This document shows positions 1 through 64,000 of a stretch of 64,000 nt of DNA, piece after piece. The position numbers were made by a program, and so were the translations under genes. The stretch comes from Trichodelitschia bisporula. Taxonomy: Eukaryota. How positions within the stretch are numbered: position 1 is the first letter of the stretch; each line of letters opens with the position of its first letter. The notes below the pieces were generated by a model that ran no database searches, had not been told where the DNA came from, and worked only from the letters and a program-made list of their open reading frames with translations. Location of the stretch: contig ML996700.1 in the NCBI GenBank assembly GCA_010356995.1, positions 558,001-622,000 on the forward strand, in the 5' to 3' direction.

Positions 1-526
1 CGTATGAGCAGCTGCGCAACTTGAAGTACCTCAAGTACTGCATGAACGAGTGTAGGTCGCCCTTCTTTCTTTCCATATACGAGCTAACCCGACCCCGCCA
101 GCCCTCCGCCTCCACCCCGTTGTCCCCTCTAACTCCCGCCTCGCCCTCGTCGACACCATCCTCCCCCTCGGCGGCGGGCCCGACTCCAAATCCCCCCTGC
201 TCATCCCCGCCGGCACGCTCGTCACCTACAGTCCCTACGCCATGCACCGGCGCACCGACCTGTTCGGGCCTGACGCCGCGGATTTCAAGCCGGAACGGTG
301 GGAGACGCTCCGGCCTGGGTGGGAGTATCTGCCGTTTAATGGGGGCCCGAGGATATGTCTGGGCCAGCAGTATGCGCTTACGGAGGCAGGATACGTGACG
401 GTTAGGTTGTTGCAGGAGTTTGAGAGGTGTGAGGATCGGGATGGGGGGGTGTGGGAGGAGAGTTTGACGTTGACGGTTTGTTCGCGGAATGGGACTAAGG
501 TTGGCTTGACGCCGGTGGAGAAGTAA
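1..526 (+). CDS. Cytochrome P450, CYP52-like (alkane/fatty-acid hydroxylase group), 3' part; intron 52-101
   Basis: Spliced translation gives ExxR (NESLRLHP), PERW and the heme motif [13 protein letters not shown]. Intron has GTAGGT donor, GCTAAC branch and CAG acceptor. Confidence 0.92.
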
Positions 527-986
527 GTGGGTAACTGGGCATGTACACTACTGTACTCTGATGAGCAGATGATGGGTTCTGGTAGACGGGTTTTGGGATG
601 GGAATCGGAGCATGGGGTTTGGACTTTGGACACTGTGGTGAGCCTGAACTGTACGGATGTAGAGTATCCCGCTCCGAAAAACAACGCGTTGGTTGGCGTT
701 TCAGACTCGCCCTCCTGCATCTGCCGTGCAACGGGCCGCCCGTTGCCCTGATTAGATGAGCCGCAAGGCGAGGTTCTGACGTTATCGATAGGGTAGGGCG
801 GGGTAGGGCGATCACAGCGATTGCTGCACGTGGAGGGCTTCCCGAAGCTCCCGAAATAAGGTCAATACTGACGATAGGGCAGAGAAGTTCATCGTCATCA
901 TGAACTTCCATCCTCATCTTCACGATGCTACTTCCACGCTCACATGTTCAACATCTCCCATCCGCATCGCACCACCAGCACACCCC

Positions 987-1207
987 TGATGTGGGTATAG
1001 AAGGAGCACTGTCATGTCAGGAAGGAGCATATGATGTAATGCTCGTATGATCGAAGGAAGGAGTAAAGGAAGATACTTGGCATCGTGAATTTAAACCTCG
1101 AGAGCCTCTTCCTCTCTTCGTCTCTTCGTCTCTTCGTCTTCCCCTTCAATCTCCAGTTTACATACTCGCAGATGTTATTGCCTGTGTCCCGAGCCTTGCT
1201 CCCATCA
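987..1207 (+). mobile_element. Solo-LTR-like element, copy A
   Basis: Begins TGATG and ends CATCA. Flanked by the 5-bp direct repeat ACCCC (982-986, 1208-1212). Similar to three other copies in the window. Confidence 0.75.
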
Positions 1208-1939
1208 ACCCCCCCTCCTCTCCCCTTTCCAGCATCATCAGCTCATCAGCCATACATTAACACAGCGCCTCCAATATCCCCAATTCTCTCGATGCCTAAG
1301 GGGAGCCTTTCTAACCGCCGCACTCCCTTCGCGCCGCACCACGCTCCACCATGCCCATCAGCCCCACCGGCCGCTACCCGCCCGGCCCCGCAGCCTCAGC
1401 ACATCGGCGCCCGCCCCGCAGGCTAACTCGCCGCCATGTGTGTCAGACCACGCCAAAAGTCGTGGCCGCTCACCTACACACCTTCGCAGACAAGGTCGGT
1501 CACGATCTTCCCAAGCGGCCATTGGACCATGAGCCCTCTCAAAAAGTAATGGCTGCCCAGCCTGCCCATCTTGCGAGCTAGAGCAGCGACGACTTTTCTT
1601 ACCCCTCATTGGGCATCCGCACCCAGCCGCCCCCAGACCGGGCCGCCTAATCGGCCCCGCATCCAGCCAATCAAACAACAGCGCTTCGCCCACATCCCGA
1701 GCGGGCGCGTGCGCGGGCGCGTAGCGCAGGCCAGTCAGGACAAGGCTGGGACCGCACACCTCCACCTTCTCGAGGGTACAAGATGCGTACACGGCCGCGT
1801 TTCACGGCCGCTAAAGGAGGGAGTTAATTTCCAGCGAACGCATCTGTGATCATCCTCTGTCTGCTCCGTGAAGCAACGTGAAGCAAGGACCCGTACGACA
1901 TTACCTCACGCGGTTAAAACCCCGCACCCGCACTCCGCC

Positions 1940-2327
1940 ATGGCTGCGAATACCGCTACCGCTACCGCGCCCGCGAAGCCCGCGCTGCATATCTTCCCGC
2001 CGATTGAAGAGGTTGCGGCACGGCGCGCGAGTTTGGACGACGCTATACGCCGGAGTATGGATATGAGGCCTGTGGGGCCGTATCCGCGGGGCGAATCCCC
2101 GGCGAAGGGGTTTGGCAAGTCGAAGACGATGAGGAGTCCGATTGAGGGGGTTAGTGTGTTTCCCAAGGTGGTTGAAGGGAGGGGACTGCCGGTGCAGAAG
2201 CAGCAAGAACGGCAACAACACCAGCAACACCAGCAACAGCATCAACAGCAACACCAGCACCAACACCAGCACCAACACCAGCACCAACACCAGCAGCAAC
2301 ACCAGCAGCAGCATCAACAGCAGCAAT

Positions 2328-2386
<59 letters not shown>

Positions 2387-4653
2387 CAACAACAACACCA
2401 AGCACAGCAACCGCAACAACACCAGCTCCACGACCCCTCCCCCCAACCCCAAATGTCCCAGCAGCAACCAACCGCTCCCCGCCCCCAGCTCCCTATCCTC
2501 ACCCGCCTCCAGGCCTCCGAACCCCCGCGCCCCCGCCCAGACACAAACCGCCAATCCCTAATGTCCAGCCTCCCCCNNNNNNNNNNNNNNNNNNNNNNNN
2601 NNNNNNNNNNNNNNNNNNNNNNNNNNNNNNNNNNNNNNNNNNNNNNCTCCCCCGCTCCCCCTCCGGCCGCGTCGTCGCCCGTCCCCGCCGCTCCTCCAGC
2701 GCCAGCAGCCGCCGCCCCCTCCAGCGCGCTAACTCCCGCACCCGCCCCGCCCAAGTCCCCGAGGACGACGACGCAGAGAGCTACTACCGCCCCGAAAGCC
2801 GCAACGACGAGCGCTCCGAGAGCCGTGCCAGCGAGCGCAGCGCGCCCAAGCCCCTCGCCTCGCACCCCCCTGGCTTGTCGCGCCAGGCGAGCACGCGCTC
2901 GCGTCGTGGGCCCGGGCTCATGCGTACGCCGTCTAGCGCGGTTGGGCATTGGTCGCCGCCGAGTCCAAGGCTGGGGGCCCGGAGCGCGACGCCGAATAGT
3001 GCGCACCCGAATGCGACGCCGAATAGCGCATACCCGCAGTCCGGGCTGGCGAGCGCGACGCCGAACAGTGCGTACCCGCATTCGGGGCTGTCGTCTGCAA
3101 CGCCGAACAGTGCGTATCCACACTCGGGGCTTTCGTCTGCAACCACGAACTCCGCTCACCCCTCATCCGGCCACCCGTCGGCCCACCCAAGCTCCGCAAC
3201 CGCGCCGCTGCGCTCCATGTTCCCCGTGTACAACCCCTCGCTGCCGCTGACGGCGCAGCCGTACCGCCCGGCCCGCGATATGGCCCCGCTAGCGCGCATC
3301 GCGCCGGAAAAGGTCAGCAAGCCGCAGTACTCGCCTGCGCTGGAGGGCTTCGCACCCGCGGCACAGGCGTACATCACTCCTGCCACCGAACTCGAGGGCC
3401 TGTGGAGTGTGTCCAACGGGACCATCGCCACGCTCGACCCGAAGGTCTTCTCCTTCGCCGTGTCCGCTCCCACCGCCGAAGGTGGTAAGATGGAATTCGG
3501 CCCCGCGAAGGGCACGCCGTTCTACAGCCTCAAGACAGCGGATCTGGAAGACGAGACCGGGACAGAGCTCCTCCTGTGCCGCCACCAGCCCAGCGGCGAC
3601 GCCATCATCCCCCTCGCCAACACGACGCTCACCCCGCCGCCGCCCCCTTCGCTTTCCCGCTCCGTGCGCCCGGGCAACGCACCCGCCGAGCCGGCGACCC
3701 ACATCGCGACCCTGACGCCCATCCTCGCGACGCTACATTCCCTCGAATCGGCGGCCAAAACACCCCAGGCGCACACCCTCGCCCTCGTCGACCCCAACGC
3801 CACGAGCCCCGCCGCCGCACGCCTCGCCGAGCGCGCCGTCGCCGAGGCCGCGGACCGCGAGGCCTGCACGCTGGCGTGGACGCGCACGTGTCCGCGCACC
3901 GGCCGCTACGAGCTGCACCACCCCGGGCTCGGCGTGTTCGGCGTGCTGGTCGAGGGGGATGTGGGGCGGGCTTTTGGTGCGCGCGGGGAGAGGCCGGCGG
4001 GCCCGGCGTGTGTTACGCTTGTGAATCCGTTTGCGCGCGTGCAGGAGAGTGGGGGGACGAGTCCTAGCTCCTTGCTTAGTGGGGGGAGTGGTGCGAGTCA
4101 GAGCACGGGGGTTGCGAAGGCGGATTTGGAGAGGGAGGGCGCGGTGCTGGCGCGGTTGGATCTTGCAGCGGGTGTACTGATGCTGGATGCGGCGAATGTG
4201 CAGGGACTGGGGAATATTTATCTGCTCGATGTGGCTGTCGCCGCGGTGGTGAGCATTGCGCTGGCCGAGGCGAAGCGTGGCGTTGATCCGGGGCTGGTGT
4301 TTGCCGCGCCGCCGATTCAGCTGGGGAAGAAGGATAAGAAGAACAAGAAGAACAAGAAGGGGAAGAACGAGGAGGGGGCGGCGGTGGAGAGCGGGGCGGA
4401 GGGCGCGGTGGTGGTGAAGAAGAAGGTTGTGCGCAAGGGGAGGCGGATTAATGCTGTGGATGCGGTGGCGCGGTTGACGATGGGGATCGAGCATCTCGCG
4501 GATGAGGAGGACTTGCCCCGGATTACGCGCGGCGTGCTGACGGTGCTGGGGTTTAGCTTCAAGACGGCGGTGTGGATGCTGGGTGTTGGCGTTAAGCTTA
4601 CGGCGGAGGTGGTGATGGGATTGACGCGTATGGCGACTAAGGATCGGGATTGA
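1940..4653 (+). CDS. Hypothetical protein with polyQ tract and Pro/Ser-rich repeats; spans N gap 2577-2646
   Basis: ATG 1940 (MAANTATA) is open to the gap. After the gap the frame of ORF 2875-4653 is open from 2647. Joining the two parts is an inference. Confidence 0.7.
2198..2426 (+). repeat. CAG/CAA/CAC microsatellite encoding polyQ/QH; pure (CAG)16(CAA)6 at 2330-2395
   Basis: Directly visible trinucleotide run. Confidence 0.95.
2986..3170 (+). repeat. 42-bp coding tandem repeat (ATPNSAYPHSGLSS)
   Basis: Full units start at 3013, 3055 and 3097, with partial copies on either side. Confidence 0.9.
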
Positions 4654-5007
4654 GGCTTATACCCTCTTGGGCGTTTTGGGGGGGATATATCCTGGTAGGG
4701 GCTGGAATAATGAAGGTCACTTCCATCTTTGATGCTTGGGAGATAATCCAATCATTGTCGTGCTGTGTGAGACGACCTTTGAGCTGTCCGGCGGGTTTCA
4801 TCCTACCCTGCGCACGTCACACCCGTGACTGACGACGAGGGACTCCGCATTCAGAGCGCGTCCGTATGTAGCGCGGGGGCCAGGGGGGCAGTATGTGCCG
4901 GGCCCATGTGAAGCATATCCATATCCATCACATCAGGCGTGATCCCGGCTCGCCTCGTGGAGGTTCTATCTCAATCACGTCAGTCCACACAAAGCCCGCC
5001 CTCTCTA

Positions 5008-5185
5008 TGATGTGGCCATGGAAGGAGCACTCTGATGTAAGCAAGGGGCATGGTATAATGCTCGTATGAAGATACTTTGGCATCGTGTATTTAAACTTGG
5101 AGAGTCCTCTTCCCCTCTCCGTTTTCTTCTTCAATCTTCAATTTACACAGATGTTTTGCCTGTGTATGAGCCGTTGCTGCCATCA
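5008..5185 (+). mobile_element. Solo-LTR-like element, copy B
   Basis: TGATG...CATCA ends. Shares GAAGGAGCAC, TAATGCTCGTATGA, TTGGCATCGTG.ATTTAAAC and CAGATGTT blocks with copy A. Confidence 0.7.
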
Positions 5186-6235
5186 GTCAACCCAAAGCCC
5201 GCCCTCTCCATGCCCACGGCTGTACGACCGGGGATTTCAAAACTAACATCATTCTCCGGCTTGTAGAGTACCGGCTCCCCGAACGACGGACGTCGGAACG
5301 ATACCGGCTCACGGGCTCCACTTTCCCATCGCCTCGGACCGGCCCGTTATCGCTTCGGGGTGGGGTAGGGCGGGCGGGGCGGGGTCCGGTGCATGCAGAC
5401 AGCATGCGGACAGCATGCGATCAACGCGGGTACCGTACTTGCGGGTTTCAATCTGTTGCTCTTGAGAGGCATTGAGTCCCTGTCGCGTAGGTGAGGTTCA
5501 CGGCCAAGATGTGGTAAAGAGGCGTGAGAGGCTCGGACCCTTGCGCCACAGGGCGCTGACAGCCGCCGTTCGATGTTGCTCGTACAGAACCATCACGACA
5601 GCCGGCACGACTTCCTCCATGATCAAGTCGCGGCAGGATAATGTAGTTGAGCGCTCGTAGCAGTCTCCTCTGCCGCCGCGGACGACGCCCGGCGTCAATA
5701 TCTCCGCCCAGCCCGCCCACGCACGCAAGCCACTCAGCACGTGGGCGCCGCGGCGTCGTAAGGCGGCGCTGTGGTTTGCTGCCGACCACAGCTCAGGAGC
5801 TGAGATCGGGGGGTGGCTCTTGGGGAGGAGCGCGCACGCGACGGGAGAGAAGGTCGTGATGGGGAGTGAGCATCGTCAACACTGTCTTCAGTCTTTTGGC
5901 CCTCACATCTTTCGTTGACTCAATTCTTACGTTCCTTAGACCTCAGTTCTGCAAGCGCCCGGCTCACCCGGCTGCACACCTGCATGACCCCGTTGCTCCC
6001 CTGCCTCTTTAGTCGAATCAGCGCTCTCACGTCCAAGCATCAGCATCTCCCCGCATCTGCGTCTTTTTCGCCCTGTGCCAACGGGGAAACCTGTTTACGC
6101 CCGTTATCGCTTACAGCGTGCTGAGTGCGTGGTGATTAAGGGCAGGAAGGCACCGTTCACCCCTCCGTTCCTATCTACTCCACCGCATTCAGGAGGATAC
6201 AGTACTGCACTCGGCGACTGTTCTGACCCCAAGGG

Positions 6236-7965
6236 ATGCCTGAATATGATGGCCCGATTACTAGCCGGTCCGCGGGCAGCGACTGCACGGATGAGGAGGG
6301 CGATGACCCCGACGGGGCATTTTTGCTGCATGAGATGACGGACGAGGAGTTCGGCGTGAAGGTAGGCTCGCGATCCAGTCTCACCACTTCGCTAACGAAG
6401 CAGGAACACGCCCGGATGGGCTCATGGTACGCTCGTTCGCCGGCCCGCATCGTCCCCCACTGACACCACAGGCTCCGCACCTCCCTCTCCCGCCTCCCCG
6501 GCCTCTCGCGCCTCGCCCCCAAGTCCTCCCACGGCTTCACCGCCGTCCCGCAAGACGACCACGAAACCAAATGGGCCGCCATCCACCACAACACCGCCCT
6601 CTCCGGGGCCTACCGCACCGGCCTCCTTGGCACGGTGTGCCAAATCACCTTCCGCACCTGGCTCAACGTGCTCCTCGTCTTCGTGCCGCTCGGTATCGCA
6701 GCCGAGAGCGCGGGTCTCACGCCGACTGTGATCTTCGCGCTCAATGCGCTGGCCATCATCCCGCTAACGGGACTGCTGGCATTTGCGACGGAGAATGTGG
6801 CGCAGAGTTTGGGAGTGGCGATGGGTGCGATGCTGAATGTTACGTTTGGGAATATGGTGGAGTTTTTGATACTCATGTATGGCCCCGCCATAACCCCTTT
6901 CCCCCCCTCTACCCTTTCCCTCCACCGGGCTCGCTGACGCTCGCGCTAGATTCATGCTCCGCGAAGGCCACATCCGCATCGTAATCGCCTCGCTGATCGG
7001 CTCGGTGTTGGTAAACCTCCTCTTTATCCTCGGCCTCGCGATCATAATCGGCGGCCTGCGCCACCGCGAACAGGCGTATAACCGCAAGATTGCGTCTATG
7101 CTCGCGTACCTCATGAGCGCGGGCGTGATGGCCCTGCTCATTCCCACCAGCCTCTACGCGTGCATTAAGAAGCGCACGGTGGCGGATAGTGTCACGCTTA
7201 AGTTCAGCCGGGGGATTGCGCTGGCGCTGCTGGTGCTTTACGTTGTGTACCTGTACTTCCAGCTCGGCAGCCATGCGCACCTGTACGAGACCCCGAAGCC
7301 AGCGGACGAGGAGGCCATACCTATGGCCGAGGCCTCGACACCCACCCTCCCCGTCCAGCCCGCATCGACCAAACTCCCCCCGCCGCTCCCCGTCCCCCTC
7401 CCTCCGCTCGACACCCCCCACGATTCAGGCTCAGAAATAAGCACGCGCTCCGCCCTCGCCCTCCTCGTCGTCTCCTCCGGCCTGGTCTCGGTATGCGCCG
7501 AATTCCTCGTCGACAGCATCGAGCACGTCGTCGCGCACAGCCACCTAACAGAGGCCTTCCTGGGCCTCATCCTCCTCCCTTTGCTCGGAAACACAGCCGA
7601 GCTGGGTACGGCCGTGACCATGGCGGTCAAGAACAAGATCGACCTCGCTATAAACCTGACGCTGGGGAGTGCTATCCAGATTACGTTTTTCATGGCCCCC
7701 ACCGTGATTACGATCGGGTGGGCGACGGGACGGGAGGTGGGGCTGGGGTTTGATATGTTTCAGACGATTGCGTTGGTTGTAACTATGTTGTTGGTTAATT
7801 TTATGATGGCGGGGGGACGGGTGAATTACCTCCTTGGGGCGCTGTTGTTGATGAGTTATGTTATTATTGGGTGAGTTGGTTCGACGATGATGGGGGAATT
7901 GGGCTAACGAGCATAGCATCGGGGCGTACTTTTTGCCGGATCAGAAGCGGAACAAGAGTTCGTAG
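6236..7965 (+). CDS. CaCA/CAX family Ca2+/H+ exchanger (VCX1-like); introns about 6362-6403, 6427-6471, 6877-6949, 7871-7916
   Basis: WLNVLLVFVPLG, LNVTFGNMVE (alpha-1), LLGNTAE and LGSAIQI (alpha-2), with many hydrophobic helices. The manual splice model stays in frame. Confidence 0.88.
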
Positions 7966-8218
7966 CGGAGGTGAGCGGACTGGGACATTGTGGGCGGAGT
8001 ATGGGTCAATTTTGGAGGTCGGATTTAGCAGACAGCGGCGTCGGAGTGAGGTTCCACTGCATAGCAAATTCCATGGCCTTGCATCCACACACTCGTTTCA
8101 GCCTTGTTGCTAGCAGCTAGCTCCGGCCTCGCCCGCACCCTAAATTACCCCATTTTAGACTCCAACCCATCCAAACAAACCGCATCTGAACAACCCCCTC
8201 TCAAATTACCCCCCCCCA

Positions 8219-10579
8219 TCACACCTCCCGATACGCCCCATAATACCCCCCCGCCACANNNNNNNNNNNNNNNNNNNNNNNNNNNNNNNNNNNNNNNNNN
8301 NNNNNNNNNNNNNNNNNNNNNNNNNNNNNNNNNNNNNNNNNNNNNNNNNNNNNNNNNNNNNNNNNNNNNNNNNNNNNNNNNNNNNNNNNNNNNNNNNNNN
8401 NNNNNNNNNNNNNNNNNNNNNNNNNNNNNNNNNNNNNNNNNNNNNNNNNNNNNNNNNNNNNNNNNNNNNNNNNNNNNNNNNNNNNNNNNNNNNNNNNNNN
8501 NNNNNNNNNNNNNNNNNNNNNNNNNNNNNNNNNNNNNNNNNNNNNNNNNNNNNNNNNNNNNNNNNNNNNNNNNNNNNNNNNNNNNNNNNNNNNNNNNNNN
8601 NNNNNNNNNNNNNNNNNNNNNNNNNNNNNNNNNNNNNNNNNNNNNNNNNNNNNNNNNNNNNNNNNNNNNNNNNNNNNNNNNNNNNNNNNNNNNNNNNNNN
8701 NNNNNNNNNNNNNNNNNNNNNNNNNNNNNNNNNNNNNNNNNNNNNNNNNNNNNNNNNNNNNNNNNNNNNNNNNNNNNNNNNNNNNNNNNNNNNNNNNNNN
8801 NNNNNNNNNNNNNNNNNNNNNNNNNNNNNNNNNNNNNNNNNNNNNNNNNNNNNNNNNNNNNNNNNNNNNNNNNNNNNNNNNNNNNNNNNNNNNNNNNNNN
8901 NNNNNNNNNNNNNNNNNNNNNNNNNNNNNNNNNNNNNNNNNNNNNNNNNNNNNNNNNNNNNNNNNNNNNNNNNNNNNNNNNNNNNNNNNNNNNNNNNNAG
9001 GGGATATAAGGAGGGGAGGGGATAAGGGGAGGGGGACGAACCGGCTGAGCTCAACTTCCGCACCGCCACCTTCTCCATCTTTAAACACTCCGGCAACGCA
9101 GCATACCAATCCCTCAACCGTAACTGAATCGGCTTCGCCCGCTCCAGCACCCACCGCCCGCCCTCCCTCGCGCGGGCACGCCACTCCTCCTCCGCGCGCA
9201 GGGTGTAAAACTCGCTCAACACCACAGCGAGTATCTCCGTCAACCGTATCATCTCAGAGAACAACACGCGCCCCTTCTCCACCTCCGCACTCCCCTCCTC
9301 ATCATCCTCGTCCGCCGCGCTCTCCGGAAAGTCAGACGCGGCCACGGGCTTGACGAGCCAGTCCGCGGGCGTAATGTGCGAAGGGCGGCCATGCACCAGC
9401 GCACCCCATTTGTCCTGCATGAACAGCGCCCACGCAAGCCGTTTCCGCAACCCCTTCTCCCACGCCGGAATCCGCCACCGGGAGCAGTCCAAATGCAGTC
9501 CCAAGTCCTGCCCTAGCCCGACCAACTTCGTCGTCAACGCCCACTCATCCCCCTCCGGCCGCTGGAGCAACAATAGCCCCGCCTGAATCGTGCTCAGTTT
9601 CGGCCTAGCAACGACATACCCCATCGTCCTAAGCGCAACCCTTTCCAAAGCGCGGACATCCGGTTTTGGGCGAGCGGCCAGGGCAGCGCTGTACGCCCAC
9701 CAGTTCAGCGCGAGGATGTACACGGCGGCCAGCAGCGGCGGCGCAAACTCCCTGTGACTGCGCGCGTATTTCTCCAAGAAAACCCTCTTGTGCAAGATCG
9801 GAAAACTGGGGTGTACGATCCGGAAATACAACCTGACGAGCGCAGGCCCATGACCCCCGACCAAGCGCTCCACGGCATCCGCATCCCCCGCCTCGTCGCC
9901 CCGCCTCAGCGTCCCGGTGTCAGGGAGAAGGACAAAAGCCGCCGCGCCACTGACCCGCCGCAGCGAAGCCGCATGCAGCGAGGCCGTCCCGTCGGGGGAC
10001 AGCGGCAACTCATCCCCCCGCGTAGAAAGCTGCCCCACCAGCGCGCCCTCAAACTCCGAACTCCCGCCCACAAACCTGCTATGTCGATGATTCTGCAACC
10101 CCAGCGTGCGCTTCAACAAACTCGGCCCCTTGAGCGTCGCATAATCCGCCGGCACCTCCCTCTCCTCAACCGGCTCCGGACTCCCCCCTACCGCCTGGGC
10201 GCCCGACGCATCCTCCGTCGACGGCAGCGGGGCAGACAGAGGCGTGGACAGTTTACGGCGCTTTTGCCGCGGAAGCGGGTTCTCGTCGAAGCTGCACACC
10301 TGCCGGTGAAACCGACACAGCACGCACGCGGGGTCGTTGTCGCTGAATTCGCAGCGCGATTTGCGCTTGCGGCATGCGTCGCAGGGGCGGCGGGGTTTGG
10401 TCTTCTGCAAGGAAGGGGGGCCCGTCGGCACGGCAGCAGTCGGGAGCGCGGAACCGGGCGCGGGGGCCGCGGGGGGAAGACCGCTGGAATCCTATAGCTA
10501 ACGTCAGAAACACTCGGGAAGGGGAAGGGAGCGGGGGAGAGGGGCAACCCACGCTGTCCTCAGTCAAGACAGAGCTCAT
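8219..10579 (-). CDS. DAL81: Zn(II)2Cys6 transcription factor, Dal81/TamA-like; part of the 3' region lies in N gap 8259-8998
   Basis: RPCDACRKRKSRC...CVLCRFHRQVCSF cluster and fungal TF middle region (YFRIVHPSFPILHK, RKRLAWALFMQDKW). Short first exon 10579-10553 and intron 10492-10552. The stop at 8219 is inferred across the gap. Confidence 0.8.
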
Positions 10580-11151
10580 GCCCACGATGCTCAGCGACAA
10601 GGCCGGACCCTCGTCGATCATATACGCGATACATCTGCTCCCAGGGACGCGGGAAACTAATATCGAGAAGAACCGATGACTAGTCGATACGAAAAGATTT
10701 GCTCTGACGTCGGCGAGAGATCTGTAGCTGCGATTTCCCCTCGGCCCTTGAGATCGGGCTCCGCGCCGACGCCGGCTGCTCCCCGTCGCGCCGCGCGCCG
10801 CGCGCGTGCTCCTGTTGGGTCTTATCTAGCGCGGAGCTGAGGAGGCGCTCGTGGCTTCGTCGTGATTGGTTGTGCGAAAAAGCAAACAACGCCCCCCGGG
10901 CTGGGCGGGCGATGATAAGGCGCGTTAATGGGGTTATGTCAGCAACGGCGAAAGCAGCACGGAGGACGGAGTCGCGGATGCCCAATTGGGAAGTATGGCA
11001 TTAAAACGCTATATTCGATTCTCAGGACCGGCCGCCGGACCTACGCTCAACAATGGCAGAAACGACTCGTCTTCGTCCTTTGGAGGCTTTCAGCCTTGGA
11101 CCCCCCCCCCCCTCCGTCCACCGCACCTATTCTACTGTAGCATTCGCGCGC

Positions 11152-12932
11152 TCAGACAATTTCCTTCTCCACCGTCACAGCCGGGTCCTTGAGATCGACC
11201 TCCTGGCCCTCCGAGCTCGGGGTCGTGATCTCGCCCTTCTGCGGCGGGTACACGGCCTCGTCGATGAGGCTGACGGTCTGCGGGAAGAAGTGGTTGATGG
11301 CGATGTAGGTCACGACCGTGGTGACGAAGCCGTAGATCCAGGCGAAAGCGTAGAGCTTCCACGCGCCGCCTACGTCCAGGTCGTTGCTGATCGACTTCGC
11401 GAACCCGGGCATCAGCGGCGCGACGCCGACGCCGAAGGCGGCCCAGGCGCGCCAGTTCACGCCGTGGTTGTACCAGTAAATGCCGCGGTCAGTGTACAGC
11501 TCGTGCAGGTTGAGCTTGCGCTTCTTGATCTGTGGCGCATTAGTGCGGCTGGAATGACGTGGAGGGGGAAACGTACGATGTAGTAGTCCGCAACGATGCA
11601 CCCAGCCATGGGGCCCATGAGGCACGAGTAGCCCGACAGGAAGGCGAGCAGACCCGCGGCGTTCTTGATGATATTCCACGGGGTAACCACGACGCAAAAG
11701 AGCGAGATGAACAACGTGCCGCGGAAGATGTTGATGTACTTGGGCGCCAGACCCGTGACATCGTTGGAGAACGGGTACGACCCAGCAGCCACCTGGTTGC
11801 CAATCGTAGCCAGCATGAAGCTCAGCGAGACGAAGAACTTGGCGGCGCGGGAGTCGAACTTGGCAATCACGGCCGGCATGTACCACTGGAAGGAGCCCCA
11901 GAGGTAGCTGTGGGCGCTGGTGACGAAGATGGGCGTCAGGGCGCCGAGCGTGCCGATGATGGGCAGCGCGAGGAACTGGTGCCCCCCGGCGAGGCGGTTC
12001 TTGCTGAAGCGCCCGAAATCAGGCATGTTGACCGCCATGGAGGAGAAGAGCCCGATGATCACGTTGAGCCCGGTCAGTGCCGAGTAGGCGGTGTTCATGT
12101 ACGTCGACGTGATCTTCATGTGGCCGGTGACGAGCGGGCCGCCGCCCTTGGTGACAATCACGGCCCAAAGGAAGAGCGCAAAAAAGGTCGGCGGCACGAC
12201 GACCGCCTTGACCCAGAACAGGATGCGCAGCTTCTCAATGGGCATGAGACACAGGATCGTCTGCAGGATCCAGTACAGCATGAAGGTGAGCAGTTCGGCC
12301 GACGTAATGCCCGCGTTGTCGGGCAGGTGGTTCGGGAAGTGGATGAAGCTAGGCCAGATGGCCTCGATCATGCGCTGGAGGAAGTTGCCTGCCTGCACGC
12401 CTGTGGACCATTAGCCTCACCCTTTACAAGATCGAAGCCAAAGCACTTACACAAAATCGCCGTCCACATCAGCGCAACGAAGGCACGGATGCAAATCGCG
12501 GGAAACGACCCGTACATGCCAAACGTACTCCGCACCACGACGGGAAAGGGGATGGCGTAGGTCGCGCCGATCTTGCCCGTCGCCGTGATGACGAAGGAGC
12601 AGATGAGGAAGCCGAAGAACACGATGGGGATGGTCTCACGCGCCGTGAAGCCCAGCGACATGACCGTCGACACGGTGCTGGCCAGCGGCGGCGCCAACAT
12701 GTCCGAGCACCAGTAGGCCCAGTAGTCGACACCGCCCCAAGTGCGCTTCTCTGGCGGGATGGGGTCGAGATCTGGTCCGTTAGCATCGCGGCCTGCTCTC
12801 CCTAGAGTCAGAGTCCATACCTGGGTTCGACCATCGCGGGTTGTCGGCATACATGCCCACCTTAAAGGGGACATGGAGATGCATCTGCGGGCCAATCTTG
12901 GCCTTGAGGCGACGAGGCGAGAGGAACGACAT
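11152..12932 (-). CDS. NCS1 family (Fur/Dal4-type) nucleobase/allantoin permease, 3 introns
   Basis: Spliced RWSNPDLDPIPPEKRTW, IPFPVVVRSTFGMYG, NMPDFGRF, PKYINIFRG, TPWN and YWYNHGVNWRA motifs typical of NCS1. Confidence 0.92.
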
Positions 12933-13452
12933 GATGTGTCAAAGGCCGGAATCCAAAAACGGAAATGTGAAAGGCCAGGACCACGTTGCGAGGATCGACG
13001 TGTCTGAGTCCCGGGGCCCCTTGCGCTTGATATAGGAGGAGCCCGCGTGCTTTCATCTGCACAGACGGAGCTTTCCACGTGAGGCTATCGTCGTGGCTGG
13101 GGCTCGATACCAGTTCGTCGATACCGGCTGGCGCATGGTAGAGCGGCGCGCCTCCGGGCCTACGGTAGTAGCGGGCCCGCCAGCGGGAACCGCGATACGG
13201 TTGCAAGTCTGGGCCCGCATATCAATCCGGCGCCGTGGTTCTGTGCGGAGATTTGCGGCTAGTGGTTGGTGTGTTGTGGGGTGCAGCTGAGCTGAGCTCT
13301 ACAGGCTGGAGCTTCGTCCAATGATATCCCGGCCGCACACTGATCCGTTTCTTACAGGTCGAAACATAAATGGCATGAAAGCTCGATCGCCACTAGAGTC
13401 CCTGCAGGGTAAGCTGCATCTCAGCCTTGAGGGAGGCGGGGAGGGCGTTTTG

Positions 13453-13465
13453 CTTATCCCTTATC
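13453..13465. promoter_or_regulatory. Paired GATA sites (CTTATC x2), candidate AreA/Nit2 elements
   Basis: CTTATC at 13453 and 13460, between the permease and hydrolase genes. Confidence 0.4.
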
Positions 13466-13837
13466 TGACCTGGTGTCGCGCTATCCGAACAAGTGCCTCA
13501 TCGGGACGATGCAACGATCTCTTCCCGGAATATGAGAAGCGCCACATGTACTCTTTGCAGTCGAATGCTTCCCTTACCTCGCTTGACCTTGCTGGGGAGT
13601 CATCTCTCTCTCTCGCGTATCGACCGCTGAATGGGCATAGGCAATGGAAGCATTGGCTCACAAGAGAAAGATGGTGCAGCACGGCGGTAAAAGACAAGGA
13701 GAGGAGGGGGAGCCGCGCAGCCGAGATGACATTCCACCTGTCCCTTCCCCCCACGGATGCGCCTTCTGCTGCTGATGTGCACATTCCCAGGAATAAGAAT
13801 GCTCCTTCCAACGGTGACATACCGGTATGTCTACCTT

Positions 13838-14072
13838 TGATGCAAACATGAGGCAGGAGCATTGTTATGTCAGGAACGAGCAATGTTACTCTTGAGAAGG
13901 TACATGATGTAATGTACTCATGATGGAAGGAAGGAGTATCGGAGGGCCTTTGCCACATCGTATATTTAGTCTCGAGCGTCTCTTGACTCTCTCCTCTTCT
14001 TCAAGTTTCATCAAACTTCTAAATAGTACTTCACCTCTAGCCATTGCAAGTGACAAGCCTATGCTTCCATTA
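13838..14072 (+). mobile_element. Solo-LTR-like element, copy C (degenerate), inside a divergent promoter
   Basis: Starts TGATG. Contains GGAGCATTGTTATGTCAGGAA, ATGATGTAATG, GAAGGAAGGAGTA and CTCGAG blocks. Ends AGCCTATGCTTCCATTA, matching copy A AGCCTTGCTCCCATCA. Confidence 0.65.
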
Positions 14073-14605
14073 GCTTCAAGTCCACATCAATAGGTACCCC
14101 GAGATAACACCGTCCCAGCTTCAGCCTGAGCTACTTCACTGGGAGAACCACGGCAAACCTCACCCGAGCTCGTATGGCCAACGGAACTTCGTTATGGCCG
14201 CTTATTGCACTCACACTTGTCAGAACCACAACACATGGCATTCTAGAAATCCCAGCTCCCGGCCCCCACTAGCGCATGCATGCAAAGCTTCAGCCCAACG
14301 CCCACAGCGTGGGGTCTGGGGGTCTAGTTCTAGCCCCGGGAAGCACCCCGGCAACCCGATAAGGCGGCCCCGACCCCGCACAAGCGGCCGGCCGACGGCG
14401 CCCCGCCGGCCACCGTCGCCGCGTGCCCCGGTCCCGCCGCCCGCCCTCGCCATTATGCGGGGCACGTAAATGGTCGTGCAGCCTAGCAGCCCATTGGGGG
14501 CAGAGCGGATCGCACTTTCTCTTTCTCCTCTCTCGTTGCTCTCTCGTCGCTCCTTCGCAGCATCTACCGGCCAAAGAGCGCCCAGGAGACAGCACAGCAC
14601 TCACA

Positions 14606-16888
14606 ATGGCGACCTCACAGCTCCCCTCGCTCCTCAGCATCGATGCGAAGCCGTACGCCTTTGCCTTTCCGCCGCAGCATACCGCGCTACTCGTCATCGA
14701 TATGCAGCGCGATTTCCTGCTGGCAGGCGGATTCGGCGCAATCCAGGGCGGCAACCTGGAAGCCGTGCAAGCGTCCATCGCGCCGACGAAGAAGCTGCTT
14801 GAGGTGTGCCGGCGCGCCGGGTTGACGGTGTTCCACACCCGCGAGGGCCACAAGCCCGATATGTCTGACTGTCCCTCGTCGAAGCTAGTCCGCCAGGCGG
14901 AGGCACCGGAGAACACGCAGCACACGCTGGTTATCGGGGATAAGGGACCGATGGGCCGGCTGCTGGTGCGCGGTGAGTACGGACACGATATTGTGGATGA
15001 GTTGGCGCCGCTGCCGGGAGAGGTGGTCATCGATAAGCCTGGGAAGGGGTCGTTCTGGAATACAACGATCCTGCATAAGCTTAAGGCTCGCGCGATTACG
15101 CATCTGATAGTTGCGGGCGTGACGACTGAGTGCTGCTTTGCCACGACTATTCGCGAGGCTAATGACCGCGGGTTTGAGTGCTGTGAGTTTTTGCGTGTGC
15201 TCAGAGGGGGTGGGTGTTAATGGTAGCAGGCGGCATCGAGGAGGCGACCGCGGGGTACAATGCCGAGTTCAAGTGCTCGAGCCTGGAGATGCTGTACTGG
15301 TCGCAAGGGCTTTTCGGCTTCGTCTCGTCACTTCAGCCGCTCGTTGACACCCTCGAGCCATATACCACCGCTCCCACGTCGCTCACCTCCCCCCCAATCA
15401 CCCCACCGGCCTGGGACGGCAACGTGACCATCCCCAGCCTACAAGCCGCCTACCGGGCCGGCCTCTCCCCCGTCACCGTCGCAGAAGGCGTGCTCAAATA
15501 CATCGAGCAGTACGAAACTGAAAACCCCGGCGTGTGGATCCACCGCGTGCCCAAGGACGTGGTTCTCGAGGCCGCCAAAGCGCTCGCCGCGAAGTACCCG
15601 GATAAATCCGCCCTGCCCCCGCTCTTCGGCGTCCCGTTCAACATCAAAGACAGCCTTGACGTCGCCGGCCTGCCAACGACGACCGCATGCCCGCCCCTGA
15701 CGCACATCGCCTCAACCAGCTCCCCCGTGTACGACAGCGTAATCGCCCAAGGCGCCCTCTTCATCGGCAAAACGAACCTGGACCAACTCGCCACGGGCCT
15801 AACCGGCTGCCGGTCGCCCTACGGGCGGCCGCACTCTGTCTTCCACAACGACTACATTTCCGGCGGCTCGAGCAGCGGGAACTGCGTCAGCGTCGGCGCC
15901 TCACTCGTCTCCTTCTCCATCGCCACCGACACAGCGGGGAGCGGCCGCGTGCCCTCCGGCTTCAACGGCGTGGTCGGGTACAAGCCGACGCGCGGCCTGC
16001 TCAGCACCGTCGGACTCGTCCCCGCCTGCCTATCGCTCGACTGCATCGCCATCATCTCGCGCACCGTCGCCGACGCCCGGACCGTCTGGCAAGTCGCTGA
16101 AGCCTACGACCCGCGCGACCGCTACGCCAAGAACCCACTCGGCTTCGAGCGGCACGTCAACGCCACCGGGCCAGGAGCGCGGAAATTCACCTTCGGGATC
16201 CCCCCCCCAGAGGCGCTCTCCGTGTGCGCCCCCGTCTACCGCGCCATGTTCCACAAAGCGATCGCGCGACTCCAGGCAATGGGCGGCGAGCTGAGGCCTA
16301 TAGACTGGAGTCCCTTTGAGAAGGCAGGGAGGCTGTTGTACGACGGGACGTTTGTGAGCGAGCGCCTTGCGAGTTTGCCGGATGATTGGCTGGAGAAGAA
16401 TCGCGGGCACTTGCACCCTGTGATTCGCGAGCTGTTCGAGGCGGTGGAGGCGAGGGGGAGCACGGCGGTGCAGGCGTACCGCGATTTACAGGCTAAGGCG
16501 CTGTATACGCGGCAGGCGGAGCTGGTGCTTGGGTACGGGGACGGGGGCGTGGATGTTGTGGTCGTGCCTACGGCGCCGACGCATTGGACTGTTGAGGAGG
16601 TGTTGGAGGATCCGATTAGGAAGAATAGTGCGCTGGGGGTGAGTTTTTTCTGATGTGTGTTACGGTGGGGGACTGGCTAACGAGTGGCAGGAGTTCACGC
16701 ATTTTGGAAACGTGCTCGATTTGTGCTGCGTTGCGGTGCCGGCGGGGGCGTATGCGGAGGGGGAGCTTAGGCCGGGGGCTGGGGACGCGCCGCTGCCGTT
16801 TAGCGTTACGTTCCTTGGGGGGAGTCGGATGGATGCTGAGACGTTGGAGATTGCGAGGAGGTTTGAGCAGGGCCTTTTGAATAGGTGA
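14606..16888 (+). CDS. Fusion of an isochorismatase-family cysteine hydrolase (biuret/triuret-hydrolase-like) and an allophanate-hydrolase-type amidase; introns 15183-15229 and 16639-16690
   Basis: N-domain: VIDMQRDF, HTREGH, GPMGRLLVRGE, IDKPGKGSF, GVTTECC, REANDRGFEC. C-domain: IKDSLDVAGLPTT, GKTNLDQ, RSPYG, GGSSSG, DTAGSGRVP, LLYDGTFVSER. Both introns join in frame. Confidence 0.9.
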
Positions 16889-17116
16889 GGGATATGTGTG
16901 AGGTTGGGGCCGCGGTTGGGTTTGGGCGGTGATCTGTTGAAGGTTTGGGAACTGGACGGGTCACGGTTGGGTTGGGTTGCATAACTCGTACATAGCATTT
17001 TGACGAATCTAGGCCGTGAATTAACACTGGTATTGCGGGTGTCTTTTGGGGTATTTCGGGATTCCATTTTGCCGGAGAGTCCGACTTACGGTCGTCAGCC
17101 ACGCTTCGTACTCTCA

Positions 17117-17842
17117 TCATACCCCCCACACCCCCCCCCCCTCCCCAATCGGCCCCAGCGCAGCACCAAAATCCCCTGCGCCAAACCTCGGCGCCTCGCC
17201 CCTCATCGGCGCATTCGGACTCAGTTTCTTCCGTCTCCGCTCAAGGCCTGCTTTCGACGGGAAGGTCGGGAACATAGCCGTACTCTTCGGGCGCGGATCC
17301 TCAGTGAAGTACGGATGTGTTAGGACCTGTGTGGCGCTTGGGCGGCCTGCCGGGTTAAGTTCGAGAAGGGAGGAGAGCAGGTCAACGCCTGCGGTGGTGA
17401 GGAGGGGGAATGCCGGGCGCAGCGAAGGCGGAGGCGGTGCGGTGGACGGTAAGCGCAGGGCGCGCGCGTTCGGCAATCGGCGTACGGACGGCCAAGTCGC
17501 TTCCGTAGGCGTGCCGCGGAGGGCAAATATCTAGCCCGTCAGCACCACTCCTTCCATCGGGAGCAACACACCTTCCCCACCTGATCCACCTCATTCTTCC
17601 CCTGCAGCAACGGCTCCTTGCCAAACAACTCCCCGAATATACACCCCAGGCTCCACATATCGATCGCGCTATCATAGACCGATGTCCCGAGGAGGAGTTC
17701 GGGCGCGCGGTACCAGAGGGTGACGACGAGTTGGGACATATTGGCGAGGGGGGGGGAGGAAAAGTGGCGTGCCATGCCGAAGTCGGCGAGTTTGGTTTGG
17801 CCGCGGTTGTTGAGGAGGATCTATGGGGGGGTTAGGTGGGAT

Positions 17843-17892
<50 letters not shown>

Positions 17893-18704
17893 GTGGGGGG
17901 TACGTTGGAAGGTTTGAGGTCGCGCTGGGGAGTGTTAGTGGTGGTACTTTTGGGGGTAAGGGGATGGGGGGAGGGGGACGTACGTGGAGAATCCAGTGAT
18001 CGTGGAGATACTCCACCGCCGAAGTAATTTGCAGCATCAGCGTCTTAATCTCACTCGGCAAAAACGGCTCCACCATATCCTCCTGCAGCGCGCGCAGATC
18101 ATGCTCCAAAAACTCCATCACCAGATACACACTAGCACAACAATCAGCCCCCCTTTCATCCCCAAATCTTCACAACTCACTCAAGTAACGTCGTCCCCAC
18201 AACCACCTCCTTCAAATCCACAATATGCGCGTGGCGGCACTCCTGCAGCGTTTGTATCTCCCTAAGCGCCATGTCGGGGAAGCCATCCCCTATCCGGCCC
18301 ATTTTTAGCTTCTTGAGGGCGACGATTGAGCCAGTGGATAGGTCTTTGACGCGGGAGACTGTGCCGTAGGTTCCTTCGTCGATGTGGTTTAGTTGTTCGA
18401 AGATGGAGACGCGGCGGCTGGGGGACCATGAAGGCGCGGTGAGGCGGAGGAGCGCCAGTGGTGCCTCTGGGGCGGGTTCCTCTGGGGCGGGTTCTTCGGA
18501 TAGGCGCCGTCGCTTAGTTGGCCGGTGATCCGTGGGTCTGTCGTCGGCTTGTAAGGCTTCTTGTTCGCGTTGTCGTTGCTGTGCAGCTGCTTCCTCGGCG
18601 GCCCGTCGTTCGCGCTCCGCTTTCGCACGCCGTTTTTCTTCTTTTTCACGTTTCCGAGCCTGCGCATCGGCGTCGTCGTCTGCCCAGCGGGATTTACCGG
18701 CCAT
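17117..18704 (-). CDS. cdk11: CDK11/PITSLRE-like Ser/Thr kinase, 4 introns, including a 21-nt micro-exon at 17904-17924
   Basis: [10 protein letters not shown]-terminus, [25 protein letters not shown], spliced [38 protein letters not shown]. Confidence 0.88.
17843..17891 (+). repeat. Poly-G homopolymer (about 49 nt) in a kinase intron
   Basis: Directly visible. Confidence 0.9.
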
Positions 18705-18954
18705 GATGTCGAGGATAAGGCGTTGATATAGTTCGGGGATGAGGCGTTGACGTCGGGGTGGTCGTGGTTGAGCTGTGGTTGAGCTCGGAGGTGCGGTGCG
18801 GAGGTCGCGGCGGCGCGGCGTCGCCTTGCGGCCAGAACTTTTTTTTTCGCGGGGAAGCAAGACGACCGGCTGGGCCTACGTCGGGCACTTCACAGCTACC
18901 TCACGGATACGACACGATATCAATGGCACATGAGACGACGTCCACGCGATGATT

Positions 18955-20578
18955 ATGAACCGATTTATGCGCCCTGCTAGCCTCAGCTGGAGGCGCGGGC
19001 GGGCATATGGCGGGGCAGCGGCCGTGAGGTTGAGCTCAAGCTCAAGCTCAAGCTCGACAGCACAGCACTTCGAGCGCAAATGGTCCACCCCACTAGCCAA
19101 AACACTGGCCGATGCAATCGCTGTAACTACCTCCCGATTTCACAATGGGAAAAGGCTGATATACCTAGACAACGGGTCCTATCTCGGTCGCCGCCTACAT
19201 GCGCCAATGCCTCACCTCCCCCTCCGGCGGGTACTACACCACCCCCCACACGGGCCACGATCCCTTCGGCGCAGCCGGCGACTTCATAACCTCGCCCGAG
19301 ATATCGCAAATCTTCGGCGAGTTGATCGGGCTATGGGTTGTCGCGGAGTGGATGGCGCAGGGGCGGCGCGACCGTGTCCAGGTGATTGAGATAGGGCCGG
19401 GGCGGGGGACGCTTATGGACGATGTGCTACGGGTACGTTACTGTTGGGTTTTGGTTCGGTGAGAGGGGGGGGCTGATGTGTTGGTTCTAGACGTGTCGCG
19501 CGTTTAGGCCGTTTGCGCAGGCTGTGGATGCGGTGTATCTGGTTGAGCGCAGTGCGCATTTACGGGACGCGCAGCATAAGCTCTTGTGCGGGGATGCGCC
19601 GCTGGAGGAGTGTGATATCGGGCATGCGTCGGTTAGCAAGTACGGGCAGCGGGTGCTCTGGAGCGAGGAGATGAGCTTCGTGCCCTCCGGTATGCCCTCC
19701 CCCACCCCATCATCCTCCTCATCCCAACCACTAACCCCCTAGACCCATCAACCTCCCCCTTCATCCTCGCCCACGAACTCTTCGACGCCTTGCCCATCCA
19801 CATCTTCCAGTCCGTGTCCACCCCCCCTTCACCCTCCAAGCTCACTATCTCAACTTCCCCCACCCCACCCCCCCAACCCAAACCGCAAACCGAATGGCGC
19901 GAACTCCTCGTCACACCCACCCCGCCGCCCTCGCCCTTCGCCAAACCCTCAGGCGGAAGCACGCCGGACTTCACGCTCACACTCTCGCCCCTCCCCACGC
20001 CGCATAGCGCGTACCTCCCTTCCACATCCCCGCGCTACCGCGCCCTGCTCCCTACCCCAGGCAGTACCATCGAAATATCCCCAGAATCCCTCGCGCTCGC
20101 GTTTTCCATCGCAACCCGTATCGGCGGATCCCCGTCCACGCCGCGTGACCCAGCGGGTGCAGCTCTAATCCTCGACTACGGGCCGGCGGACACAATACCC
20201 ACAAACTCACTCCGAGGCATACGCGCCCACGCCCGTGTATCCCCCTTCGAAACACCCGGCGAAGTCGACTTGTCCGCGGACGTAGACTTCGGCGCGCTGG
20301 CTGAGGCAGCTATAAACGCGAGCGAGGGCGTGGAAGTGCATGGCCCGGTGGAGCAAGCTTATTTCCTGTCCGCGATGGGGGGGAAGGAGAGGGCGGAGCA
20401 GCTTGTGCGGGGACTCGGGGGTACGGAGGCCGTCCAGCGGATAGAGGGCGCGTGGAGGCGCTTGGTGGATCGGGGACCGAATGGGATGGGGAAGATATAT
20501 AAAGCTTTGGCTATCGTGCCGTATGTGGGCGGGAAGGTGAGGAGGCCGGTTGGGTTTGGGGGGGATGTGGAGGTGTAA
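18955..20578 (+). CDS. NDUFAF7: Mitochondrial SAM-dependent arginine methyltransferase (MidA/NDUFAF7), 3 introns
   Basis: YMRQCLT, GGYY, GDFITSPEISQIFGELIG, EIGPGRGTLMDD, AHELFDALPIH, DLSADVDF. Arg/Ser-rich presequence. Confidence 0.93.
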
Positions 20579-20655
20579 GCGTGGCACGGGCTGAGGACAG
20601 CAGCGATGTGTAGTCTAACGTTCCTCGTTACTATGTACAATGCCGCCGCCCCACA

Positions 20656-22290
20656 TCAACTCTTCACATCAGGCCTCTCCTCCGTGCTCTCCACCTTCGC
20701 AAGCGGCGTGTGCGGATACAAACTATCGAGACTATTCCTCCGTCCCCAGTTCGGCGGCTGGCGCTTGAGAAACGCGCCCACGGCACCCAAGTACCCCTCG
20801 TGGCGGAGGAAGTATGCGTTCTTCTTCCCCTTGGACCAGAACTTGATTGCGAAGGAGAGGGTGGCCATGGTCTGCCAGTGTCCGCCGATGAAGGACCCGC
20901 CGAAGTAGATGTGCTCGCAATTGTGCTTCTCGGCGTGCAGGTAGGCGATTTGGCCGATGTTGTTGCTGGGCGGGTTAGCGGTAGAACAGGGGGGAGGGGA
21001 AAAGGAGGACATACCTGACCGCGTACAACAAGCTCTTGCTAATATCCTCCGGCTTGAACGTATGCAACGAGACCGCCTCGCCATGATCCTCCGCCTCGCG
21101 CTCCGCCTGCCTCTTCATGCGATACACCTTGCCAAAGGAGCTCGCAATCGTCGTGCTCCTCAGCCCAATCTTCCCATAATCGCTCCCGTATATATCGCCC
21201 ACCAGCATGTCCACCGCCGTATTATCCCCCCTCTCCGCCATACTCAGCATCTCGCTGAAATCGCGCGCCCCGGTCAGGAGACTCAGTATACCCCACAGCG
21301 TACCGCCTCCGAGCGAGGTCCCGCCCACGCGCTCGTACTTCCGTGGCGCGCTGACTTTGAGCATCGAGACGCCGGAGCCAATGTTCACGAGTAGATAGGG
21401 ATAGTTGTGCACGTCCGGCTCGACAAATTCGGTCGGGTTGGCTTCGTTGTCCGAGTACGTGAAGACTTCGCGCGGGATCTCGTGGATGAAGAAGTCGAGG
21501 CCTGGCAGCATTAGCCCATCCACACTGTCGCTGCTCCTCCGCAACCGACGTACCGATGATCAAGCACTCCATCTCATCTTCCCTCAGCACCTCCACCCCA
21601 AGCGCCTCACGTATCTTGTCATAGTACTTGTACGCCCCCCCACCAGTCGCCATAACGCAGAGATCCTGCCCCGGCCCATCCCCATTCCTCAACCGATGCT
21701 CCGCCTTCAATCTCAGCATAAACGCAATACAAACATCAATCTTCTCCGTCTCAAACTTCAAAAAATTGAGCCTACCCCCCTGCGCCACATCCCCCGGCTC
21801 AAAGCTGAAATACACCAACTTCGCCAGACTCCCCCCAATCTGCCCTTATTAGCCCCATCCCCACCCAACTGTTCTCAACACTTACATCAACAGCAACATG
21901 ACTAACCACCTCCCGATGATTCGGCAACCGTATATCCTTCTGCTCATGCTCATACCCGCCCTCGGTATCAAACCACACCACCTCCTCGCCCTCCTCGCTC
22001 TCCTCCCCACTCTTGTGTCCCTCCGAGTCGCCGTCCGCGATGAAGGCGCCTGACACGTTTATCCGCACGTCGCCCGGTCGCCGCACGACCTCTGTCGCTG
22101 CAACACCGCCCGCCGCCCCGCGCTCCAGGTGCGCTGCTAGATCCGCCAGCGAGTCCGCCGCATCCTCAACAGCAGCATCGCGCGGCGCATCCTCGGGCGG
22201 AGGGGGAGGCGCAAGTGTGGGCGCGGTCGTCGTCGGCGCAGGTGCGGAGCCATCCCCCGCATCGCGGGGTCCCATCTCAATTCTCTCCAT
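20656..22290 (-). CDS. CAB1: Type II pantothenate kinase, 3 introns
   Basis: [65 protein letters not shown]. Confidence 0.95.
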
Positions 22291-23060
22291 AGTATGCACA
22301 AATAGCCAAACACAATCTCACAATGTCTTTGCGCGCAATAAAGAGACGAGGAATTAGCGATCGTGCGCAAACAGCGATAAGTGATTCCCACACCCCCAAC
22401 CCCACATCTCCCGCCTCTTACGGCGCCAACGACGGGCTTGCAGCGGCCAGGACGGGGAGTTCGCTGAAATTTTGATACTGAGGGTCCGTGACCTTTTTTT
22501 TGCCCCCGGACCCCGCTCCCCTCCGCGCTGGCCAAGGCGGCGATGATCCACTCCGATTTGGAGCCCTCGGGCCGAGGGTTGGGTGTCGGGCCGGATTGTG
22601 GTGGGTTGGCTTGTGGGAGTGGGTGCCGTTTGGCGATGTCAACGTGAAGGAATAATTGTGATATTTAAGGAACTTATCTAGTTGCAGCATATGGGAATTC
22701 TACCTTCTTTCATTTGACTTGAGGTTAATGCCGGCAATCGTGCCGGCCGATTGAAGTGCGCAGCTCCGCTTCAGCCTTGCCCATGACACCAACGCTAGAA
22801 TCGCGGACTCACAAGTGTTTCTGTTCTAATGTCGCTTTGCATGTTTAGTCTACCTGCCTTTGCGTCGGTCTAGGAGCATGAAGGCCTCAGCGCACCGTTA
22901 CCCTGCACTGCTCTTATGCAGCTACGCACTGTCAGAAGTACACGATATTTCTATGCAGTAGATTTAGAGAACAGTATTTGACAGCATTACCCGATCTATG
23001 CTACCGCCATATATCCTGTCATTACACCTGAGCAAGTCACTGGTTTACAATCCGTCTCCA

Positions 23061-26000
23061 CTAAGCGGAGTCCTCTCCACGAAGCGGCTGCAAACTGTAA
23101 ACACCGTCCTTGACCTGGTAAAAGTAGCCCTTCCTGTCAGCAATAATCGTACGACGCACATCCTCAAGCTCGCGCTCGATAGCCTCGTTCCAATCCGCAA
23201 CAAACTTCTCATGCTCCTTATCGTACTTATCGGGGTGCTCGAGGACCATGTGCACGAGAAGCGCACCGCCCGTCTGGAAAACCTCACGTTCCTTCTGAGC
23301 CTTCTTGTCGTTCACATCCTCAGCACCATCATTGTCCTCAGCACCGTGCTCGTCGCAATAGGAGCACGACGCGGGGACAAAGGGCTCGGGGGGGGGAATC
23401 TCCTCGTCCAAGTCTAAGTTGGCGAAGAGGGCGGCGAGTTTGGCCTCTGCGACTTTGGCTTCAGCCGCGAAAGGCGCCATGGCCGCGCTGGCCTCAGCGA
23501 CTGCCTTGTCAAAGATCTCGGACGCCGGCTTGGGAGGGGGCCCGATGTAGCTGAAGTCGCACAGCTCCTCGAGATCGGGGACCGAGTCGACCTCCTCCAC
23601 TGGCGGGGGCGGAGTCCAATCGGCTGGGACGTAGCCCTGCTTCTGCCACGCGAGCATCATCCGAATGTACTCATCGTGGTCCATGTCCAGGAGCTGCTGT
23701 TTAGTAACGTTCAACGCCCACTCCTGGAAGGGGTTGAGCGAGGGATCCGGCTTGATGATTCTAGGCGGGAGCTCGTAGAAACCGGGGCCACCGTCGGTGC
23801 GCACCTTGAGGTAGTGGTTGCCAACCTTGTGGTATTCATCGCGGCTCACTAGAACTACCTTGTTGTGGGTTTTGCCGACCTTGTGGTGCCCGGCAGCCTC
23901 GAGGGTCGCTGCTGAGCGCTCTTGCTGGTTGTCAGCGGCCACTTCGCTGTCAATATCGCTGTGAGTCTCACTGCGATGAGCTGTACCAGTGCCGAGGTTT
24001 AAACCCATGGCGTAGCCGTCCAGGATTTGCAGAAGGTCGGTGTTGCTCGTGAGAACGTCTGCGTTCTCGGCTTCAGCAGCAGTAAGAAAGCTCTCGATGA
24101 AGTCTTCGGTGTTGCTTGAGGAGACTTTTGCGTTCTTGACTTCGGCAGCAGTAAAGTCCTCAAGGTCGTCAATCACGGAAGCTTTGGCCTTCTTTGCCAT
24201 CAGCTTGCGCGAGTTCCTCTGCTGGGCCGAAAGCGGCTTCCCCTCACGGGAAAGAGTCTCGTCATTGACGGAAGGCACGTCCTCAGGGTCGCTTTCAACC
24301 TCGACGCTGGCAGAAGAAGCCTCGGCTTCCGCCATCCGAGCCGCCTTCCTTGCCTTCTTTTTCTCCTTCAGATTGCGCCATTTCTTCTCTTTGCGCGTGA
24401 GCACCTTCCCCTCGCTGGGGACGTTGTCGTCATGGAGGGGAGGCACGTCCTCGGGGTCGCTACCGGCTTTGAAGTTGTCCAAAGAAGCCTCGACTTCCGC
24501 CTTCAGAGCCGCCTCTTTCTCCTCCAGATTGCGCCGTTCTTTCTGCATGCTCGAAAGCGACTTCCCCTCGCTGGAGACGTTGTCATCATGGACGGAAGAC
24601 ACGTCCTCAGGCTCGCTATCAGATATGAAGCCGCCATGAATGCGCGGGCGAGGAGCCACACGAACGGGCTTGCCGTTATTGCGCGGAGTGTACTCATCAG
24701 TGCTCCACCCATCGTCATCATCATGGACCGCATTCATCTCTGTAGGCTTGCCCATCGAACCTGCGCTCGAGGGGGGACGGGCAACGGCCACTTTAGCAGA
24801 GTCGCTGACAGTGCTCCACTCATCATCACCAGATTCCGCCTTGATCTCTTCCAGCTCATCCATCGCACCTGCAGTCGCCGGGGCTAGGACAAAAGCCTCT
24901 CCAGCAAAGTCGGGGCCGGAGAGAAACTCCAACTCAGCTTTGGTAGCGGGGGAAAGATACGCCTGGGCACGAGACTCCATCGCACCTGCGGTCAAGGGGC
25001 CTTGCGCAACGGTCTCTTCAGCAAAGTCGGCGCCGATAAGAAGCTCCAAGTCACGCGTGGTAGCAGAGGAAACACGCGCCTGGGCACGAGCCTCGCTCAA
25101 CACAATGGTGGTGTCGATGAGCTCAAAAGTGCCACCCATGCCGTCATCAGCATCGGAGTTGCCAGTCTCGACTTGCTCATCGGCAGGAACGACGAAGTAA
25201 GCGCTACCCATGTCGGAACTAACGTCTTCAGCTGCGATACCGGAAGCAACGACTTCAGCTGCGATGCCGGAAGCAACGACTTCAGCTGCGATGAAGGAAC
25301 CAACGTCTTCAGTCGCGATGTCGAAAAGAACGTCTTCAAGCGCGATGTCGAAAGCAACGTCTTCAGCCGCGATATCTGACTGCGTGCCGAAACCAAGGTC
25401 TTCAGGCGCGACACCAGACCGCGTGCCGGAATAAATCTCTTCAGCCGCGATATTGAACTGCCTGTCGCTTGTAAGTTCGATAAGCTCGCCGATGTCCTCG
25501 ATGGGGGATTCCGAAGTTCTAGCCGACTTAACTGGATTAACCGGCAGACCGGGCAGGAGGAATTCCGCGGAATCCTCAGAAGCGATGCTCATAAGATCCC
25601 CCAAGTTCGGGGAAGGAATCAAAGCAGGAGTCTTATAAGGTTTCTGGTTCACGGAAGCCTTGAATGCCTCGGTGTCCAGCTCAGACAAGTCTAAGATCGT
25701 GTTCTTGGAAAGCTCGGCGCTGTCAGGCCGCTTCGGCTGTTCGAGAAGAGGCTCCGGTGTCAGATCGACAAGAGGCTGTGTCGTCGAATCGAAAAGAGGC
25801 TGCGTCGGCTGTTCGAGAAGAGGCTGCGATGTCAGATCGACAAGAGGCTGCGTCGTCGAATGGACGAGAGACTGCGTCACATCGACAAGAGGCTCCTTTG
25901 AGACACTGACAGGGGCCTGCAGATCATGTGCCAGGTCGCGCTTCGGAATATTCGCCGGTGCCTTCTTTGCCGGAGATGTCGCGCTCTGCTTTGTCGCCGG

Positions 26001-27650
26001 ATGCTGCGCCGCGATCTTTGTCTGAGACTTTTCCAGAGGCTTCTTTGCTGGAAACTCCGGGGGCTTGATTGCCGGAAGCTTCGGCGCGTGCTTTGACAGA
26101 AGAAGGCTCGAGACATGCTTTTTCGGCGAAGCTTTGTCGGCAGCCTTCGCATGTTTGCTTACCGGAAGCTTCGGAGTCGTGATTGCAACAAGCTTCGGCG
26201 CGTGCTTTGACGCATAAAGGCCCGTAGCAGGCTTTTTCGGCGAAGCTCTGTCGGCAGCCTTCGCAGGCTTCACAGCCGGGCTCTTTGCGGGATATTCCGT
26301 CAGATCCATCTTCGTCGAGTTCTGTCCCGCATCTTGCAGCTTGCGTGCCGCAATCTCGATCTGCTTAGCATGCATACCGCCGCACGTACAGTCGATCTCG
26401 TGCTTAGTGGCATCGTGCAGGGCCTTGCTGCGAAAGAAGGGGAACCGCCGGCCTTTGCACTTCAGACAGAAGAGATGCTCCTCCTTGGAGGCATGACGGC
26501 TGAGGTCTTCAATGAAGGAGAACGTCATCCAGCAGACCGTGCACTGGAAGCCCGGATGAAACGTGCACAAGGCCTTCGTTACATCGACTTTGTACGATTG
26601 ACTCTGCAGCCTACGCACAGCAATAGCCGTCTCTTTGGCATGATTGCCGCCGCACTGGCAGTCAATCTCGTGCTTGGAAGCATTGTGATCAGCAAGGCCG
26701 ATGAAGAAGTCGAACTTCCTGTTGTTGCACTGCTTGCAGTGGAGATGCTTCTCCTTGGTGACATGCTCATCGAGGTCTTCAATGTAGTCGTAGAACACGC
26801 CGCAGACGCTGCAGCGGAAGCCCGAGTGCTCGATGCCCGCTTCCATCAAGGCTTGGTAGGACTTCGGCAAGTTGAACTTGTCCGGTTGGGGCTGAAGCTT
26901 GCGCGCAGCGACATCGATCTCCTTGGCATGAATGCCTTCGCACTCGCAGTCGGAATGGTGTTTTGCGGCGTCGTGTGCGGCCTTGCTGGCGAAGAAGGGG
27001 AACGGCCGATTGTTGCACTGCTCGCAGTAGAGATGCTCTTCCGCGGTGGCATGCTCGGCGAGATCTTCGATGCAGTGGAATCCGCTCTGGCAGACGGTGC
27101 ACTCGAAGCTATCATGGGGCCGCATCGCCTGGTGTGCTGTTTTCCGTTTAGCAAGGTTCTTTTTACGCTGCTGCCAATCCTTCAACCAGGTCTCCTCAGT
27201 GCGCCAAGGGAGCCCATTCAAGCCGTGAGCTTTGATGACATGCTGCTCGAGCTCGGCCTCAGAGCCAAAATACGTCGTTTCGCATACGAGATCCCAGTCC
27301 GGGCGCTGCCAGAAGCAGATGATGCACTTGCCGTCACAATATGCTTCGCACTCCTTGAAGCCCGCCTTGTGCACCCACTGCAGGTGGAGCATGAGGTGAG
27401 AGCGCGTGTGATAGAGGGCGTCGCACAACCCGCAGACCCAGATCTTCTTGAGCTTCGGATGTTTCTCGTCGACGTGTGCGTCCAGTTCTTCCTCCGTCTT
27501 GAAACGCGTGCTGCCGCGGCAGGGCTCGCACTCGAATAGACCGTGCATACACATCTGGTGCATGACCCGTTGGCTCTCGGTGCCGTAGTTTTTGCCGCAG
27601 CATTCGGCGCGCGGGTCGACGCTCTTCCAGATGAAGAACTCCTGGGACAT
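23061..27650 (-). CDS. Very large (about 1530 aa) C2H2 zinc-finger protein with multiple internal repeats
   Basis: Uninterrupted ORF with first ATG at 27650 (MSQEFFIWK). Many CxxC..H..H motifs in the N-terminal part, followed by Lys/Pro-rich and acidic repeats. A GTAAGT...TTTCAG intron just upstream (about 27713-27783) leaves the start uncertain. Confidence 0.75.
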   Translation of the reverse strand: MSQEFFIWKSVDPRAECCGKNYGTESQRVMHQMCMHGLFECEPCRGSTRFKTEEELDAHVDEKHPKLKKIWVCGLCDALYHTRSHLMLHLQWVHKAGFKECEAYCDGKCIICFWQRPDWDLVCETTYFGSEAELEQHVIKAHGLNGLPWRTEETWLKDWQQRKKNLAKRKTAHQAMRPHDSFECTVCQSGFHCIEDLAEHATAEEHLYCEQCNNRPFPFFASKAAHDAAKHHSDCECEGIHAKEIDVAARKLQPQPDKFNLPKSYQALMEAGIEHSGFRCSVCGVFYDYIEDLDEHVTKEKHLHCKQCNNRKFDFFIGLADHNASKHEIDCQCGGNHAKETAIAVRRLQSQSYKVDVTKALCTFHPGFQCTVCWMTFSFIEDLSRHASKEEHLFCLKCKGRRFPFFRSKALHDATKHEIDCTCGGMHAKQIEIAARKLQDAGQNSTKMDLTEYPAKSPAVKPAKAADRASPKKPATGLYASKHAPKLVAITTPKLPVSKHAKAADKASPKKHVSSLLLSKHAPKLPAIKPPEFPAKKPLEKSQTKIAAQHPATKQSATSPAKKAPANIPKRDLAHDLQAPVSVSKEPLVDVTQSLVHSTTQPLVDLTSQPLLEQPTQPLFDSTTQPLVDLTPEPLLEQPKRPDSAELSKNTILDLSELDTEAFKASVNQKPYKTPALIPSPNLGDLMSIASEDSAEFLLPGLPVNPVKSARTSESPIEDIGELIELTSDRQFNIAAEEIYSGTRSGVAPEDLGFGTQSDIAAEDVAFDIALEDVLFDIATEDVGSFIAAEVVASGIAAEVVASGIAAEDVSSDMGSAYFVVPADEQVETGNSDADDGMGGTFELIDTTIVLSEARAQARVSSATTRDLELLIGADFAEETVAQGPLTAGAMESRAQAYLSPATKAELEFLSGPDFAGEAFVLAPATAGAMDELEEIKAESGDDEWSTVSDSAKVAVARPPSSAGSMGKPTEMNAVHDDDDGWSTDEYTPRNNGKPVRVAPRPRIHGGFISDSEPEDVSSVHDDNVSSEGKSLSSMQKERRNLEEKEAALKAEVEASLDNFKAGSDPEDVPPLHDDNVPSEGKVLTRKEKKWRNLKEKKKARKAARMAEAEASSASVEVESDPEDVPSVNDETLSREGKPLSAQQRNSRKLMAKKAKASVIDDLEDFTAAEVKNAKVSSSNTEDFIESFLTAAEAENADVLTSNTDLLQILDGYAMGLNLGTGTAHRSETHSDIDSEVAADNQQERSAATLEAAGHHKVGKTHNKVVLVSRDEYHKVGNHYLKVRTDGGPGFYELPPRIIKPDPSLNPFQEWALNVTKQQLLDMDHDEYIRMMLAWQKQGYVPADWTPPPPVEEVDSVPDLEELCDFSYIGPPPKPASEIFDKAVAEASAAMAPFAAEAKVAEAKLAALFANLDLDEEIPPPEPFVPASCSYCDEHGAEDNDGAEDVNDKKAQKEREVFQTGGALLVHMVLEHPDKYDKEHEKFVADWNEAIERELEDVRRTIIADRKGYFYQVKDGVYSLQPLRGEDSA

Positions 27651-27853
27651 GAGGACCGGTCGCGCGTTGGTGCGGAGCTCAAAGGATGGCGCTTGCGGTT
27701 GCAGGTGGGAATCTGAAACCGAGGAAATCAGTATTGTTTTCAAGCAAGGCGATACAAATCGCAAACGCTTGAAGCAACTTACCTGCAAACTTGCAAGACA
27801 ATGGGAAATAAGGACTGGTAAACAGTGAGACTTTGTTGACAAAGGGTAGGGAA

Positions 27854-28043
27854 CGGTAGAAAGACGACACCAAGTCGCGAGGAGGGGATACCAACGATGA
27901 GCAGTTGTCTCTGCAAGAAAACAATCAGAGTTGAGGAAGAGGGGTGCGGTAGAAAAACACGACACCAGGTCGCGAGGAATGGGGGAATTGACAACAATGC
28001 GCAGATGTCTCTGCAAGAAAGCAATTGGAGTTGAGGAAGAGGG
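27854..28043 (+). repeat. Imperfect tandem duplication, about 93-97 bp x2
   Basis: CGGTAGAAA..ACGACACCARGTCGCGAGGA and TGTCTCTGCAAGAAA..GAGTTGAGGAAGAGGG each occur twice; units start at 27854 and 27947. Confidence 0.85.
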
Positions 28044-29878
28044 TTAAGTTTGCGAGAAGGGTAAACATACGAACTTTATCAGCCTTTGGGAGGCCTGTGC
28101 TCAGCCAAACGGCCAAGACCTCAAGGCTGGGTGCGAGCGGCTCGGCCCGCGCGCCTGGCGCGAATGGACGCCAGCATCTTCCACACCATGCCAAGAGTGC
28201 ACGATACATATCCAGGCTCTCAGCGTGCCGGCCTATGCATCATCAGCTTACAACAACTCCCACCAAAAACACCACCAGAAACCCGAGCCAAAAGCAAATC
28301 TTCAACCTTACATCCCTGAAAAACCCTCCAAAATAGCAAAAAGATCATCCTTTCGGACTACGAAAACCCCCACTCTTCAGTGGCCAGCTCAAGAATAGGA
28401 GTTTTACTACCGAGAGTCGAAACCCGGGGGGCTGACCAGCGGGAGTGGAATGGTCTAGGCAGACGAAGTTAGCTGCTATACTCTGCCCCACTCGACCATA
28501 CTGCCCCGGATCCCCGTGCCCTCGACAAAATAATTTGCTGGAACGGGGTATTTAAGGGGAGATCCGGATATCATACATACTATGCAACGCCACAAACTAG
28601 ATTACTCCACCTCAGCAGTGAGCCCTTTCTTGACGGCCGCAGAATTGATGCAGTGCAGCAGACTGAGCGTGATCTCGGGCTGGTTGAGATGCCATTTGAG
28701 CTGGTAGAGCGAGGGACACAACGGCGGTATGGCTGCCTTGTATGCTATTCGTGGCGATATCGGTTCAGACAAGGCTTTTGAAAAGCAGCGCCCACTCTGG
28801 ATGGCAAATACATCAGGCGCATTTCAGACAGATCCATCGAGCAGGATGTCGAGTGATTGAATATAGGCCAATTGTCCCAGTGGTGATCATGCATCGTGTC
28901 CAGCCCCCTTCGAACTCATCCGCGTCCCTCGAGCAACATGCCGTCCACCTAGCAAAGATGCCGTCAAGCCTCACAAATCTGCCATAATGAGTCTGCAGTC
29001 CCACCAAGAAAGGCAGCATACCATTCTCAATTCAGAGCCAATATTCCCCTCCCGTCCCAACTTCATCCCCACCCCAACACCCTCCTCGTCCCCAACCCAC
29101 ACCCTGGTGAATCAAAGGATGAGAAAGGCGCCCACCACACCGCCGAGCCAAAACCCAGCAACAGTGGCAGACAGGGTCGAAAGGTCCCAGCGAAGGGGAC
29201 AATTCAGCGGCGCGAGGCCGCTATGCACAGTCAGTTACTTCAAGTCAGGCAGGAGACGTACCCAGGTATCCAGAGCCCATTCCTCCTCATACCAAATACC
29301 AAAGTACCAAAAATACCGAAAACGAAGAGTTTCACGAGAATCACGGGAATCACAGTGGAGAGCGTCGGGACGCGTCGGAAGATATCAGGTCTAGTTAGGC
29401 GGTCGTACGGAAGAACACCAAACGAATCGCTACGTGAGCCAGGAGGTACCGCCCCTCTCGCTACAGCGAACTTGTAAGGTTGCGAGGGCAAAAGGAGCGG
29501 ACCTACCGCAGCAAAGAAACTCCGATCGTCCCGAGATCCGCAAGGCCAGGAGGCACAACGACCGATCCCTATCTATGTTACACCACCTGTTATAGTGTTA
29601 GTGTCTGGGGTTGAAGTCGAGTCAGCTCAGACAGCTCACTGTTACTTACGAAAAGCAGTCATCCTCCGTAACGCCTCTACTCCGGGTATCGTTCGACCAC
29701 GTAGTTCTAGTGAAAAGGAAAAGTTCGCACAAATGTCGCTGTTTCCGGCAAATAACGCTGTCGTAAGAGAATTCGAGATATGGAAATGATGGTACGAGGG
29801 CAAGCCACCGGCGAAGGTTAAAGTCCCGGTGACCAAATCATGTCCGAAAGGGAGAAACGCATGTCCAGCAAAAGGCAG

Positions 29879-32409
29879 TTAGCGCCGCCCAGGTCCCCTC
29901 GGTCCAGGGTTATCGCGATCATTGTAAAGGTTCCGCTTCGAATTCCCAGCGCCCCTGTTGCCGCCACGGCCCCCGTTTGAACGAGATCCACCACCACGGC
30001 CAGTGCCTTGGTTGCCGCCACCCCAGCCATTGCCTTGGTTGCTCTGGTTGCCCCCATTCCAGCCGCCGCCACGACCACCCCGGGAAGGACCGGCACTGGG
30101 AGCACGAGGGTTAGAGGGAGGCCGCCCCCGAAAGTTGTTACTCTTCCTAGGCGGTGGATTCGGCAAGTGACTGTGCGGCGCAGGTGCAAAGGAGTCGTAC
30201 GGGCTGACCGGCTCGTTGCTGACTTCAAGCATGATCTTGCGCTGCATTTCGTAGTCATGGTAGTAACCCCCGAAGGCAGAGACTAACAGCGACTTCTTCT
30301 CCTTGAACTCCTGCGGCAGATCCAAGGCCAGGTCGGACATGCGCCTGGTGATATCATCGTAAGCCCTTGAAAACAGATTTTTGATCTTTTCTGCACCGCT
30401 GGTTCCGCCAGAGATATCATTTGTGGGCAGGTTGGGGTCAATGATTTGCCACTTGTTACGCCCAAACTTGTCTGCCTTCTGTTTTCATCTGCATTAGTGA
30501 CGTCCACACTGCCGCTTGCGACTTACCTTTCTAGGATAGCCCGGGGGATTCAGGCTGATGGCGTTGACTTGCATCTTGAACTCCTTGCCCCAGAACTTAA
30601 AGAAATCGAGCAACAGCCTCCCTAGGTCCATATCATGCTCTGCACCGGGTGGAGGAGGCCCAGCTGGGAAGAGATGCTGCAGGCGGCTAACGATAAGACA
30701 CACCGTCGAGAAGCCACCTAAACCCCCAGTATTAACTTCGTTGAGGCCACGCATGAGAAGAAACTGTTTGACCAGCAACGTCATGACCGGAAGTTGGGGA
30801 AATTGATGAAGCCATTGGATGTATGTATCCACAGCCTTGACGCCGCCGAGATTATCGAAGGAAATATCGACGGGAAGCCCAGTAATCCGATCCTTGTATT
30901 TAAGAATCGGAACACGGGCTTTCGTAATGCAGTTATCACTGCCTGGACTAAGAAGGCCGGCGTTACTGAGGCAAGCCACAACCCTACGCATAAAGTTGAG
31001 TTTGATAACACGCGCCCCCAAGCCCGTAGCCTCGAACTGGTGTGACACCATCACGAGGTCGAGATCGCCGGTAGGCAAGTACATCCCCGTGGGGAAGGAC
31101 CCGAAGCATCGAATACGAGACTCTGGAAACGTCTGGCTGATCGCAGTATTAACCCGCGCGATAATCGTCTCACGAATCTGCTTTTCATGCTCGCGAGGCC
31201 GCAAGTACTCGTACAGATCGATGATCTCGTTGTGGAGCCACTTATCCACAGGTTTGCTGGAATGGTCTTTTTGGACCCACGGAGCCGGATCCCTCTCCGG
31301 ACCATGGGAGGCCCAGTAACCAGGAATCATTGTCGTGGGGCGCGCATCCATGGCACCTTTCCGCTTGCGTGGGTTCGGCAGAGGCGAAGGCTCCTCTTCT
31401 GTGTCCGATATGACAACAGGGATAGAAATCTGTTGATCAGACGAGGATTCAACCAAGCCTTCTTCCGCGGAATCGTCGTCCAGGACGATGACCTGACGGG
31501 TCTTCGTGGTGGTTGCTTGCTTGCTAACATGAAAAGTCAGGCTAGGGGGTGGAGGACGCTGCACGGGGGGCGGCGGGTTTATGGAAGGGTGTAGCTGCTT
31601 AAGATGACTGAAGCTTGGCGATTCTCCGTTTTGAACGACAAAGTTCGGTCCTGGTTCAGGCACGGGTGCCTGAGGCTCATCATCAAACGATATAAAATCG
31701 TCGTTAGCAACGACAGAATTCCGCGCTTGAGCAACATCAGCAGCCTCGAGCTTGGCCTTGCGGATGAGTTTGACAACATCCTTTTTGGGGCCCGTGTACT
31801 CAGGAGGCAAAACAGTGTATGGATCTGGGTTCGACCACTTGGGCGCAACGTCGCTGCCTTCAGCCCCCTTAGCCCGCTTACTAGGCCGGCCATTGGCAGA
31901 CTCGGGGTCAGATTCGGGAGAATCCTCAAACACCTCATCGGCATCCTTGAAGCGCGGAGGGCCGTCAGTCATGCCGGTCAAGCGCTCAGGGGTTGGCTCG
32001 CGCTCGCCAAGGGCGTTCAAGATTTTACGGTCGTTTGCCTTATGTGGTGCGTATGGAGCGTAGGGGCGTCGACGTCCGCGCGGCCCGTTGGGAACCTCGC
32101 TCTGGAACTTCGGCTGTTGATCAGAACGGAACGTGAAGTCTCCCTGAGGAGGACGGTAGCTGAAGGCAAGGTCAGTGGCTATCCGTGAAGTGTATGTCAG
32201 TCTTAATACCTGTCGGTACCACCGAAGTGGAAGCCGTCACCGCCGCGAGGACCCTGTGGATGCCGACGCGGAGGCGAGTTCGAGCGGCGGTTGAAGTCAG
32301 GACGACGCGGCAATGGGTGACGATCACGATAACCATCGCGATCACGGCCAGGCCGATAGGAGTCGTTGCGGTCGCGATGCGCGTCGTTGCGACGACTGGA
32401 ATTCGCCAT
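29879..32409 (-). CDS. cid14: Non-canonical poly(A) polymerase of the TRAMP complex (Trf4/Cid14); introns about 32160-32209 and 30480-30526
   Basis: WLHNEIIDLYEY, FGSFPTGMYLPTGDLDLV, ARVPILK, DISF, LNEVNTGGLGGF, IIDPN..NDIS. RGG-rich C-terminus. Confidence 0.93.
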
Positions 32410-33734
32410 CGCGAGGACGCTGCGCCGCGGCAGGAGCTAGCAGTGATATGGCTGGCAAGCAACCGAGATACCGCTTGATTCGAGAGATACAGTCACCTCT
32501 GCGAGTAATATAGTAATGGAGAGGTTTGTAAGAGTGAGGTTGCAAGTGCAGGAGTGAGGAAAATTAGACTTGGCCTGCTTGGCAATCAAGGACGTGGTAC
32601 AAAGTGGCAAGGTGATGATGTGGCTGGTACCAGTGGGAGGTGGCGGCGGAGCGACTCGAATGGTCTGTGGCGGAAAAACAAAGGACCGAAATCCGCGGCC
32701 TCAGTGAATGCATGGTGAGGGGACAGAGGGCCTCATAGAAGAGATGTAAGATCTACGATGGATTTGTATAGTCAAAAAGACGTGCTTTGGAAGCTGCTGC
32801 TTAGAGAGATGTGAGGACAGCTTCATAACGACCCAGCATTCAACCTTTAAGACTAACCAACCTTACAGCTCCTTCGGAGGAATGTTCGTCCACATTCCCT
32901 ACTTACGAGTTCCCCATAGTCTATGGATTTCCTCATTGTACTCAACCCTCTGCTTCTGCTTCCCAGATCCCACTGTCCTCCTGGAACGCGCAGTTTGGCC
33001 GTAGGAGTCTTTGACTCTCATTCCCCCGGCCAGGAGCTCTCATGGCATCCAAGGTTACACCAACGTAACCTTATATGACGTCGAGACGAAGCCAAAATGG
33101 CTATCTCTCACAACAATATTTTACATACATCGACCTTATTCCCCTTGCCTAACACTGTCTCGACCTCCTCAACTGGGGAGAGTCGTATATGTTATGCAGC
33201 TGTCAAAGCATGACACAAGTGCAGCGCACTAAGGTTAGGCGAGGGCTGGTTGGCTGGAGATTAGAGCGGGGTACCCCGCAACGGACAACACTCGGTGGTT
33301 GCCCCACCGTACGAGTATGTGACTCGGTTTTCTCTCTCCGGTCAGCTCAGTTTGGGAAAACATCTAGGGCAGGGAGACACGAGTTGAGGCAATCCTCTTA
33401 TTCGTTTTGGAGTGAGAACAGTTTTGCGCACGGATTACTGTTTGGAGGAGTGACGCTGAGGTAGGATTTTGGTGGCGCCACCAAGCGGGTGGCTGCTTGA
33501 CAGCTGCGGGGCACAGCATATCGCCGCACTTCAAACTCAAGATTCACAACACGCAAACGTCGAAGCATGATGGAGGAGAAGCAGATATATTGGCAATCAG
33601 AACTTCCAGTGCGTAACAGTCCTTATCCGCCTCCATCCTTCCATTTTCATCTCAGTCCGCCATCCGTCCTCGCGGTCGTTCGTCGTCCGAGTTGTGAGAG
33701 AGAAAGGAAAAGTCGAGCTCCAGTGGACCCGGGC

Positions 33735-33867
33735 TTACTTCTGTTGCATGCGTGAGCAATCTGCTTCAAGAGATGAGAAGAAGAAGAAAACCTACGCCGC
33801 AGTTGCAGGCGCCCTGAGCGCAGCCGCACGAGTCGCACGAGCACGATTCAGATCCACAGCCAGGCAT
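33735..33867 (-). CDS. Metallothionein, 25 aa (MPGCGSESCSCDSCGCAQGACNCGK); intron 33741-33795
   Basis: 7 Cys including three CxC pairs, no aromatic residues. GTAGGT donor, GCTCAC branch and CAG acceptor, then AAG TAA. CATAAAAG TATA-like box about 135 bp upstream. Confidence 0.85.
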
Positions 33868-35007
33868 GTTGTCGATAGGTATTCGTTCAAAGAATCTAAC
33901 TCTTGATTGAGGAAATGGTTGCTTGGGGGCTTCGTTTGCTTTGTAGTATCGTCTTGCTCGTTGCTTGCTGCTCCCCAAATTTCACCGCGGGGTCGTCCGC
34001 CTTTTATGCCCCCCACCCCCTGCCCACTTCCGCATGGAAAACATGACAGCCCGCTCTAGGTGCTGCACCTCGCCCCCGCATCCCGCCGATCGGAGCGCCG
34101 CACAAAGCGCGCGCGGACCCTGTGCATCTCTTCAGGCGGCGCAATATCCCCGCAGACGCCTGCCACCGACGACACCGGGACAACGAGGCCGTGAGTCCTA
34201 CTGGCCGCGTGGGCAATCAGATACCTGCGTGGTTTGTGCGGCTGCCGCCACCACCCATGCTACTGGGTGCGGGGTATGTGCCTGCCTGGTTCACCGGAGG
34301 CGGAGTGTCGGGCTGGGAGTTGCTTTTCTCTGACACTCATGGTGGTGGTTGCTTTTCTTCAGACTATGGTGCTTCGACGCTCTTCCAAGCCACGTGTAGC
34401 CGCCAGTCTCGTCTTCGCGATGTCTGCAGGTGTCCGCGTGGTCGGCCTAGTCGATACGGGGGAGCCGCCTGTGGTCACACGGAGGGTGATCGCGGGCGCC
34501 GGGGGAATGAATCGCGAGCTGCCTATGATACGCTCGATTAGGGAAGGTGCGAATACTTCTCCACCGTCATCGTCCGACGACGATAGTCGTAGTCTTTGCG
34601 GAAACTTTCATCTCGTCGGCTTCGTGCCTCTCGCTCGAAGCTCGGCTCCTCGACGACGGAGATTACTGCCCCGCAGCTATCTACCCACGTCCTCGTTCAC
34701 CGTCGCTATCGTCAAGAAGAGAAGGTTTGCGCGCATTCGAGCGGGTAGATAGCAGCTCTACCGGTTTCTGCGGGGTGCCAGCTCCTGGTGTTGATCGGTT
34801 GGCAGGCTTCGATGAGGGCTAAATGGGGATGGGCCTTGTAACCCTAACCTCCGCTGAGTCGTGCCGGTGGGCCGGCTTCGCTTCAGGCTTGGGGTATGTG
34901 AGGGGTGGGCTTGGTAGGCGGAGATAGTGTTGGCATGCGTACTTTGAATGTCTATCGAGGGCTGTGAGGGCTTCCTGGTCTGCATGTTTGCAAGGCTCTG
35001 GGCCATT

Positions 35008-35268
35008 TAACGGGAGCAAAGGCTCCAGCACGTACAGAGGCAACAGTGCAAACTGAAGATTGAAGTAAAGATGAGGAAGAGAGTCAGAGACTCTCGAGAC
35101 TACATACATGATGCAAAGTACCCTCCTATGCTCCTGTCTGCTATCATGCGTACATTACATCATGTTCCTTTTAAAGAGTAATAGGTTTCTTCCAAAGAGT
35201 AGTATGCTCCTTCCAAAGAGTAATATGCTCCTTCCTCACATAACAATGCTCCTTCCATGTCTACATCA
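35008..35268 (-). mobile_element. Solo-LTR-like element, copy D, with internal GGAAGGAGCAT sub-repeats
   Basis: Reverse complement starts TGATG and has GGAAGGAGCATTGTTATGT, ATGATGTAATG and CTCGAGAG. It ends GAGCCTTTGCTCCCGTTA. Confidence 0.7.
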
Positions 35269-35682
35269 TCAATTCGTAGGATGGCGGAGTTTTCAGTGCC
35301 TCCCGTGGATGTTCGGCTTGATAGGGCCGTGTGGGTTCAGCACCAGCAGTTGGAGGGGAAGGCCGGGCCATTCTTTGTGCACCATGGGGCTCTGTGCGTT
35401 GAGGCTGATGGGGGACCGAGACTTCTCGGACGCTGTTTCTGTAGTACGAACGGTACGTTCACAAAGCTCTCTTGAGTCCTCGGTGTGTATCTCCGTCAGC
35501 TTGGAACTAGGGTAATATGTCACTAGAGCCTCCCTCTCACGGGGATGGAAGCATCAGTTCAAAAGACGAGCAACACTGCAACATAAGCATACCAGCATAA
35601 AATCAACCCGCTACCTACCCTCCAATACCAATCGCATGCACGCTAACCCACCCGTCCATCCAACCCCCATATACCCTCCCCC

Positions 35683-37551
35683 TTAACCCAACTCCATACT
35701 AACCTCATCCCCCACCCCCCAACTCCCCTGCCTCTCCTGCACCTCCCCCCGATACCTAAGCGGAACAACCGCATCCTCATCCCACCGCGAACTCACCGTA
35801 CTAACCCCACTAGCCCCACTCCTCCCACTCGCCACACTAGCAATACTCTTCTGACTCTGCGCGCCCTGGCTCTGGCGCCTCGCGGCAGGCAACCAACGCA
35901 ACGCCCCCGCGCTAGCGCGGCTCCGCACGCTCGCGCCGTCGGCGGAGGAATCGTCGACCGCGGAGTTGACGAGTGTGGAGGAGGTCATGGCGGACGAATC
36001 GAGGGTATACCCTTTAGACTCCGAACCACACTCAGCCCCGGCGTTGAGTTTCTCCTCAATAGCAGCAGCGGCGGCAGGTGCGCTCTTGACCTTCTCCGCG
36101 CCCGCGTCATTCGGATCCGCCTCAACGAGCTCCGCATCGCGCACCCACTTCCTGCGGCGCGTATACCGGCCCCAACCATCCTTGCCACGGCGCCCATCCC
36201 TCCACTACCCCCATCAGCATACGAAAACCCACAGAAGCGCCGAAAAACATACCTTAGTATCATAATACACCCACCCCCCCCCCCCCTCAACCCGCCACGT
36301 ACTCCCAGGGACCCATTTCCAAACCGCATGTCCGCCATCCACCTCCGGCAGCTCAAACAGCTCCGGCGGTGCCGAGGCATTATTATGCTCATCCGTCCAC
36401 GCCGCCCTCTCATACGCAAGCATACTCGACGTCCACCCAATCCCCAACCAGCGCCGCTGATTCTCATACAGCGAGAACGTGAAGCGAATCCCAGGGGACG
36501 AGGGCCGGCGCCGACTATTCGCCGCCTTCGCGACGTCGGGCTGGCGCGCGACGGACCGCGCGGCGGACTTGCTGCCCTTGGCGGCCGAAGTGTCGCGCGG
36601 AGGGGGGGCTGCGACGTCCAGGCCGGTGATTAGGGCTGTGAGACGCCGGCCGAGGCGGGAGCGCCAGAGGATGGTGCGGGTTACGCGCGCGGGCTGCGAG
36701 TGCCAGGTTAGGGCGACGGTGCCGAAGAAGAGGACTATGCGTTTTGTGGTGAGGATGTAGAAGGGGGGGAGGGTGAGGAGCCACCAGACCGGGGTGACGA
36801 GAACGATGCGCAAGAACATGGCTGTGAGCGCGGGGCGCGTTGTTGCTGTGGTGGCTGTGCTCTGGGTAGAGAGGAAGTCGGTGAGGGTCAAGAAGGGGTC
36901 GAGCAGGATGTTGCAGCGTGAGGTGAAGACCTTGAGCGTGTCTACGATCTCGTCCAGGCTCTTGCGGTGCTTTAGTGATGTCCCGTCTGTCTCTGAAACT
37001 GACGATGGCCCGCGCTTGTGGCCGCGCTTCTCGCCTGTCCAGCCCGTTGACGACAGCAGCGAGTATCGACGCAGGTACATGCCGAACATCAAGCCGACTA
37101 CGAGCAAAATCGGTCCCGCCGTGCGGAACAGGACATCGCCGTATAATGTAACACCCCAAAAGACCGCAACGAGCAAGAAGCTCTCCCACGGGTCATCGGT
37201 TGACCAGCTCAGCAGACCGAGGAGCCTGTTCAGCGGTGTTATGAAGGGATGGGAGTATGCGAGTGCGCGGGTGATTTGCGGCGGAGTTGCAACGAGCAGC
37301 GGTGACTTCTGGTGTACGAGAATGGTGCTGCGGTGCTTAGGCACCGAGGGTGAATGCGACCATGTTTGCGGGGAGAAAGCCGCGGCCGTGGGCGGCCCGT
37401 TGTCATTGGTGGGAGGGGAGAGCGGCTTCGAGGACTCGTTCGTAGAGCGGGGAGGGGATGACATGTGTTCGAGCCACGGGATATCTACGCGTTAGATATC
37501 AGCAAATGCACTTTGCGGAAGAATGAGAAGACGCTTGCCGATGGCGGCCAT
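35683..37551 (-). CDS. Pex23/Pex30-family peroxisomal/ER membrane protein with a dysferlin domain; intron 36206-36252 and a probable GC-AG first intron
   Basis: HQKSPLLVATPPQITRALAYSHP, LLSWSTDDPWESFL, YENQRRWLGIGW, GWVYYDTK|W...YTRRRKWVRDA. Confidence 0.88.
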
Positions 37552-38559
37552 GCGAACGGAGTTTCAGCCAGCCGGCGAGGGCATGGCGCGGGAGACGCGG
37601 ATTAGGGATGAGTGTAGGAATGGGAAAAGGGTTAAGGTTGAAGCCGAAGGGACAAAGGGTGGAGCGGGGACGTTACCTAGCTTCTACGCAGCAAACGAGG
37701 ATGGGCACGAGGCGTGTCGGTGGATTGCTTTGCATGTGACAGGGTGAGCGGCTCCGCTAGGTGCTTGAATGGAATGCAAACAAGAGGGTTGTGGCGATGG
37801 GAGAGCGAGGGGGATGCTAACACGACGCGTGCTGCGATGGGGTTTTCATAAGAGCGATCAGGCAGAGGGGCATTTGGATATCGTCATGGAGCCTGGCGTT
37901 TGGGTTGGGTAATGGCGTTTGCGTCGTCCTCCCTTCACGTCCAAGGCCGGCAACCCCAGGTGCGGCCGCGCGCCCTGCGGAATCAACGTCATGCTTCAGC
38001 CACAGCTTGGCAGGTGCCTGGTGGTTTGGAGATGATTGATAGAGGATGGGATGCGGATGAGGAAGGCTTTTATCAATGCTCCTGGGCTTTTCGGAATAGA
38101 CATTGGAAGTAGAGAACAGCAATGGCCATGAACGAAAGAGTTAATCTCTACAAAATCCAGGCTTCTGGTGAGATCATTGTTCGGACCAGCTCTGCACTCA
38201 CCCGAAATTGTTCGACCAAACCTCTTGTCAATAGATCCAAATTCACCTGTAGAAAATGTAGCAACGGATCAACGACTTGCATACCTTCGACAACTCACCT
38301 GTAGAGATCTCATACTCGATTTCCTACAGCATCAAAGACACACCCATTCCCTCGACAAAACCATCACCATCCCCTCCCTCGCCTCAATCCCGAAGTCCCC
38401 CCAGCGCAACCCCGGAACAACAATCCCCCGCCCATAACCCGATCCTTTCCAGATTTGCCTCTCATTCCGCAAAAGATATCTCAGCACCCCTCCGCACCAC
38501 ATCTCCGCCAGCACTTCCTCCGCAGCGCAGGGCACCACATCCCCCGCCCACCTGCAACA

Positions 38560-39025
38560 ATGGTCCGCTTCCCCCTCCCCTCCCCCCTCCTCACGCTGGC
38601 TAACCCCCCAGGCGCACCGCATAATAACCCAAGTCGTGCTAACCGGTACCCGCGTCGTCGGCCGCGCCTTCTTCGAAGCCTACAAACAAGCCGCCGCCTC
38701 ACAACGGTACGCAGCAGCCAACGCCAAAAACCCAAACTTCGTCAAGAGCGCCGCATCAGGGGGCCTCACCCTCGAAGAGGCATGCAAAATCCTCAACGTT
38801 GCGCCGCCCAAAGGCGGGAAAATCGACCCCGAGGCCGTAGCCTCACGGTTTAAGAAACTCTTCGATGTGAACGATCCGAAAAAGGGAGGGAGTTTTTATC
38901 TGCAGAGTAAGGTGCTGAGGGCGAGGGAGAGGATCGAGGCTGAGGCGAGGAGTGCGGAGGAGGCGACGGAGAAGGAGAAGGAGTTGAAGGAGGGGTGGAA
39001 TCCGAGGATTTATAAGGATCGGTGA
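38560..39025 (+). CDS. PAM16: Mitochondrial import motor subunit Pam16/Tim16; first coding exon is ATG only, intron 38563-38611
   Basis: M|AHRIITQVVLTGTRVVGRAFFEAYKQA, LTLEEACKILNV, GGSFYLQSKVLRARERI. Confidence 0.96.
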
Positions 39026-39027
39026 TA

Positions 39028-39063
39028 GGGGGTGGGGGGGGGGGGACGGTGGGGGGGGGGGGG

Positions 39064-39111
<48 letters not shown>

Positions 39112-39186
39112 GGGGGAGTTGCTTTGATGCATAGCATGGCGTTTTTATGGGGGCTTGTAAAGAGCGGATGGGGGGGGGGGGGGGGG
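39028..39186 (+). repeat. G-rich/poly-G tracts (G45 at 39066-39110) just after the PAM16 stop
   Basis: Directly visible. Confidence 0.9.
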
Positions 39187-39868
39187 CGCTGTGGGCCCTA
39201 AGGGCTTGGAATAGGGCGTGCACTTTTCTCCGCTCTGGGGTGTAGATATTTGCATGGGTGGATCGATGTGTAAGATAGGCTTGGGGGCAGTGTAGATACA
39301 CCTGGAATGGAGGTTATGCCGCCTACGACTTCGTTTCGACCCTGGACTGGTTCAATTGTTCTATGTCGGTTGAGTGGCATTTTCTCGATAGGTGACATCA
39401 GGTCTGGGGCACAGCGGCGGTCCTTAGCAATGTGATGAGTTCAACGCACTTCACGGTTCAGCAAGTGGGAAGACATGGTTAAGCTAGCAGAACAGATGTA
39501 CAAGTACCGAGAACACTTTTGACCGAACGCCTATAACCGAATCCGCTCATGCAAGGTCAAAGAAACAAGCCAGAGATTCCCCATGCTGCCCCTATGCCGC
39601 CCATCACCGACTCAGGAAACCCAGGGTATCTCTTCGCGTTGCTCACCTCCAGTAACCTCAACGACACACCTTACACATCCCGAAAAACCGCACCCCCGAA
39701 AAAGCGATGCTCTCATGCTCGCCTAAACCTCCCTCCAGACATCCCTCCCATCTATAACCAGCAGCAAAAGCAATGGAGCCTGCGCCCGAACACCGTATGT
39801 ATAGAACAGGAGAAAGCGCAACCGATCAGTTCCCTCGGGTTACGTTTGAGAGTTTGAAACCGTGGAAC

Positions 39869-42021
39869 TTAGTTCACCGCAGGAGAAGCATCCGTCATCT
39901 CGACATCAGCAGGAGTGACGACAGCAGGAGCAGTAAGGATGGAAAACTGCCCGCCACAACCAGCCCAGTCAAGTTCCTTGCCGCGAACAGCCGTGTTGTC
40001 GATGTGAGTGGCGACAGGGACATCCTCATCATGACCCTGTCCAAGTTGATAAGAAGCGTTGAAACCCCAGGAGTACGCCTTGCCCTCCCGGGAAATGGCA
40101 ATGGTATGATCCGACGCGGCAGCTACGAACTTGCAACCACCAGGAATGTCGACCGGAGTGGGCTTGAGAAGCGCCTTGGGACGGTCACCCTGCTTGAGAA
40201 CAAGGCTGTCATCATCCAGATCAAGAGTCTTGAGGTCAATTCCCAGCTGCGAACCATCCATGCGACCCCACACGAGGCACTCGCCGTCAGCCGTGACCGC
40301 GACGGAGTGCTGCAGACCGCCGTCAATCATGGTGACTCCGCGCTTCTCAAGCGCCTTGACGAGCTTTGGCTTCGTGATTTGACTACCCATCTCGCCGGCG
40401 TTTTCGGGGACAGCAGTCTGACCAAAGGTGTTCATGCCCCAAGTGTACACCTTGCCGTCCTTGAGAATGGCGAATGAGTGGTTGTTACCAGCATGGATGG
40501 AGGCAACCTTGCCGCGAGGAAGAGCCAGGCGGTAAGGGGCCAGACCGGCGGCAGCGAAGCGGGTGAGAAGGCGGCGGCCAAGCTGATCCTGAGCACCGGT
40601 GCCCCAAGCGTAAGCGTCACCCTTGCTGTCAAGAGCAATGGCATGATTCTCGCCAACAACAAGCTGCGTGACGTTCTTGAGACCCTTGACCAGGAGCGGA
40701 TCGCGTTGGACAAGGATGATGGCGCCCTCTTCATCGACCGTAAATCCGAAAATGCCGGAGGCATCGCGGAAGGTGCCCCAGCCGTAGACGTCACCAGTGT
40801 CAGTCACAGCGAAACTGACAGAGTCGCCGGCCGCAACATGGACGAACTTGGTGCCTTCAGGGAACTTGTCGGCGGGAATGACGGTAGGAGTGGACTCCAT
40901 AGGGTTGAGTTCGGCAGCCTCGGAATCGGAATCTGAACCACTGTCTTCCTTGTCCGCCATATCCTTCAAACCACCCTCCCAGTCCGTCGAGCGGCCGAGG
41001 GCGCCTTGGTCATTGACACCCCAGGTGATGATGCGACCATCATGAGTGAGTCCAACAGTGTGCATGCCACCGGTCGCGAGCTGAACAATGCCGACCGTGT
41101 CCGCAGAAAGCTTGGGATTGAGGCGCGGGCGCTTGACGTTCGTGCTGTTCGTAGGACCGAGGCCCAGTTCACTGTTGCTACCATCGCCGAAGACGAAGAC
41201 ATGATGCCTCGTAGAAGGGATCTCAGAGATGATGGGACGCGGCTTGACCACCTTGGGCGCAACGGTTTTTGGAGCCGGAGCCGGCTTGGGTGTAGCAGCT
41301 TTCCTGGGCGCCGCTCTGGCCTTGGGAGCCGCCTTTTCCGGAGTAGCCTTGGGTACTGCCTTGGGCGCAGCCTTCTTCGCGATAGCCTTCTTAGGTGCAG
41401 CCTTGGGCGCGGGAGCGGTCTTGCGGCGCTTGTTGGCGGGCTCGGCCTCAGGCTCCTCCTCAGATTCAGGCTCACTCTCAGCGGCGGGTTCCGACTCAGA
41501 GCCAGAGAGCTCGCTCAGATCGCTAGATTCCGAGAAGGGGGTTTTGCGCTTGGAGGCGGCTTTCTTCGCTGTTTGAAGTTAGATCGTGATTCATAAGTAT
41601 GAATAGAAGAGAGGAATGCTGCAGGTGAAAACAATCCGCCAAGGCGCGTATCGGAAGAGAGTGCGAAGTGCGTGAAAACTCATCGGAATGCGCACGACTT
41701 ACTGGGCTTCGCCTCGCTCTGGGCCGGAATCTTCTTCGACGCAGCGGCCGCGGCGCCCTTCGCCTGAGCCTTGGGGCGAGTAGGGATAGACTTTGTGGCA
41801 GTCTTGGACACCACAGTGGTGGTCTTCGTGGTCTTCGTGACCTTCGCCTTGGCCACGGCAGTCTTCGGCGCAGCCTTCTTCGCGGTGGCTGTGGTTGTCC
41901 GCTTAGCGGAGGTGTTCGCTTTAGGAGACTCTTCTTCCTGCTCGGTTTGTTTGGCAGCGTCGGCCTGGCGCGCAGAAACCCGCGTCGGCGCGGCAGCCGC
42001 TGCGGCACGACGAGGCGGCAT
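39869..42021 (-). CDS. RCC1: RCC1 Ran guanine-exchange factor (Pim1/Prp20-like); intron about 41569-41702
   Basis: RCC1 repeats (FGDGSNSELGLG, GGMHT, TWGVNDQGALGR, WGFNASYQLGQG, GCGGQFS) and a basic Ala/Lys/Pro N-terminal tail. Confidence 0.92.
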
Positions 42022-42542
42022 TGTCGAACAGAGAAAGGGGGGAGATCGCTGTTTGTAGAGGGGAGCGCAAAGCTGGGGAAAGTGGATATGACAAACGTTG
42101 GATGCGAAGCTGATGGCAGTGAGATGGAAGATGGGCTTCCGCGAGAGATGTGTTAAGAGAATGAAGGAGAGCGAGGGAACTTCAACGCGTCGAAGAGGAG
42201 CTCTCGAAAAATTGAGCACGGGCCACTCACTGAACAGCCAAGCCTCGGGTTTGTTCTTCACGTCACTTTCGGGGCACAATCTACCAGCGACGATTGGCCA
42301 CACTGGGGTAATCTAACCTGATCTGGAACAATCCAGGTGGTCCAAGCTCCTATCCGTTGTTTACGATCCTTGCTGCCTGGGCGCTTCGTGTCTGCAACAT
42401 TTTTGAGCCTCACGTCGCGCAAGGCCGCCATCCCAGCCACCGTCGCGCTAAGCCACATGACATGCGCCCGCGATCGAGATCCGGCCTCGCTCGCTGTATC
42501 TCGTCTCATCTTCGCTCTCCTCCATTCCTATGGCATATCACC

Positions 42543-44429
42543 ATGTCGCGAAGTAGCTTATTACTTCTCGCCGCTCTTGCGCGCTTTGTCGCGGCCATCC
42601 AGCCCGACGCCTCGCCAGCCGTCGCTGCCCCGCTCCGTCATCTGCCTTGGGGGCAACTCAACTTCCTGCACACTACGGACGTTCACGGCTGGTACGGCGG
42701 ACATCTCCAAGAGTATACACCATTCCAAGGGCGGCCGGGAAACAGCTTGCTAACGCTTTGTAGGCCGTCCTTTTCAGCGGACTGGGGCGACTATATATCC
42801 CTCGCGGAGCACCTTCAACGTAAGGCCGACAGCGAAGGGGTGGATCTGCTTCTCGTTGATACTGGCGATCGTATCGAAGGCAACGGTCTGTACGACGCAT
42901 CCGAACCGAAAGGTCGCTACACATCCAGTATCCTTAAGGAGCAACGCATCGATCTTCTGAGTTCTGGGAACCATGAGTTGTACAAGCAGAACTCATCGGA
43001 GCGCGAGCTCTTCGAAACTGTCCCAGCCTTTCATGGCAAATACATTGCGTCGAATCTCGATATTTACAACCCTGAAACGGGTGAAATTCAGCCTTTAGCT
43101 CAGCGCTTCAAGCGGTTCACCACGAAAAACCTAGGCATCCGTATCACCGCCTTTGGCTTTCTCTTCGACTTCACTGGAAATTTCAATAATACCATCGTCC
43201 AACGTGTACAAGACACGGTCAACGAGCAGTGGTTCCAGGAAGCGATCCATACTGACGAAGTGGACTTGTTTGTCATTTTTGGGCACGTCGCGCTGCACTC
43301 CCCCGAGTACGATCTACTACACCGCGCAATTCGGAGTGTACACTGGGACGTTCCAATTGCCCTGTTCGGCGGTCACAGCCACATCCGCGACTACAGACTA
43401 TATGACTACAAAGCCGCCGGCTTGCAGAGCGGGCGGTATATGGAGACAATCGGATTCATGTCCGTCACCGGCGTTTCGACTCCAGATGATCCACAGCCTC
43501 CGACGCGCTCTCCAACGTGGTCTCGTCGCTACATGGATAACAATCTCTTCTCCTTCCACCATCACACAGGCACTAATGAGACTACTTTCCCAACCTCACA
43601 TGGCCTTAAAGTCTCGAATATGATCACAAAGGCCCGCAAGAACCTGCATCTTTCCGACGTCATCGGCTGCACACCTCGTGACATGTGGGTTAATCGCGCG
43701 CCATATGGCTCCGATGCCAGTATCTTCACCTGGCTGGAGGACTCAGTACTGCCAGACCAGCTCGCCGGCTCACCACGGGTTGCTGGAAAGGGCAAAAAGG
43801 CCCTTGCGATCACCAATACGGGTGCCATTCGCTTCGACATGTTCAAAGGCGCCTTCACCCAAGACACCCAATATCTTGTCTCTCCGTTTACCAGCGGCTT
43901 CAAATTCATCGCGGACGTGCCGCTAGACGATGCTAAGGGTGTCATCGAGCTACTCAACGGCGGCGGGCAAATGATGACGACCGCTGAAGCGCATGGTTTG
44001 CAATCCTGGATGCTGGCACCGCCGGAGCAAATCAGCCCGCGTCCGGGGCGCGCTTCTGTGCTGCCTCCAGTTCGCAGTGACCAGCAGGTGCTGCGCAAGC
44101 CAGAGCTGATCCCGGGATATACAACACTGGACGAGGCGGGTGACGATGGTGACGACACGCTGCATGAGGCACTGCGCTTCTACAGCGTGCCCAACTGCAT
44201 CCAGGCGCCGGTCGGTGACTGGAGCCTAGAAGACAAGAAGCTTCCGCCCGTCGTGGATTTGGTGTATGGTGATTTTATCGAGCCATGGGTTATGGTCGCG
44301 CTCGAGTACTTGGGATATAAGGTGGCCCCTGATGATGTACAGTTATGGATGAAAGGCAAGATGATGACGGAGATGATGACAGAGTGGGTTGCGGAGAACT
44401 GGCCGCCTGTTGATGGCAAATGCACTTGA
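42543..44429 (+). CDS. Secreted/vacuolar calcineurin-like phosphoesterase (YHR202W-like 5'-nucleotidase); probable in-frame intron about 42713-42763
   Basis: Signal peptide, LPWGQLNFLHTTDVHGW, DTGDRIEGNGL, GNHELY, GGHSHIRD, SGRYMETIG. Confidence 0.9.
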   Translation: MSRSSLLLLAALARFVAAIQPDASPAVAAPLRHLPWGQLNFLHTTDVHGWYGGHLQEYTPFQGRPGNSLLTLCRPSFSADWGDYISLAEHLQRKADSEGVDLLLVDTGDRIEGNGLYDASEPKGRYTSSILKEQRIDLLSSGNHELYKQNSSERELFETVPAFHGKYIASNLDIYNPETGEIQPLAQRFKRFTTKNLGIRITAFGFLFDFTGNFNNTIVQRVQDTVNEQWFQEAIHTDEVDLFVIFGHVALHSPEYDLLHRAIRSVHWDVPIALFGGHSHIRDYRLYDYKAAGLQSGRYMETIGFMSVTGVSTPDDPQPPTRSPTWSRRYMDNNLFSFHHHTGTNETTFPTSHGLKVSNMITKARKNLHLSDVIGCTPRDMWVNRAPYGSDASIFTWLEDSVLPDQLAGSPRVAGKGKKALAITNTGAIRFDMFKGAFTQDTQYLVSPFTSGFKFIADVPLDDAKGVIELLNGGGQMMTTAEAHGLQSWMLAPPEQISPRPGRASVLPPVRSDQQVLRKPELIPGYTTLDEAGDDGDDTLHEALRFYSVPNCIQAPVGDWSLEDKKLPPVVDLVYGDFIEPWVMVALEYLGYKVAPDDVQLWMKGKMMTEMMTEWVAENWPPVDGKCT

Positions 44430-44601
44430 GGGCTTTGGACACATTTTTGGGTATACAGACTACAGGGTGAGTTTTGGCGCTATGGTAAAGCGCGACAGCG
44501 CTATGAGTTTCGCACTTCAATCCTATTCAGACTTCCAGTTCATGACTCAATTCCGTCGTTAAGGCTATCCATCTGCATACACGCCATCCACGACATGCCG
44601 T

Positions 44602-44913
44602 CTATTTCTTGCCCGACTTCTTAATGCCCTGGTTGCCGGCACTCAGAGGGCCCTTCTTGCCGGCCATCTTCGCCATCTCCTCGCGAGCCTTCTTGTCTGC
44701 AGAGGTCAGTATGCGCATTCGCTGAAAGATATGCCGGGAGACACCCACCGGCGGCCTGCTTGGCCTTGTAGGTCTTATCGTCCTCATCCTCCTCGACGGC
44801 CTTCTTCTTCGGCTTCTTGTTGTGGATCGGGTTCGTTCCAGCTATAGCGGTCAGCGCGGCCTAGTCGGAGGGATAGAAGGGGGCAGATGCGTACCTCCCT
44901 GTCCGGACGGCAT
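44602..44913 (-). CDS. TMA7: Translation machinery-associated protein 7, 2 introns
   Basis: Spliced MPSGQG...KKPKKKAVEEDEDDKTYKAKQAADKKAREEMAKMAGKKGPLSAGNQGIKKSGKK. Confidence 0.92.
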
Positions 44914-46286
44914 TTTGCTTAAATCTTCGGGGTTAAAGGACTAGTTGAAAAGTGTTGTGTTGTCTGTTCGAAGATTTGTAGCGTGGCGATGATGGTGTTC
45001 TGCTAGCCCACGTTCTGGTCTTTACCCTTGGCCCTGCGGTTACGGTGCCAAGCGTGGTGGGGCGGAGAATTTAGCGTGGAGCGAATGGTGGGGTGAGAGC
45101 TGACGGGCCCTGTGATAAGGCGAGATACTTCGCCCAGCTCCGGACTACTGTGTAGTTTCATGTACCTTCGTATTGCTGTGAACAGGCTAACGAGATGCTG
45201 TACATGAATCCTTTCCATGCATATAGGATACACGGAGGACTGCTGTGCCCCCTCACATCAACATCAGAGAAATTAGTGAGGTGTGGCTTGAGGCCAGGAG
45301 AGACAACACATTTCCCTTCACAGCATTGCTTCTTTGTACACACCACCATCGTTTATTCTTATTCCTAAAGCATCATGCATCGTCCACGTCTTTGTTTCGG
45401 CGCCCGCATTGCGATGCGTGCTGCCTGGACGCTGACATATGCTGCGCGCACCACAGGCGCATCGATCCTTCGGCCAAAACACCACGCCCACCATCACATC
45501 AATACCAAAGTCGCGACCATCACGGCCACGCCTCACCAACCAATTCCTCCAGATCCAGGCCGCTGCTTCTCCTGGTTCCACGCTTCTGGTTGGGCCCCGC
45601 CTGTCAGCAAACATCGGCGGCGTATCAACGCCATCGGGTAACCTTAAAGCTGAAACGCCCAGGGGTTTGAGAGCATCATCCCGACAGCCACGCCGAAATT
45701 TGGCCCGAAGGGGTCCGTGAGAGCTGACACGTCAGAAACACCTGCCCGCTGAACGTGTCGTTGGTATATCTGTAGAAGCGCGCCTTACTCGCGAGATTTC
45801 TCGGGTATCTACGACTGATCGTCCCACGACCGTGCCTGGAGGTTGCTCCTGAAAGATCTACGCATTGCAGCCGCGCTTCAGCCGCATTGCCCCTCCCTCT
45901 CCAAAGCTAGGATCAGCCCATCGCGTTGCCAGTTTACAATCGCCCGAATTGGGAGCACGGGGGAGCTCTTTCTGCTATTTCCACGATACTCACCCGCACA
46001 ACCTGAGCAAGTAAGTTGCCGATGCTCCTCCTTCACCTCCTCAAGCTCCCCTCGCCTCTACTTTTAACGCTCTGTTTGGGTTATAAACACTCTTCATCCT
46101 CATACCACCTGTACTCCACATTCCTTTGGCTTCAAGATCTCATTCCTATATTCCCATACTGCCCACTGCATACGTGACTGGCCCTTTGCCTACAAGTAGC
46201 CAGCCCACCGAGCCTCCGTCAACATGACTCCCGACCAATCCACAATCATGCTGGCCGCGGCGATGTCGCCAGCCTCCGGTATCAGA

Positions 46287-47433
46287 ATGGCGGGCGGTCG
46301 TTGGTACCACGTTATCTTCACCTTCTTCCTTCACCTCTTGACCTGCGGCGTTGGGTCGCGGTTGTTCGCCTACAAGTTCATCAAGAAGCAGACTGTAATG
46401 TGACGGGATTGCTCTGGACACTAGCTAACGAAGGCAGCTCGGCGGCCCGGTCAGCGGCCCGGTCACCGTTCAGAAGGTCAAGCCGCCTGGGAAGCATCAT
46501 AGCATCTTCCGACGCTTCAAGAAGCGCCGTCCTGTCCCGGTTCCCGTCAAGCCGGTTGAACCTCCTAAGCCGGTTGAACCTCCTAAGCCGGAACCGCCTC
46601 GCCCGGTACCTGCTCCCCCTCCAGCGCCACCCGTATCCGTTCCAGTGCCGGCACCTCCGCCGCCGCCAGCACCAGCGCCGCCTCCGGCACCCGCGCCGCC
46701 TCCGGCACCCGCGCCGCCTCCGCCCCCGGTTGTTGTACCGGATCCTCCTATCCCTCAGGTACCATCCCCCTCCTTTTGTTCCACATGTCTTCCAACTGGA
46801 GCTTTGGAATGTTCTGTCACAAGGAAGCTGACTGGTGAATATGCAGCCGCCCCCGTTGTAGTACAGGAACCGGAGCCCGCTCCTCCCGTACGCCGGAACA
46901 CCTTGACCTTCGTCTCCCCGTCTGGACCGTGAGTGTTTCCCCCCCTATTTTGAGGGCTTGCTGATTGCAGCAGTCCTGTTGAGGTCATTCTAATTCGTCC
47001 CTTTGCTAGGCCGGAGCCTCCCCCTCCTGCACTCGTTGAGCCGCCGCCGCCCGAGGCGCCGCCGGCACCTCCACCGCAGCCAGCGCCAGAGCCAGAGCCC
47101 GTCCCGCAGCCTGTTCAACCCCCGCCAGCGGAGCCGCCGAAACCTCTCGAGCCAATCGCTGAGCAGCCTGAACCCGCTCCTGAACCTGTCGTTCCACCAC
47201 CTGCTCCAGAACCACCTGCTGAGGAGCCACCAGCGGATCCTGCACCTCCTGAGGAACCGCCTGCCCCAGAGGAACCGCCTGCGGAGCCTCCTGAGGAACC
47301 TCCTGCCGAGGAACCCCCGGAAGAGGAGCCCCCTGAAGAGGAGCCACCTGCCGAAGATCCTCCGGAAGAAGAGCCCCCGGCAGAGGAGCCCCCCGCAGAA
47401 GACCCTCCGGCCGAAGACCCCCCAGAAGAGTAG
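46287..47433 (+). CDS. Pro/Glu-rich hypothetical protein with a hydrophobic N-terminus; introns 46395-46437 and 46929-47009, possibly a third
   Basis: [21 protein letters not shown] exon splices in frame to PAPPP repeats, then EEPP repeats ending at TAG 47431-47433. Confidence 0.6.
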
Positions 47434-47542
47434 TGTCCATCAGAAGACACACCATCTGCAGACGGTCTTCCGATCCGCAACCAAGTTCTGGAAACGGGTC
47501 TAGGAAGTGGTATCAGTCTCTTTCGGCATAATGAAGTCAGCG

Positions 47543-49695
47543 ATGTGGAAACGACTGCCTCGTCGGACAAAGGAGCCCCAAATCGGACAACCTGTTTTGA
47601 TCGAGACGACGTACAATGACAGGAGTCTAGACAGTATGCCTAGTGTCTCCGAGGCGCAAGATGCGGCCGAGCCCAATGTGGGCCAGGAAATGCCACCTAG
47701 GTTTTCTACCCTCCCACCGTAAGTATCTTCTACTGTTGTACGGGTAGTTCATAGCTCATGTGTTGCAGGCATCACGTAGGAAATTATAACGAACCCTCGT
47801 ACAACCGCGCTTCGCATGCTCCTACAGCCTCATCTATTTATTCCGACTTTCCGCAGAACACCTACGAGTACGAAGGCCAAATGCCCCACGAAGTGTCCCC
47901 GCCATCGTCTCCAGTGTATGGTGGCGGCCATGGGGATGGCGACGTGTCACCCATCGACAGCGAGCCCTACGAATTTGTCTTGAGGCCAGAGTCCAAAGTG
48001 GTGCAGAGTCACATCCCCGTGCGCAAAGCCGTGCCTGGGCCAGGGAACTACGGCCTCCCGAGCAACCCCCGTCCGCCAAAGGGTACCCGCTGGGACAAAT
48101 ATTCAGGGGAACCGACAAACGGTCCAACCGGCTTGCCCCCACAGGTAACCCCCGGAAGCGTAGATTTCTCACAGCCCAAACCCCTCCGTCGGGTAGGCAC
48201 CGCCAGCCCCGAACCCGCGCCCACAGGCAAAGTAGCAGACCAAACCTCGCGCCTCACCGACCGGGGCCTCGTCGTCGACACCCGACCGCCCTGGAAAGGC
48301 GCCAGCGGCCGCGAAGCCATCGTCCCTGTCCCAGCCGACAACCCGAAGCCCGCCAACGCCCCTCCCGTCCTACCCCGCGCACGCACAAACCGCACGAGTG
48401 CCGGCCCAGGCGGTAACCTTATGGGACAGGAACAGGGGCGCCGCGTGGCGCCTGTGGCTGCGACGTCAATGCGCCCCGTGCCCCGCTTTGCCCATGATGA
48501 AACGATAAAGCCTACCCCGCCGCTCAAGGCGGGGCGCAATAGTCCGCCGCGCATCACTTCGAACCCGGCGTCGCCTACTTATGCTCCCGTCTCTGCTGCG
48601 CCCGCGGTGGTTGTCCGGTCCGCGACGCCCCCGCCCGAGAACGCGCGTGTAAACGCACCTGCCGATAACTCCCCGCCTGTTTCCCCGCAACGCGACGTCG
48701 CTACGCCAACAGGTGCACCTGCAAACAACACGCACTCGCGCGAATCCAGCACCGACGCAGACGCAAACCACAACGCCAGCCGGTTTAGCTGGACAACCTA
48801 CGCCACGGGCACTAGCTACCAGCAATCACCACCCCCGTCACCGCCTCCCCCCCTCCCCACCAACCTCTTAACCTCGAAATACGCACCGCAGTCCGTGATG
48901 AGCCGCACGCGCCCGATTGCGCGCATGGATGGGCCTGAATCATCGCCTGCCCCGAGCGTGCGCAGCCGCAAACCCGTCCCCTCGACGGCATCGAGGGCGC
49001 CTGTTCCTTCCCCCTCGATGGCGCCAGTCCCTTCCCCTTCGACGCCCGAGCTCGATCTTCAGTACTCCTTCTCACGATTCAACGTCAAGGGCCTCGAGCC
49101 GAGTACTCACGACCTCACGAAATACTCGCCTTCCCCGGCGGGCCGCGGCCTGCGCGAGCAAATGATGAGCAAAGCGCAAGCGCGGAGCCAGTATGCGGAA
49201 CAGCCGCAATCTGAACGCGGGGAGAGTCCCGCGTACACGCCCCGGCGCGACTCAGACGCCACGCTGCGCGCGCGCGCGGAGACCGATCTCTCCGTTTCGA
49301 AAATGCGGCACGGGAGTCGCGCGCCGAGTCTCGCCCCTTCGGCCGCAAGCACGGGGACGCAGAAAGCACTCCCCCGGACGCCGAAGGAGCATGCCGCCGC
49401 CGACCTTCTCTCTGCGCTGCAGGCTCAAGAAGAGGACCTACTGACGCAGCGGGGGAATCTGCAGAAGGCGATGAGGGAGGTGCAGCGCACTACGCCGCAG
49501 AATCCGCTGATTAGTGATATCACGGCGAGGAGGGAGATGGAGCGCAGGGTGGGGGAGATACGGGCTGAGTTGGAGAGTGTGGAGTTGGGGTTGCATGATG
49601 TGGGGCTGCGGTTGCATAGGGCGAATAAGAGGAGGGATGTGATTGAAGGGAGGAGTGCGGAGACTTTCTGGGTTAGGAGGGTTACGACGGGTTAA
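47543..49695 (+). CDS. Hypothetical protein, Pro/Ser-rich with a C-terminal coiled coil; intron about 47719-47769
   Basis: Long ORF. Motifs RWDKYSGEPT, SRFSWTTYAT and LHDVGLRLHRANKRRD...FWVRRVT resemble conserved ascomycete unknown proteins (from recall). Start uncertain. Confidence 0.75.
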
Positions 49696-50312
49696 TGTGG
49701 TGGATCTGGGTGTGGGCGTTTGTGAGGGTTAGCAGTTACTGGCAGAGGATTCGGGTCGTGGATGGCTGTACGGTTACGGCGTTCACGGTGTTACTTCACT
49801 TCGGTGCGGAGTGTAATGTCTGATCGTGGGCTCGGCTGGGCTACTGTACGCGTAAGGCTGCCACGGCACTACATTGCGTGGGACTGTATTACTTTGCTAC
49901 TTTGCTTTCTATCTATTCAGCATGGAGCGCGGTGGTCGAATTCCCCTAGATGAACACAATGGTGCGGTTTATGGTTAAGGCTGCGCTTGAGTGAGGATGT
50001 GATATGCTTTGGGTGGTGTTTGAGAGATGTGCAGTGCCCCTGAGATGCGCAGTATGGCTTGCCTTTGCGGCCCGGTCCTGATGTGTTAAAGGGAGGATGA
50101 CTCGGATGGAGCCGGGATTGTCAGGGGTGGGTAGTCTGCATTGCAGGATCTAGACTGCTTCCTCTCGAGGCCCAAGATCCCGACTCCAAACCTTCAACTA
50201 CCAGAAACCCTCACAGATCCCGTTCGTGCGTATATGAGTGCTCGGTCCGTTTTGGACAAGTGGTTTTAATGCTTATCATCAATGGGATGGATATCCTTTT
50301 ATCAAATCATCT

Positions 50313-50397
50313 GGTCTTATAGTGTAGTTGGTTAGCACACGGGATTCTGACTTTCAAGAAGCTTCCCGGGACCCCGGTTCGAGTCCGGGTAGGACCT
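50313..50397 (+). tRNA. tRNA-Gln(CTG) with a 12-nt intron (50351-50362)
   Basis: Acceptor stem GGTCTTA/TAGGACC, A box TAGTGTAGTTGG, anticodon stem CGGGA/TCCCG with CTG at 50347-50349, T arm CCCGG-TTCGAGT-CCGGG, downstream T run. Confidence 0.95.
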
Positions 50398-50805
50398 CTT
50401 TATTTGGACTTTCGTCCTTTTTTTCACCTTCATCGTCACTATGTTCAAGTCCGTGTGGTGTGCTTTTTTTGGTCGAGGGTGGAATTGCTTTCGCCATTCG
50501 TGGGTGCGGTCCGGAAATGGTTAACGGACGTCACATTTTTACCTGGCATTGAAACCGACGGTCTTGCTCCGCACGTTCAAACGGCAACAAGTGCGGAGTA
50601 GAAGTATTTATGAAAGATGAAGAACAGAAAAAGAGAAAAGTGGCTGGGCCTACCCATATCTAGATACACAATGTTGTCCGTATCCTCCTTAACTCTTTCC
50701 ATTACCACCTCCACCGCTTCCCCAATGGCGGATGCTCCTCCAAAAGGGTTGGTCATGTAGAGACTTTCCTGTGTCCACATCACCAACATTCTTGGAGGAG
50801 CATCT

Positions 50806-51114
50806 TCAATGCCTCCATGAGCCAACCAGCCCCGCCCACTCATTCTCGATGCGATGTTTACCCCAGGTATGATCCCCAAGCGAATATTTGCTCTGAAGGA
50901 GCTTCCCACACCACGCGCACCGATGTACATCCCTCACATGTTGCGCCGTATGCTCGGGTTTCCGGAATGTCTTTTTGCATTTGGGACATGACGTTGACGT
51001 TGTTGTCCAGTCTTCGAGATCGGCGTCGATGCGGTGCTTATCCCGCAGGTGTTGATCGAGAGCGTTTTCATGGGGGAAGGTTTTGTTGCAGTGGGGGCAG
51101 GGTTTGCGTGCCAT
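50806..51114 (-). CDS. Small C2H2 zinc-finger protein (102 aa, three fingers)
   Basis: CPHCNKTF..LDQHLRDKH, CPKCKKTF..QHVRDVH, CAWCGKLL..LGDHTWGKH. Confidence 0.8.
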   Translation of the reverse strand: MARKPCPHCNKTFPHENALDQHLRDKHRIDADLEDWTTTSTSCPKCKKTFRKPEHTAQHVRDVHRCAWCGKLLQSKYSLGDHTWGKHRIENEWAGLVGSWRH

Positions 51115-52487
51115 GGTGCAGATCTTGGTAGTAGCAGCAAGTACTCAATTGAGGAGTTCGAGGACTGAAGTAGGTAGTGAGGAGTTTGGAGGTTGAGGGC
51201 CGGTTCGCTGAGAGGAGATCGATGGCGAGGGAACTCGACTGGAAGGAGGAGAAGCAGGAAGTGGCTATGGTCGTTCTGCTGGGGGCAGAGTGAGCTCGAG
51301 AGTGGGATTTATGCCGCTGAACTGACTGTTTCGAGATGCAGACTTTGGTACCGTGCAAACGCAGACATGCATCTACCCGGTCTTCCCTTTGAGTCCGGCT
51401 TCACCGTCCAGGTGGAGGGAGATGAATCCGACATCGCTGATTGGAGCTGGTGTGATACAGTACGGGAATCCGCTGGGACTGGATGAAGTAGGCAGCCATG
51501 GCTTGATTCGAGCGGTATGGCGAGATACTATGGCAAGGCTGAGGCGAGGAGCTTAGGCTTTCACGAGCGTTTAGGCAGTGGCAGTGGGGTACCGACCAGC
51601 CAATTTTCTATGAAGTTAACGAGAGACGTCCCATTGCACTAAGATGCAAGGTACCGATGATGTTGCACCCGAATTGCGGGGTGCAGCTCATCGGACATGA
51701 CACGCTTGGAGCCTCGAAGCGGCACCAACCCACTTAGACTGGTAGCTCCATCTCGCAGGCAAGCCACGATCTGCACAGCCTCGGCCATTCCGGAAGCGCA
51801 CCATAGGCTCGACGAGTAGGATAGTCAAGACCGGTGTGAGAATTGAGCAGGTGGTTTGGAGCGGCGAGGCTGCCTTCTAATGGGAGGGGAATCGGGAGGT
51901 TGAAATAGCAAGCCGGAGTAGCGGTACGTCGGGGTTTTAAGGCGATTTTGCGACGAGGTCGGTATCACCGACCTTGTTACCTGTTGGTGTAACCGCGACT
52001 GCGGCTGTGCGTGTACCTGGTACGTCTGCGGCGTCGGTCTCCCGGGTGGGCGCAGAAGCCGGCCATTTTCAGCCGCGCGCCAAGGCAATGCTCAACCTCA
52101 CCTCCAACCTCACCTCAGTGCTAAACACACAATATCCCAGCCAAACCTAGCAAACTTCAGAAGCCATCAATGGGACTACCCGGCCAGTACTTGGAATCAA
52201 CGGAGCGTCTATCCAGCGCCACATGTGGTCGCAACCTGGACGGAAAGCCGTGGCGCAGCTTCCATAGGATGTGGAAACACGCAGCAGATGCGTGTTTGCA
52301 CCGCCTTCGTCCCACGCAGGCGGATACCGCTCCTCAGTTCCTTCCGCATTTGCCAGATCGCCCCCCTTAAATCCCTCCGCCCCCGTCTCTCTTCCCCTCA
52401 CCACCTGGAAAGCCCACCTCCGCACCTCCACCCTCAATCTCCGTCACGTCCCCTTCATCCTCATCCCCCCACCCACCACCTCCCACA

Positions 52488-54532
52488 ATGCCTCTCCCCT
52501 GCCCTCTTTGTTGGGTGTCCTTCCTTCAGCCCACCTCTTGCGTGTAGCACCTGCGCGACAAGCACGGCCGACCGAACGCCTGCCTTTTCTGTGGGGACGA
52601 CTTCAGCAGCTCGATCGGGCGGATGCAGCATGTAACAGCCAAACACGGGGCGTCAAATACTAAGCCGAGCACCACAGATGGCAAAACGACCACCAGCGCG
52701 GGCGGGAAAAAGACGGAGAAGCAGCGCTACCGCTGCGAGAAATGTGGTAAGGACTTCGGCAGCTCGATCGCGCGGGACCAGCATGTGGTGACCGCGCACG
52801 CTAGATCGGACACTAATAACGGCAAACCGAACCATTAGCACTGGTGGGAAAAAGACAGAGAAGCAGTGCTACCGGTGCAAGAACTGTGGGAGCGTCTTCG
52901 GCAACTCGATCGCGCTGGACCAGCATTTAAGGACCAAGCACGGTAAATCGAACACTACAAACGGCAAACCGGCCACCAGCACGGGCGGGAAAAAGACAGA
53001 TATACAGCGCTACCGCCGCGAGAAATGCTGGAAGGACTTCGACAGCTCGGGCGCACGGGACCAGCATGCGATGACCACGCACGGTAAATTGGACACTACA
53101 AACGGCAAGCAAACCACCAGCACGGGCGGCAAAAAGATAGAAAAACAGTGCTACCACTGCGAGGAATGCGGGAAGGACTTCGGCACCTCGAACGTGCGGA
53201 AGCAGCATGTGAGGACCAAGCGCGGTAGATCAGACACCAAACCGGACACTACGAATGGTAAACCGACCACCAGCACGGACGGGAAAAAGATAGAGAAAGA
53301 GAGCTACTGCTGCGAGGGGTGCGGGATGTCCTTCGGCTTGTTTAGGGCGCTCGACCAGCATGAGCTGGTCATGAGATATGGCGAGGAGAGTGAGGAGTCT
53401 GAGTTCGACGGACTCGGCTGGCCGACGAAGTGCCACATCTGTGGAGAGCAATGCTACAGCACCTTCACACTCCAGGAGCACATATGGGTTAAGCACGATA
53501 AACGTGGGGGGCCGAAGTCCGATTTCGACCTGAAGTCCCGGACCGAGGAGAAGAAGCCAGCAGTCGATGGCATTGCAAAGAAAGCTTCAGATATGATCCT
53601 GTGTGGCGGCTGCGAGAAAAAACTTTCCGACTTTGCCGCCCTCAAAGATCACTGCAGGCGTGTCCATTCCCCCCTTTGGCCACCATTTATCATGTTCCCC
53701 TGTAAACGCTGCGAGAATGAATTTCCCAGCATTGAGGCCTTCCGCGATCACTGGGAAGCCAATCATAGTGCCCCCTTGGGACCTTTCCCTGGGGCGGGAG
53801 GCGAATCCCATCATATACCTTCGACTCCGACACCACCCGTGGGAGAAAACGCCGGTTCTGGCTCGACATCCCGGACCGAGGGGAAGAAACCAGCAGTCAA
53901 TCACTTTCCGGATATAGTTTGGGATACGATTCATTGTGTACCCTGCGGTGAATTTTTCCCAGCATCGAGGCCCTCAATGCTCACTGGGCAATCATCCAAC
54001 ATGATATCTGGCCGCCAGAGCCGTCGGTGGAAGATGAGGACAGCGAAGCTGACTCGATGCCTGACTTGGTGACACCAACACCCTCAGAGGGCGGTGAGTC
54101 GTTGTGGGGCAACGATGCTGGAAAGACGCAGGAGGATGGAAAGGAAGAAATCAGCTTCCACTGCACTTCGGCTTTTCTACCTTCTAGCTGGGACGCGGAC
54201 GCACATTGTCCCGAATGTCAGAAGGTATTTTCTGATCCGGAGGGTATGAAGCAGCCCCGGGAACATGTACACGGCACTGCGTCCAAATGTCCGACTTGTG
54301 GTAAACGGTTGAGGACGGCGGAGGGAAAGGAGCAGCATATACGGCAGTTTCACATGCCAACAACCCACGTGCGTTCCGAATGTCACGAGAAGTTTGCTCA
54401 AGCGGAGCGTATGCAGCAGCACCGGGAACAAGTATACAGCACTGCTTCGAAATGCCCGGTTTGCCAAAAATGGTTGAGGACGCCGGAGTGAAAGGAGCAG
54501 CATATGTGGCAGTTTCACAGGGCAACCTTGTA
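52488..54532 (+). pseudogene. Disrupted multi-C2H2 zinc-finger gene, paralog of 55207-57009
   Basis: Same MPLPCPLC start and homologous flanks. Frameshifts near 52520-52550, 52830 and 53955, and an in-frame TGA at 54489 where the sister repeat has GGA. Confidence 0.75.
52600..53365 (+). repeat. 141-bp tandem array, one C2H2 finger per unit
   Basis: The anchor AAAAAGA...CTAC recurs at 52707, 52849, 52990, 53131 and 53284 (spacings 142, 141, 141, 153). Confidence 0.9.
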
Positions 54533-55206
54533 GCCGTAAGGAAGGACCGGTGCTGGATGCATGTGTTTGGAAATTCAAGTGGAATTCAAGTGCTGATGCC
54601 GATCAACTCGGCTTCGCTGCGAGGATGGGAGAACGGAATGTTGTCGTTGTGGTTCATAGGGCCTGTGGTCTTCTTCGATATCACTCTTAGCGGGATAGCC
54701 TACATATCGAGTGAAATGACAGAGAAGCGGAAGTCTAGGCTGGGTTATCAGCAAGATTAATCTCAGCTATCAAGCATCAGTATAAATTGAGCGTTCTCAG
54801 CAGTGATATCCAACAAAGCTCACCGAACTTCAGAAACCATCAATATTACCAGACCTACTCTTGGAGTATACAGTTCAACGCCACATGTCGCAAAAGACGT
54901 AACGCGGCTCCCGTACTCTATGATGTAGAAACACGCAGCAAACGCGCGTTTGCACCGCGTTTGTCCCACGTAGGCGGTCATACTCCTCGTTCCTTCCACG
55001 TGTGTCGGTTTCTTCCGCGTATACCAGTTCCTTCCGTTTGTGCCAGACCCCTCTCCACAAACCCCTCCGCCTCCGCATCTCCTCCCCGGACTACCTTAAT
55101 ACCCTAACAGCCGTACCTCCACCTCCGCAACCATCCATTCGCACCTCCACCTCATAACCTCCACTACCAGCGCCTCCCTCTCCCCCCTCACCCACCACTT
55201 TTCACA

Positions 55207-57009
55207 ATGCCGCTCCCCTGCCCCCTTTGCCCCCAGGTGATCTTTTCTTGCCATTCCTCCTGCGCGCAGCACATGCGCGACCGCCATGATCGACCGAATG
55301 CATGCCTCATCTGTGGAAACGACTTCGCCAGTGCGAGTGTCTGGGTCCAGCACGTGAGCACCGAACACGGAGAATTAGACAACCCGGACATCAAGACGAC
55401 CGTGGAAGTGGTGGAAGAAGAGCTCTGTCGCTGCCTTTGCGGGAAGCTTTTCGGCTCGGCTAAGGCGCTCGGCCAGCATCAGCGGTCCGAAGGACATGGC
55501 GGTGACGATGAGTGTGAACTCAACGGGATTGCGCCGCCGCCGGTGGGGTGCCCGCACTGTGGAGAGAAGTTCTCCAAATGGCTCACACATCGTACGCTTT
55601 GGACGCGGTCGGAAAGCGTGGATAAAAATTTAGACCGGAAATCCCGCACCGAGGGGAAGAAGGCAGCAGTCAAAGGGGTTGTGGAGAAAGCCTCGTTTGT
55701 GTTCCAATGTACACACTGCGACGAGAAGTTCGACCACAAGGCCCTCCATGAGCACTGGGAGGACATCATCGTGGCTGTGCCGACGCAGTTTCCCATAAGC
55801 AAATGTCCAAACTGCAATAAAGAGTTTTCCGACTTTGAAACCTTTGTTGTTCAGTGGCTGGCCATCTACAAAAGAACCCTGGCGCCATGGTCCGGGGTAG
55901 GAGGCGAAGACAGCCGTGTGCCTTCGATGCCATCGCCACCCTTGGGAGGAAGCGACGATTTCGACTCGAAATCCCGGACAGACGGGACTAAGGCTCATGA
56001 GGCGGTTGAAAAATCTTCAGCATCGCAAAGGATCCTGTGTATAGGCTGCGACGTAAGGTTTTCGGACTTCGCGGCCTTCGCTCATCACTGGGAGGCCATC
56101 CACAAGGATCCTTCAACGCCATTCCCATGTACACGCTGCGACATCGAGTTGCCTGACATGCAGAACCTTGGTGATCACTGGAAGACCTTCCACAGTTACT
56201 TGATCGTATGTATGCGCTGCGACAAAGATTTTTCTGGCTTCGGGACCTATGATGATCACTGGAAGGTCGCCCACAATGACCCGATCCTCTGTACACGCTG
56301 CGACAAAGAGATTCCCGACATTCTGGCTCACTTGGATGCCATGCATGGCGGTATCGCGGCGATGTTGTCCTGGATGAGAAACGAAGAAGGCCGTGCGCCT
56401 TCGGACGTGTCGCAGACTGTGGAAGAAAACACCGATTCCGGCTCGAAGGAGGGGAAGAAGACTGCTGAAGCGGTGGAAAAATCTTATCTTGCGTTCCAGC
56501 TCCAATGTACAGGCTGCGATAAAAAGTTTCCCGACTTCTGTAACATCTTTGAGCACTGGGACGCCATGCATATGGGCCCTTCGGCGCCATTGCCCTGGGC
56601 TAACATTGATAACAACAACGCCCACTCGAAGCCTGGCTCCCAGGCCGCAACGTCGCCAGAGGATGATATGCAGTGGCGGGACAAGTACAAGATACTGGAA
56701 GAGGAGGCGAAGGAGAGGAAGGAGGGAGAAGATGCAAAGACACCAGAGGAGGAGGATGAGGTTGTCTTCCAGCGCCCGACGCTTATCCAACGCCCTGCTG
56801 TCGTCAAACCTCCCGTCGTGGTCGAGCGGACCGCTACCAACTGTCGCACGTGTCCCGAATGTCATAAATGGTTTGCTCAACCGGAGCATATGAAGCAGCA
56901 TCGGAGAGATGCGCATACTTCTACGAAATGCCCGCGTTGCAGGAAAATTTTGAAGACGGTGGAGGGGAAGGAACAGCATATGAGGGACTTTCACCGGGCA
57001 CCCGCTTGA
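55207..57009 (+). CDS. Multi-C2H2 zinc-finger protein (600 aa), apparently intronless
   Basis: More than ten CxxC...H...H motifs, several of HWxxxH type and some degenerate. Confidence 0.85.
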   Translation: MPLPCPLCPQVIFSCHSSCAQHMRDRHDRPNACLICGNDFASASVWVQHVSTEHGELDNPDIKTTVEVVEEELCRCLCGKLFGSAKALGQHQRSEGHGGDDECELNGIAPPPVGCPHCGEKFSKWLTHRTLWTRSESVDKNLDRKSRTEGKKAAVKGVVEKASFVFQCTHCDEKFDHKALHEHWEDIIVAVPTQFPISKCPNCNKEFSDFETFVVQWLAIYKRTLAPWSGVGGEDSRVPSMPSPPLGGSDDFDSKSRTDGTKAHEAVEKSSASQRILCIGCDVRFSDFAAFAHHWEAIHKDPSTPFPCTRCDIELPDMQNLGDHWKTFHSYLIVCMRCDKDFSGFGTYDDHWKVAHNDPILCTRCDKEIPDILAHLDAMHGGIAAMLSWMRNEEGRAPSDVSQTVEENTDSGSKEGKKTAEAVEKSYLAFQLQCTGCDKKFPDFCNIFEHWDAMHMGPSAPLPWANIDNNNAHSKPGSQAATSPEDDMQWRDKYKILEEEAKERKEGEDAKTPEEEDEVVFQRPTLIQRPAVVKPPVVVERTATNCRTCPECHKWFAQPEHMKQHRRDAHTSTKCPRCRKILKTVEGKEQHMRDFHRAPA

Positions 57010-57358
57010 TTGTAATGGTAAGGGGTTGATAAATGTAGATGTGCTTGGGGCTTTAAGTAGCGATGTCGGTTAACTCAGCTTTGTTACGAGGCTAGGAGAC
57101 GGAAATGTTGTCGCTGTGGTCCATAGAGCTTGCAGTCTTGTTCGATCTCAGTCCTAGCTTGATGTCCTACATGTCGAGTGATACGGGACCGAGAAGCGGG
57201 ATACCGGCAAGATTAATCTCAGCTATAAAGCATCAGTACAGATTGTGTGTTCTCAGCAGTGATACCACCATCTACCACCTCTATCGCCACCCTTGCCATG
57301 CAATGTCCCAACCCCATCACGCCAGTTCCATCAAACCCATCTAACCCTCCGCCATCCC

Positions 57359-60300
57359 CTAAACGCCATCCCCAGACCCCCCAGACCCCTCCTCACGCGC
57401 CTTCCCCAAACTCTCCTCACTACTCCCACTACTATCCCCCACCGTAGCCGCCATCTCCCCCGGCAGCACCGCCGGCTGCGTCTTCCTCTCTCCCAACGCA
57501 CTCATCTCCCCAGGGGCCAACAAATCCGCCGCACTAACACGCTGCGCCTTCGCGGGCGGCGCATTATCAGGTGCATGCGTCTGCTCCTCGCTGCGCGTCG
57601 CAAACATGCCTTTCTCGGACAAGTCGACTGGGATGAAGGACTTGGGGAGCTTGACTCTGTGGTCAGGGGTTAGAGCGAGGTCACGAGAAAAGCAGATGGG
57701 GAGAGCGCACTTTGTGAATTTCTCGCGCAGGGACTCCAGGATTTGTTTCCAGTCTTGGTGAGCGGTTAGGGAGCGCCGCGGGGCGCAGCCGATGTAGTGC
57801 CGGGAGTCGAGTTGGCTGTTGGGGGGGTTAGTATAGTAAGAATAATAGGGGAAAGGGGAGGAGCCTACACGTCCAACGGGTCGAAGGCGTGACAACCAGG
57901 ACTAATGGAGATGCGAATGCTGTAATTAAAGCTCTCCGGCTCGTCCGCCACGGTCGCATTCTGGCTCTCGTACAGCTCGAAGTTAATCTGGCTGAGGTAA
58001 TCCAGCTCCGGGATATTGCGGCGCTCGATTTTCGTCCTGACACCGCCCTCGAGAATACAGTTCAACAAAGTATAAATATGGCTCTCCTTCGTGAAATAGA
58101 AGAAACTCTTCGCACCCTCGCTCGCCTGGACTTCCTCAATGTCTTTCACAATTTCTCGTAAAAGGGGAAGGCTGGTCAGAAGCCCGATCTCGAGTTTCTC
58201 GTCCCCGCTGATGCCGTATTCTTGCGGCCCGATGTAGTCGAAGAGTACTTTGCACAGCTGATACAGCTCGCGCAGCCGCGCCAGCCGCACGTCGAGCTTC
58301 GCCTTCGCCCCCGCCTGCCCGAGCCCGGTATACAGATTGAAGTAACTCTCGGGCTGGGGCTCCGTGCGGCGGGCATCGCTCCCGCGCAGACCCATGCGCT
58401 TCGCCAGACTCCCACTCCGCTCACCGCCCGTCGTCGGCGCGCGGTCCGGCAGCACAATCGCCGCAAGATCCATACTGGGCCTCGCACTCATTGCGCCCGG
58501 CGTAGACGGCTCGGACACCGCCTCGCCATCCAGGTCAGAGGCATCAGGCGTAAACGCCCACTCGAGGAACTGGCGATTGTGCAGGGCGTCGAACTTCATG
58601 CTATCGTACAACTCGCTGATCTTAGACGGGTCGACCTTCTCCGCGTCGCAGAACTCCTTGAAAAGTTTCTCCCAGCGCTCGCGGAAGAGGGAGCCGTCTT
58701 CGCCGCAGCACCAGCGGGCTTGGATGGTGCCGAGGGTGGGCGTGCTGAGGCCTGTTGATGAACCATGCGTATGCCCGTTGGTAGCCCCGGCCTCGAGCTT
58801 CGCGAAGTTGTGCCGCATGACGCGCCGGTGGAATTTCATGAGCTCGACGACTTTGCGGACGACGGAGGCGGGCTCGGGGGTGTTCGGTGGCCAGGCGAAC
58901 TGCGCTGGCGCGGCATCCCCTTCGCGCAGCAGCTGCTTGAGCTTCTTCTTAACCTTGTCCATCTCGTCCTTCGCCGCGTTCGAATCGTCTAGCAGCGCCT
59001 TGCGCACAGTGATAAGATCCGGGGGAAGATCTTTCTGGGCCAGGAATGCGCCCGCAAAGATCTGCGCGCTGGTAACGACGCGGCGCTCCGAGGAACTGAA
59101 GATTTTGACATCTTCCAGACACTCGCGGTTCAGGAGCAAAAGGTCGTTTCGTACGCTCTCGCCCAGGTCTTGCGACTGGTACAGCGCCGAGTGCGTCGGC
59201 TCGCCGCCCCACTTGATGATCAGCTGCAGCTTGTCCAGAACCAGATTCTTCTCAGCTGCTGAGATGCGGCTCAGGGTCACATCGGACGTAGAGTCGTGGT
59301 GCTCCGAGTCGGCAAGGTGCGGCCGGTGCAGAGCCGGGGCGCCTTCGAGCTCGTCCTCCTTGCGTTTGCGGAACATGGGCTTGATCTGGACCTTCGTGCC
59401 GGCCCAGCTTCCCTTTTTGACCAGCGACGTGCGCAACAGCTTCAACTTTTCGACGTCTTCAATGCCCTCTGCAAACGCCGTCTCAACGGCCTCGAGCACG
59501 CTAGCGAGCGCCGGCTCCCCGATGAGAAGAACCTCCTCTTGATGGCCCTTGAGCAAATCCACAAACGGCTTGGTGTGAAAGGTGAACTTGAACTTCTGCT
59601 TTGGCGTACGGTCCGCATGCCGAATCACCGACACCATGCCTTTCAGACGCCACTGCGCTTTGGAAGCCGGCTGCGGTACAGGCGACGGCTCATCCGTCGA
59701 CATCATGCTGCGCGCCTTGGACGGCTGCGTTTCTGGCGCCATCGGGAGGGTGCTCACGGGGTGTGTGCTACGCTCGAGACTAGGCGGTGACGTGAGAGGG
59801 ACGCCGGCCGGCTGGAGATCGGGCGAGGCCGGGCCGCGGGTGTGCAGGTGGTGATGGTGGCCGGTGAGCTTGGACATGCTCGGCGACTGGAAAAGGCTCT
59901 TGAGGGTAGACCGATGGCCGGCCGGATTCTTGCGAAGGCGCGTCTTATCATTCTCGTCGGGATCCAGGAACGACGCTGGAGGAGGGGCGGTGCCGTCACG
60001 GCGCTGCTTCTCAGACAAAAAGAGTTCGCGGAGGATGTGTGCGCAGGCGTCGTAGTACTCATTGTTGTCCTTGACGAAGCTCCAGCCGTTGACGTCGATA
60101 ACGTAGCTACGACCGTTGGCGCGGAGCAAATCGAAGCCACAGACGCGCTGGCCAAACGCATTGACGATGCGGCGCGCAATCTCGGCTTCGTCCTGCGTCA
60201 GATTGGCGACGTAGCGCACCTCCTTTCCGTTGGGGTTGCGCTTGACGATCCCATCGACAACGGGAGACTTGCGCGTTTCGGCATGGCAGAAGTCGGGTCC

Positions 60301-62100
60301 GACGGTGTAGGCCTTGACATCCTCGGCATTTTCGACTCTCAGGAACTGCTCGTAGATATAGCTGCTCGTCGGGTCGGTTACGCATCGCGGGACGCACAAA
60401 GTATCGTCACGCTCCGAGCTCTTGTTGTTGACCTTACGGAACAGCCGCCGGCCACCGCCGCCTTGCGCCTTGGAGTAGTAGATGCGAATATTGTGGTCCT
60501 CACCGCTAACGGGCTTCTCCACAAACGGCTTGCGCAGCTGCTTGCCGTCCACTACAAGCACCTCATCGTCTTCAATGAGCTCTATACTCTTCGGAGGCGG
60601 CATGCCTCCACCAGTACCGTCTTCGGACCCCGGCAACCGCACACCAGTCTGGTCAGCCAGTAGCTGAGCCACGTCTTCTGAGTGCAGCTTGGGGCCGCCG
60701 TCGCGGTTAACCATGAGACGGCGAGGCGTGGGGACATTCTGCTTGTCAAGGATCATCAGACACAATCGGCGGTCCCACAGCACCATCTGCATGAAGAGGT
60801 CGTTGACACAAAAGGGCTTGCGCAGTTTGACGTACGCAATAGCCTTCTCGAGTGGGAAGCCATCGGAGAAGAAGGAGATCAGATAGTCGCAGATCGGCCA
60901 ATTCTCTACCTCTTCATCGAGTATGATCTTGTCGCCGAAGATATTGACCTCGAACTCGCCCTTTGCGATCAGCTTGTTGAGGATGTTGCGGCTCGGGCGG
61001 CTGCGGGCCTTCGTGTCGAGGGCGCACACGCCAATTACGCCGTACGGAGCACGACGGCTACTATCGCGGTTGGAGCGCTCGCTGCCGGGGCTGACGCTGT
61101 TGGTGCTGGTACCAGCGCTCAAGCGCCGCTGGGTGCGCGTGCGACTCCTGGAGCGCGCGACAGCATTAGAAGGTGGAGGACGAGTGGGGTCGAGCGACGA
61201 CCAGTGGATGGACGGGGTAGGGGAGTTGGATAGCACTTGCGGAACAGATGTAGGGGCAGCAGCCTGCTGATGGGGCACGTTGCCAGGCTCCGCATGAAGC
61301 TTTTCGCGCGGAACCTGAGAGCCATGCTGGCTCGACGCCGCGGTATTCACACCGCCAGGCTGCGACTGCGAGTCAGGCACTAGGGAATTAGAGTCAGCAA
61401 TCAATGTCGGAGCCACAAAGGCATTACCATCAGCTTCGGAGCCTGCTACGGATTCATTCCCGCTTCCGGCGATACCTCTAGCATTGTGGTATATGGCGGA
61501 GCCCAGTGAGTAGAGGGACGACAAGGACATACGCTTCGAATCCGTGTCTGCATCCATTGGCTTGCTGTCAGAGCGAGAAGCCGCGTCGGGAAGAGAAAAT
61601 GGGTGCAGGTCGAGGGAATTGCGCAAGATGGACCTGAGTTGTGACGAGCGCGAGGTATGTGTGGTGGCAGAGGAACCGGATTCAGGTTGTGGCAATTCAG
61701 AGAGCAACGGAAGCCATTGGTTCTCCGCAGCACCGGGAGAGAGTGAGAAAGAAGTGCGTGAGGGGCGACGAGGATGAAATTCGCGAGGAGTGGGAGTAGG
61801 AGCAGTGGGGGTGGAAGAAGAGGTTGCAGACGAGGATGATGTCGTCGAAGCAGCAGTGGCACCACCACCAGCCGCAGTTGCTGTCGGTGTGGCTCGGTCA
61901 GTATTGGCGGCGTGACTCGGAGAATGCTGTCGGCCCTGGCGGTTCTGGTGGAGTTGCTGCTGCTGTGCGGCGGTGGAAGCGGACCAGTGGAGTTGGTAGG
62001 CGTTGTGGGGCGATGCCGATGCCGATGCACCACCTGTGCCGCTTGCGGAGACAATAGAGACGACACTCTCCCTACTGGTAGAGCGAATCAGGGCATCCAT
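57359..62100 (-). CDS. VIP1: Inositol pyrophosphate kinase/phosphatase (PPIP5K, Vip1/Asp1); intron near 57816-57868 and a probable in-frame intron 61380-61427
   Basis: IGVCALDTKARSRP, LISFFSDGFPL, EKPVSGEDHN, DVKAYTVG, DVNGWSFVK kinase motifs. RHADRTPKQK phosphatase motif, KWGGEPT, FTKESH. Confidence 0.97.
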
Positions 62101-62844
62101 AATGACAACCGTCTCAATGGCTTGTGGTGGTGATTATCAGCAGTAGCTAGTCATGATTAAGACGGGAACCTTTTTCTAAAAGGACATTTGCAGACCAGAA
62201 GACACGGACAGCTGGACAAGTTCAAATACAGTACGGACAGGCGCATGAGAGAGCCGCGATAGAGTGATACCTGTAGCTGAGATACGGTGCCTCGAACAAA
62301 AGGCGAGGTCTAGCTCTTGACACCATATTAAGAGCCGCTTCGAATGGTTGGACATGGCTGGGCATGCTGAATGATGACATGGGAGCGAACTGCTGGGGGT
62401 GGTTCCTGTTCCTGTGACCTTGCTGGCCATCCTATCGCAACATGCAGATCGCATGGCTTCTGGCAACGTGCAGTAACAATCCTCCGAAGCTGTTGGAATT
62501 GTGGTGGGGCACAGGGAGAGGCTACGAAAGGAACAAGCTATCTTGATAGAGCTCAAGGTTGATTTCAATACCTCCGTACAATTGCCATCTGTTTCTTACC
62601 ACATGCCATCGTCACTCGAATTCTTCCCCGCACATGGCCGCACATGGCCGCCCGAAAGCGACGGCGAGTCGTTGGCAAATGACGCCTTGTGGCGCAGGCG
62701 AGGCATTGCGCCTGCATCTCTTGGCGCCTGGGATGTTGCTTTTTCAGATCGTGGAAGAAAAGTCCGAGCGCCAGAAAAGTATTCATCCTCAGTAGCTCTT
62801 GGAACTGTAGCTCTGGGATCAACTCACCTTTGTAAAACCATAAC

Positions 62845-64000
62845 ATGTCTTCTTCTTCGAGCACCGATGAGCCTGTAGGGATATGCAATCATAGCCCATG
62901 TGTCAAACGACGGAAGCAGACCAACCTCAAAGAGGACAGTGCCGTGCGCGCCCTCGCAGCCTCGAATCGCGAGCACCGCAAACGCTCGCGCATCTTCGCA
63001 CCGTTTCGGGTACGGATTTCCTTCAGCTAATTGTGGTAAAATGTGTCTGCTAACACCTCCCTTCTCAGACTGTTGGCCTCGTGTCTCCTACCGAAGTCCC
63101 TTTCACGACCGTACCCCTCGGCAAGACCACCTTCCAAATCACCACGTCCGTAGGTCGCAGCCTGCAGACATACGATCTTCGTCGCGGCCTGAATCTCGTC
63201 TTCGTCACGCGACCGCAAACACCAGAGCTCATCACTGCGACGACATCATGGAAGGGCTGTGTCCTGGCGGCCTGGGGAGGCAAGAAAGGCGATGCGTGCG
63301 GCGTATGGGTGTACAAGCGCGGCCAAAAGGTCGACGAGCTCCAAATGCCCGACGGGTGCGAGCCGGTCAAGCAGCTGCTCACCTTCGGTTCGTGGATTGT
63401 GGGGTGCTGTGAGACACGCATCGAAGTGTGGAGCGCGTCTTCTAATGAGCACTATACCACCCTTTTCCCACGAGGGAATGTGCAGCTCACGGGCGGCATT
63501 ACGAACATGCCGACATACCTTAATAAGATCCTTGTGGGAAGATCAGACGGATGTGTCGACATTTGGAATGTCAACACAGGGAAGCTCATTTACACCATTC
63601 TACCACCCGCCTCCGATTATGGTGCCGTCACAGCGTTACAGCCCTCGCCGGCTCTCTCGCTGTGTGCCATCGCCTACGAAGCCGGCCCGGTCATCATCCA
63701 AGACATTCGCACCGATAAACAGGTCATTTTGCTCAACAACGCCATTGGCCGCACGCCTCCTGTCACGTCCATTTCCTTCCGTACCGACGGACTCGGCGCC
63801 GGCAATGATGGTCGCAAGGACGGTGTCATGGCTACGGCCACGCGCACGAACGGCGACGTCACCTTTTGGGATTTGAACGACGGCGGACGCAGGATGGGCG
63901 TACTGCGCGGCGCTCATAACCCTCCCTCCACCGTGGATGGCCAGCCGGCGGGAGGCGTAAGCAAGATTGAGTTTCTTGCTGGTCAAGGTGTCATCCTGAC
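62845..64000 (+). CDS. UTP21: U3 snoRNP/SSU processome WD40 protein Utp21, 5' part; intron 63010-63068
   Basis: SRIFAPFR|TVGLVSPTEVPF...FQITTSVGRSLQTYD, MPTYLNKILVG, ISFRTDGLGAG, LRGAH. Confidence 0.92.

Follow-up and report, generated by a model that had tools for sequence, protein, structure and literature searches.

TrtA of Herbaspirillum BH-1 (PDB 6XIX; PMC7948467), a triuret hydrolase, and BiuH of Rhizobium (PDB 6AZO; PMC5806882) are the closest described counterparts of the fungal enzyme considered here, and the allophanate that BiuH produces is the classic substrate of the type of amidase to which that enzyme is fused. In bacteria the genes concerned are found in a biuH-trtA-trtB-atzF operon together with an ABC transporter and a LysR regulator, with trtA placed before atzF. 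The locus that we have analysed, in a 64,000-nucleotide stretch of the Trichodelitschia bisporula assembly (contig ML996700.1; hereafter the window), likewise brings together a transporter, hydrolases and a regulator. In contrast to the bacterial operon it has one cysteine hydrolase rather than two and no cupin, an NCS1 carrier takes the place of ABC uptake and a Zn2Cys6 protein that of LysR, whilst the TrtA-like domain is fused to an amidase in an intron-bearing eukaryotic gene with no trtB or biuH alongside.

A first-pass annotation made from the sequence had claimed that a regulator, a permease and a fused hydrolase lie side by side, the last two divergent across about 1.7 kb. Pfam matches and gene models confirm that all three are present, contiguous and oriented as proposed, with 1,673 bp between the start codons of the permease (ATG 12932) and the hydrolase (ATG 14606) (Table 1). 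Zn_clus and Fungal_trans fall within 9049-10491(-), Transp_cyt_pur (PF02133) extends over three exons from 11155 to 12772(-) and spans the whole permease, and Isochorismatase and Amidase match 14606-15181(+) and 15232-16638(+) of the hydrolase. Six GT-AG introns are skipped in contigs of X3 and X4, two runs of one sample whose RNA nature is a program's guess and not on record, and are unskipped in two DNA runs. The exon model of the fusion agrees letter for letter with the Trichodelitschia bisporula protein record P0001, and because a single spliced contig of 2,347 bases holds both hydrolase domains, we could rule out that the fusion is a gene-model artefact. Spliced contigs of the regulator run beyond 9041 into sequence matching the next segment of its homologues; its next intron and last exon or exons are hidden in the assembly gap, and the stop codon is probably that at 8219. 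The divergent region has four GATAA sites where 2.0 are expected (P=0.13), which does not amount to enrichment, and no common word of at least 10 bases was found between it and the divergent region of a second locus carrying the pair, L002. Two more partial copies of the 147-bp repeat occur elsewhere in the window.

Table 1. Features of the regulator-permease-hydrolase locus, in window positions.
Feature	Position	Strand	Evidence
Dal81-family Zn2Cys6 regulator gene	8219..10621	-	Pfam PF00172 and PF04082, splice joint, loose contig end, homologues
Regulator start codon	ATG 10621 or 10579	-	
Regulator intron; long exon down to about 9042	10492-10552 (intron)	-	
Assembly gap, 740 N, inside regulator gene	8259..8998		
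NCS1 permease gene, 544 aa, four exons	11152..12932	-	Pfam, spliced contigs
Permease introns	12772-12820, 12401-12450, 11530-11576	-	
Divergent intergenic region, 1,673 bp, four GATAA sites	12933..14605		
147-bp dispersed repeat within divergent region	13846..13992		Contig branching
Fused hydrolase gene, 727 aa, three exons; introns 15183-15229, 16639-16690	14606..16888	+	
TrtA-like cysteine hydrolase domain, residues 9-228	14630..15336	+	
Allophanate-hydrolase-type amidase domain, residues 257-720	15421..16864	+	

The closest solved relatives of the fusion are AtzF (E 1e-98), TrtA (2e-65), which is the best match to the N-terminal domain, and BiuH (1e-51), with which that domain has its fold and triad in common. 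Its predicted Asp-Lys-Cys triad is D32/K144/C177, and F43, E175 and Y202 are of the TrtA type, whilst Q47, G49, S217 and L220 are unlike both TrtA and BiuH. The same division runs through the 84 fungal fusions compared. Equivalents of the TrtA triad (D24/K129/C162), of the proximal binding residues F29, E72 and K132, and of the TrtA consensus residues F35 and E160 are invariant in all 84, and that of the third consensus residue, Y187, is present in 83; the kept residues include those which bind the proximal ureide in TrtA (PMC7948467). Elsewhere in the pocket, the substrate-binding Q202 has become Ser, Leu39 Gln and I205 Leu in 84/84 fusions, and N41 has become Gly in 82/84. The alignment register at Q202 is ungapped and anchored on both sides, and a Gln one residue past the Ser, found in 83 of the 84, might partly stand in for it. 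The importance of such a Gln is illustrated by BiuH, where Gln215Ala lowers kcat/KM from 149,742 to 357 (PMC5806882). Gln at position 39 was found in 0 of 29 bacterial-type rows from metagenome loci, and a contig search with exact fungal peptides returned one weak match, which is uninformative on bacterial forms of the pocket. AlphaFold predicted the fusion with low confidence (mean pLDDT 64), and that model was left unused.

Filing the domain as BiuH was rejected, given that the Tyr47/Met51/Tyr53/Asp173/Gln215 consensus is absent and the score against the BiuH family profile NF050097 is 225 bits, below the cut-off of 370. Filing it as TrtA was rejected on account of the changes at Q202, N41 and I205. 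The best trees place the fungal domain among TrtA-type sequences, and an AU test rejected neither a position with BiuH (p 0.107) nor one outside both groups (p 0.126). Judged from its residues, the domain appears nearest to TrtA and yet to be neither enzyme. Were it nonetheless a plain triuret hydrolase, its biuret would pass to an unlinked BiuH or be excreted, and the amidase would use allophanate from elsewhere, for example from a stand-alone urea carboxylase. The retained F35, E160 and Y187 would suit this, some fungi are reported to have trtA (PMC7948467), and several Dothideomycetes possess both a urea carboxylase that is unlinked and a 'stand-alone' amidase (PMC3073912). We consider it improbable, since the TrtA variants Q202E and N41Y keep less than 10% of activity by published values and all three pocket positions have changed here, and a widely kept fusion of non-consecutive steps would be less economical.

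The amidase domain shares the Ser-cisSer-Lys triad (K332/S406/S430 in the window's protein) and a Tyr/Arg pair (Y563, R571), which we take to bind the carboxylate in AtzF, with AtzF and with the AH domain of yeast Dur1,2. These residues are invariant in 83/83 fungal and 65/65 bacterial-type sequences. The domain is nearer to AtzF of bacteria than to the yeast AH domain, it is about 41% identical to a plasmid-encoded AtzF, and its fusion partner is a cysteine hydrolase rather than the urea carboxylase of Dur1,2. Compared with AtzF, 20 positions conserved in bacteria are changed in the fungal fusions, the profile match stops at position 446 of 600 with the AtzF C-terminal domain lacking, and the scores of the full-length AtzF families are not reached (457.8 bits where 487 are required, and 426.2 where 511 are). 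At the metagenome locus L050, biuH and atzF are adjacent but not in one reading frame.

It may be that the pocket changes reflect a different ureide, namely an acylurea whose distal group is a carboxylate (oxalurate or ureidomalonate, for example), from which the carbamoyl end would be removed and the resulting oxamate or malonamate hydrolysed by the amidase. Ser in place of Gln202 and Gln in place of Leu39 would suit a distal carboxylate, the amidase keeps its Tyr/Arg pair in a distinct fungal pocket, AtzF has weak activity on malonamate, and the permease has been remodelled alongside; the yeast Dal82 system is reportedly induced by oxalurate. Set against these points, the equivalents of TrtA Glu160 and Lys132 are retained, the amidase is AtzF-like (E 7e-90) rather than malonamidase-like (7e-13), and the cluster has no ring-opening enzyme, and we regard an acylurea substrate as unlikely.

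The permease belongs to NCS1 by its full-length PF02133 match and shares Trp117 with Mhp1 and FurE of A. nidulans. Unlike in those carriers, the ring-binding Gln121 and Asn318 are Leu and Gly; Asn314 of Mhp1 is Gln. Amongst relatives of less than 40% identity the Asn at 318 is present in 22/22 and the Gln at 121 in 21/22 (one unaligned), whilst the window-type permeases form a separate group of their own which extends from Ascomycota to Basidiomycota. Since Mhp1 and FurE hold the hydantoin or uracil ring through residues that are missing here, we rejected filing the protein as a canonical allantoin/uracil carrier, and the allantoin/uracil-type cargo suggested by the first-pass annotation is weakened; their loss would fit a non-cyclic cargo. 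A further class of cargo has to be weighed, for instance a nucleoside-like compound, an N-methyl ureide or a guanyl compound. The uridine carrier Fui1 also has Leu at the Gln121 position (PMC4195764), and the sister cluster L004 additionally encodes a 2-oxoglutarate dioxygenase, which could serve to demethylate or hydroxylate a precursor. No such enzyme belongs to the cluster in the window, however, and where the guanylurea hydrolase GuuH presumably has Glu at the Q202 position, that Glu is absent and Ser present in all 84 fusions, so that such cargo seems quite improbable.

The description of the regulator as Dal81/TamA-like holds at the level of the family. It has Zn2Cys6 and Fungal_trans domains, its nearest relatives are named Dal81, its homologues are 48-67% identical with some called DAL81-like by their sources, and its profile matches include yeast proteins and DAL81-like records, all in the Zn2Cys6 subfamily of yeast Dal81 and A. 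nidulans TamA. A quick tree of 84 rows, with no named TamA among them, places the protein in an open fork, and it may be an orthologue of Dal81 or TamA or a paralogue. It differs from Dal81 and TamA in sitting within a catabolic cluster.

The linkage on which the proposed module had been made to depend is conserved, strongly for the permease and the fusion and more thinly for the regulator. The permease and fusion were assigned to one contig, by equal contig size, in 17/17 same-strain pairs; in 5/5 pairs looked up their accessions are consecutive, with one further case by consecutive locus tag in addition to L002. A related regulator lies next to the permease in three further named assemblies (Geopyxis, a merged Pyrenula model and the R6Q59 pair), among them a Pezizomycete and a Eurotiomycete, and one is also present in L004, whose permease is different and canonical and whose enzyme keeps Gln202. 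The pairing of permease and fusion is kept in many sac fungi, often with an adjoining candidate nitrogen regulator. That regulator could still be a general Dal81/TamA co-activator or a bystander next to a real permease-hydrolase pair, which would be compatible with any of the substrates discussed. The tree gives no cluster-specific clade, neither Dal81 nor TamA needs its zinc cluster and Dal81 acts through partners (PMC10169451), and the sole Dal81-family protein found in Lophium is encoded on a different contig from that of the permease and fusion. The last of these, which by its cluster representative shares only about 46% identity with the regulator in the window, may be a paralogue, and given also the adjacency seen in other assemblies and the presence in L004, we hold a general or bystander role to be somewhat unlikely.

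Our favoured reading, to which we would give an even chance, is that the cluster takes up a linear ureide of the triuret/carboxybiuret/biuret series and hydrolyses it in two steps by way of allophanate. The remodelled NCS1 permease would import triuret, 1-carboxybiuret or biuret, which are products of purine oxidation. The cysteine hydrolase domain would release a terminal amide group as ammonia by way of a thioester on Cys177, with Gln47 and Ser217 perhaps standing in for the lost Gln202 contact, and allophanate would be reached directly from biuret or following spontaneous decarboxylation. The amidase domain, presumably coupled to the first, would then cleave allophanate to ammonia and CO2. 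Neither a cupin (TrtB) nor a second cysteine hydrolase (BiuH) was found in the 64-kb window, though either may be encoded elsewhere in the genome. Since the cluster lacks both, the TrtA-like domain probably covers the missing step, with biuret as its substrate or with triuret followed by its product. The Dal81-family protein would probably be an inducer-responsive co-activator. The order of the domains is that of trtA-cupin-atzF on a rhizobial plasmid, and the fusion may descend from a bacterial trtA-(trtB)-atzF operon.

The ureide-nitrogen theme of the first-pass annotation is therefore strengthened, given that the domains are nearest to TrtA/BiuH and AtzF and follow bacterial operon order, whilst its allantoin/uracil-type cargo is weakened. 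Because the Gln needed for both known substrates is gone, the true substrate may fall outside the triuret/biuret series. Tentatively, and at somewhat short of an even chance, the joint remodelling of the TrtA-derived domain, the amidase pocket and the NCS1 site may mark an undescribed and widespread fungal pathway, either for a natural ureide beyond the known enzymes or for mineralisation of triuret by one enzyme, with neither TrtB nor BiuH taking part, and with L004 as an ancestral form for another substrate. A literature search found no paper describing the fusion or the cluster; a 2018 survey by Robinson, reportedly of fungal homologues, may mention the fusion.

Where triuret and biuret come from in nature, and what role they play, is still an open matter, and in the study of TrtA no single change switched specificity between TrtA and BiuH (PMC7948467). 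The fungal fusions represent a third, strictly conserved version of the TrtA/BiuH pocket, matched by an orphan NCS1 subfamily and a candidate regulator. The identity of the substrate would name a nitrogen source of many plant-associated, lichen and soil fungi, would give a function to a group of carriers that current annotation often labels as uracil or allantoin permeases, and would show whether fungi help to clear the biuret and triuret that accompany urea fertiliser.

The three neighbouring genes all contain introns, and the first-pass reading of them as contiguous, with the last two divergent across about 1.7 kb, is borne out by Pfam and exon models, which place a spacer of 1,673 bp between the divergent permease (544 aa) and hydrolase. 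The hydrolase exon model is identical, letter for letter, to the database protein P0001, whose source name is Trichodelitschia bisporula amidase. We compared the contigs of four sequencing runs over 8999-17100, two of DNA and two, from one sample, guessed to be RNA. Six GT-AG introns are skipped by both guessed-RNA runs and by neither DNA run, and both hydrolase domains lie on one spliced contig. The 3' end of the regulator is hidden by a 740-base N gap, and spliced contigs extend beyond its exon into a segment predicted from homologues. In guessed-RNA run X3 a single spliced contig (9170-13856) covers both the permease and the regulator, which share a strand, where the contigs of X4 separate the two; this might reflect read-through or an overlap of untranslated ends. 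A 147-bp dispersed repeat lies inside the divergent region (13846-13992), contigs branch at both its ends, and partial copies occur near 35078-35256 and 1031-1117 of the window.

Features of the cluster and its surroundings
Feature	Position	Strand	Basis
Regulator: Zn_clus + Fungal_trans	9049-10491	-	Pfam
Permease: NCS1 domain	three exons	-	Pfam
Hydrolase: Isochorismatase + Amidase		+	Pfam
Hydrolase exons	14606-15182, 15230-16638, 16691-16888	+	exon model
Ca2+/H+ exchanger-type gene (PF01699), convergent with regulator, left cluster edge	6464-7940	+	
Cyclin-dependent-kinase-like gene, convergent with hydrolase, right cluster edge	about 17117-18875	-	by eye from ORFs
Long single ORF, ~1,500 codons, repeated Cys/His zinc-finger-like motifs, acidic tail	23061-28043	-	

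The cluster is real, spliced and conserved. Among the matches listed, those fusions that carry a name are spread over Dothideomycetes, Sordariomycetes, Eurotiomycetes, Lecanoromycetes and Geoglossomycetes, and both domains are present in every member of a 110-member ESM Atlas cluster. Counting by hand, we found 17 strains, all Dothideomycetes, in which fusion and permease are both named; the two sit on equal-sized contigs in 17/17 same-strain pairs (smallest 54 kb), with consecutive accessions in all five pairs looked up (Melanomma, Polyplosphaeria, Aulographum, Patellaria and Lophium) and consecutive locus tags in a sixth (ACEQ8H_004021/004022). Comparison locus L002 has the same divergent pair, its fusion only ~52% identical; directly downstream of that fusion (6984-12792) are large genes encoding ankyrin repeats, one of which also has an NTPase-like portion. 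No permease was found in the 4.3 kb upstream of the L001 fusion or in the available DNA of L008, and L003 was too short to count. The L001 fusion itself (4338-6479) is divergent and eukaryote-like, with Gln39, Ser202 and an inferred intron.

Conserved synteny, proposed as a check in the first-pass annotation, thus holds for the permease-fusion pair, but the picture for the regulator is mixed. Its description as Dal81/TamA-like agrees with its domains and family relatives, but the regulator tree sets no cluster clade apart from Dal81/TamA, and the Dal81-family protein found in Lophium is on a different contig from the permease-fusion pair. Both observations would fit a regulator without cluster specificity, which we regard as a minority possibility given that regulator and permease, the two of the three genes covered there, are consecutive in Geopyxis (KAI5799062/063) and R6Q59_010224/010225 and merged in one gene model in Pyrenula, and that a related regulator occurs at L004. 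When 20 regulator matches and one permease were looked up, a tie to a permease emerged only for these cases, the rest lacking a name or a partner for comparison. The R6Q59 proteins (regulator P0341, permease P0287) are of fungal type in a 96-Mb record whose assembly bears the name of a plant, Mikania micrantha, and are probably fungal sequence. From linkage, and from the action of Dal81 in DUR1,2 induction (PMC10169451), we can only infer that the regulator may control the permease and fusion. At L004 (2871-12184) the related Dal81-family regulator accompanies a permease of the canonical Fur type, a 2-oxoglutarate/Fe(II) dioxygenase and a fusion in which Q202 is retained; L005 gives the same matches, and L015 has a fusion-type amidase end beside that permease type. 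This sister cluster suggests a second substrate that needs oxidation first.

Among solved structures, the N-terminal domain of the fusion is nearest to triuret hydrolase, TrtA (E 2e-65), followed by biuret hydrolase, BiuH (1e-51). TrtA positions described in PMC7948467 were transferred by alignment and counted in 84 fusions (>65% identity, >=600 aa, aligned past residue 222) from 120 listed of 792 found. Within that set D24, F29, F35, E72, K129, K132, E160 and C162 are unchanged in 84/84 and Y187 is retained in 83/84, and L39 is replaced by Gln, Q202 by Ser and I205 by Leu in 84/84, and N41 by Gly in 82/84. The 29 bacterial-type rows from the loci have Q202 in 28 and Gln39 in none. Because the catalytic residues are kept and Q202, L39, N41 and I205 are changed, the chemistry is predicted to be TrtA/BiuH-like, yet the domain falls outside both families. 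It scores 225 bits against the NCBIfam BiuH profile, below the 370 cut-off, and has Ser at the equivalent of BiuH Q215. The distal amide is bound by Q202 in TrtA and Q215 in BiuH, and Q215A lowers the kcat/KM of BiuH from 149,742 to 357 (PMC5806882); an acylurea with a carboxylate end is an alternative substrate that we consider unlikely. Quick trees give a single fungal clade (support 99) placed among TrtA-type rows, but in a 29-row subset AU tests reject neither of the two alternatives to this placement (p 0.107 and 0.126). A plain TrtA with outside help would suit the retained F35, E160 and Y187 but not the substitutions at Q202, N41 and I205, and seems improbable to us. Green algae and one Paenibacillus (P0002-P0005, P0019, P0055, P0056, P0083 and others) carry tandem BiuH-type and TrtA-type domains in one protein, a fusion different from the fungal one.

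The C-terminal domain is nearest to the allophanate hydrolase AtzF (1e-98), with the yeast urea-amidolyase domain behind (1e-68). AtzF's own C-terminal domain is absent from the fungal protein. K332/S406/S430, Y563 and R571 are invariant across 83 fungal and 65 bacterial-type sequences, and 20 other positions conserved in bacteria are altered in the fungal sequences.

In bacteria, TrtA converts triuret to carboxybiuret, which becomes biuret through TrtB or spontaneously (half-life ~20 min), after which BiuH yields allophanate and AtzF ammonia (PMC7948467; PMC12625717); a plasmid operon has the gene order cysteine hydrolase, cupin, atzF. The fungal fusion unites the first and last of these enzymes, and no cupin or second cysteine hydrolase was found within the 64-kb window. 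Most simply, the cysteine-hydrolase domain in its remodelled form would itself supply allophanate, either from biuret or by handling both triuret and then carboxybiuret, in which case the product of carboxybiuret deamination would yield allophanate by decarboxylation, a step known from the AtzE route (PMC6219798). Judged from sequence, a substrate in the triuret/carboxybiuret/biuret series is the leading reading, about as likely as not. There is no need to postulate channelling from one domain to the other, since the analogous urea amidolyase frees allophanate into solvent (PMC5770610).

Homologues of the permease (55-87% identical over the query exon) occur in Ascomycota and some Basidiomycota, the next relatives being <=42% identical. 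Aligned to Mhp1 through the homologue P0241, whose binding-site motifs it shares, the permease keeps Trp117 and has Leu for Gln121, Gln for Asn314 and Gly for Asn318. Counting the four commonest patterns among 65 proteins >=60% identical to P0241, Leu stands at 121 in at least 54 and Gly at 318 in at least 53; Asn318 is present in 22/22 relatives <40% identical. In Mhp1, Asn318, termed completely conserved, and Gln121 hold the hydantoin ring, and Fui1 has Leu at 121 (PMC4195764); FurE binding uses the equivalent residues (bioRxiv 588368). Given that both ring-binding residues are replaced, the allantoin- or uracil-type cargo entertained in the first-pass annotation is unlikely in its canonical form. 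Some other cargo, outside the substrates considered here, is about as improbable as a plain TrtA.

TrtA has been reported in some fungi (PMC7948467), and a 2011 survey (PMC3073912, supplements S2 and S4) credited five Dothideomycetes, A. niger, Sclerotinia and Trichoderma with 'stand-alone' amidases resembling allophanate hydrolase. These are probably the cysteine-hydrolase/amidase fusions; the word isochorismatase is absent from the survey's main text. Our literature search, whose reach excluded the likeliest place, Robinson 2018, returned no paper that describes the fusion, its altered pocket or the gene cluster. The cluster is a new version of the bacterial triuret/biuret pathway, from which it makes three coordinated departures, in the pocket, the carrier and the missing middle steps.

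Follow-up and report, generated by a model that had tools for sequence, protein, structure and literature searches.

To our knowledge, the breakdown of biuret and triuret is known only from bacteria, where separate enzymes carry it out. Both compounds are described as contaminating urea fertiliser, and uric acid oxidation is given as a further source of triuret (PMC7948467). The triuret hydrolase TrtA of Herbaspirillum sp. BH-1 (PDB 6XIX/6XJE), reported as a free 24-kDa dimer, is an isochorismatase-family (IHL) enzyme with an Asp-Lys-Cys triad. Its N41 and Q202 are reported to be second-shell elements that discriminate the substrate, and the Gln is held responsible for the distinction between biuret and triuret. 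According to the same report, the N41Y and Q202E variants kept <10% of the activity, and TrtA acted about 10^4-fold worse on biuret (PMC7948467). BiuH of Rhizobium leguminosarum (PDB 6AZO; NCBIfam NF050097) has the same family membership and triad, and its product is allophanate. AtzF and other bacterial allophanate hydrolases (AH; PDB 4CP8, 4GYR/4GYS) carry a Lys, cis-Ser, Ser triad, an LLY....ER motif and a C-terminal domain (PF21986). Bacterial trtA-biuH-atzF clusters place these activities side by side, but as separate genes with two IHL enzymes, and are reported to include an ABC transporter and a GntR regulator. In fungal DUR1,2, AH is joined to an allophanate-making enzyme, the biotin- and ATP-dependent urea carboxylase. 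IHL enzymes are reported to switch substrate even at high identity; two guanylurea hydrolases share 44.8%.

The gene described here lies in a 64-kb window, the whole stretch of Trichodelitschia bisporula DNA that was analysed (64,000 nt). It joins an IHL domain to an AH-type amidase domain in one 727-aa protein (Table 1). The arrangement resembles DUR1,2 in that AH is fused to an enzyme expected to supply its substrate, but the partner is a cysteine hydrolase of the TrtA/BiuH type, and the neighbouring genes code for a Zn2Cys6 factor and an NCS1 permease in place of the bacterial regulator and transporter. These findings suggest that fungi could convert biuret-like compounds into ammonia by an unstudied route. 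A literature search found no description of a fungal IHL-AH fusion, with an earlier mention possible in Robinson et al. 2018 (Environ Microbiol 20:2099). In PMC10805520, biuret hydrolase appears only in ligand docking into bacterial BiuH.

Table 1. Coordinates of the fused hydrolase gene, its coding features and its neighbours (window positions)
Feature	Position	Strand	Comment
Zn2Cys6 transcription factor gene (Zn_clus + Fungal_trans)	8206-10491	-	open-frame coordinates
Fur/allantoin-permease-like NCS1 transporter gene	11152-12932	-	divergent; at least 3 introns read by eye, predicted model
Paired CCGNCGG sites, 11 bp apart	14392-14409		214 and 203 bp 5' of ATG; candidate Zn2Cys6 site
Fused hydrolase gene	14606-16888	+	three exons, 727-aa product
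Exon 1	14606-15182	+	residues 1-192 and base 1 of codon 193; most of IHL domain
Exon 1 residues	D32 14699-14701; K144 15035-15037; C177 15134-15136	+	also K147, E175
Intron 1	15183-15229	+	47 nt, GTGAGT..CAG, phase 1, splits codon 193 within IHL domain
Exon 2	15230-16638	+	IHL end, linker, most of AH amidase domain
IHL end in exon 2	to residue ~235, 15357	+	Y202; W216-S217-Q218 at 15298-15306
Pro/Thr-rich linker	residues ~236-256, 15358-15420	+	in exon 2
Exon 2 amidase residues	K332 15646-15648; S406 15868-15870; S430 15940-15942	+	
Exon 2 amidase residues	Y563 16339-16341; R571 16363-16365	+	
Intron 2	16639-16690	+	52 nt, GTGAGT..CTAAC..CAG, phase 0
Exon 3	16691-16888	+	final 65 residues of amidase fold, TGA stop

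The joined exons equal database protein P0004 (727 aa) letter for letter. Transcript contigs of runs X1 (2380 nt, spanning 14427-16905) and X2 (2347 nt, spanning 14515-16960), which come from one sample of one study with the RNA run type guessed only, bridge all three exons; both introns are gone at GT..AG, with 0 other letters. The sequence-only reading had a single 47-nt intron joining the two domains in frame. That intron is skipped exactly, but it lies within the IHL domain, while the domain junction falls in exon 2; the further 52-nt intron had been overlooked. Since the junction and the linker are both within exon 2, the fusion does not depend on the splicing of intron 1. Transcripts had been suggested as a check for two separate ORFs, and both contigs carry IHL and AH in one spliced mRNA. 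There is next to no chance that two adjoining genes were wrongly merged in the gene model. On fungal metagenome contigs, gene calls of the prokaryote style do give the two halves separately, but the breaks in these calls fall at intron 1 and the halves come from shared contigs (17 pairs agree in the size of the longest contig), exon 2 by itself reads in a single frame from the IHL end through the linker into the amidase domain, and the transcript contigs cross all three exons.

Pfam assigns PF00857 (IHL) and PF01425 (amidase) to the protein and no other domains, and PF00857 reaches 111.9 bits on exon 1 alone (gathering score 27). The IHL domain covers about residues 9-235. Compared with PDB chains by HMMER, it matched TrtA 6XIX at 227 bits (residues 9-228), BiuH 6AZO at 182 and RutB at 97. 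Its fold and triad are those of TrtA, with D32/K144/C177 aligning to D24/K129/C162, and the TrtA substrate contacts D24, F29, E72, K129 and K132 are all kept as D32, F37, E80, K144 and K147. On the BiuH model NF050097, the domain covers positions 3-220 of 221 and scores 225.3 bits, below the curated equivalog cut-off of 370; controls scored 411.6 and 419.2 with the BiuH motif and 267.4 and 285.1 with the TrtA motif.

The pocket agrees with TrtA at three of the seven consensus positions (F35, N41, A134, E160, Y187, Q202, I205). F43, E175 and Y202 correspond to F35, E160 and Y187, whereas N41, A134, Q202 and I205 are replaced by G49, S149, S217 and L220; W216 stands where TrtA has Ala. From the BiuH consensus (Y, Y, S, D, T; MQGG), S149 is the sole match, and the other states are F43, G49, E175, Y202 and WSQG. 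G49-N50 and W216-S217-Q218 fit neither enzyme. The Asn and Gln of the TrtA second shell appear one residue later here, as N50 and Q218, and seven residues (97-103) are inserted relative to TrtA. With Ser in place of Gln, a Gln one residue later and the Asn likewise shifted, the pocket may fit neither biuret nor triuret. HMMER and MAFFT comparison with the TrtA and BiuH PDB chains bore out the sequence-only reading both for the TrtA-like positions (GGF, TTE, AGY) and for the departure of FGAIQGGN and YWSQGLFG from both enzymes. An AlphaFold2 model (pTM 0.84, mean pLDDT 76.8) has the pocket elements 35-49, 86-126, 200-209 and 216-220 at pLDDT <50, so it says nothing on the placement of Q218.

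The second domain (PF01425, 225 bits) is closest to AH. It scored 457.8 bits on the AH model PRK08186 (curated cut-off 487) and 426.2 bits on the other model of the TIGR02713/PRK08186 pair (cut-off 511), both below the cut-offs, against 133.1 bits on the model of AtzE, the 1-carboxybiuret hydrolase (cut-off 461). AH PDB chains (4CP8, 4GYR/4GYS) matched at 305 and 292 bits, and AtzF 4CP8 and AH 4GYS were the best fold matches, with a TM of 0.87. The catalytic residues proved intact in both domains, as had been proposed (D32, K144 and C177; K332, S406 and S430). The expected Tyr/Arg pair of allophanate hydrolases is present in LLYDGTFVSER as Y563 and R571, which we take to be the residues that bind allophanate. 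Across 58 fused proteins, K332, S406-S408, S430, Y563 and R571 show no variation. As the earlier reading held, the protein has no AH C-domain, because it ends at position 446 of 600 in PRK08186 (the match starts at 6; that to the other model stops at 411 of 563), and Pfam found no PF21986 on exon 3 or the whole protein. Nor did Pfam find the domains of urea carboxylase (biotin carboxylase, carboxyltransferase, BCCP) in this chain. A 50-kDa fragment of AtzF without its C-domain is reported to have retained amidase activity (PMC3944691). In some lineages of the fused family, the amidase catalytic residues are lost while the IHL triad and contacts are kept, so the coupling of two steps is not universal.

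Among fungi, the fusion is both old and widespread. Similar fusions had been suspected to be already catalogued, and indeed at least 58 proteins among the 120 matches listed carry both Pfam domains, under generic names only. Candidate stand-alone relatives of about 200 aa (73-88% identity) turned out to be exon-1 gene calls on fungal contigs. The fused proteins form a separate, strongly supported clade in the trees of both domains. In the IHL tree, this clade has a support of 100/99 and a long stem branch of 0.52, and it lies in an unresolved group with TrtA-motif sequences, split from the BiuH side at 61/93 (94 SH-aLRT). In the AH tree, the fused domains stand apart from the DUR1,2 lineage (support 100) and from the sampled bacterial AH domains; DUR1,2 sequences keep PF21986, whereas the fused ones are without it. 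The clade motifs are QGGN and xWSQGLF, compared with LGND and xAQGGIV in TrtA and MGYD and xMQGGVF in BiuH. They are kept in 66/70 related metagenome loci and vary little or not at all among the 58 proteins, and sister fused clades carry AYDGLF, YANGLF and WADGLF at the same place.

The neighbourhood is also conserved. Of the 41 related fungal loci whose upstream flank extends for at least 3.5 kb, 33 have an orthologue of the NCS1 permease gene in the divergent upstream position, and of the 26 loci with at least 7.5 kb, 19 carry an orthologue of the Zn2Cys6 gene. This conservation strengthens the earlier proposal of a two-step ureide amidohydrolase. The remaining genes of the window showed no synteny in related loci, and neither a second IHL gene nor a neighbour indicating a candidate compound was found there. 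A database search placed the permease in the generic NCS1 family only. The paired CCGNCGG sites lie directly upstream of the transcript contig 5' end (14427) and occur once in the window against 0.04 expected. The motif has a density of 1.74/kb in 32 non-redundant shared promoters and 0.28/kb elsewhere in the loci, and the neighbouring Zn2Cys6 factor may bind the pair as its candidate site.

From these observations, we infer the chemistry, substrate, transport and regulation of the module. We give an even chance to the reading that one polypeptide deaminates a small acyclic ureide of the biuret series twice in succession, within an inducible module for uptake and mineralisation. The divergent Fur-type permease would import the substrate. 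The IHL domain (D32-K144-C177) would attack a terminal carbamoyl amide and free ammonia. Biuret would be the simplest substrate, since the product of this step would then be allophanate; a generalist acting on biuret and triuret is also conceivable. The amidase domain (K332, cis-S406 and S430, with the carboxylate assigned to Y563 and R571) would hydrolyse allophanate to a product that decays to ammonia and CO2. Such a route would require no biotin, ATP, free urea or AH C-domain. The Zn2Cys6 factor probably switches the module on through the paired sites in the shared promoter. The fusion itself is no proof of channelling; in the urea amidolyase of K. lactis, allophanate is reported to move by diffusion. 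The score below the NF050097 cut-off, the single BiuH consensus residue, the Ser in place of the discriminating Gln, the TrtA-type nearest relatives and the poor activity of TrtA on biuret count against the biuret reading.

If the proposed two-step reading is true, many fungi, including lichen-formers, dung, wood and leaf fungi and certain yeasts, possess a compact, regulated module in which one permease imports the substrate and one protein releases its ammonia without ATP or biotin. Fungi would then join the turnover of biuret and triuret nitrogen, and the clade would offer a natural experiment on how Gln and Asn of the second shell set chain-length specificity. The bacterial biuret hydrolase is reported to be already used in plants (PMC7700744; PMC13155557), and the fused gene would then be a one-gene alternative to it.

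A different substrate is possible, if doubtful: the fused proteins could, alongside BiuH and TrtA, make up a third class of specificity, with the same two-domain logic applied to another carbamoyl or acyl-urea compound. Tentative candidates are formylurea, acetylurea, oxalurate, ureidomalonate, a guanylurea-like compound or a further, unknown ureide from fungi or plants, and the AH-like domain might take a carboxylated product or allophanate formed later. Replacement of the TrtA and BiuH motifs across the clade, divergence of the sister fused clades at the same positions and the long, well-supported stem all suggest such a shift, as does a Fur/allantoin-type permease where bacterial trtA/biuH clusters are reported to have ABC transporters. 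Yet every first-shell contact of TrtA and BiuH is retained, the amidase still has the AH Tyr/Arg and matches the AH model with a far higher score than any other amidase model, only biuret yields allophanate in one step, and the neighbouring genes speak for no particular compound. We would propose with reserve that G49-N50 and W216-S217-Q218 are tuned to a natural ureide other than biuret and triuret, and that the protein with its permease and Zn2Cys6 factor represents an undescribed nitrogen-catabolic pathway in much of Dikarya.

It seems unlikely that the IHL domain is a strict TrtA-like triuret hydrolase, passing through carboxybiuret to biuret, with AH at the end of the pathway and a separate biuret hydrolase elsewhere. 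TrtA is the best PDB match, F43, E175 and Y202 are TrtA states, the TrtA motif occurs in 78 of 79 nearest bacterial loci, and trtA is reported from some fungi (PMC7948467). However, the other four discriminating positions are not TrtA-like, variants of TrtA at two of these positions are the ones reported above to keep <10% of the activity, related fungal loci hold no second IHL gene, and the grouping with TrtA-motif sequences is weak (61/93). An AH fusion would also make little sense if the first product were not an AH substrate. We consider it highly improbable that only the AH half matters, clearing allophanate from urea carboxylase with the IHL domain as a structural or regulatory appendage. 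Fungi do use an allophanate hydrolase for urea through DUR1,2, but the AH domain here shares 36-42% identity with that of DUR1,2 and falls outside its lineage, and the IHL triad and contacts are conserved family-wide, including in lineages with a decayed amidase half.

The bacterial relatives of the fused fungal protein keep the parts separate. In the 80 nearest bacterial loci, a BiuH-type paralogue was found in 32 and an AH gene in 28, so the two activities are already partners there as separate genes. No single ORF in these 80 loci carried both domains, and one weak match (32 bits) to an NCS1 permease was found beside them. Eight bacterial AH genes that adjoin trtA/biuH are also without the C-domain.

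The fused gene has three exons (table below). Joining them gives a protein of 727 residues that matches the database protein P0004 exactly, which one source names 'amidase signature enzyme [Trichodelitschia bisporula]'. Contigs from two public runs span all three exons (2380 nt on 14427-16905 and 2347 nt on 14515-16960). Relative to the window, both introns are absent from these contigs at GT..AG, with 0 other letter differences. Both runs come from one sample of one study; their type was guessed as RNA, and they are silent on expression level. These contigs show that the joined form occurs as one molecule with UTR-like ends, bearing out the earlier proposal of two domains in one product. The sequence-only reading had a 47-nt intron joining the two domains. 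This intron is real and the 14606-16888 fusion stands, but the intron splits codon 193 within the isochorismatase-like (IHL) domain, and a second intron had gone unmentioned. Because the linker and the domain junction sit in exon 2, the fusion is independent of the intron 1 splice.

Coordinates of features in the window and in related loci (L numbers)
Feature	Location	Strand	Remark
Zn2Cys6 factor	8206-10491	-	beyond NCS1 permease
NCS1 permease (PF02133)	about 11152-12932	-	upstream of fused gene, divergent
CCGNCGG pair, window	14392-14409		11 bp apart
Exon 1	14606-15182	+	three-exon gene
Intron 1, 47 nt	15183-15229	+	GTGAGT..CAG; absent from contigs at GT..AG
Exon 2	15230-16638	+	three-exon gene
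Intron 2, 52 nt	16639-16690	+	GTGAGT..CTAAC..CAG; absent from contigs at GT..AG
Exon 3	16691-16888	+	three-exon gene; stop TGA
CDK-like protein kinase gene	17117-18875	-	downstream neighbour, in several pieces
CCGNCGG pairs, fungal loci	L050 9268-9285; L052 9750-9767; L053 5077-5094; L057 5479-5496; L068 787-804; L074 2060-2077
Bacterial AH without C-domain	L084 5948-7294; L100 5957-7291; L105 5878-7248; L106 6580-8010; L122 6616-8019; L149 6622-8010

By Pfam, exon 1 encodes an Isochorismatase domain (PF00857) and exon 2 an Amidase domain (PF01425). In a comparison with solved structures, residues 9-235 (the N domain) scored 227 bits against triuret hydrolase TrtA (6XIX), 182 bits against each of the biuret hydrolases BiuH (6AZO) and Rhodococcus BiuH (6XJM), and 97 bits against RutB (8BKD). 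The C-terminal half scored 305 bits against the AtzF amidase domain (4CP8), 292 bits against Granulibacter allophanate hydrolase (AH, 4GYR), and 210 bits against K. lactis AH. An AlphaFold2 model (pTM 0.84) gave 4CP8 and 4GYS as top fold matches, with a TM of 0.87. The two NCBI AH models align with the protein only over positions 6-446 (model length 600) and 2-411 (model length 563); therefore, the protein stops at the expected start of the AH C-domain. This C-domain (PF21986) was absent from every fused protein among the matches listed, and the DUR1,2 rows have it. Its loss had thus been read correctly from the sequence. In K. lactis AH, the N and C domains catalyze sequential reactions, according to a review (PMC5770610), and a 50-kDa AtzF fragment is reported to have retained amidase activity (PMC3944691). 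By analogy, the missing C-domain need not abolish allophanate hydrolysis.

Residue correspondences were taken from HMMER alignments and an independent MAFFT alignment, which agreed. In the amidase half, K332, S406-S408, S430, Y563, and R571 are all present; Y563 and R571 are presumably the allophanate-binding Tyr and Arg. In TrtA, the triad is D24, K129, and C162, and the substrate contacts are E72, K132, and F29, plus Q202 contributed by the other subunit; the consensus differences from BiuH are given as F35/Y, N41/Y, A134/S, E160/D, Y187/T, and I205, with Q202 about 2.7 Å further out than BiuH Q215 (PMC7948467). The window protein keeps the triad (D32, K144, C177) and the contacts F37, E80, and K147. 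It is TrtA-like at F43 (TrtA F35), E175 (E160), and Y202 (Y187), BiuH-like at S149 (A134), and like neither at N41, where it has G49 followed by N50, and at Q202, where S217 is flanked by W216 and Q218. The stretch from LEML to G is equally long in the three enzymes (YWSQGLF in the window protein, TAQGGIV in TrtA, KMQGGVF in BiuH), so the Gln is shifted by one residue without an alignment gap. The Asn that partners this Gln in closed TrtA is likewise shifted by one residue, and the window protein carries a 7-residue insertion at 97-103. The alignments uphold the sequence-only reading on both intact catalytic sets (D32-K144-C177; K332, S406, S430), the Tyr/Arg motif, the TrtA-like positions, and the departure from both enzymes at two motifs. 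The pocket elements (35-49, 86-126, 200-209, 216-220) are precisely where the AlphaFold2 pLDDT drops below 50, so the model is unable to place Q218.

This pocket is conserved within its clade. Both Pfam domains occur in 58 of the best 120 exon 2 relatives listed, which are proteins of 669-799 aa with 67-77% overall identity from Dothideomycetes, Lecanoromycetes, and Geoglossum; similar fungal fusions are therefore in databases under generic names, as had been suspected. Across their alignment, C177, W216, S217, G219, L220, and F221 are invariant in the IHL half, as are all the amidase residues named above, and Q218, G48, and G49 are conserved at 90% or more. The remaining 62 exon 2 rows and all 120 listed 'stand-alone' exon 1 relatives of about 200 aa are mostly metagenomic. 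Since the longest contigs match in length within 17 pairs, we take these half-proteins to be products of prokaryote-style gene calling that was interrupted at intron 1. Split halves, such as P0030/P0135 and P0113/P0141, are labeled 'nicotinamidase-related amidase' and 'allophanate hydrolase'. Of 79 related metagenome loci, 70 cover the region, and the motif there reads xWS[QE]GLF in 66, HWAQGLF in 1, and CGQDGLF in 3.

After a search of 1.84 billion representatives, 137 full-length domains were sorted into five classes. These were the window protein's clade (62 domains; DFF QGGN EKK[SA] TECC Y xWSQGLF), TrtA-like domains (19; DFF LGND EKKA TEVC Y xAQGGIV), BiuH-like domains (16; DFY MGYD EKKS TDVC T xMQGGVF), 19 other 'TECC' domains with a different Gln site (AYDGLF, YANGLF, WADGLF, and others), and 21 others with no motif set in common. 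All but two of the other 'TECC' domains (17/19) lie in proteins of 323-743 aa, within the fused clade of a 107-row tree. Named hosts of the other fused classes are Aspergillus, Clonostachys, Geopyxis, Sugiyamaella, Dipodascopsis, and the basidiomycete Meredithblackwellia. In Aspergillus californicus and members of a Sugiyamaella/Dipodascopsis subclade, the amidase half lacks Lys, Ser, and Ser or is barely recognizable, with the IHL triad kept. Proteins with such a degenerate half are P0257, P0264, P0265, P0267, P0268, P0269, P0273, P0276, and P0277.

A careful N-domain tree was built from a random subsample of 56 rows, leaving out six long-branch rows (P0342, P0316, P0357, P0254, P0296, P0338). 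All 23 fused N domains formed one clade with a stem of 0.52 and support of 100/99; each of the 200 bootstrap trees recovered it. BiuH-motif rows formed a separate clade (98/92), and the fused clade was placed among TrtA-motif rows with a split support of just 61/93. The quick 107-row tree was concordant (92 and 94 SH-aLRT). A further quick tree covered 53 AH domains (19 fused, 24 bacterial, 10 DUR1,2; P0257 and P0267 dropped as degenerate). In it, all 19 fused domains formed one clade (100*) apart from bacterial and DUR1,2 AH, and the DUR1,2 domains formed their own clade nested inside bacterial AH. The tree comparison that had been proposed thus gives the fused domains their own clade for both halves, and on this phylogenetic evidence the gene is one old fusion without DUR1,2 ancestry. 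P0398, from the basidiomycete Leucogyrophana, nests within the ascomycete WSQ clade of the AH tree, which suggests gene transfer or contamination. P0399 (1389 aa, Teratosphaeriaceae), a fused hydrolase joined to a Fungal_trans domain, probably reflects two neighboring genes merged into one model.

The upstream neighborhood is also shared. Of the 79 loci fetched, 41 extend 3.5 kb or more beyond the fused gene on its upstream side, and 33 of these have a divergent NCS1 orthologue within 5 kb (identity 45% or higher); the remaining 8 had a more distant NCS1 at the same place in 4 and downstream in 1. Among the 26 loci that extend 7.5 kb or more in that direction, 19 have a Zn2Cys6 orthologue (16 upstream, 3 downstream). 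These counts come from loci that are not independent, because many stem from the same sampling campaigns. The window's other genes were syntenic in none of the related loci. Shared promoters numbered 32 non-redundant among 43 compared, the window's included in the 43. These 32 hold 52 copies of CCGNCGG, or 1.74 per kb versus 0.28 elsewhere in the loci, a roughly six-fold enrichment of single sites. The window contains a single pair, where dinucleotide shuffling predicts 0.04 (4/100 shuffles reach one). In 6/79 fungal loci the pair recurs 224-357 bp ahead of the fused gene, and with the window's own pair the distances span 200-360 bp; it is also found in 2/80 bacterial loci, which are GC-rich. 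The paired motif is a candidate operator for the neighboring Zn2Cys6 factor. On the other side, one frame of the kinase gene crosses a long poly-Pro tract (about 17830-17910), which the opposite strand reads as poly-Gly.

We give an even chance to the fused gene and its neighbors being a self-contained module for a biuret-series ureide. On this simplest account, the NCS1 permease would import a small ureide, the cysteine hydrolase domain would take off a terminal amide nitrogen, and the amidase domain would take the next nitrogen from the carboxylated product. A biuret-series substrate is ranked first because allophanate arises in one step from biuret only. The permease's top bacterial models are allantoin permeases, with scores far below cut-offs. 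An acyclic substrate for this permease is not far-fetched by analogy, since a bacterial NCS1 protein has been demonstrated to carry an acyclic biguanide (PMC13390362).

Several observations count against this reading. The N domain fails the NCBI BiuH model (225 vs a cut-off of 370; BiuH-motif controls 412 and 419, TrtA-motif controls 267 and 285), is nearer to TrtA, which is reported to barely act on biuret (PMC7948467), and has its own second shell; function is also described as shifting at high identity in the IHL family. Because of these points, a different ureide as the natural substrate deserves consideration as a less likely reading, and a strict triuret hydrolase is unlikely.

Both domains, their chemistry, and their partnership are already known from bacteria. 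Among the papers that could be searched, none was found to describe the fusion, its pocket, or its gene cluster; Robinson 2018 may bear on it. Of the 80 closest bacterial loci (51-58% identity to exon 1), 79 contain a full domain, and 78 of these carry a TrtA-motif gene. Across all 80, a BiuH-motif paralogue occurs in 32, an AH gene in 28, and an ORF with both IHL and AH domains in 0; NCS1 permease gave one weak match. Thus, TrtA-type and AH genes are separate in these loci, whereas the fungal protein carries both domains in one chain. A supplementary legend lists trtB, atzD, atzF, a GntR regulator, and an ABC transporter in bacterial clusters (PMC7948467).

The C-domain was also missing in 8/24 scored bacterial AH genes, mostly from Actinomycetota; besides the six tabulated loci, this set includes L086 and, from an Acetobacteraceae genome, L088. 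In the six tabulated bacterial loci, the AH gene immediately precedes either trtA or a biuH paralogue that is itself followed by trtA, and some C-domain-less AH genes overlap the following gene by a few bases. Other domain combinations were also seen in this family. In Chlamydomonas P0246 (498 aa), a TrtA-motif domain comes after a BiuH-motif domain, and in P0251 (644 aa), PF21986 precedes a pair of IHL domains, the latter of which has Gly in place of the catalytic Cys. The first domain of P0244 and P0245 has Lys instead of the catalytic Asp and Gly instead of the catalytic Cys.
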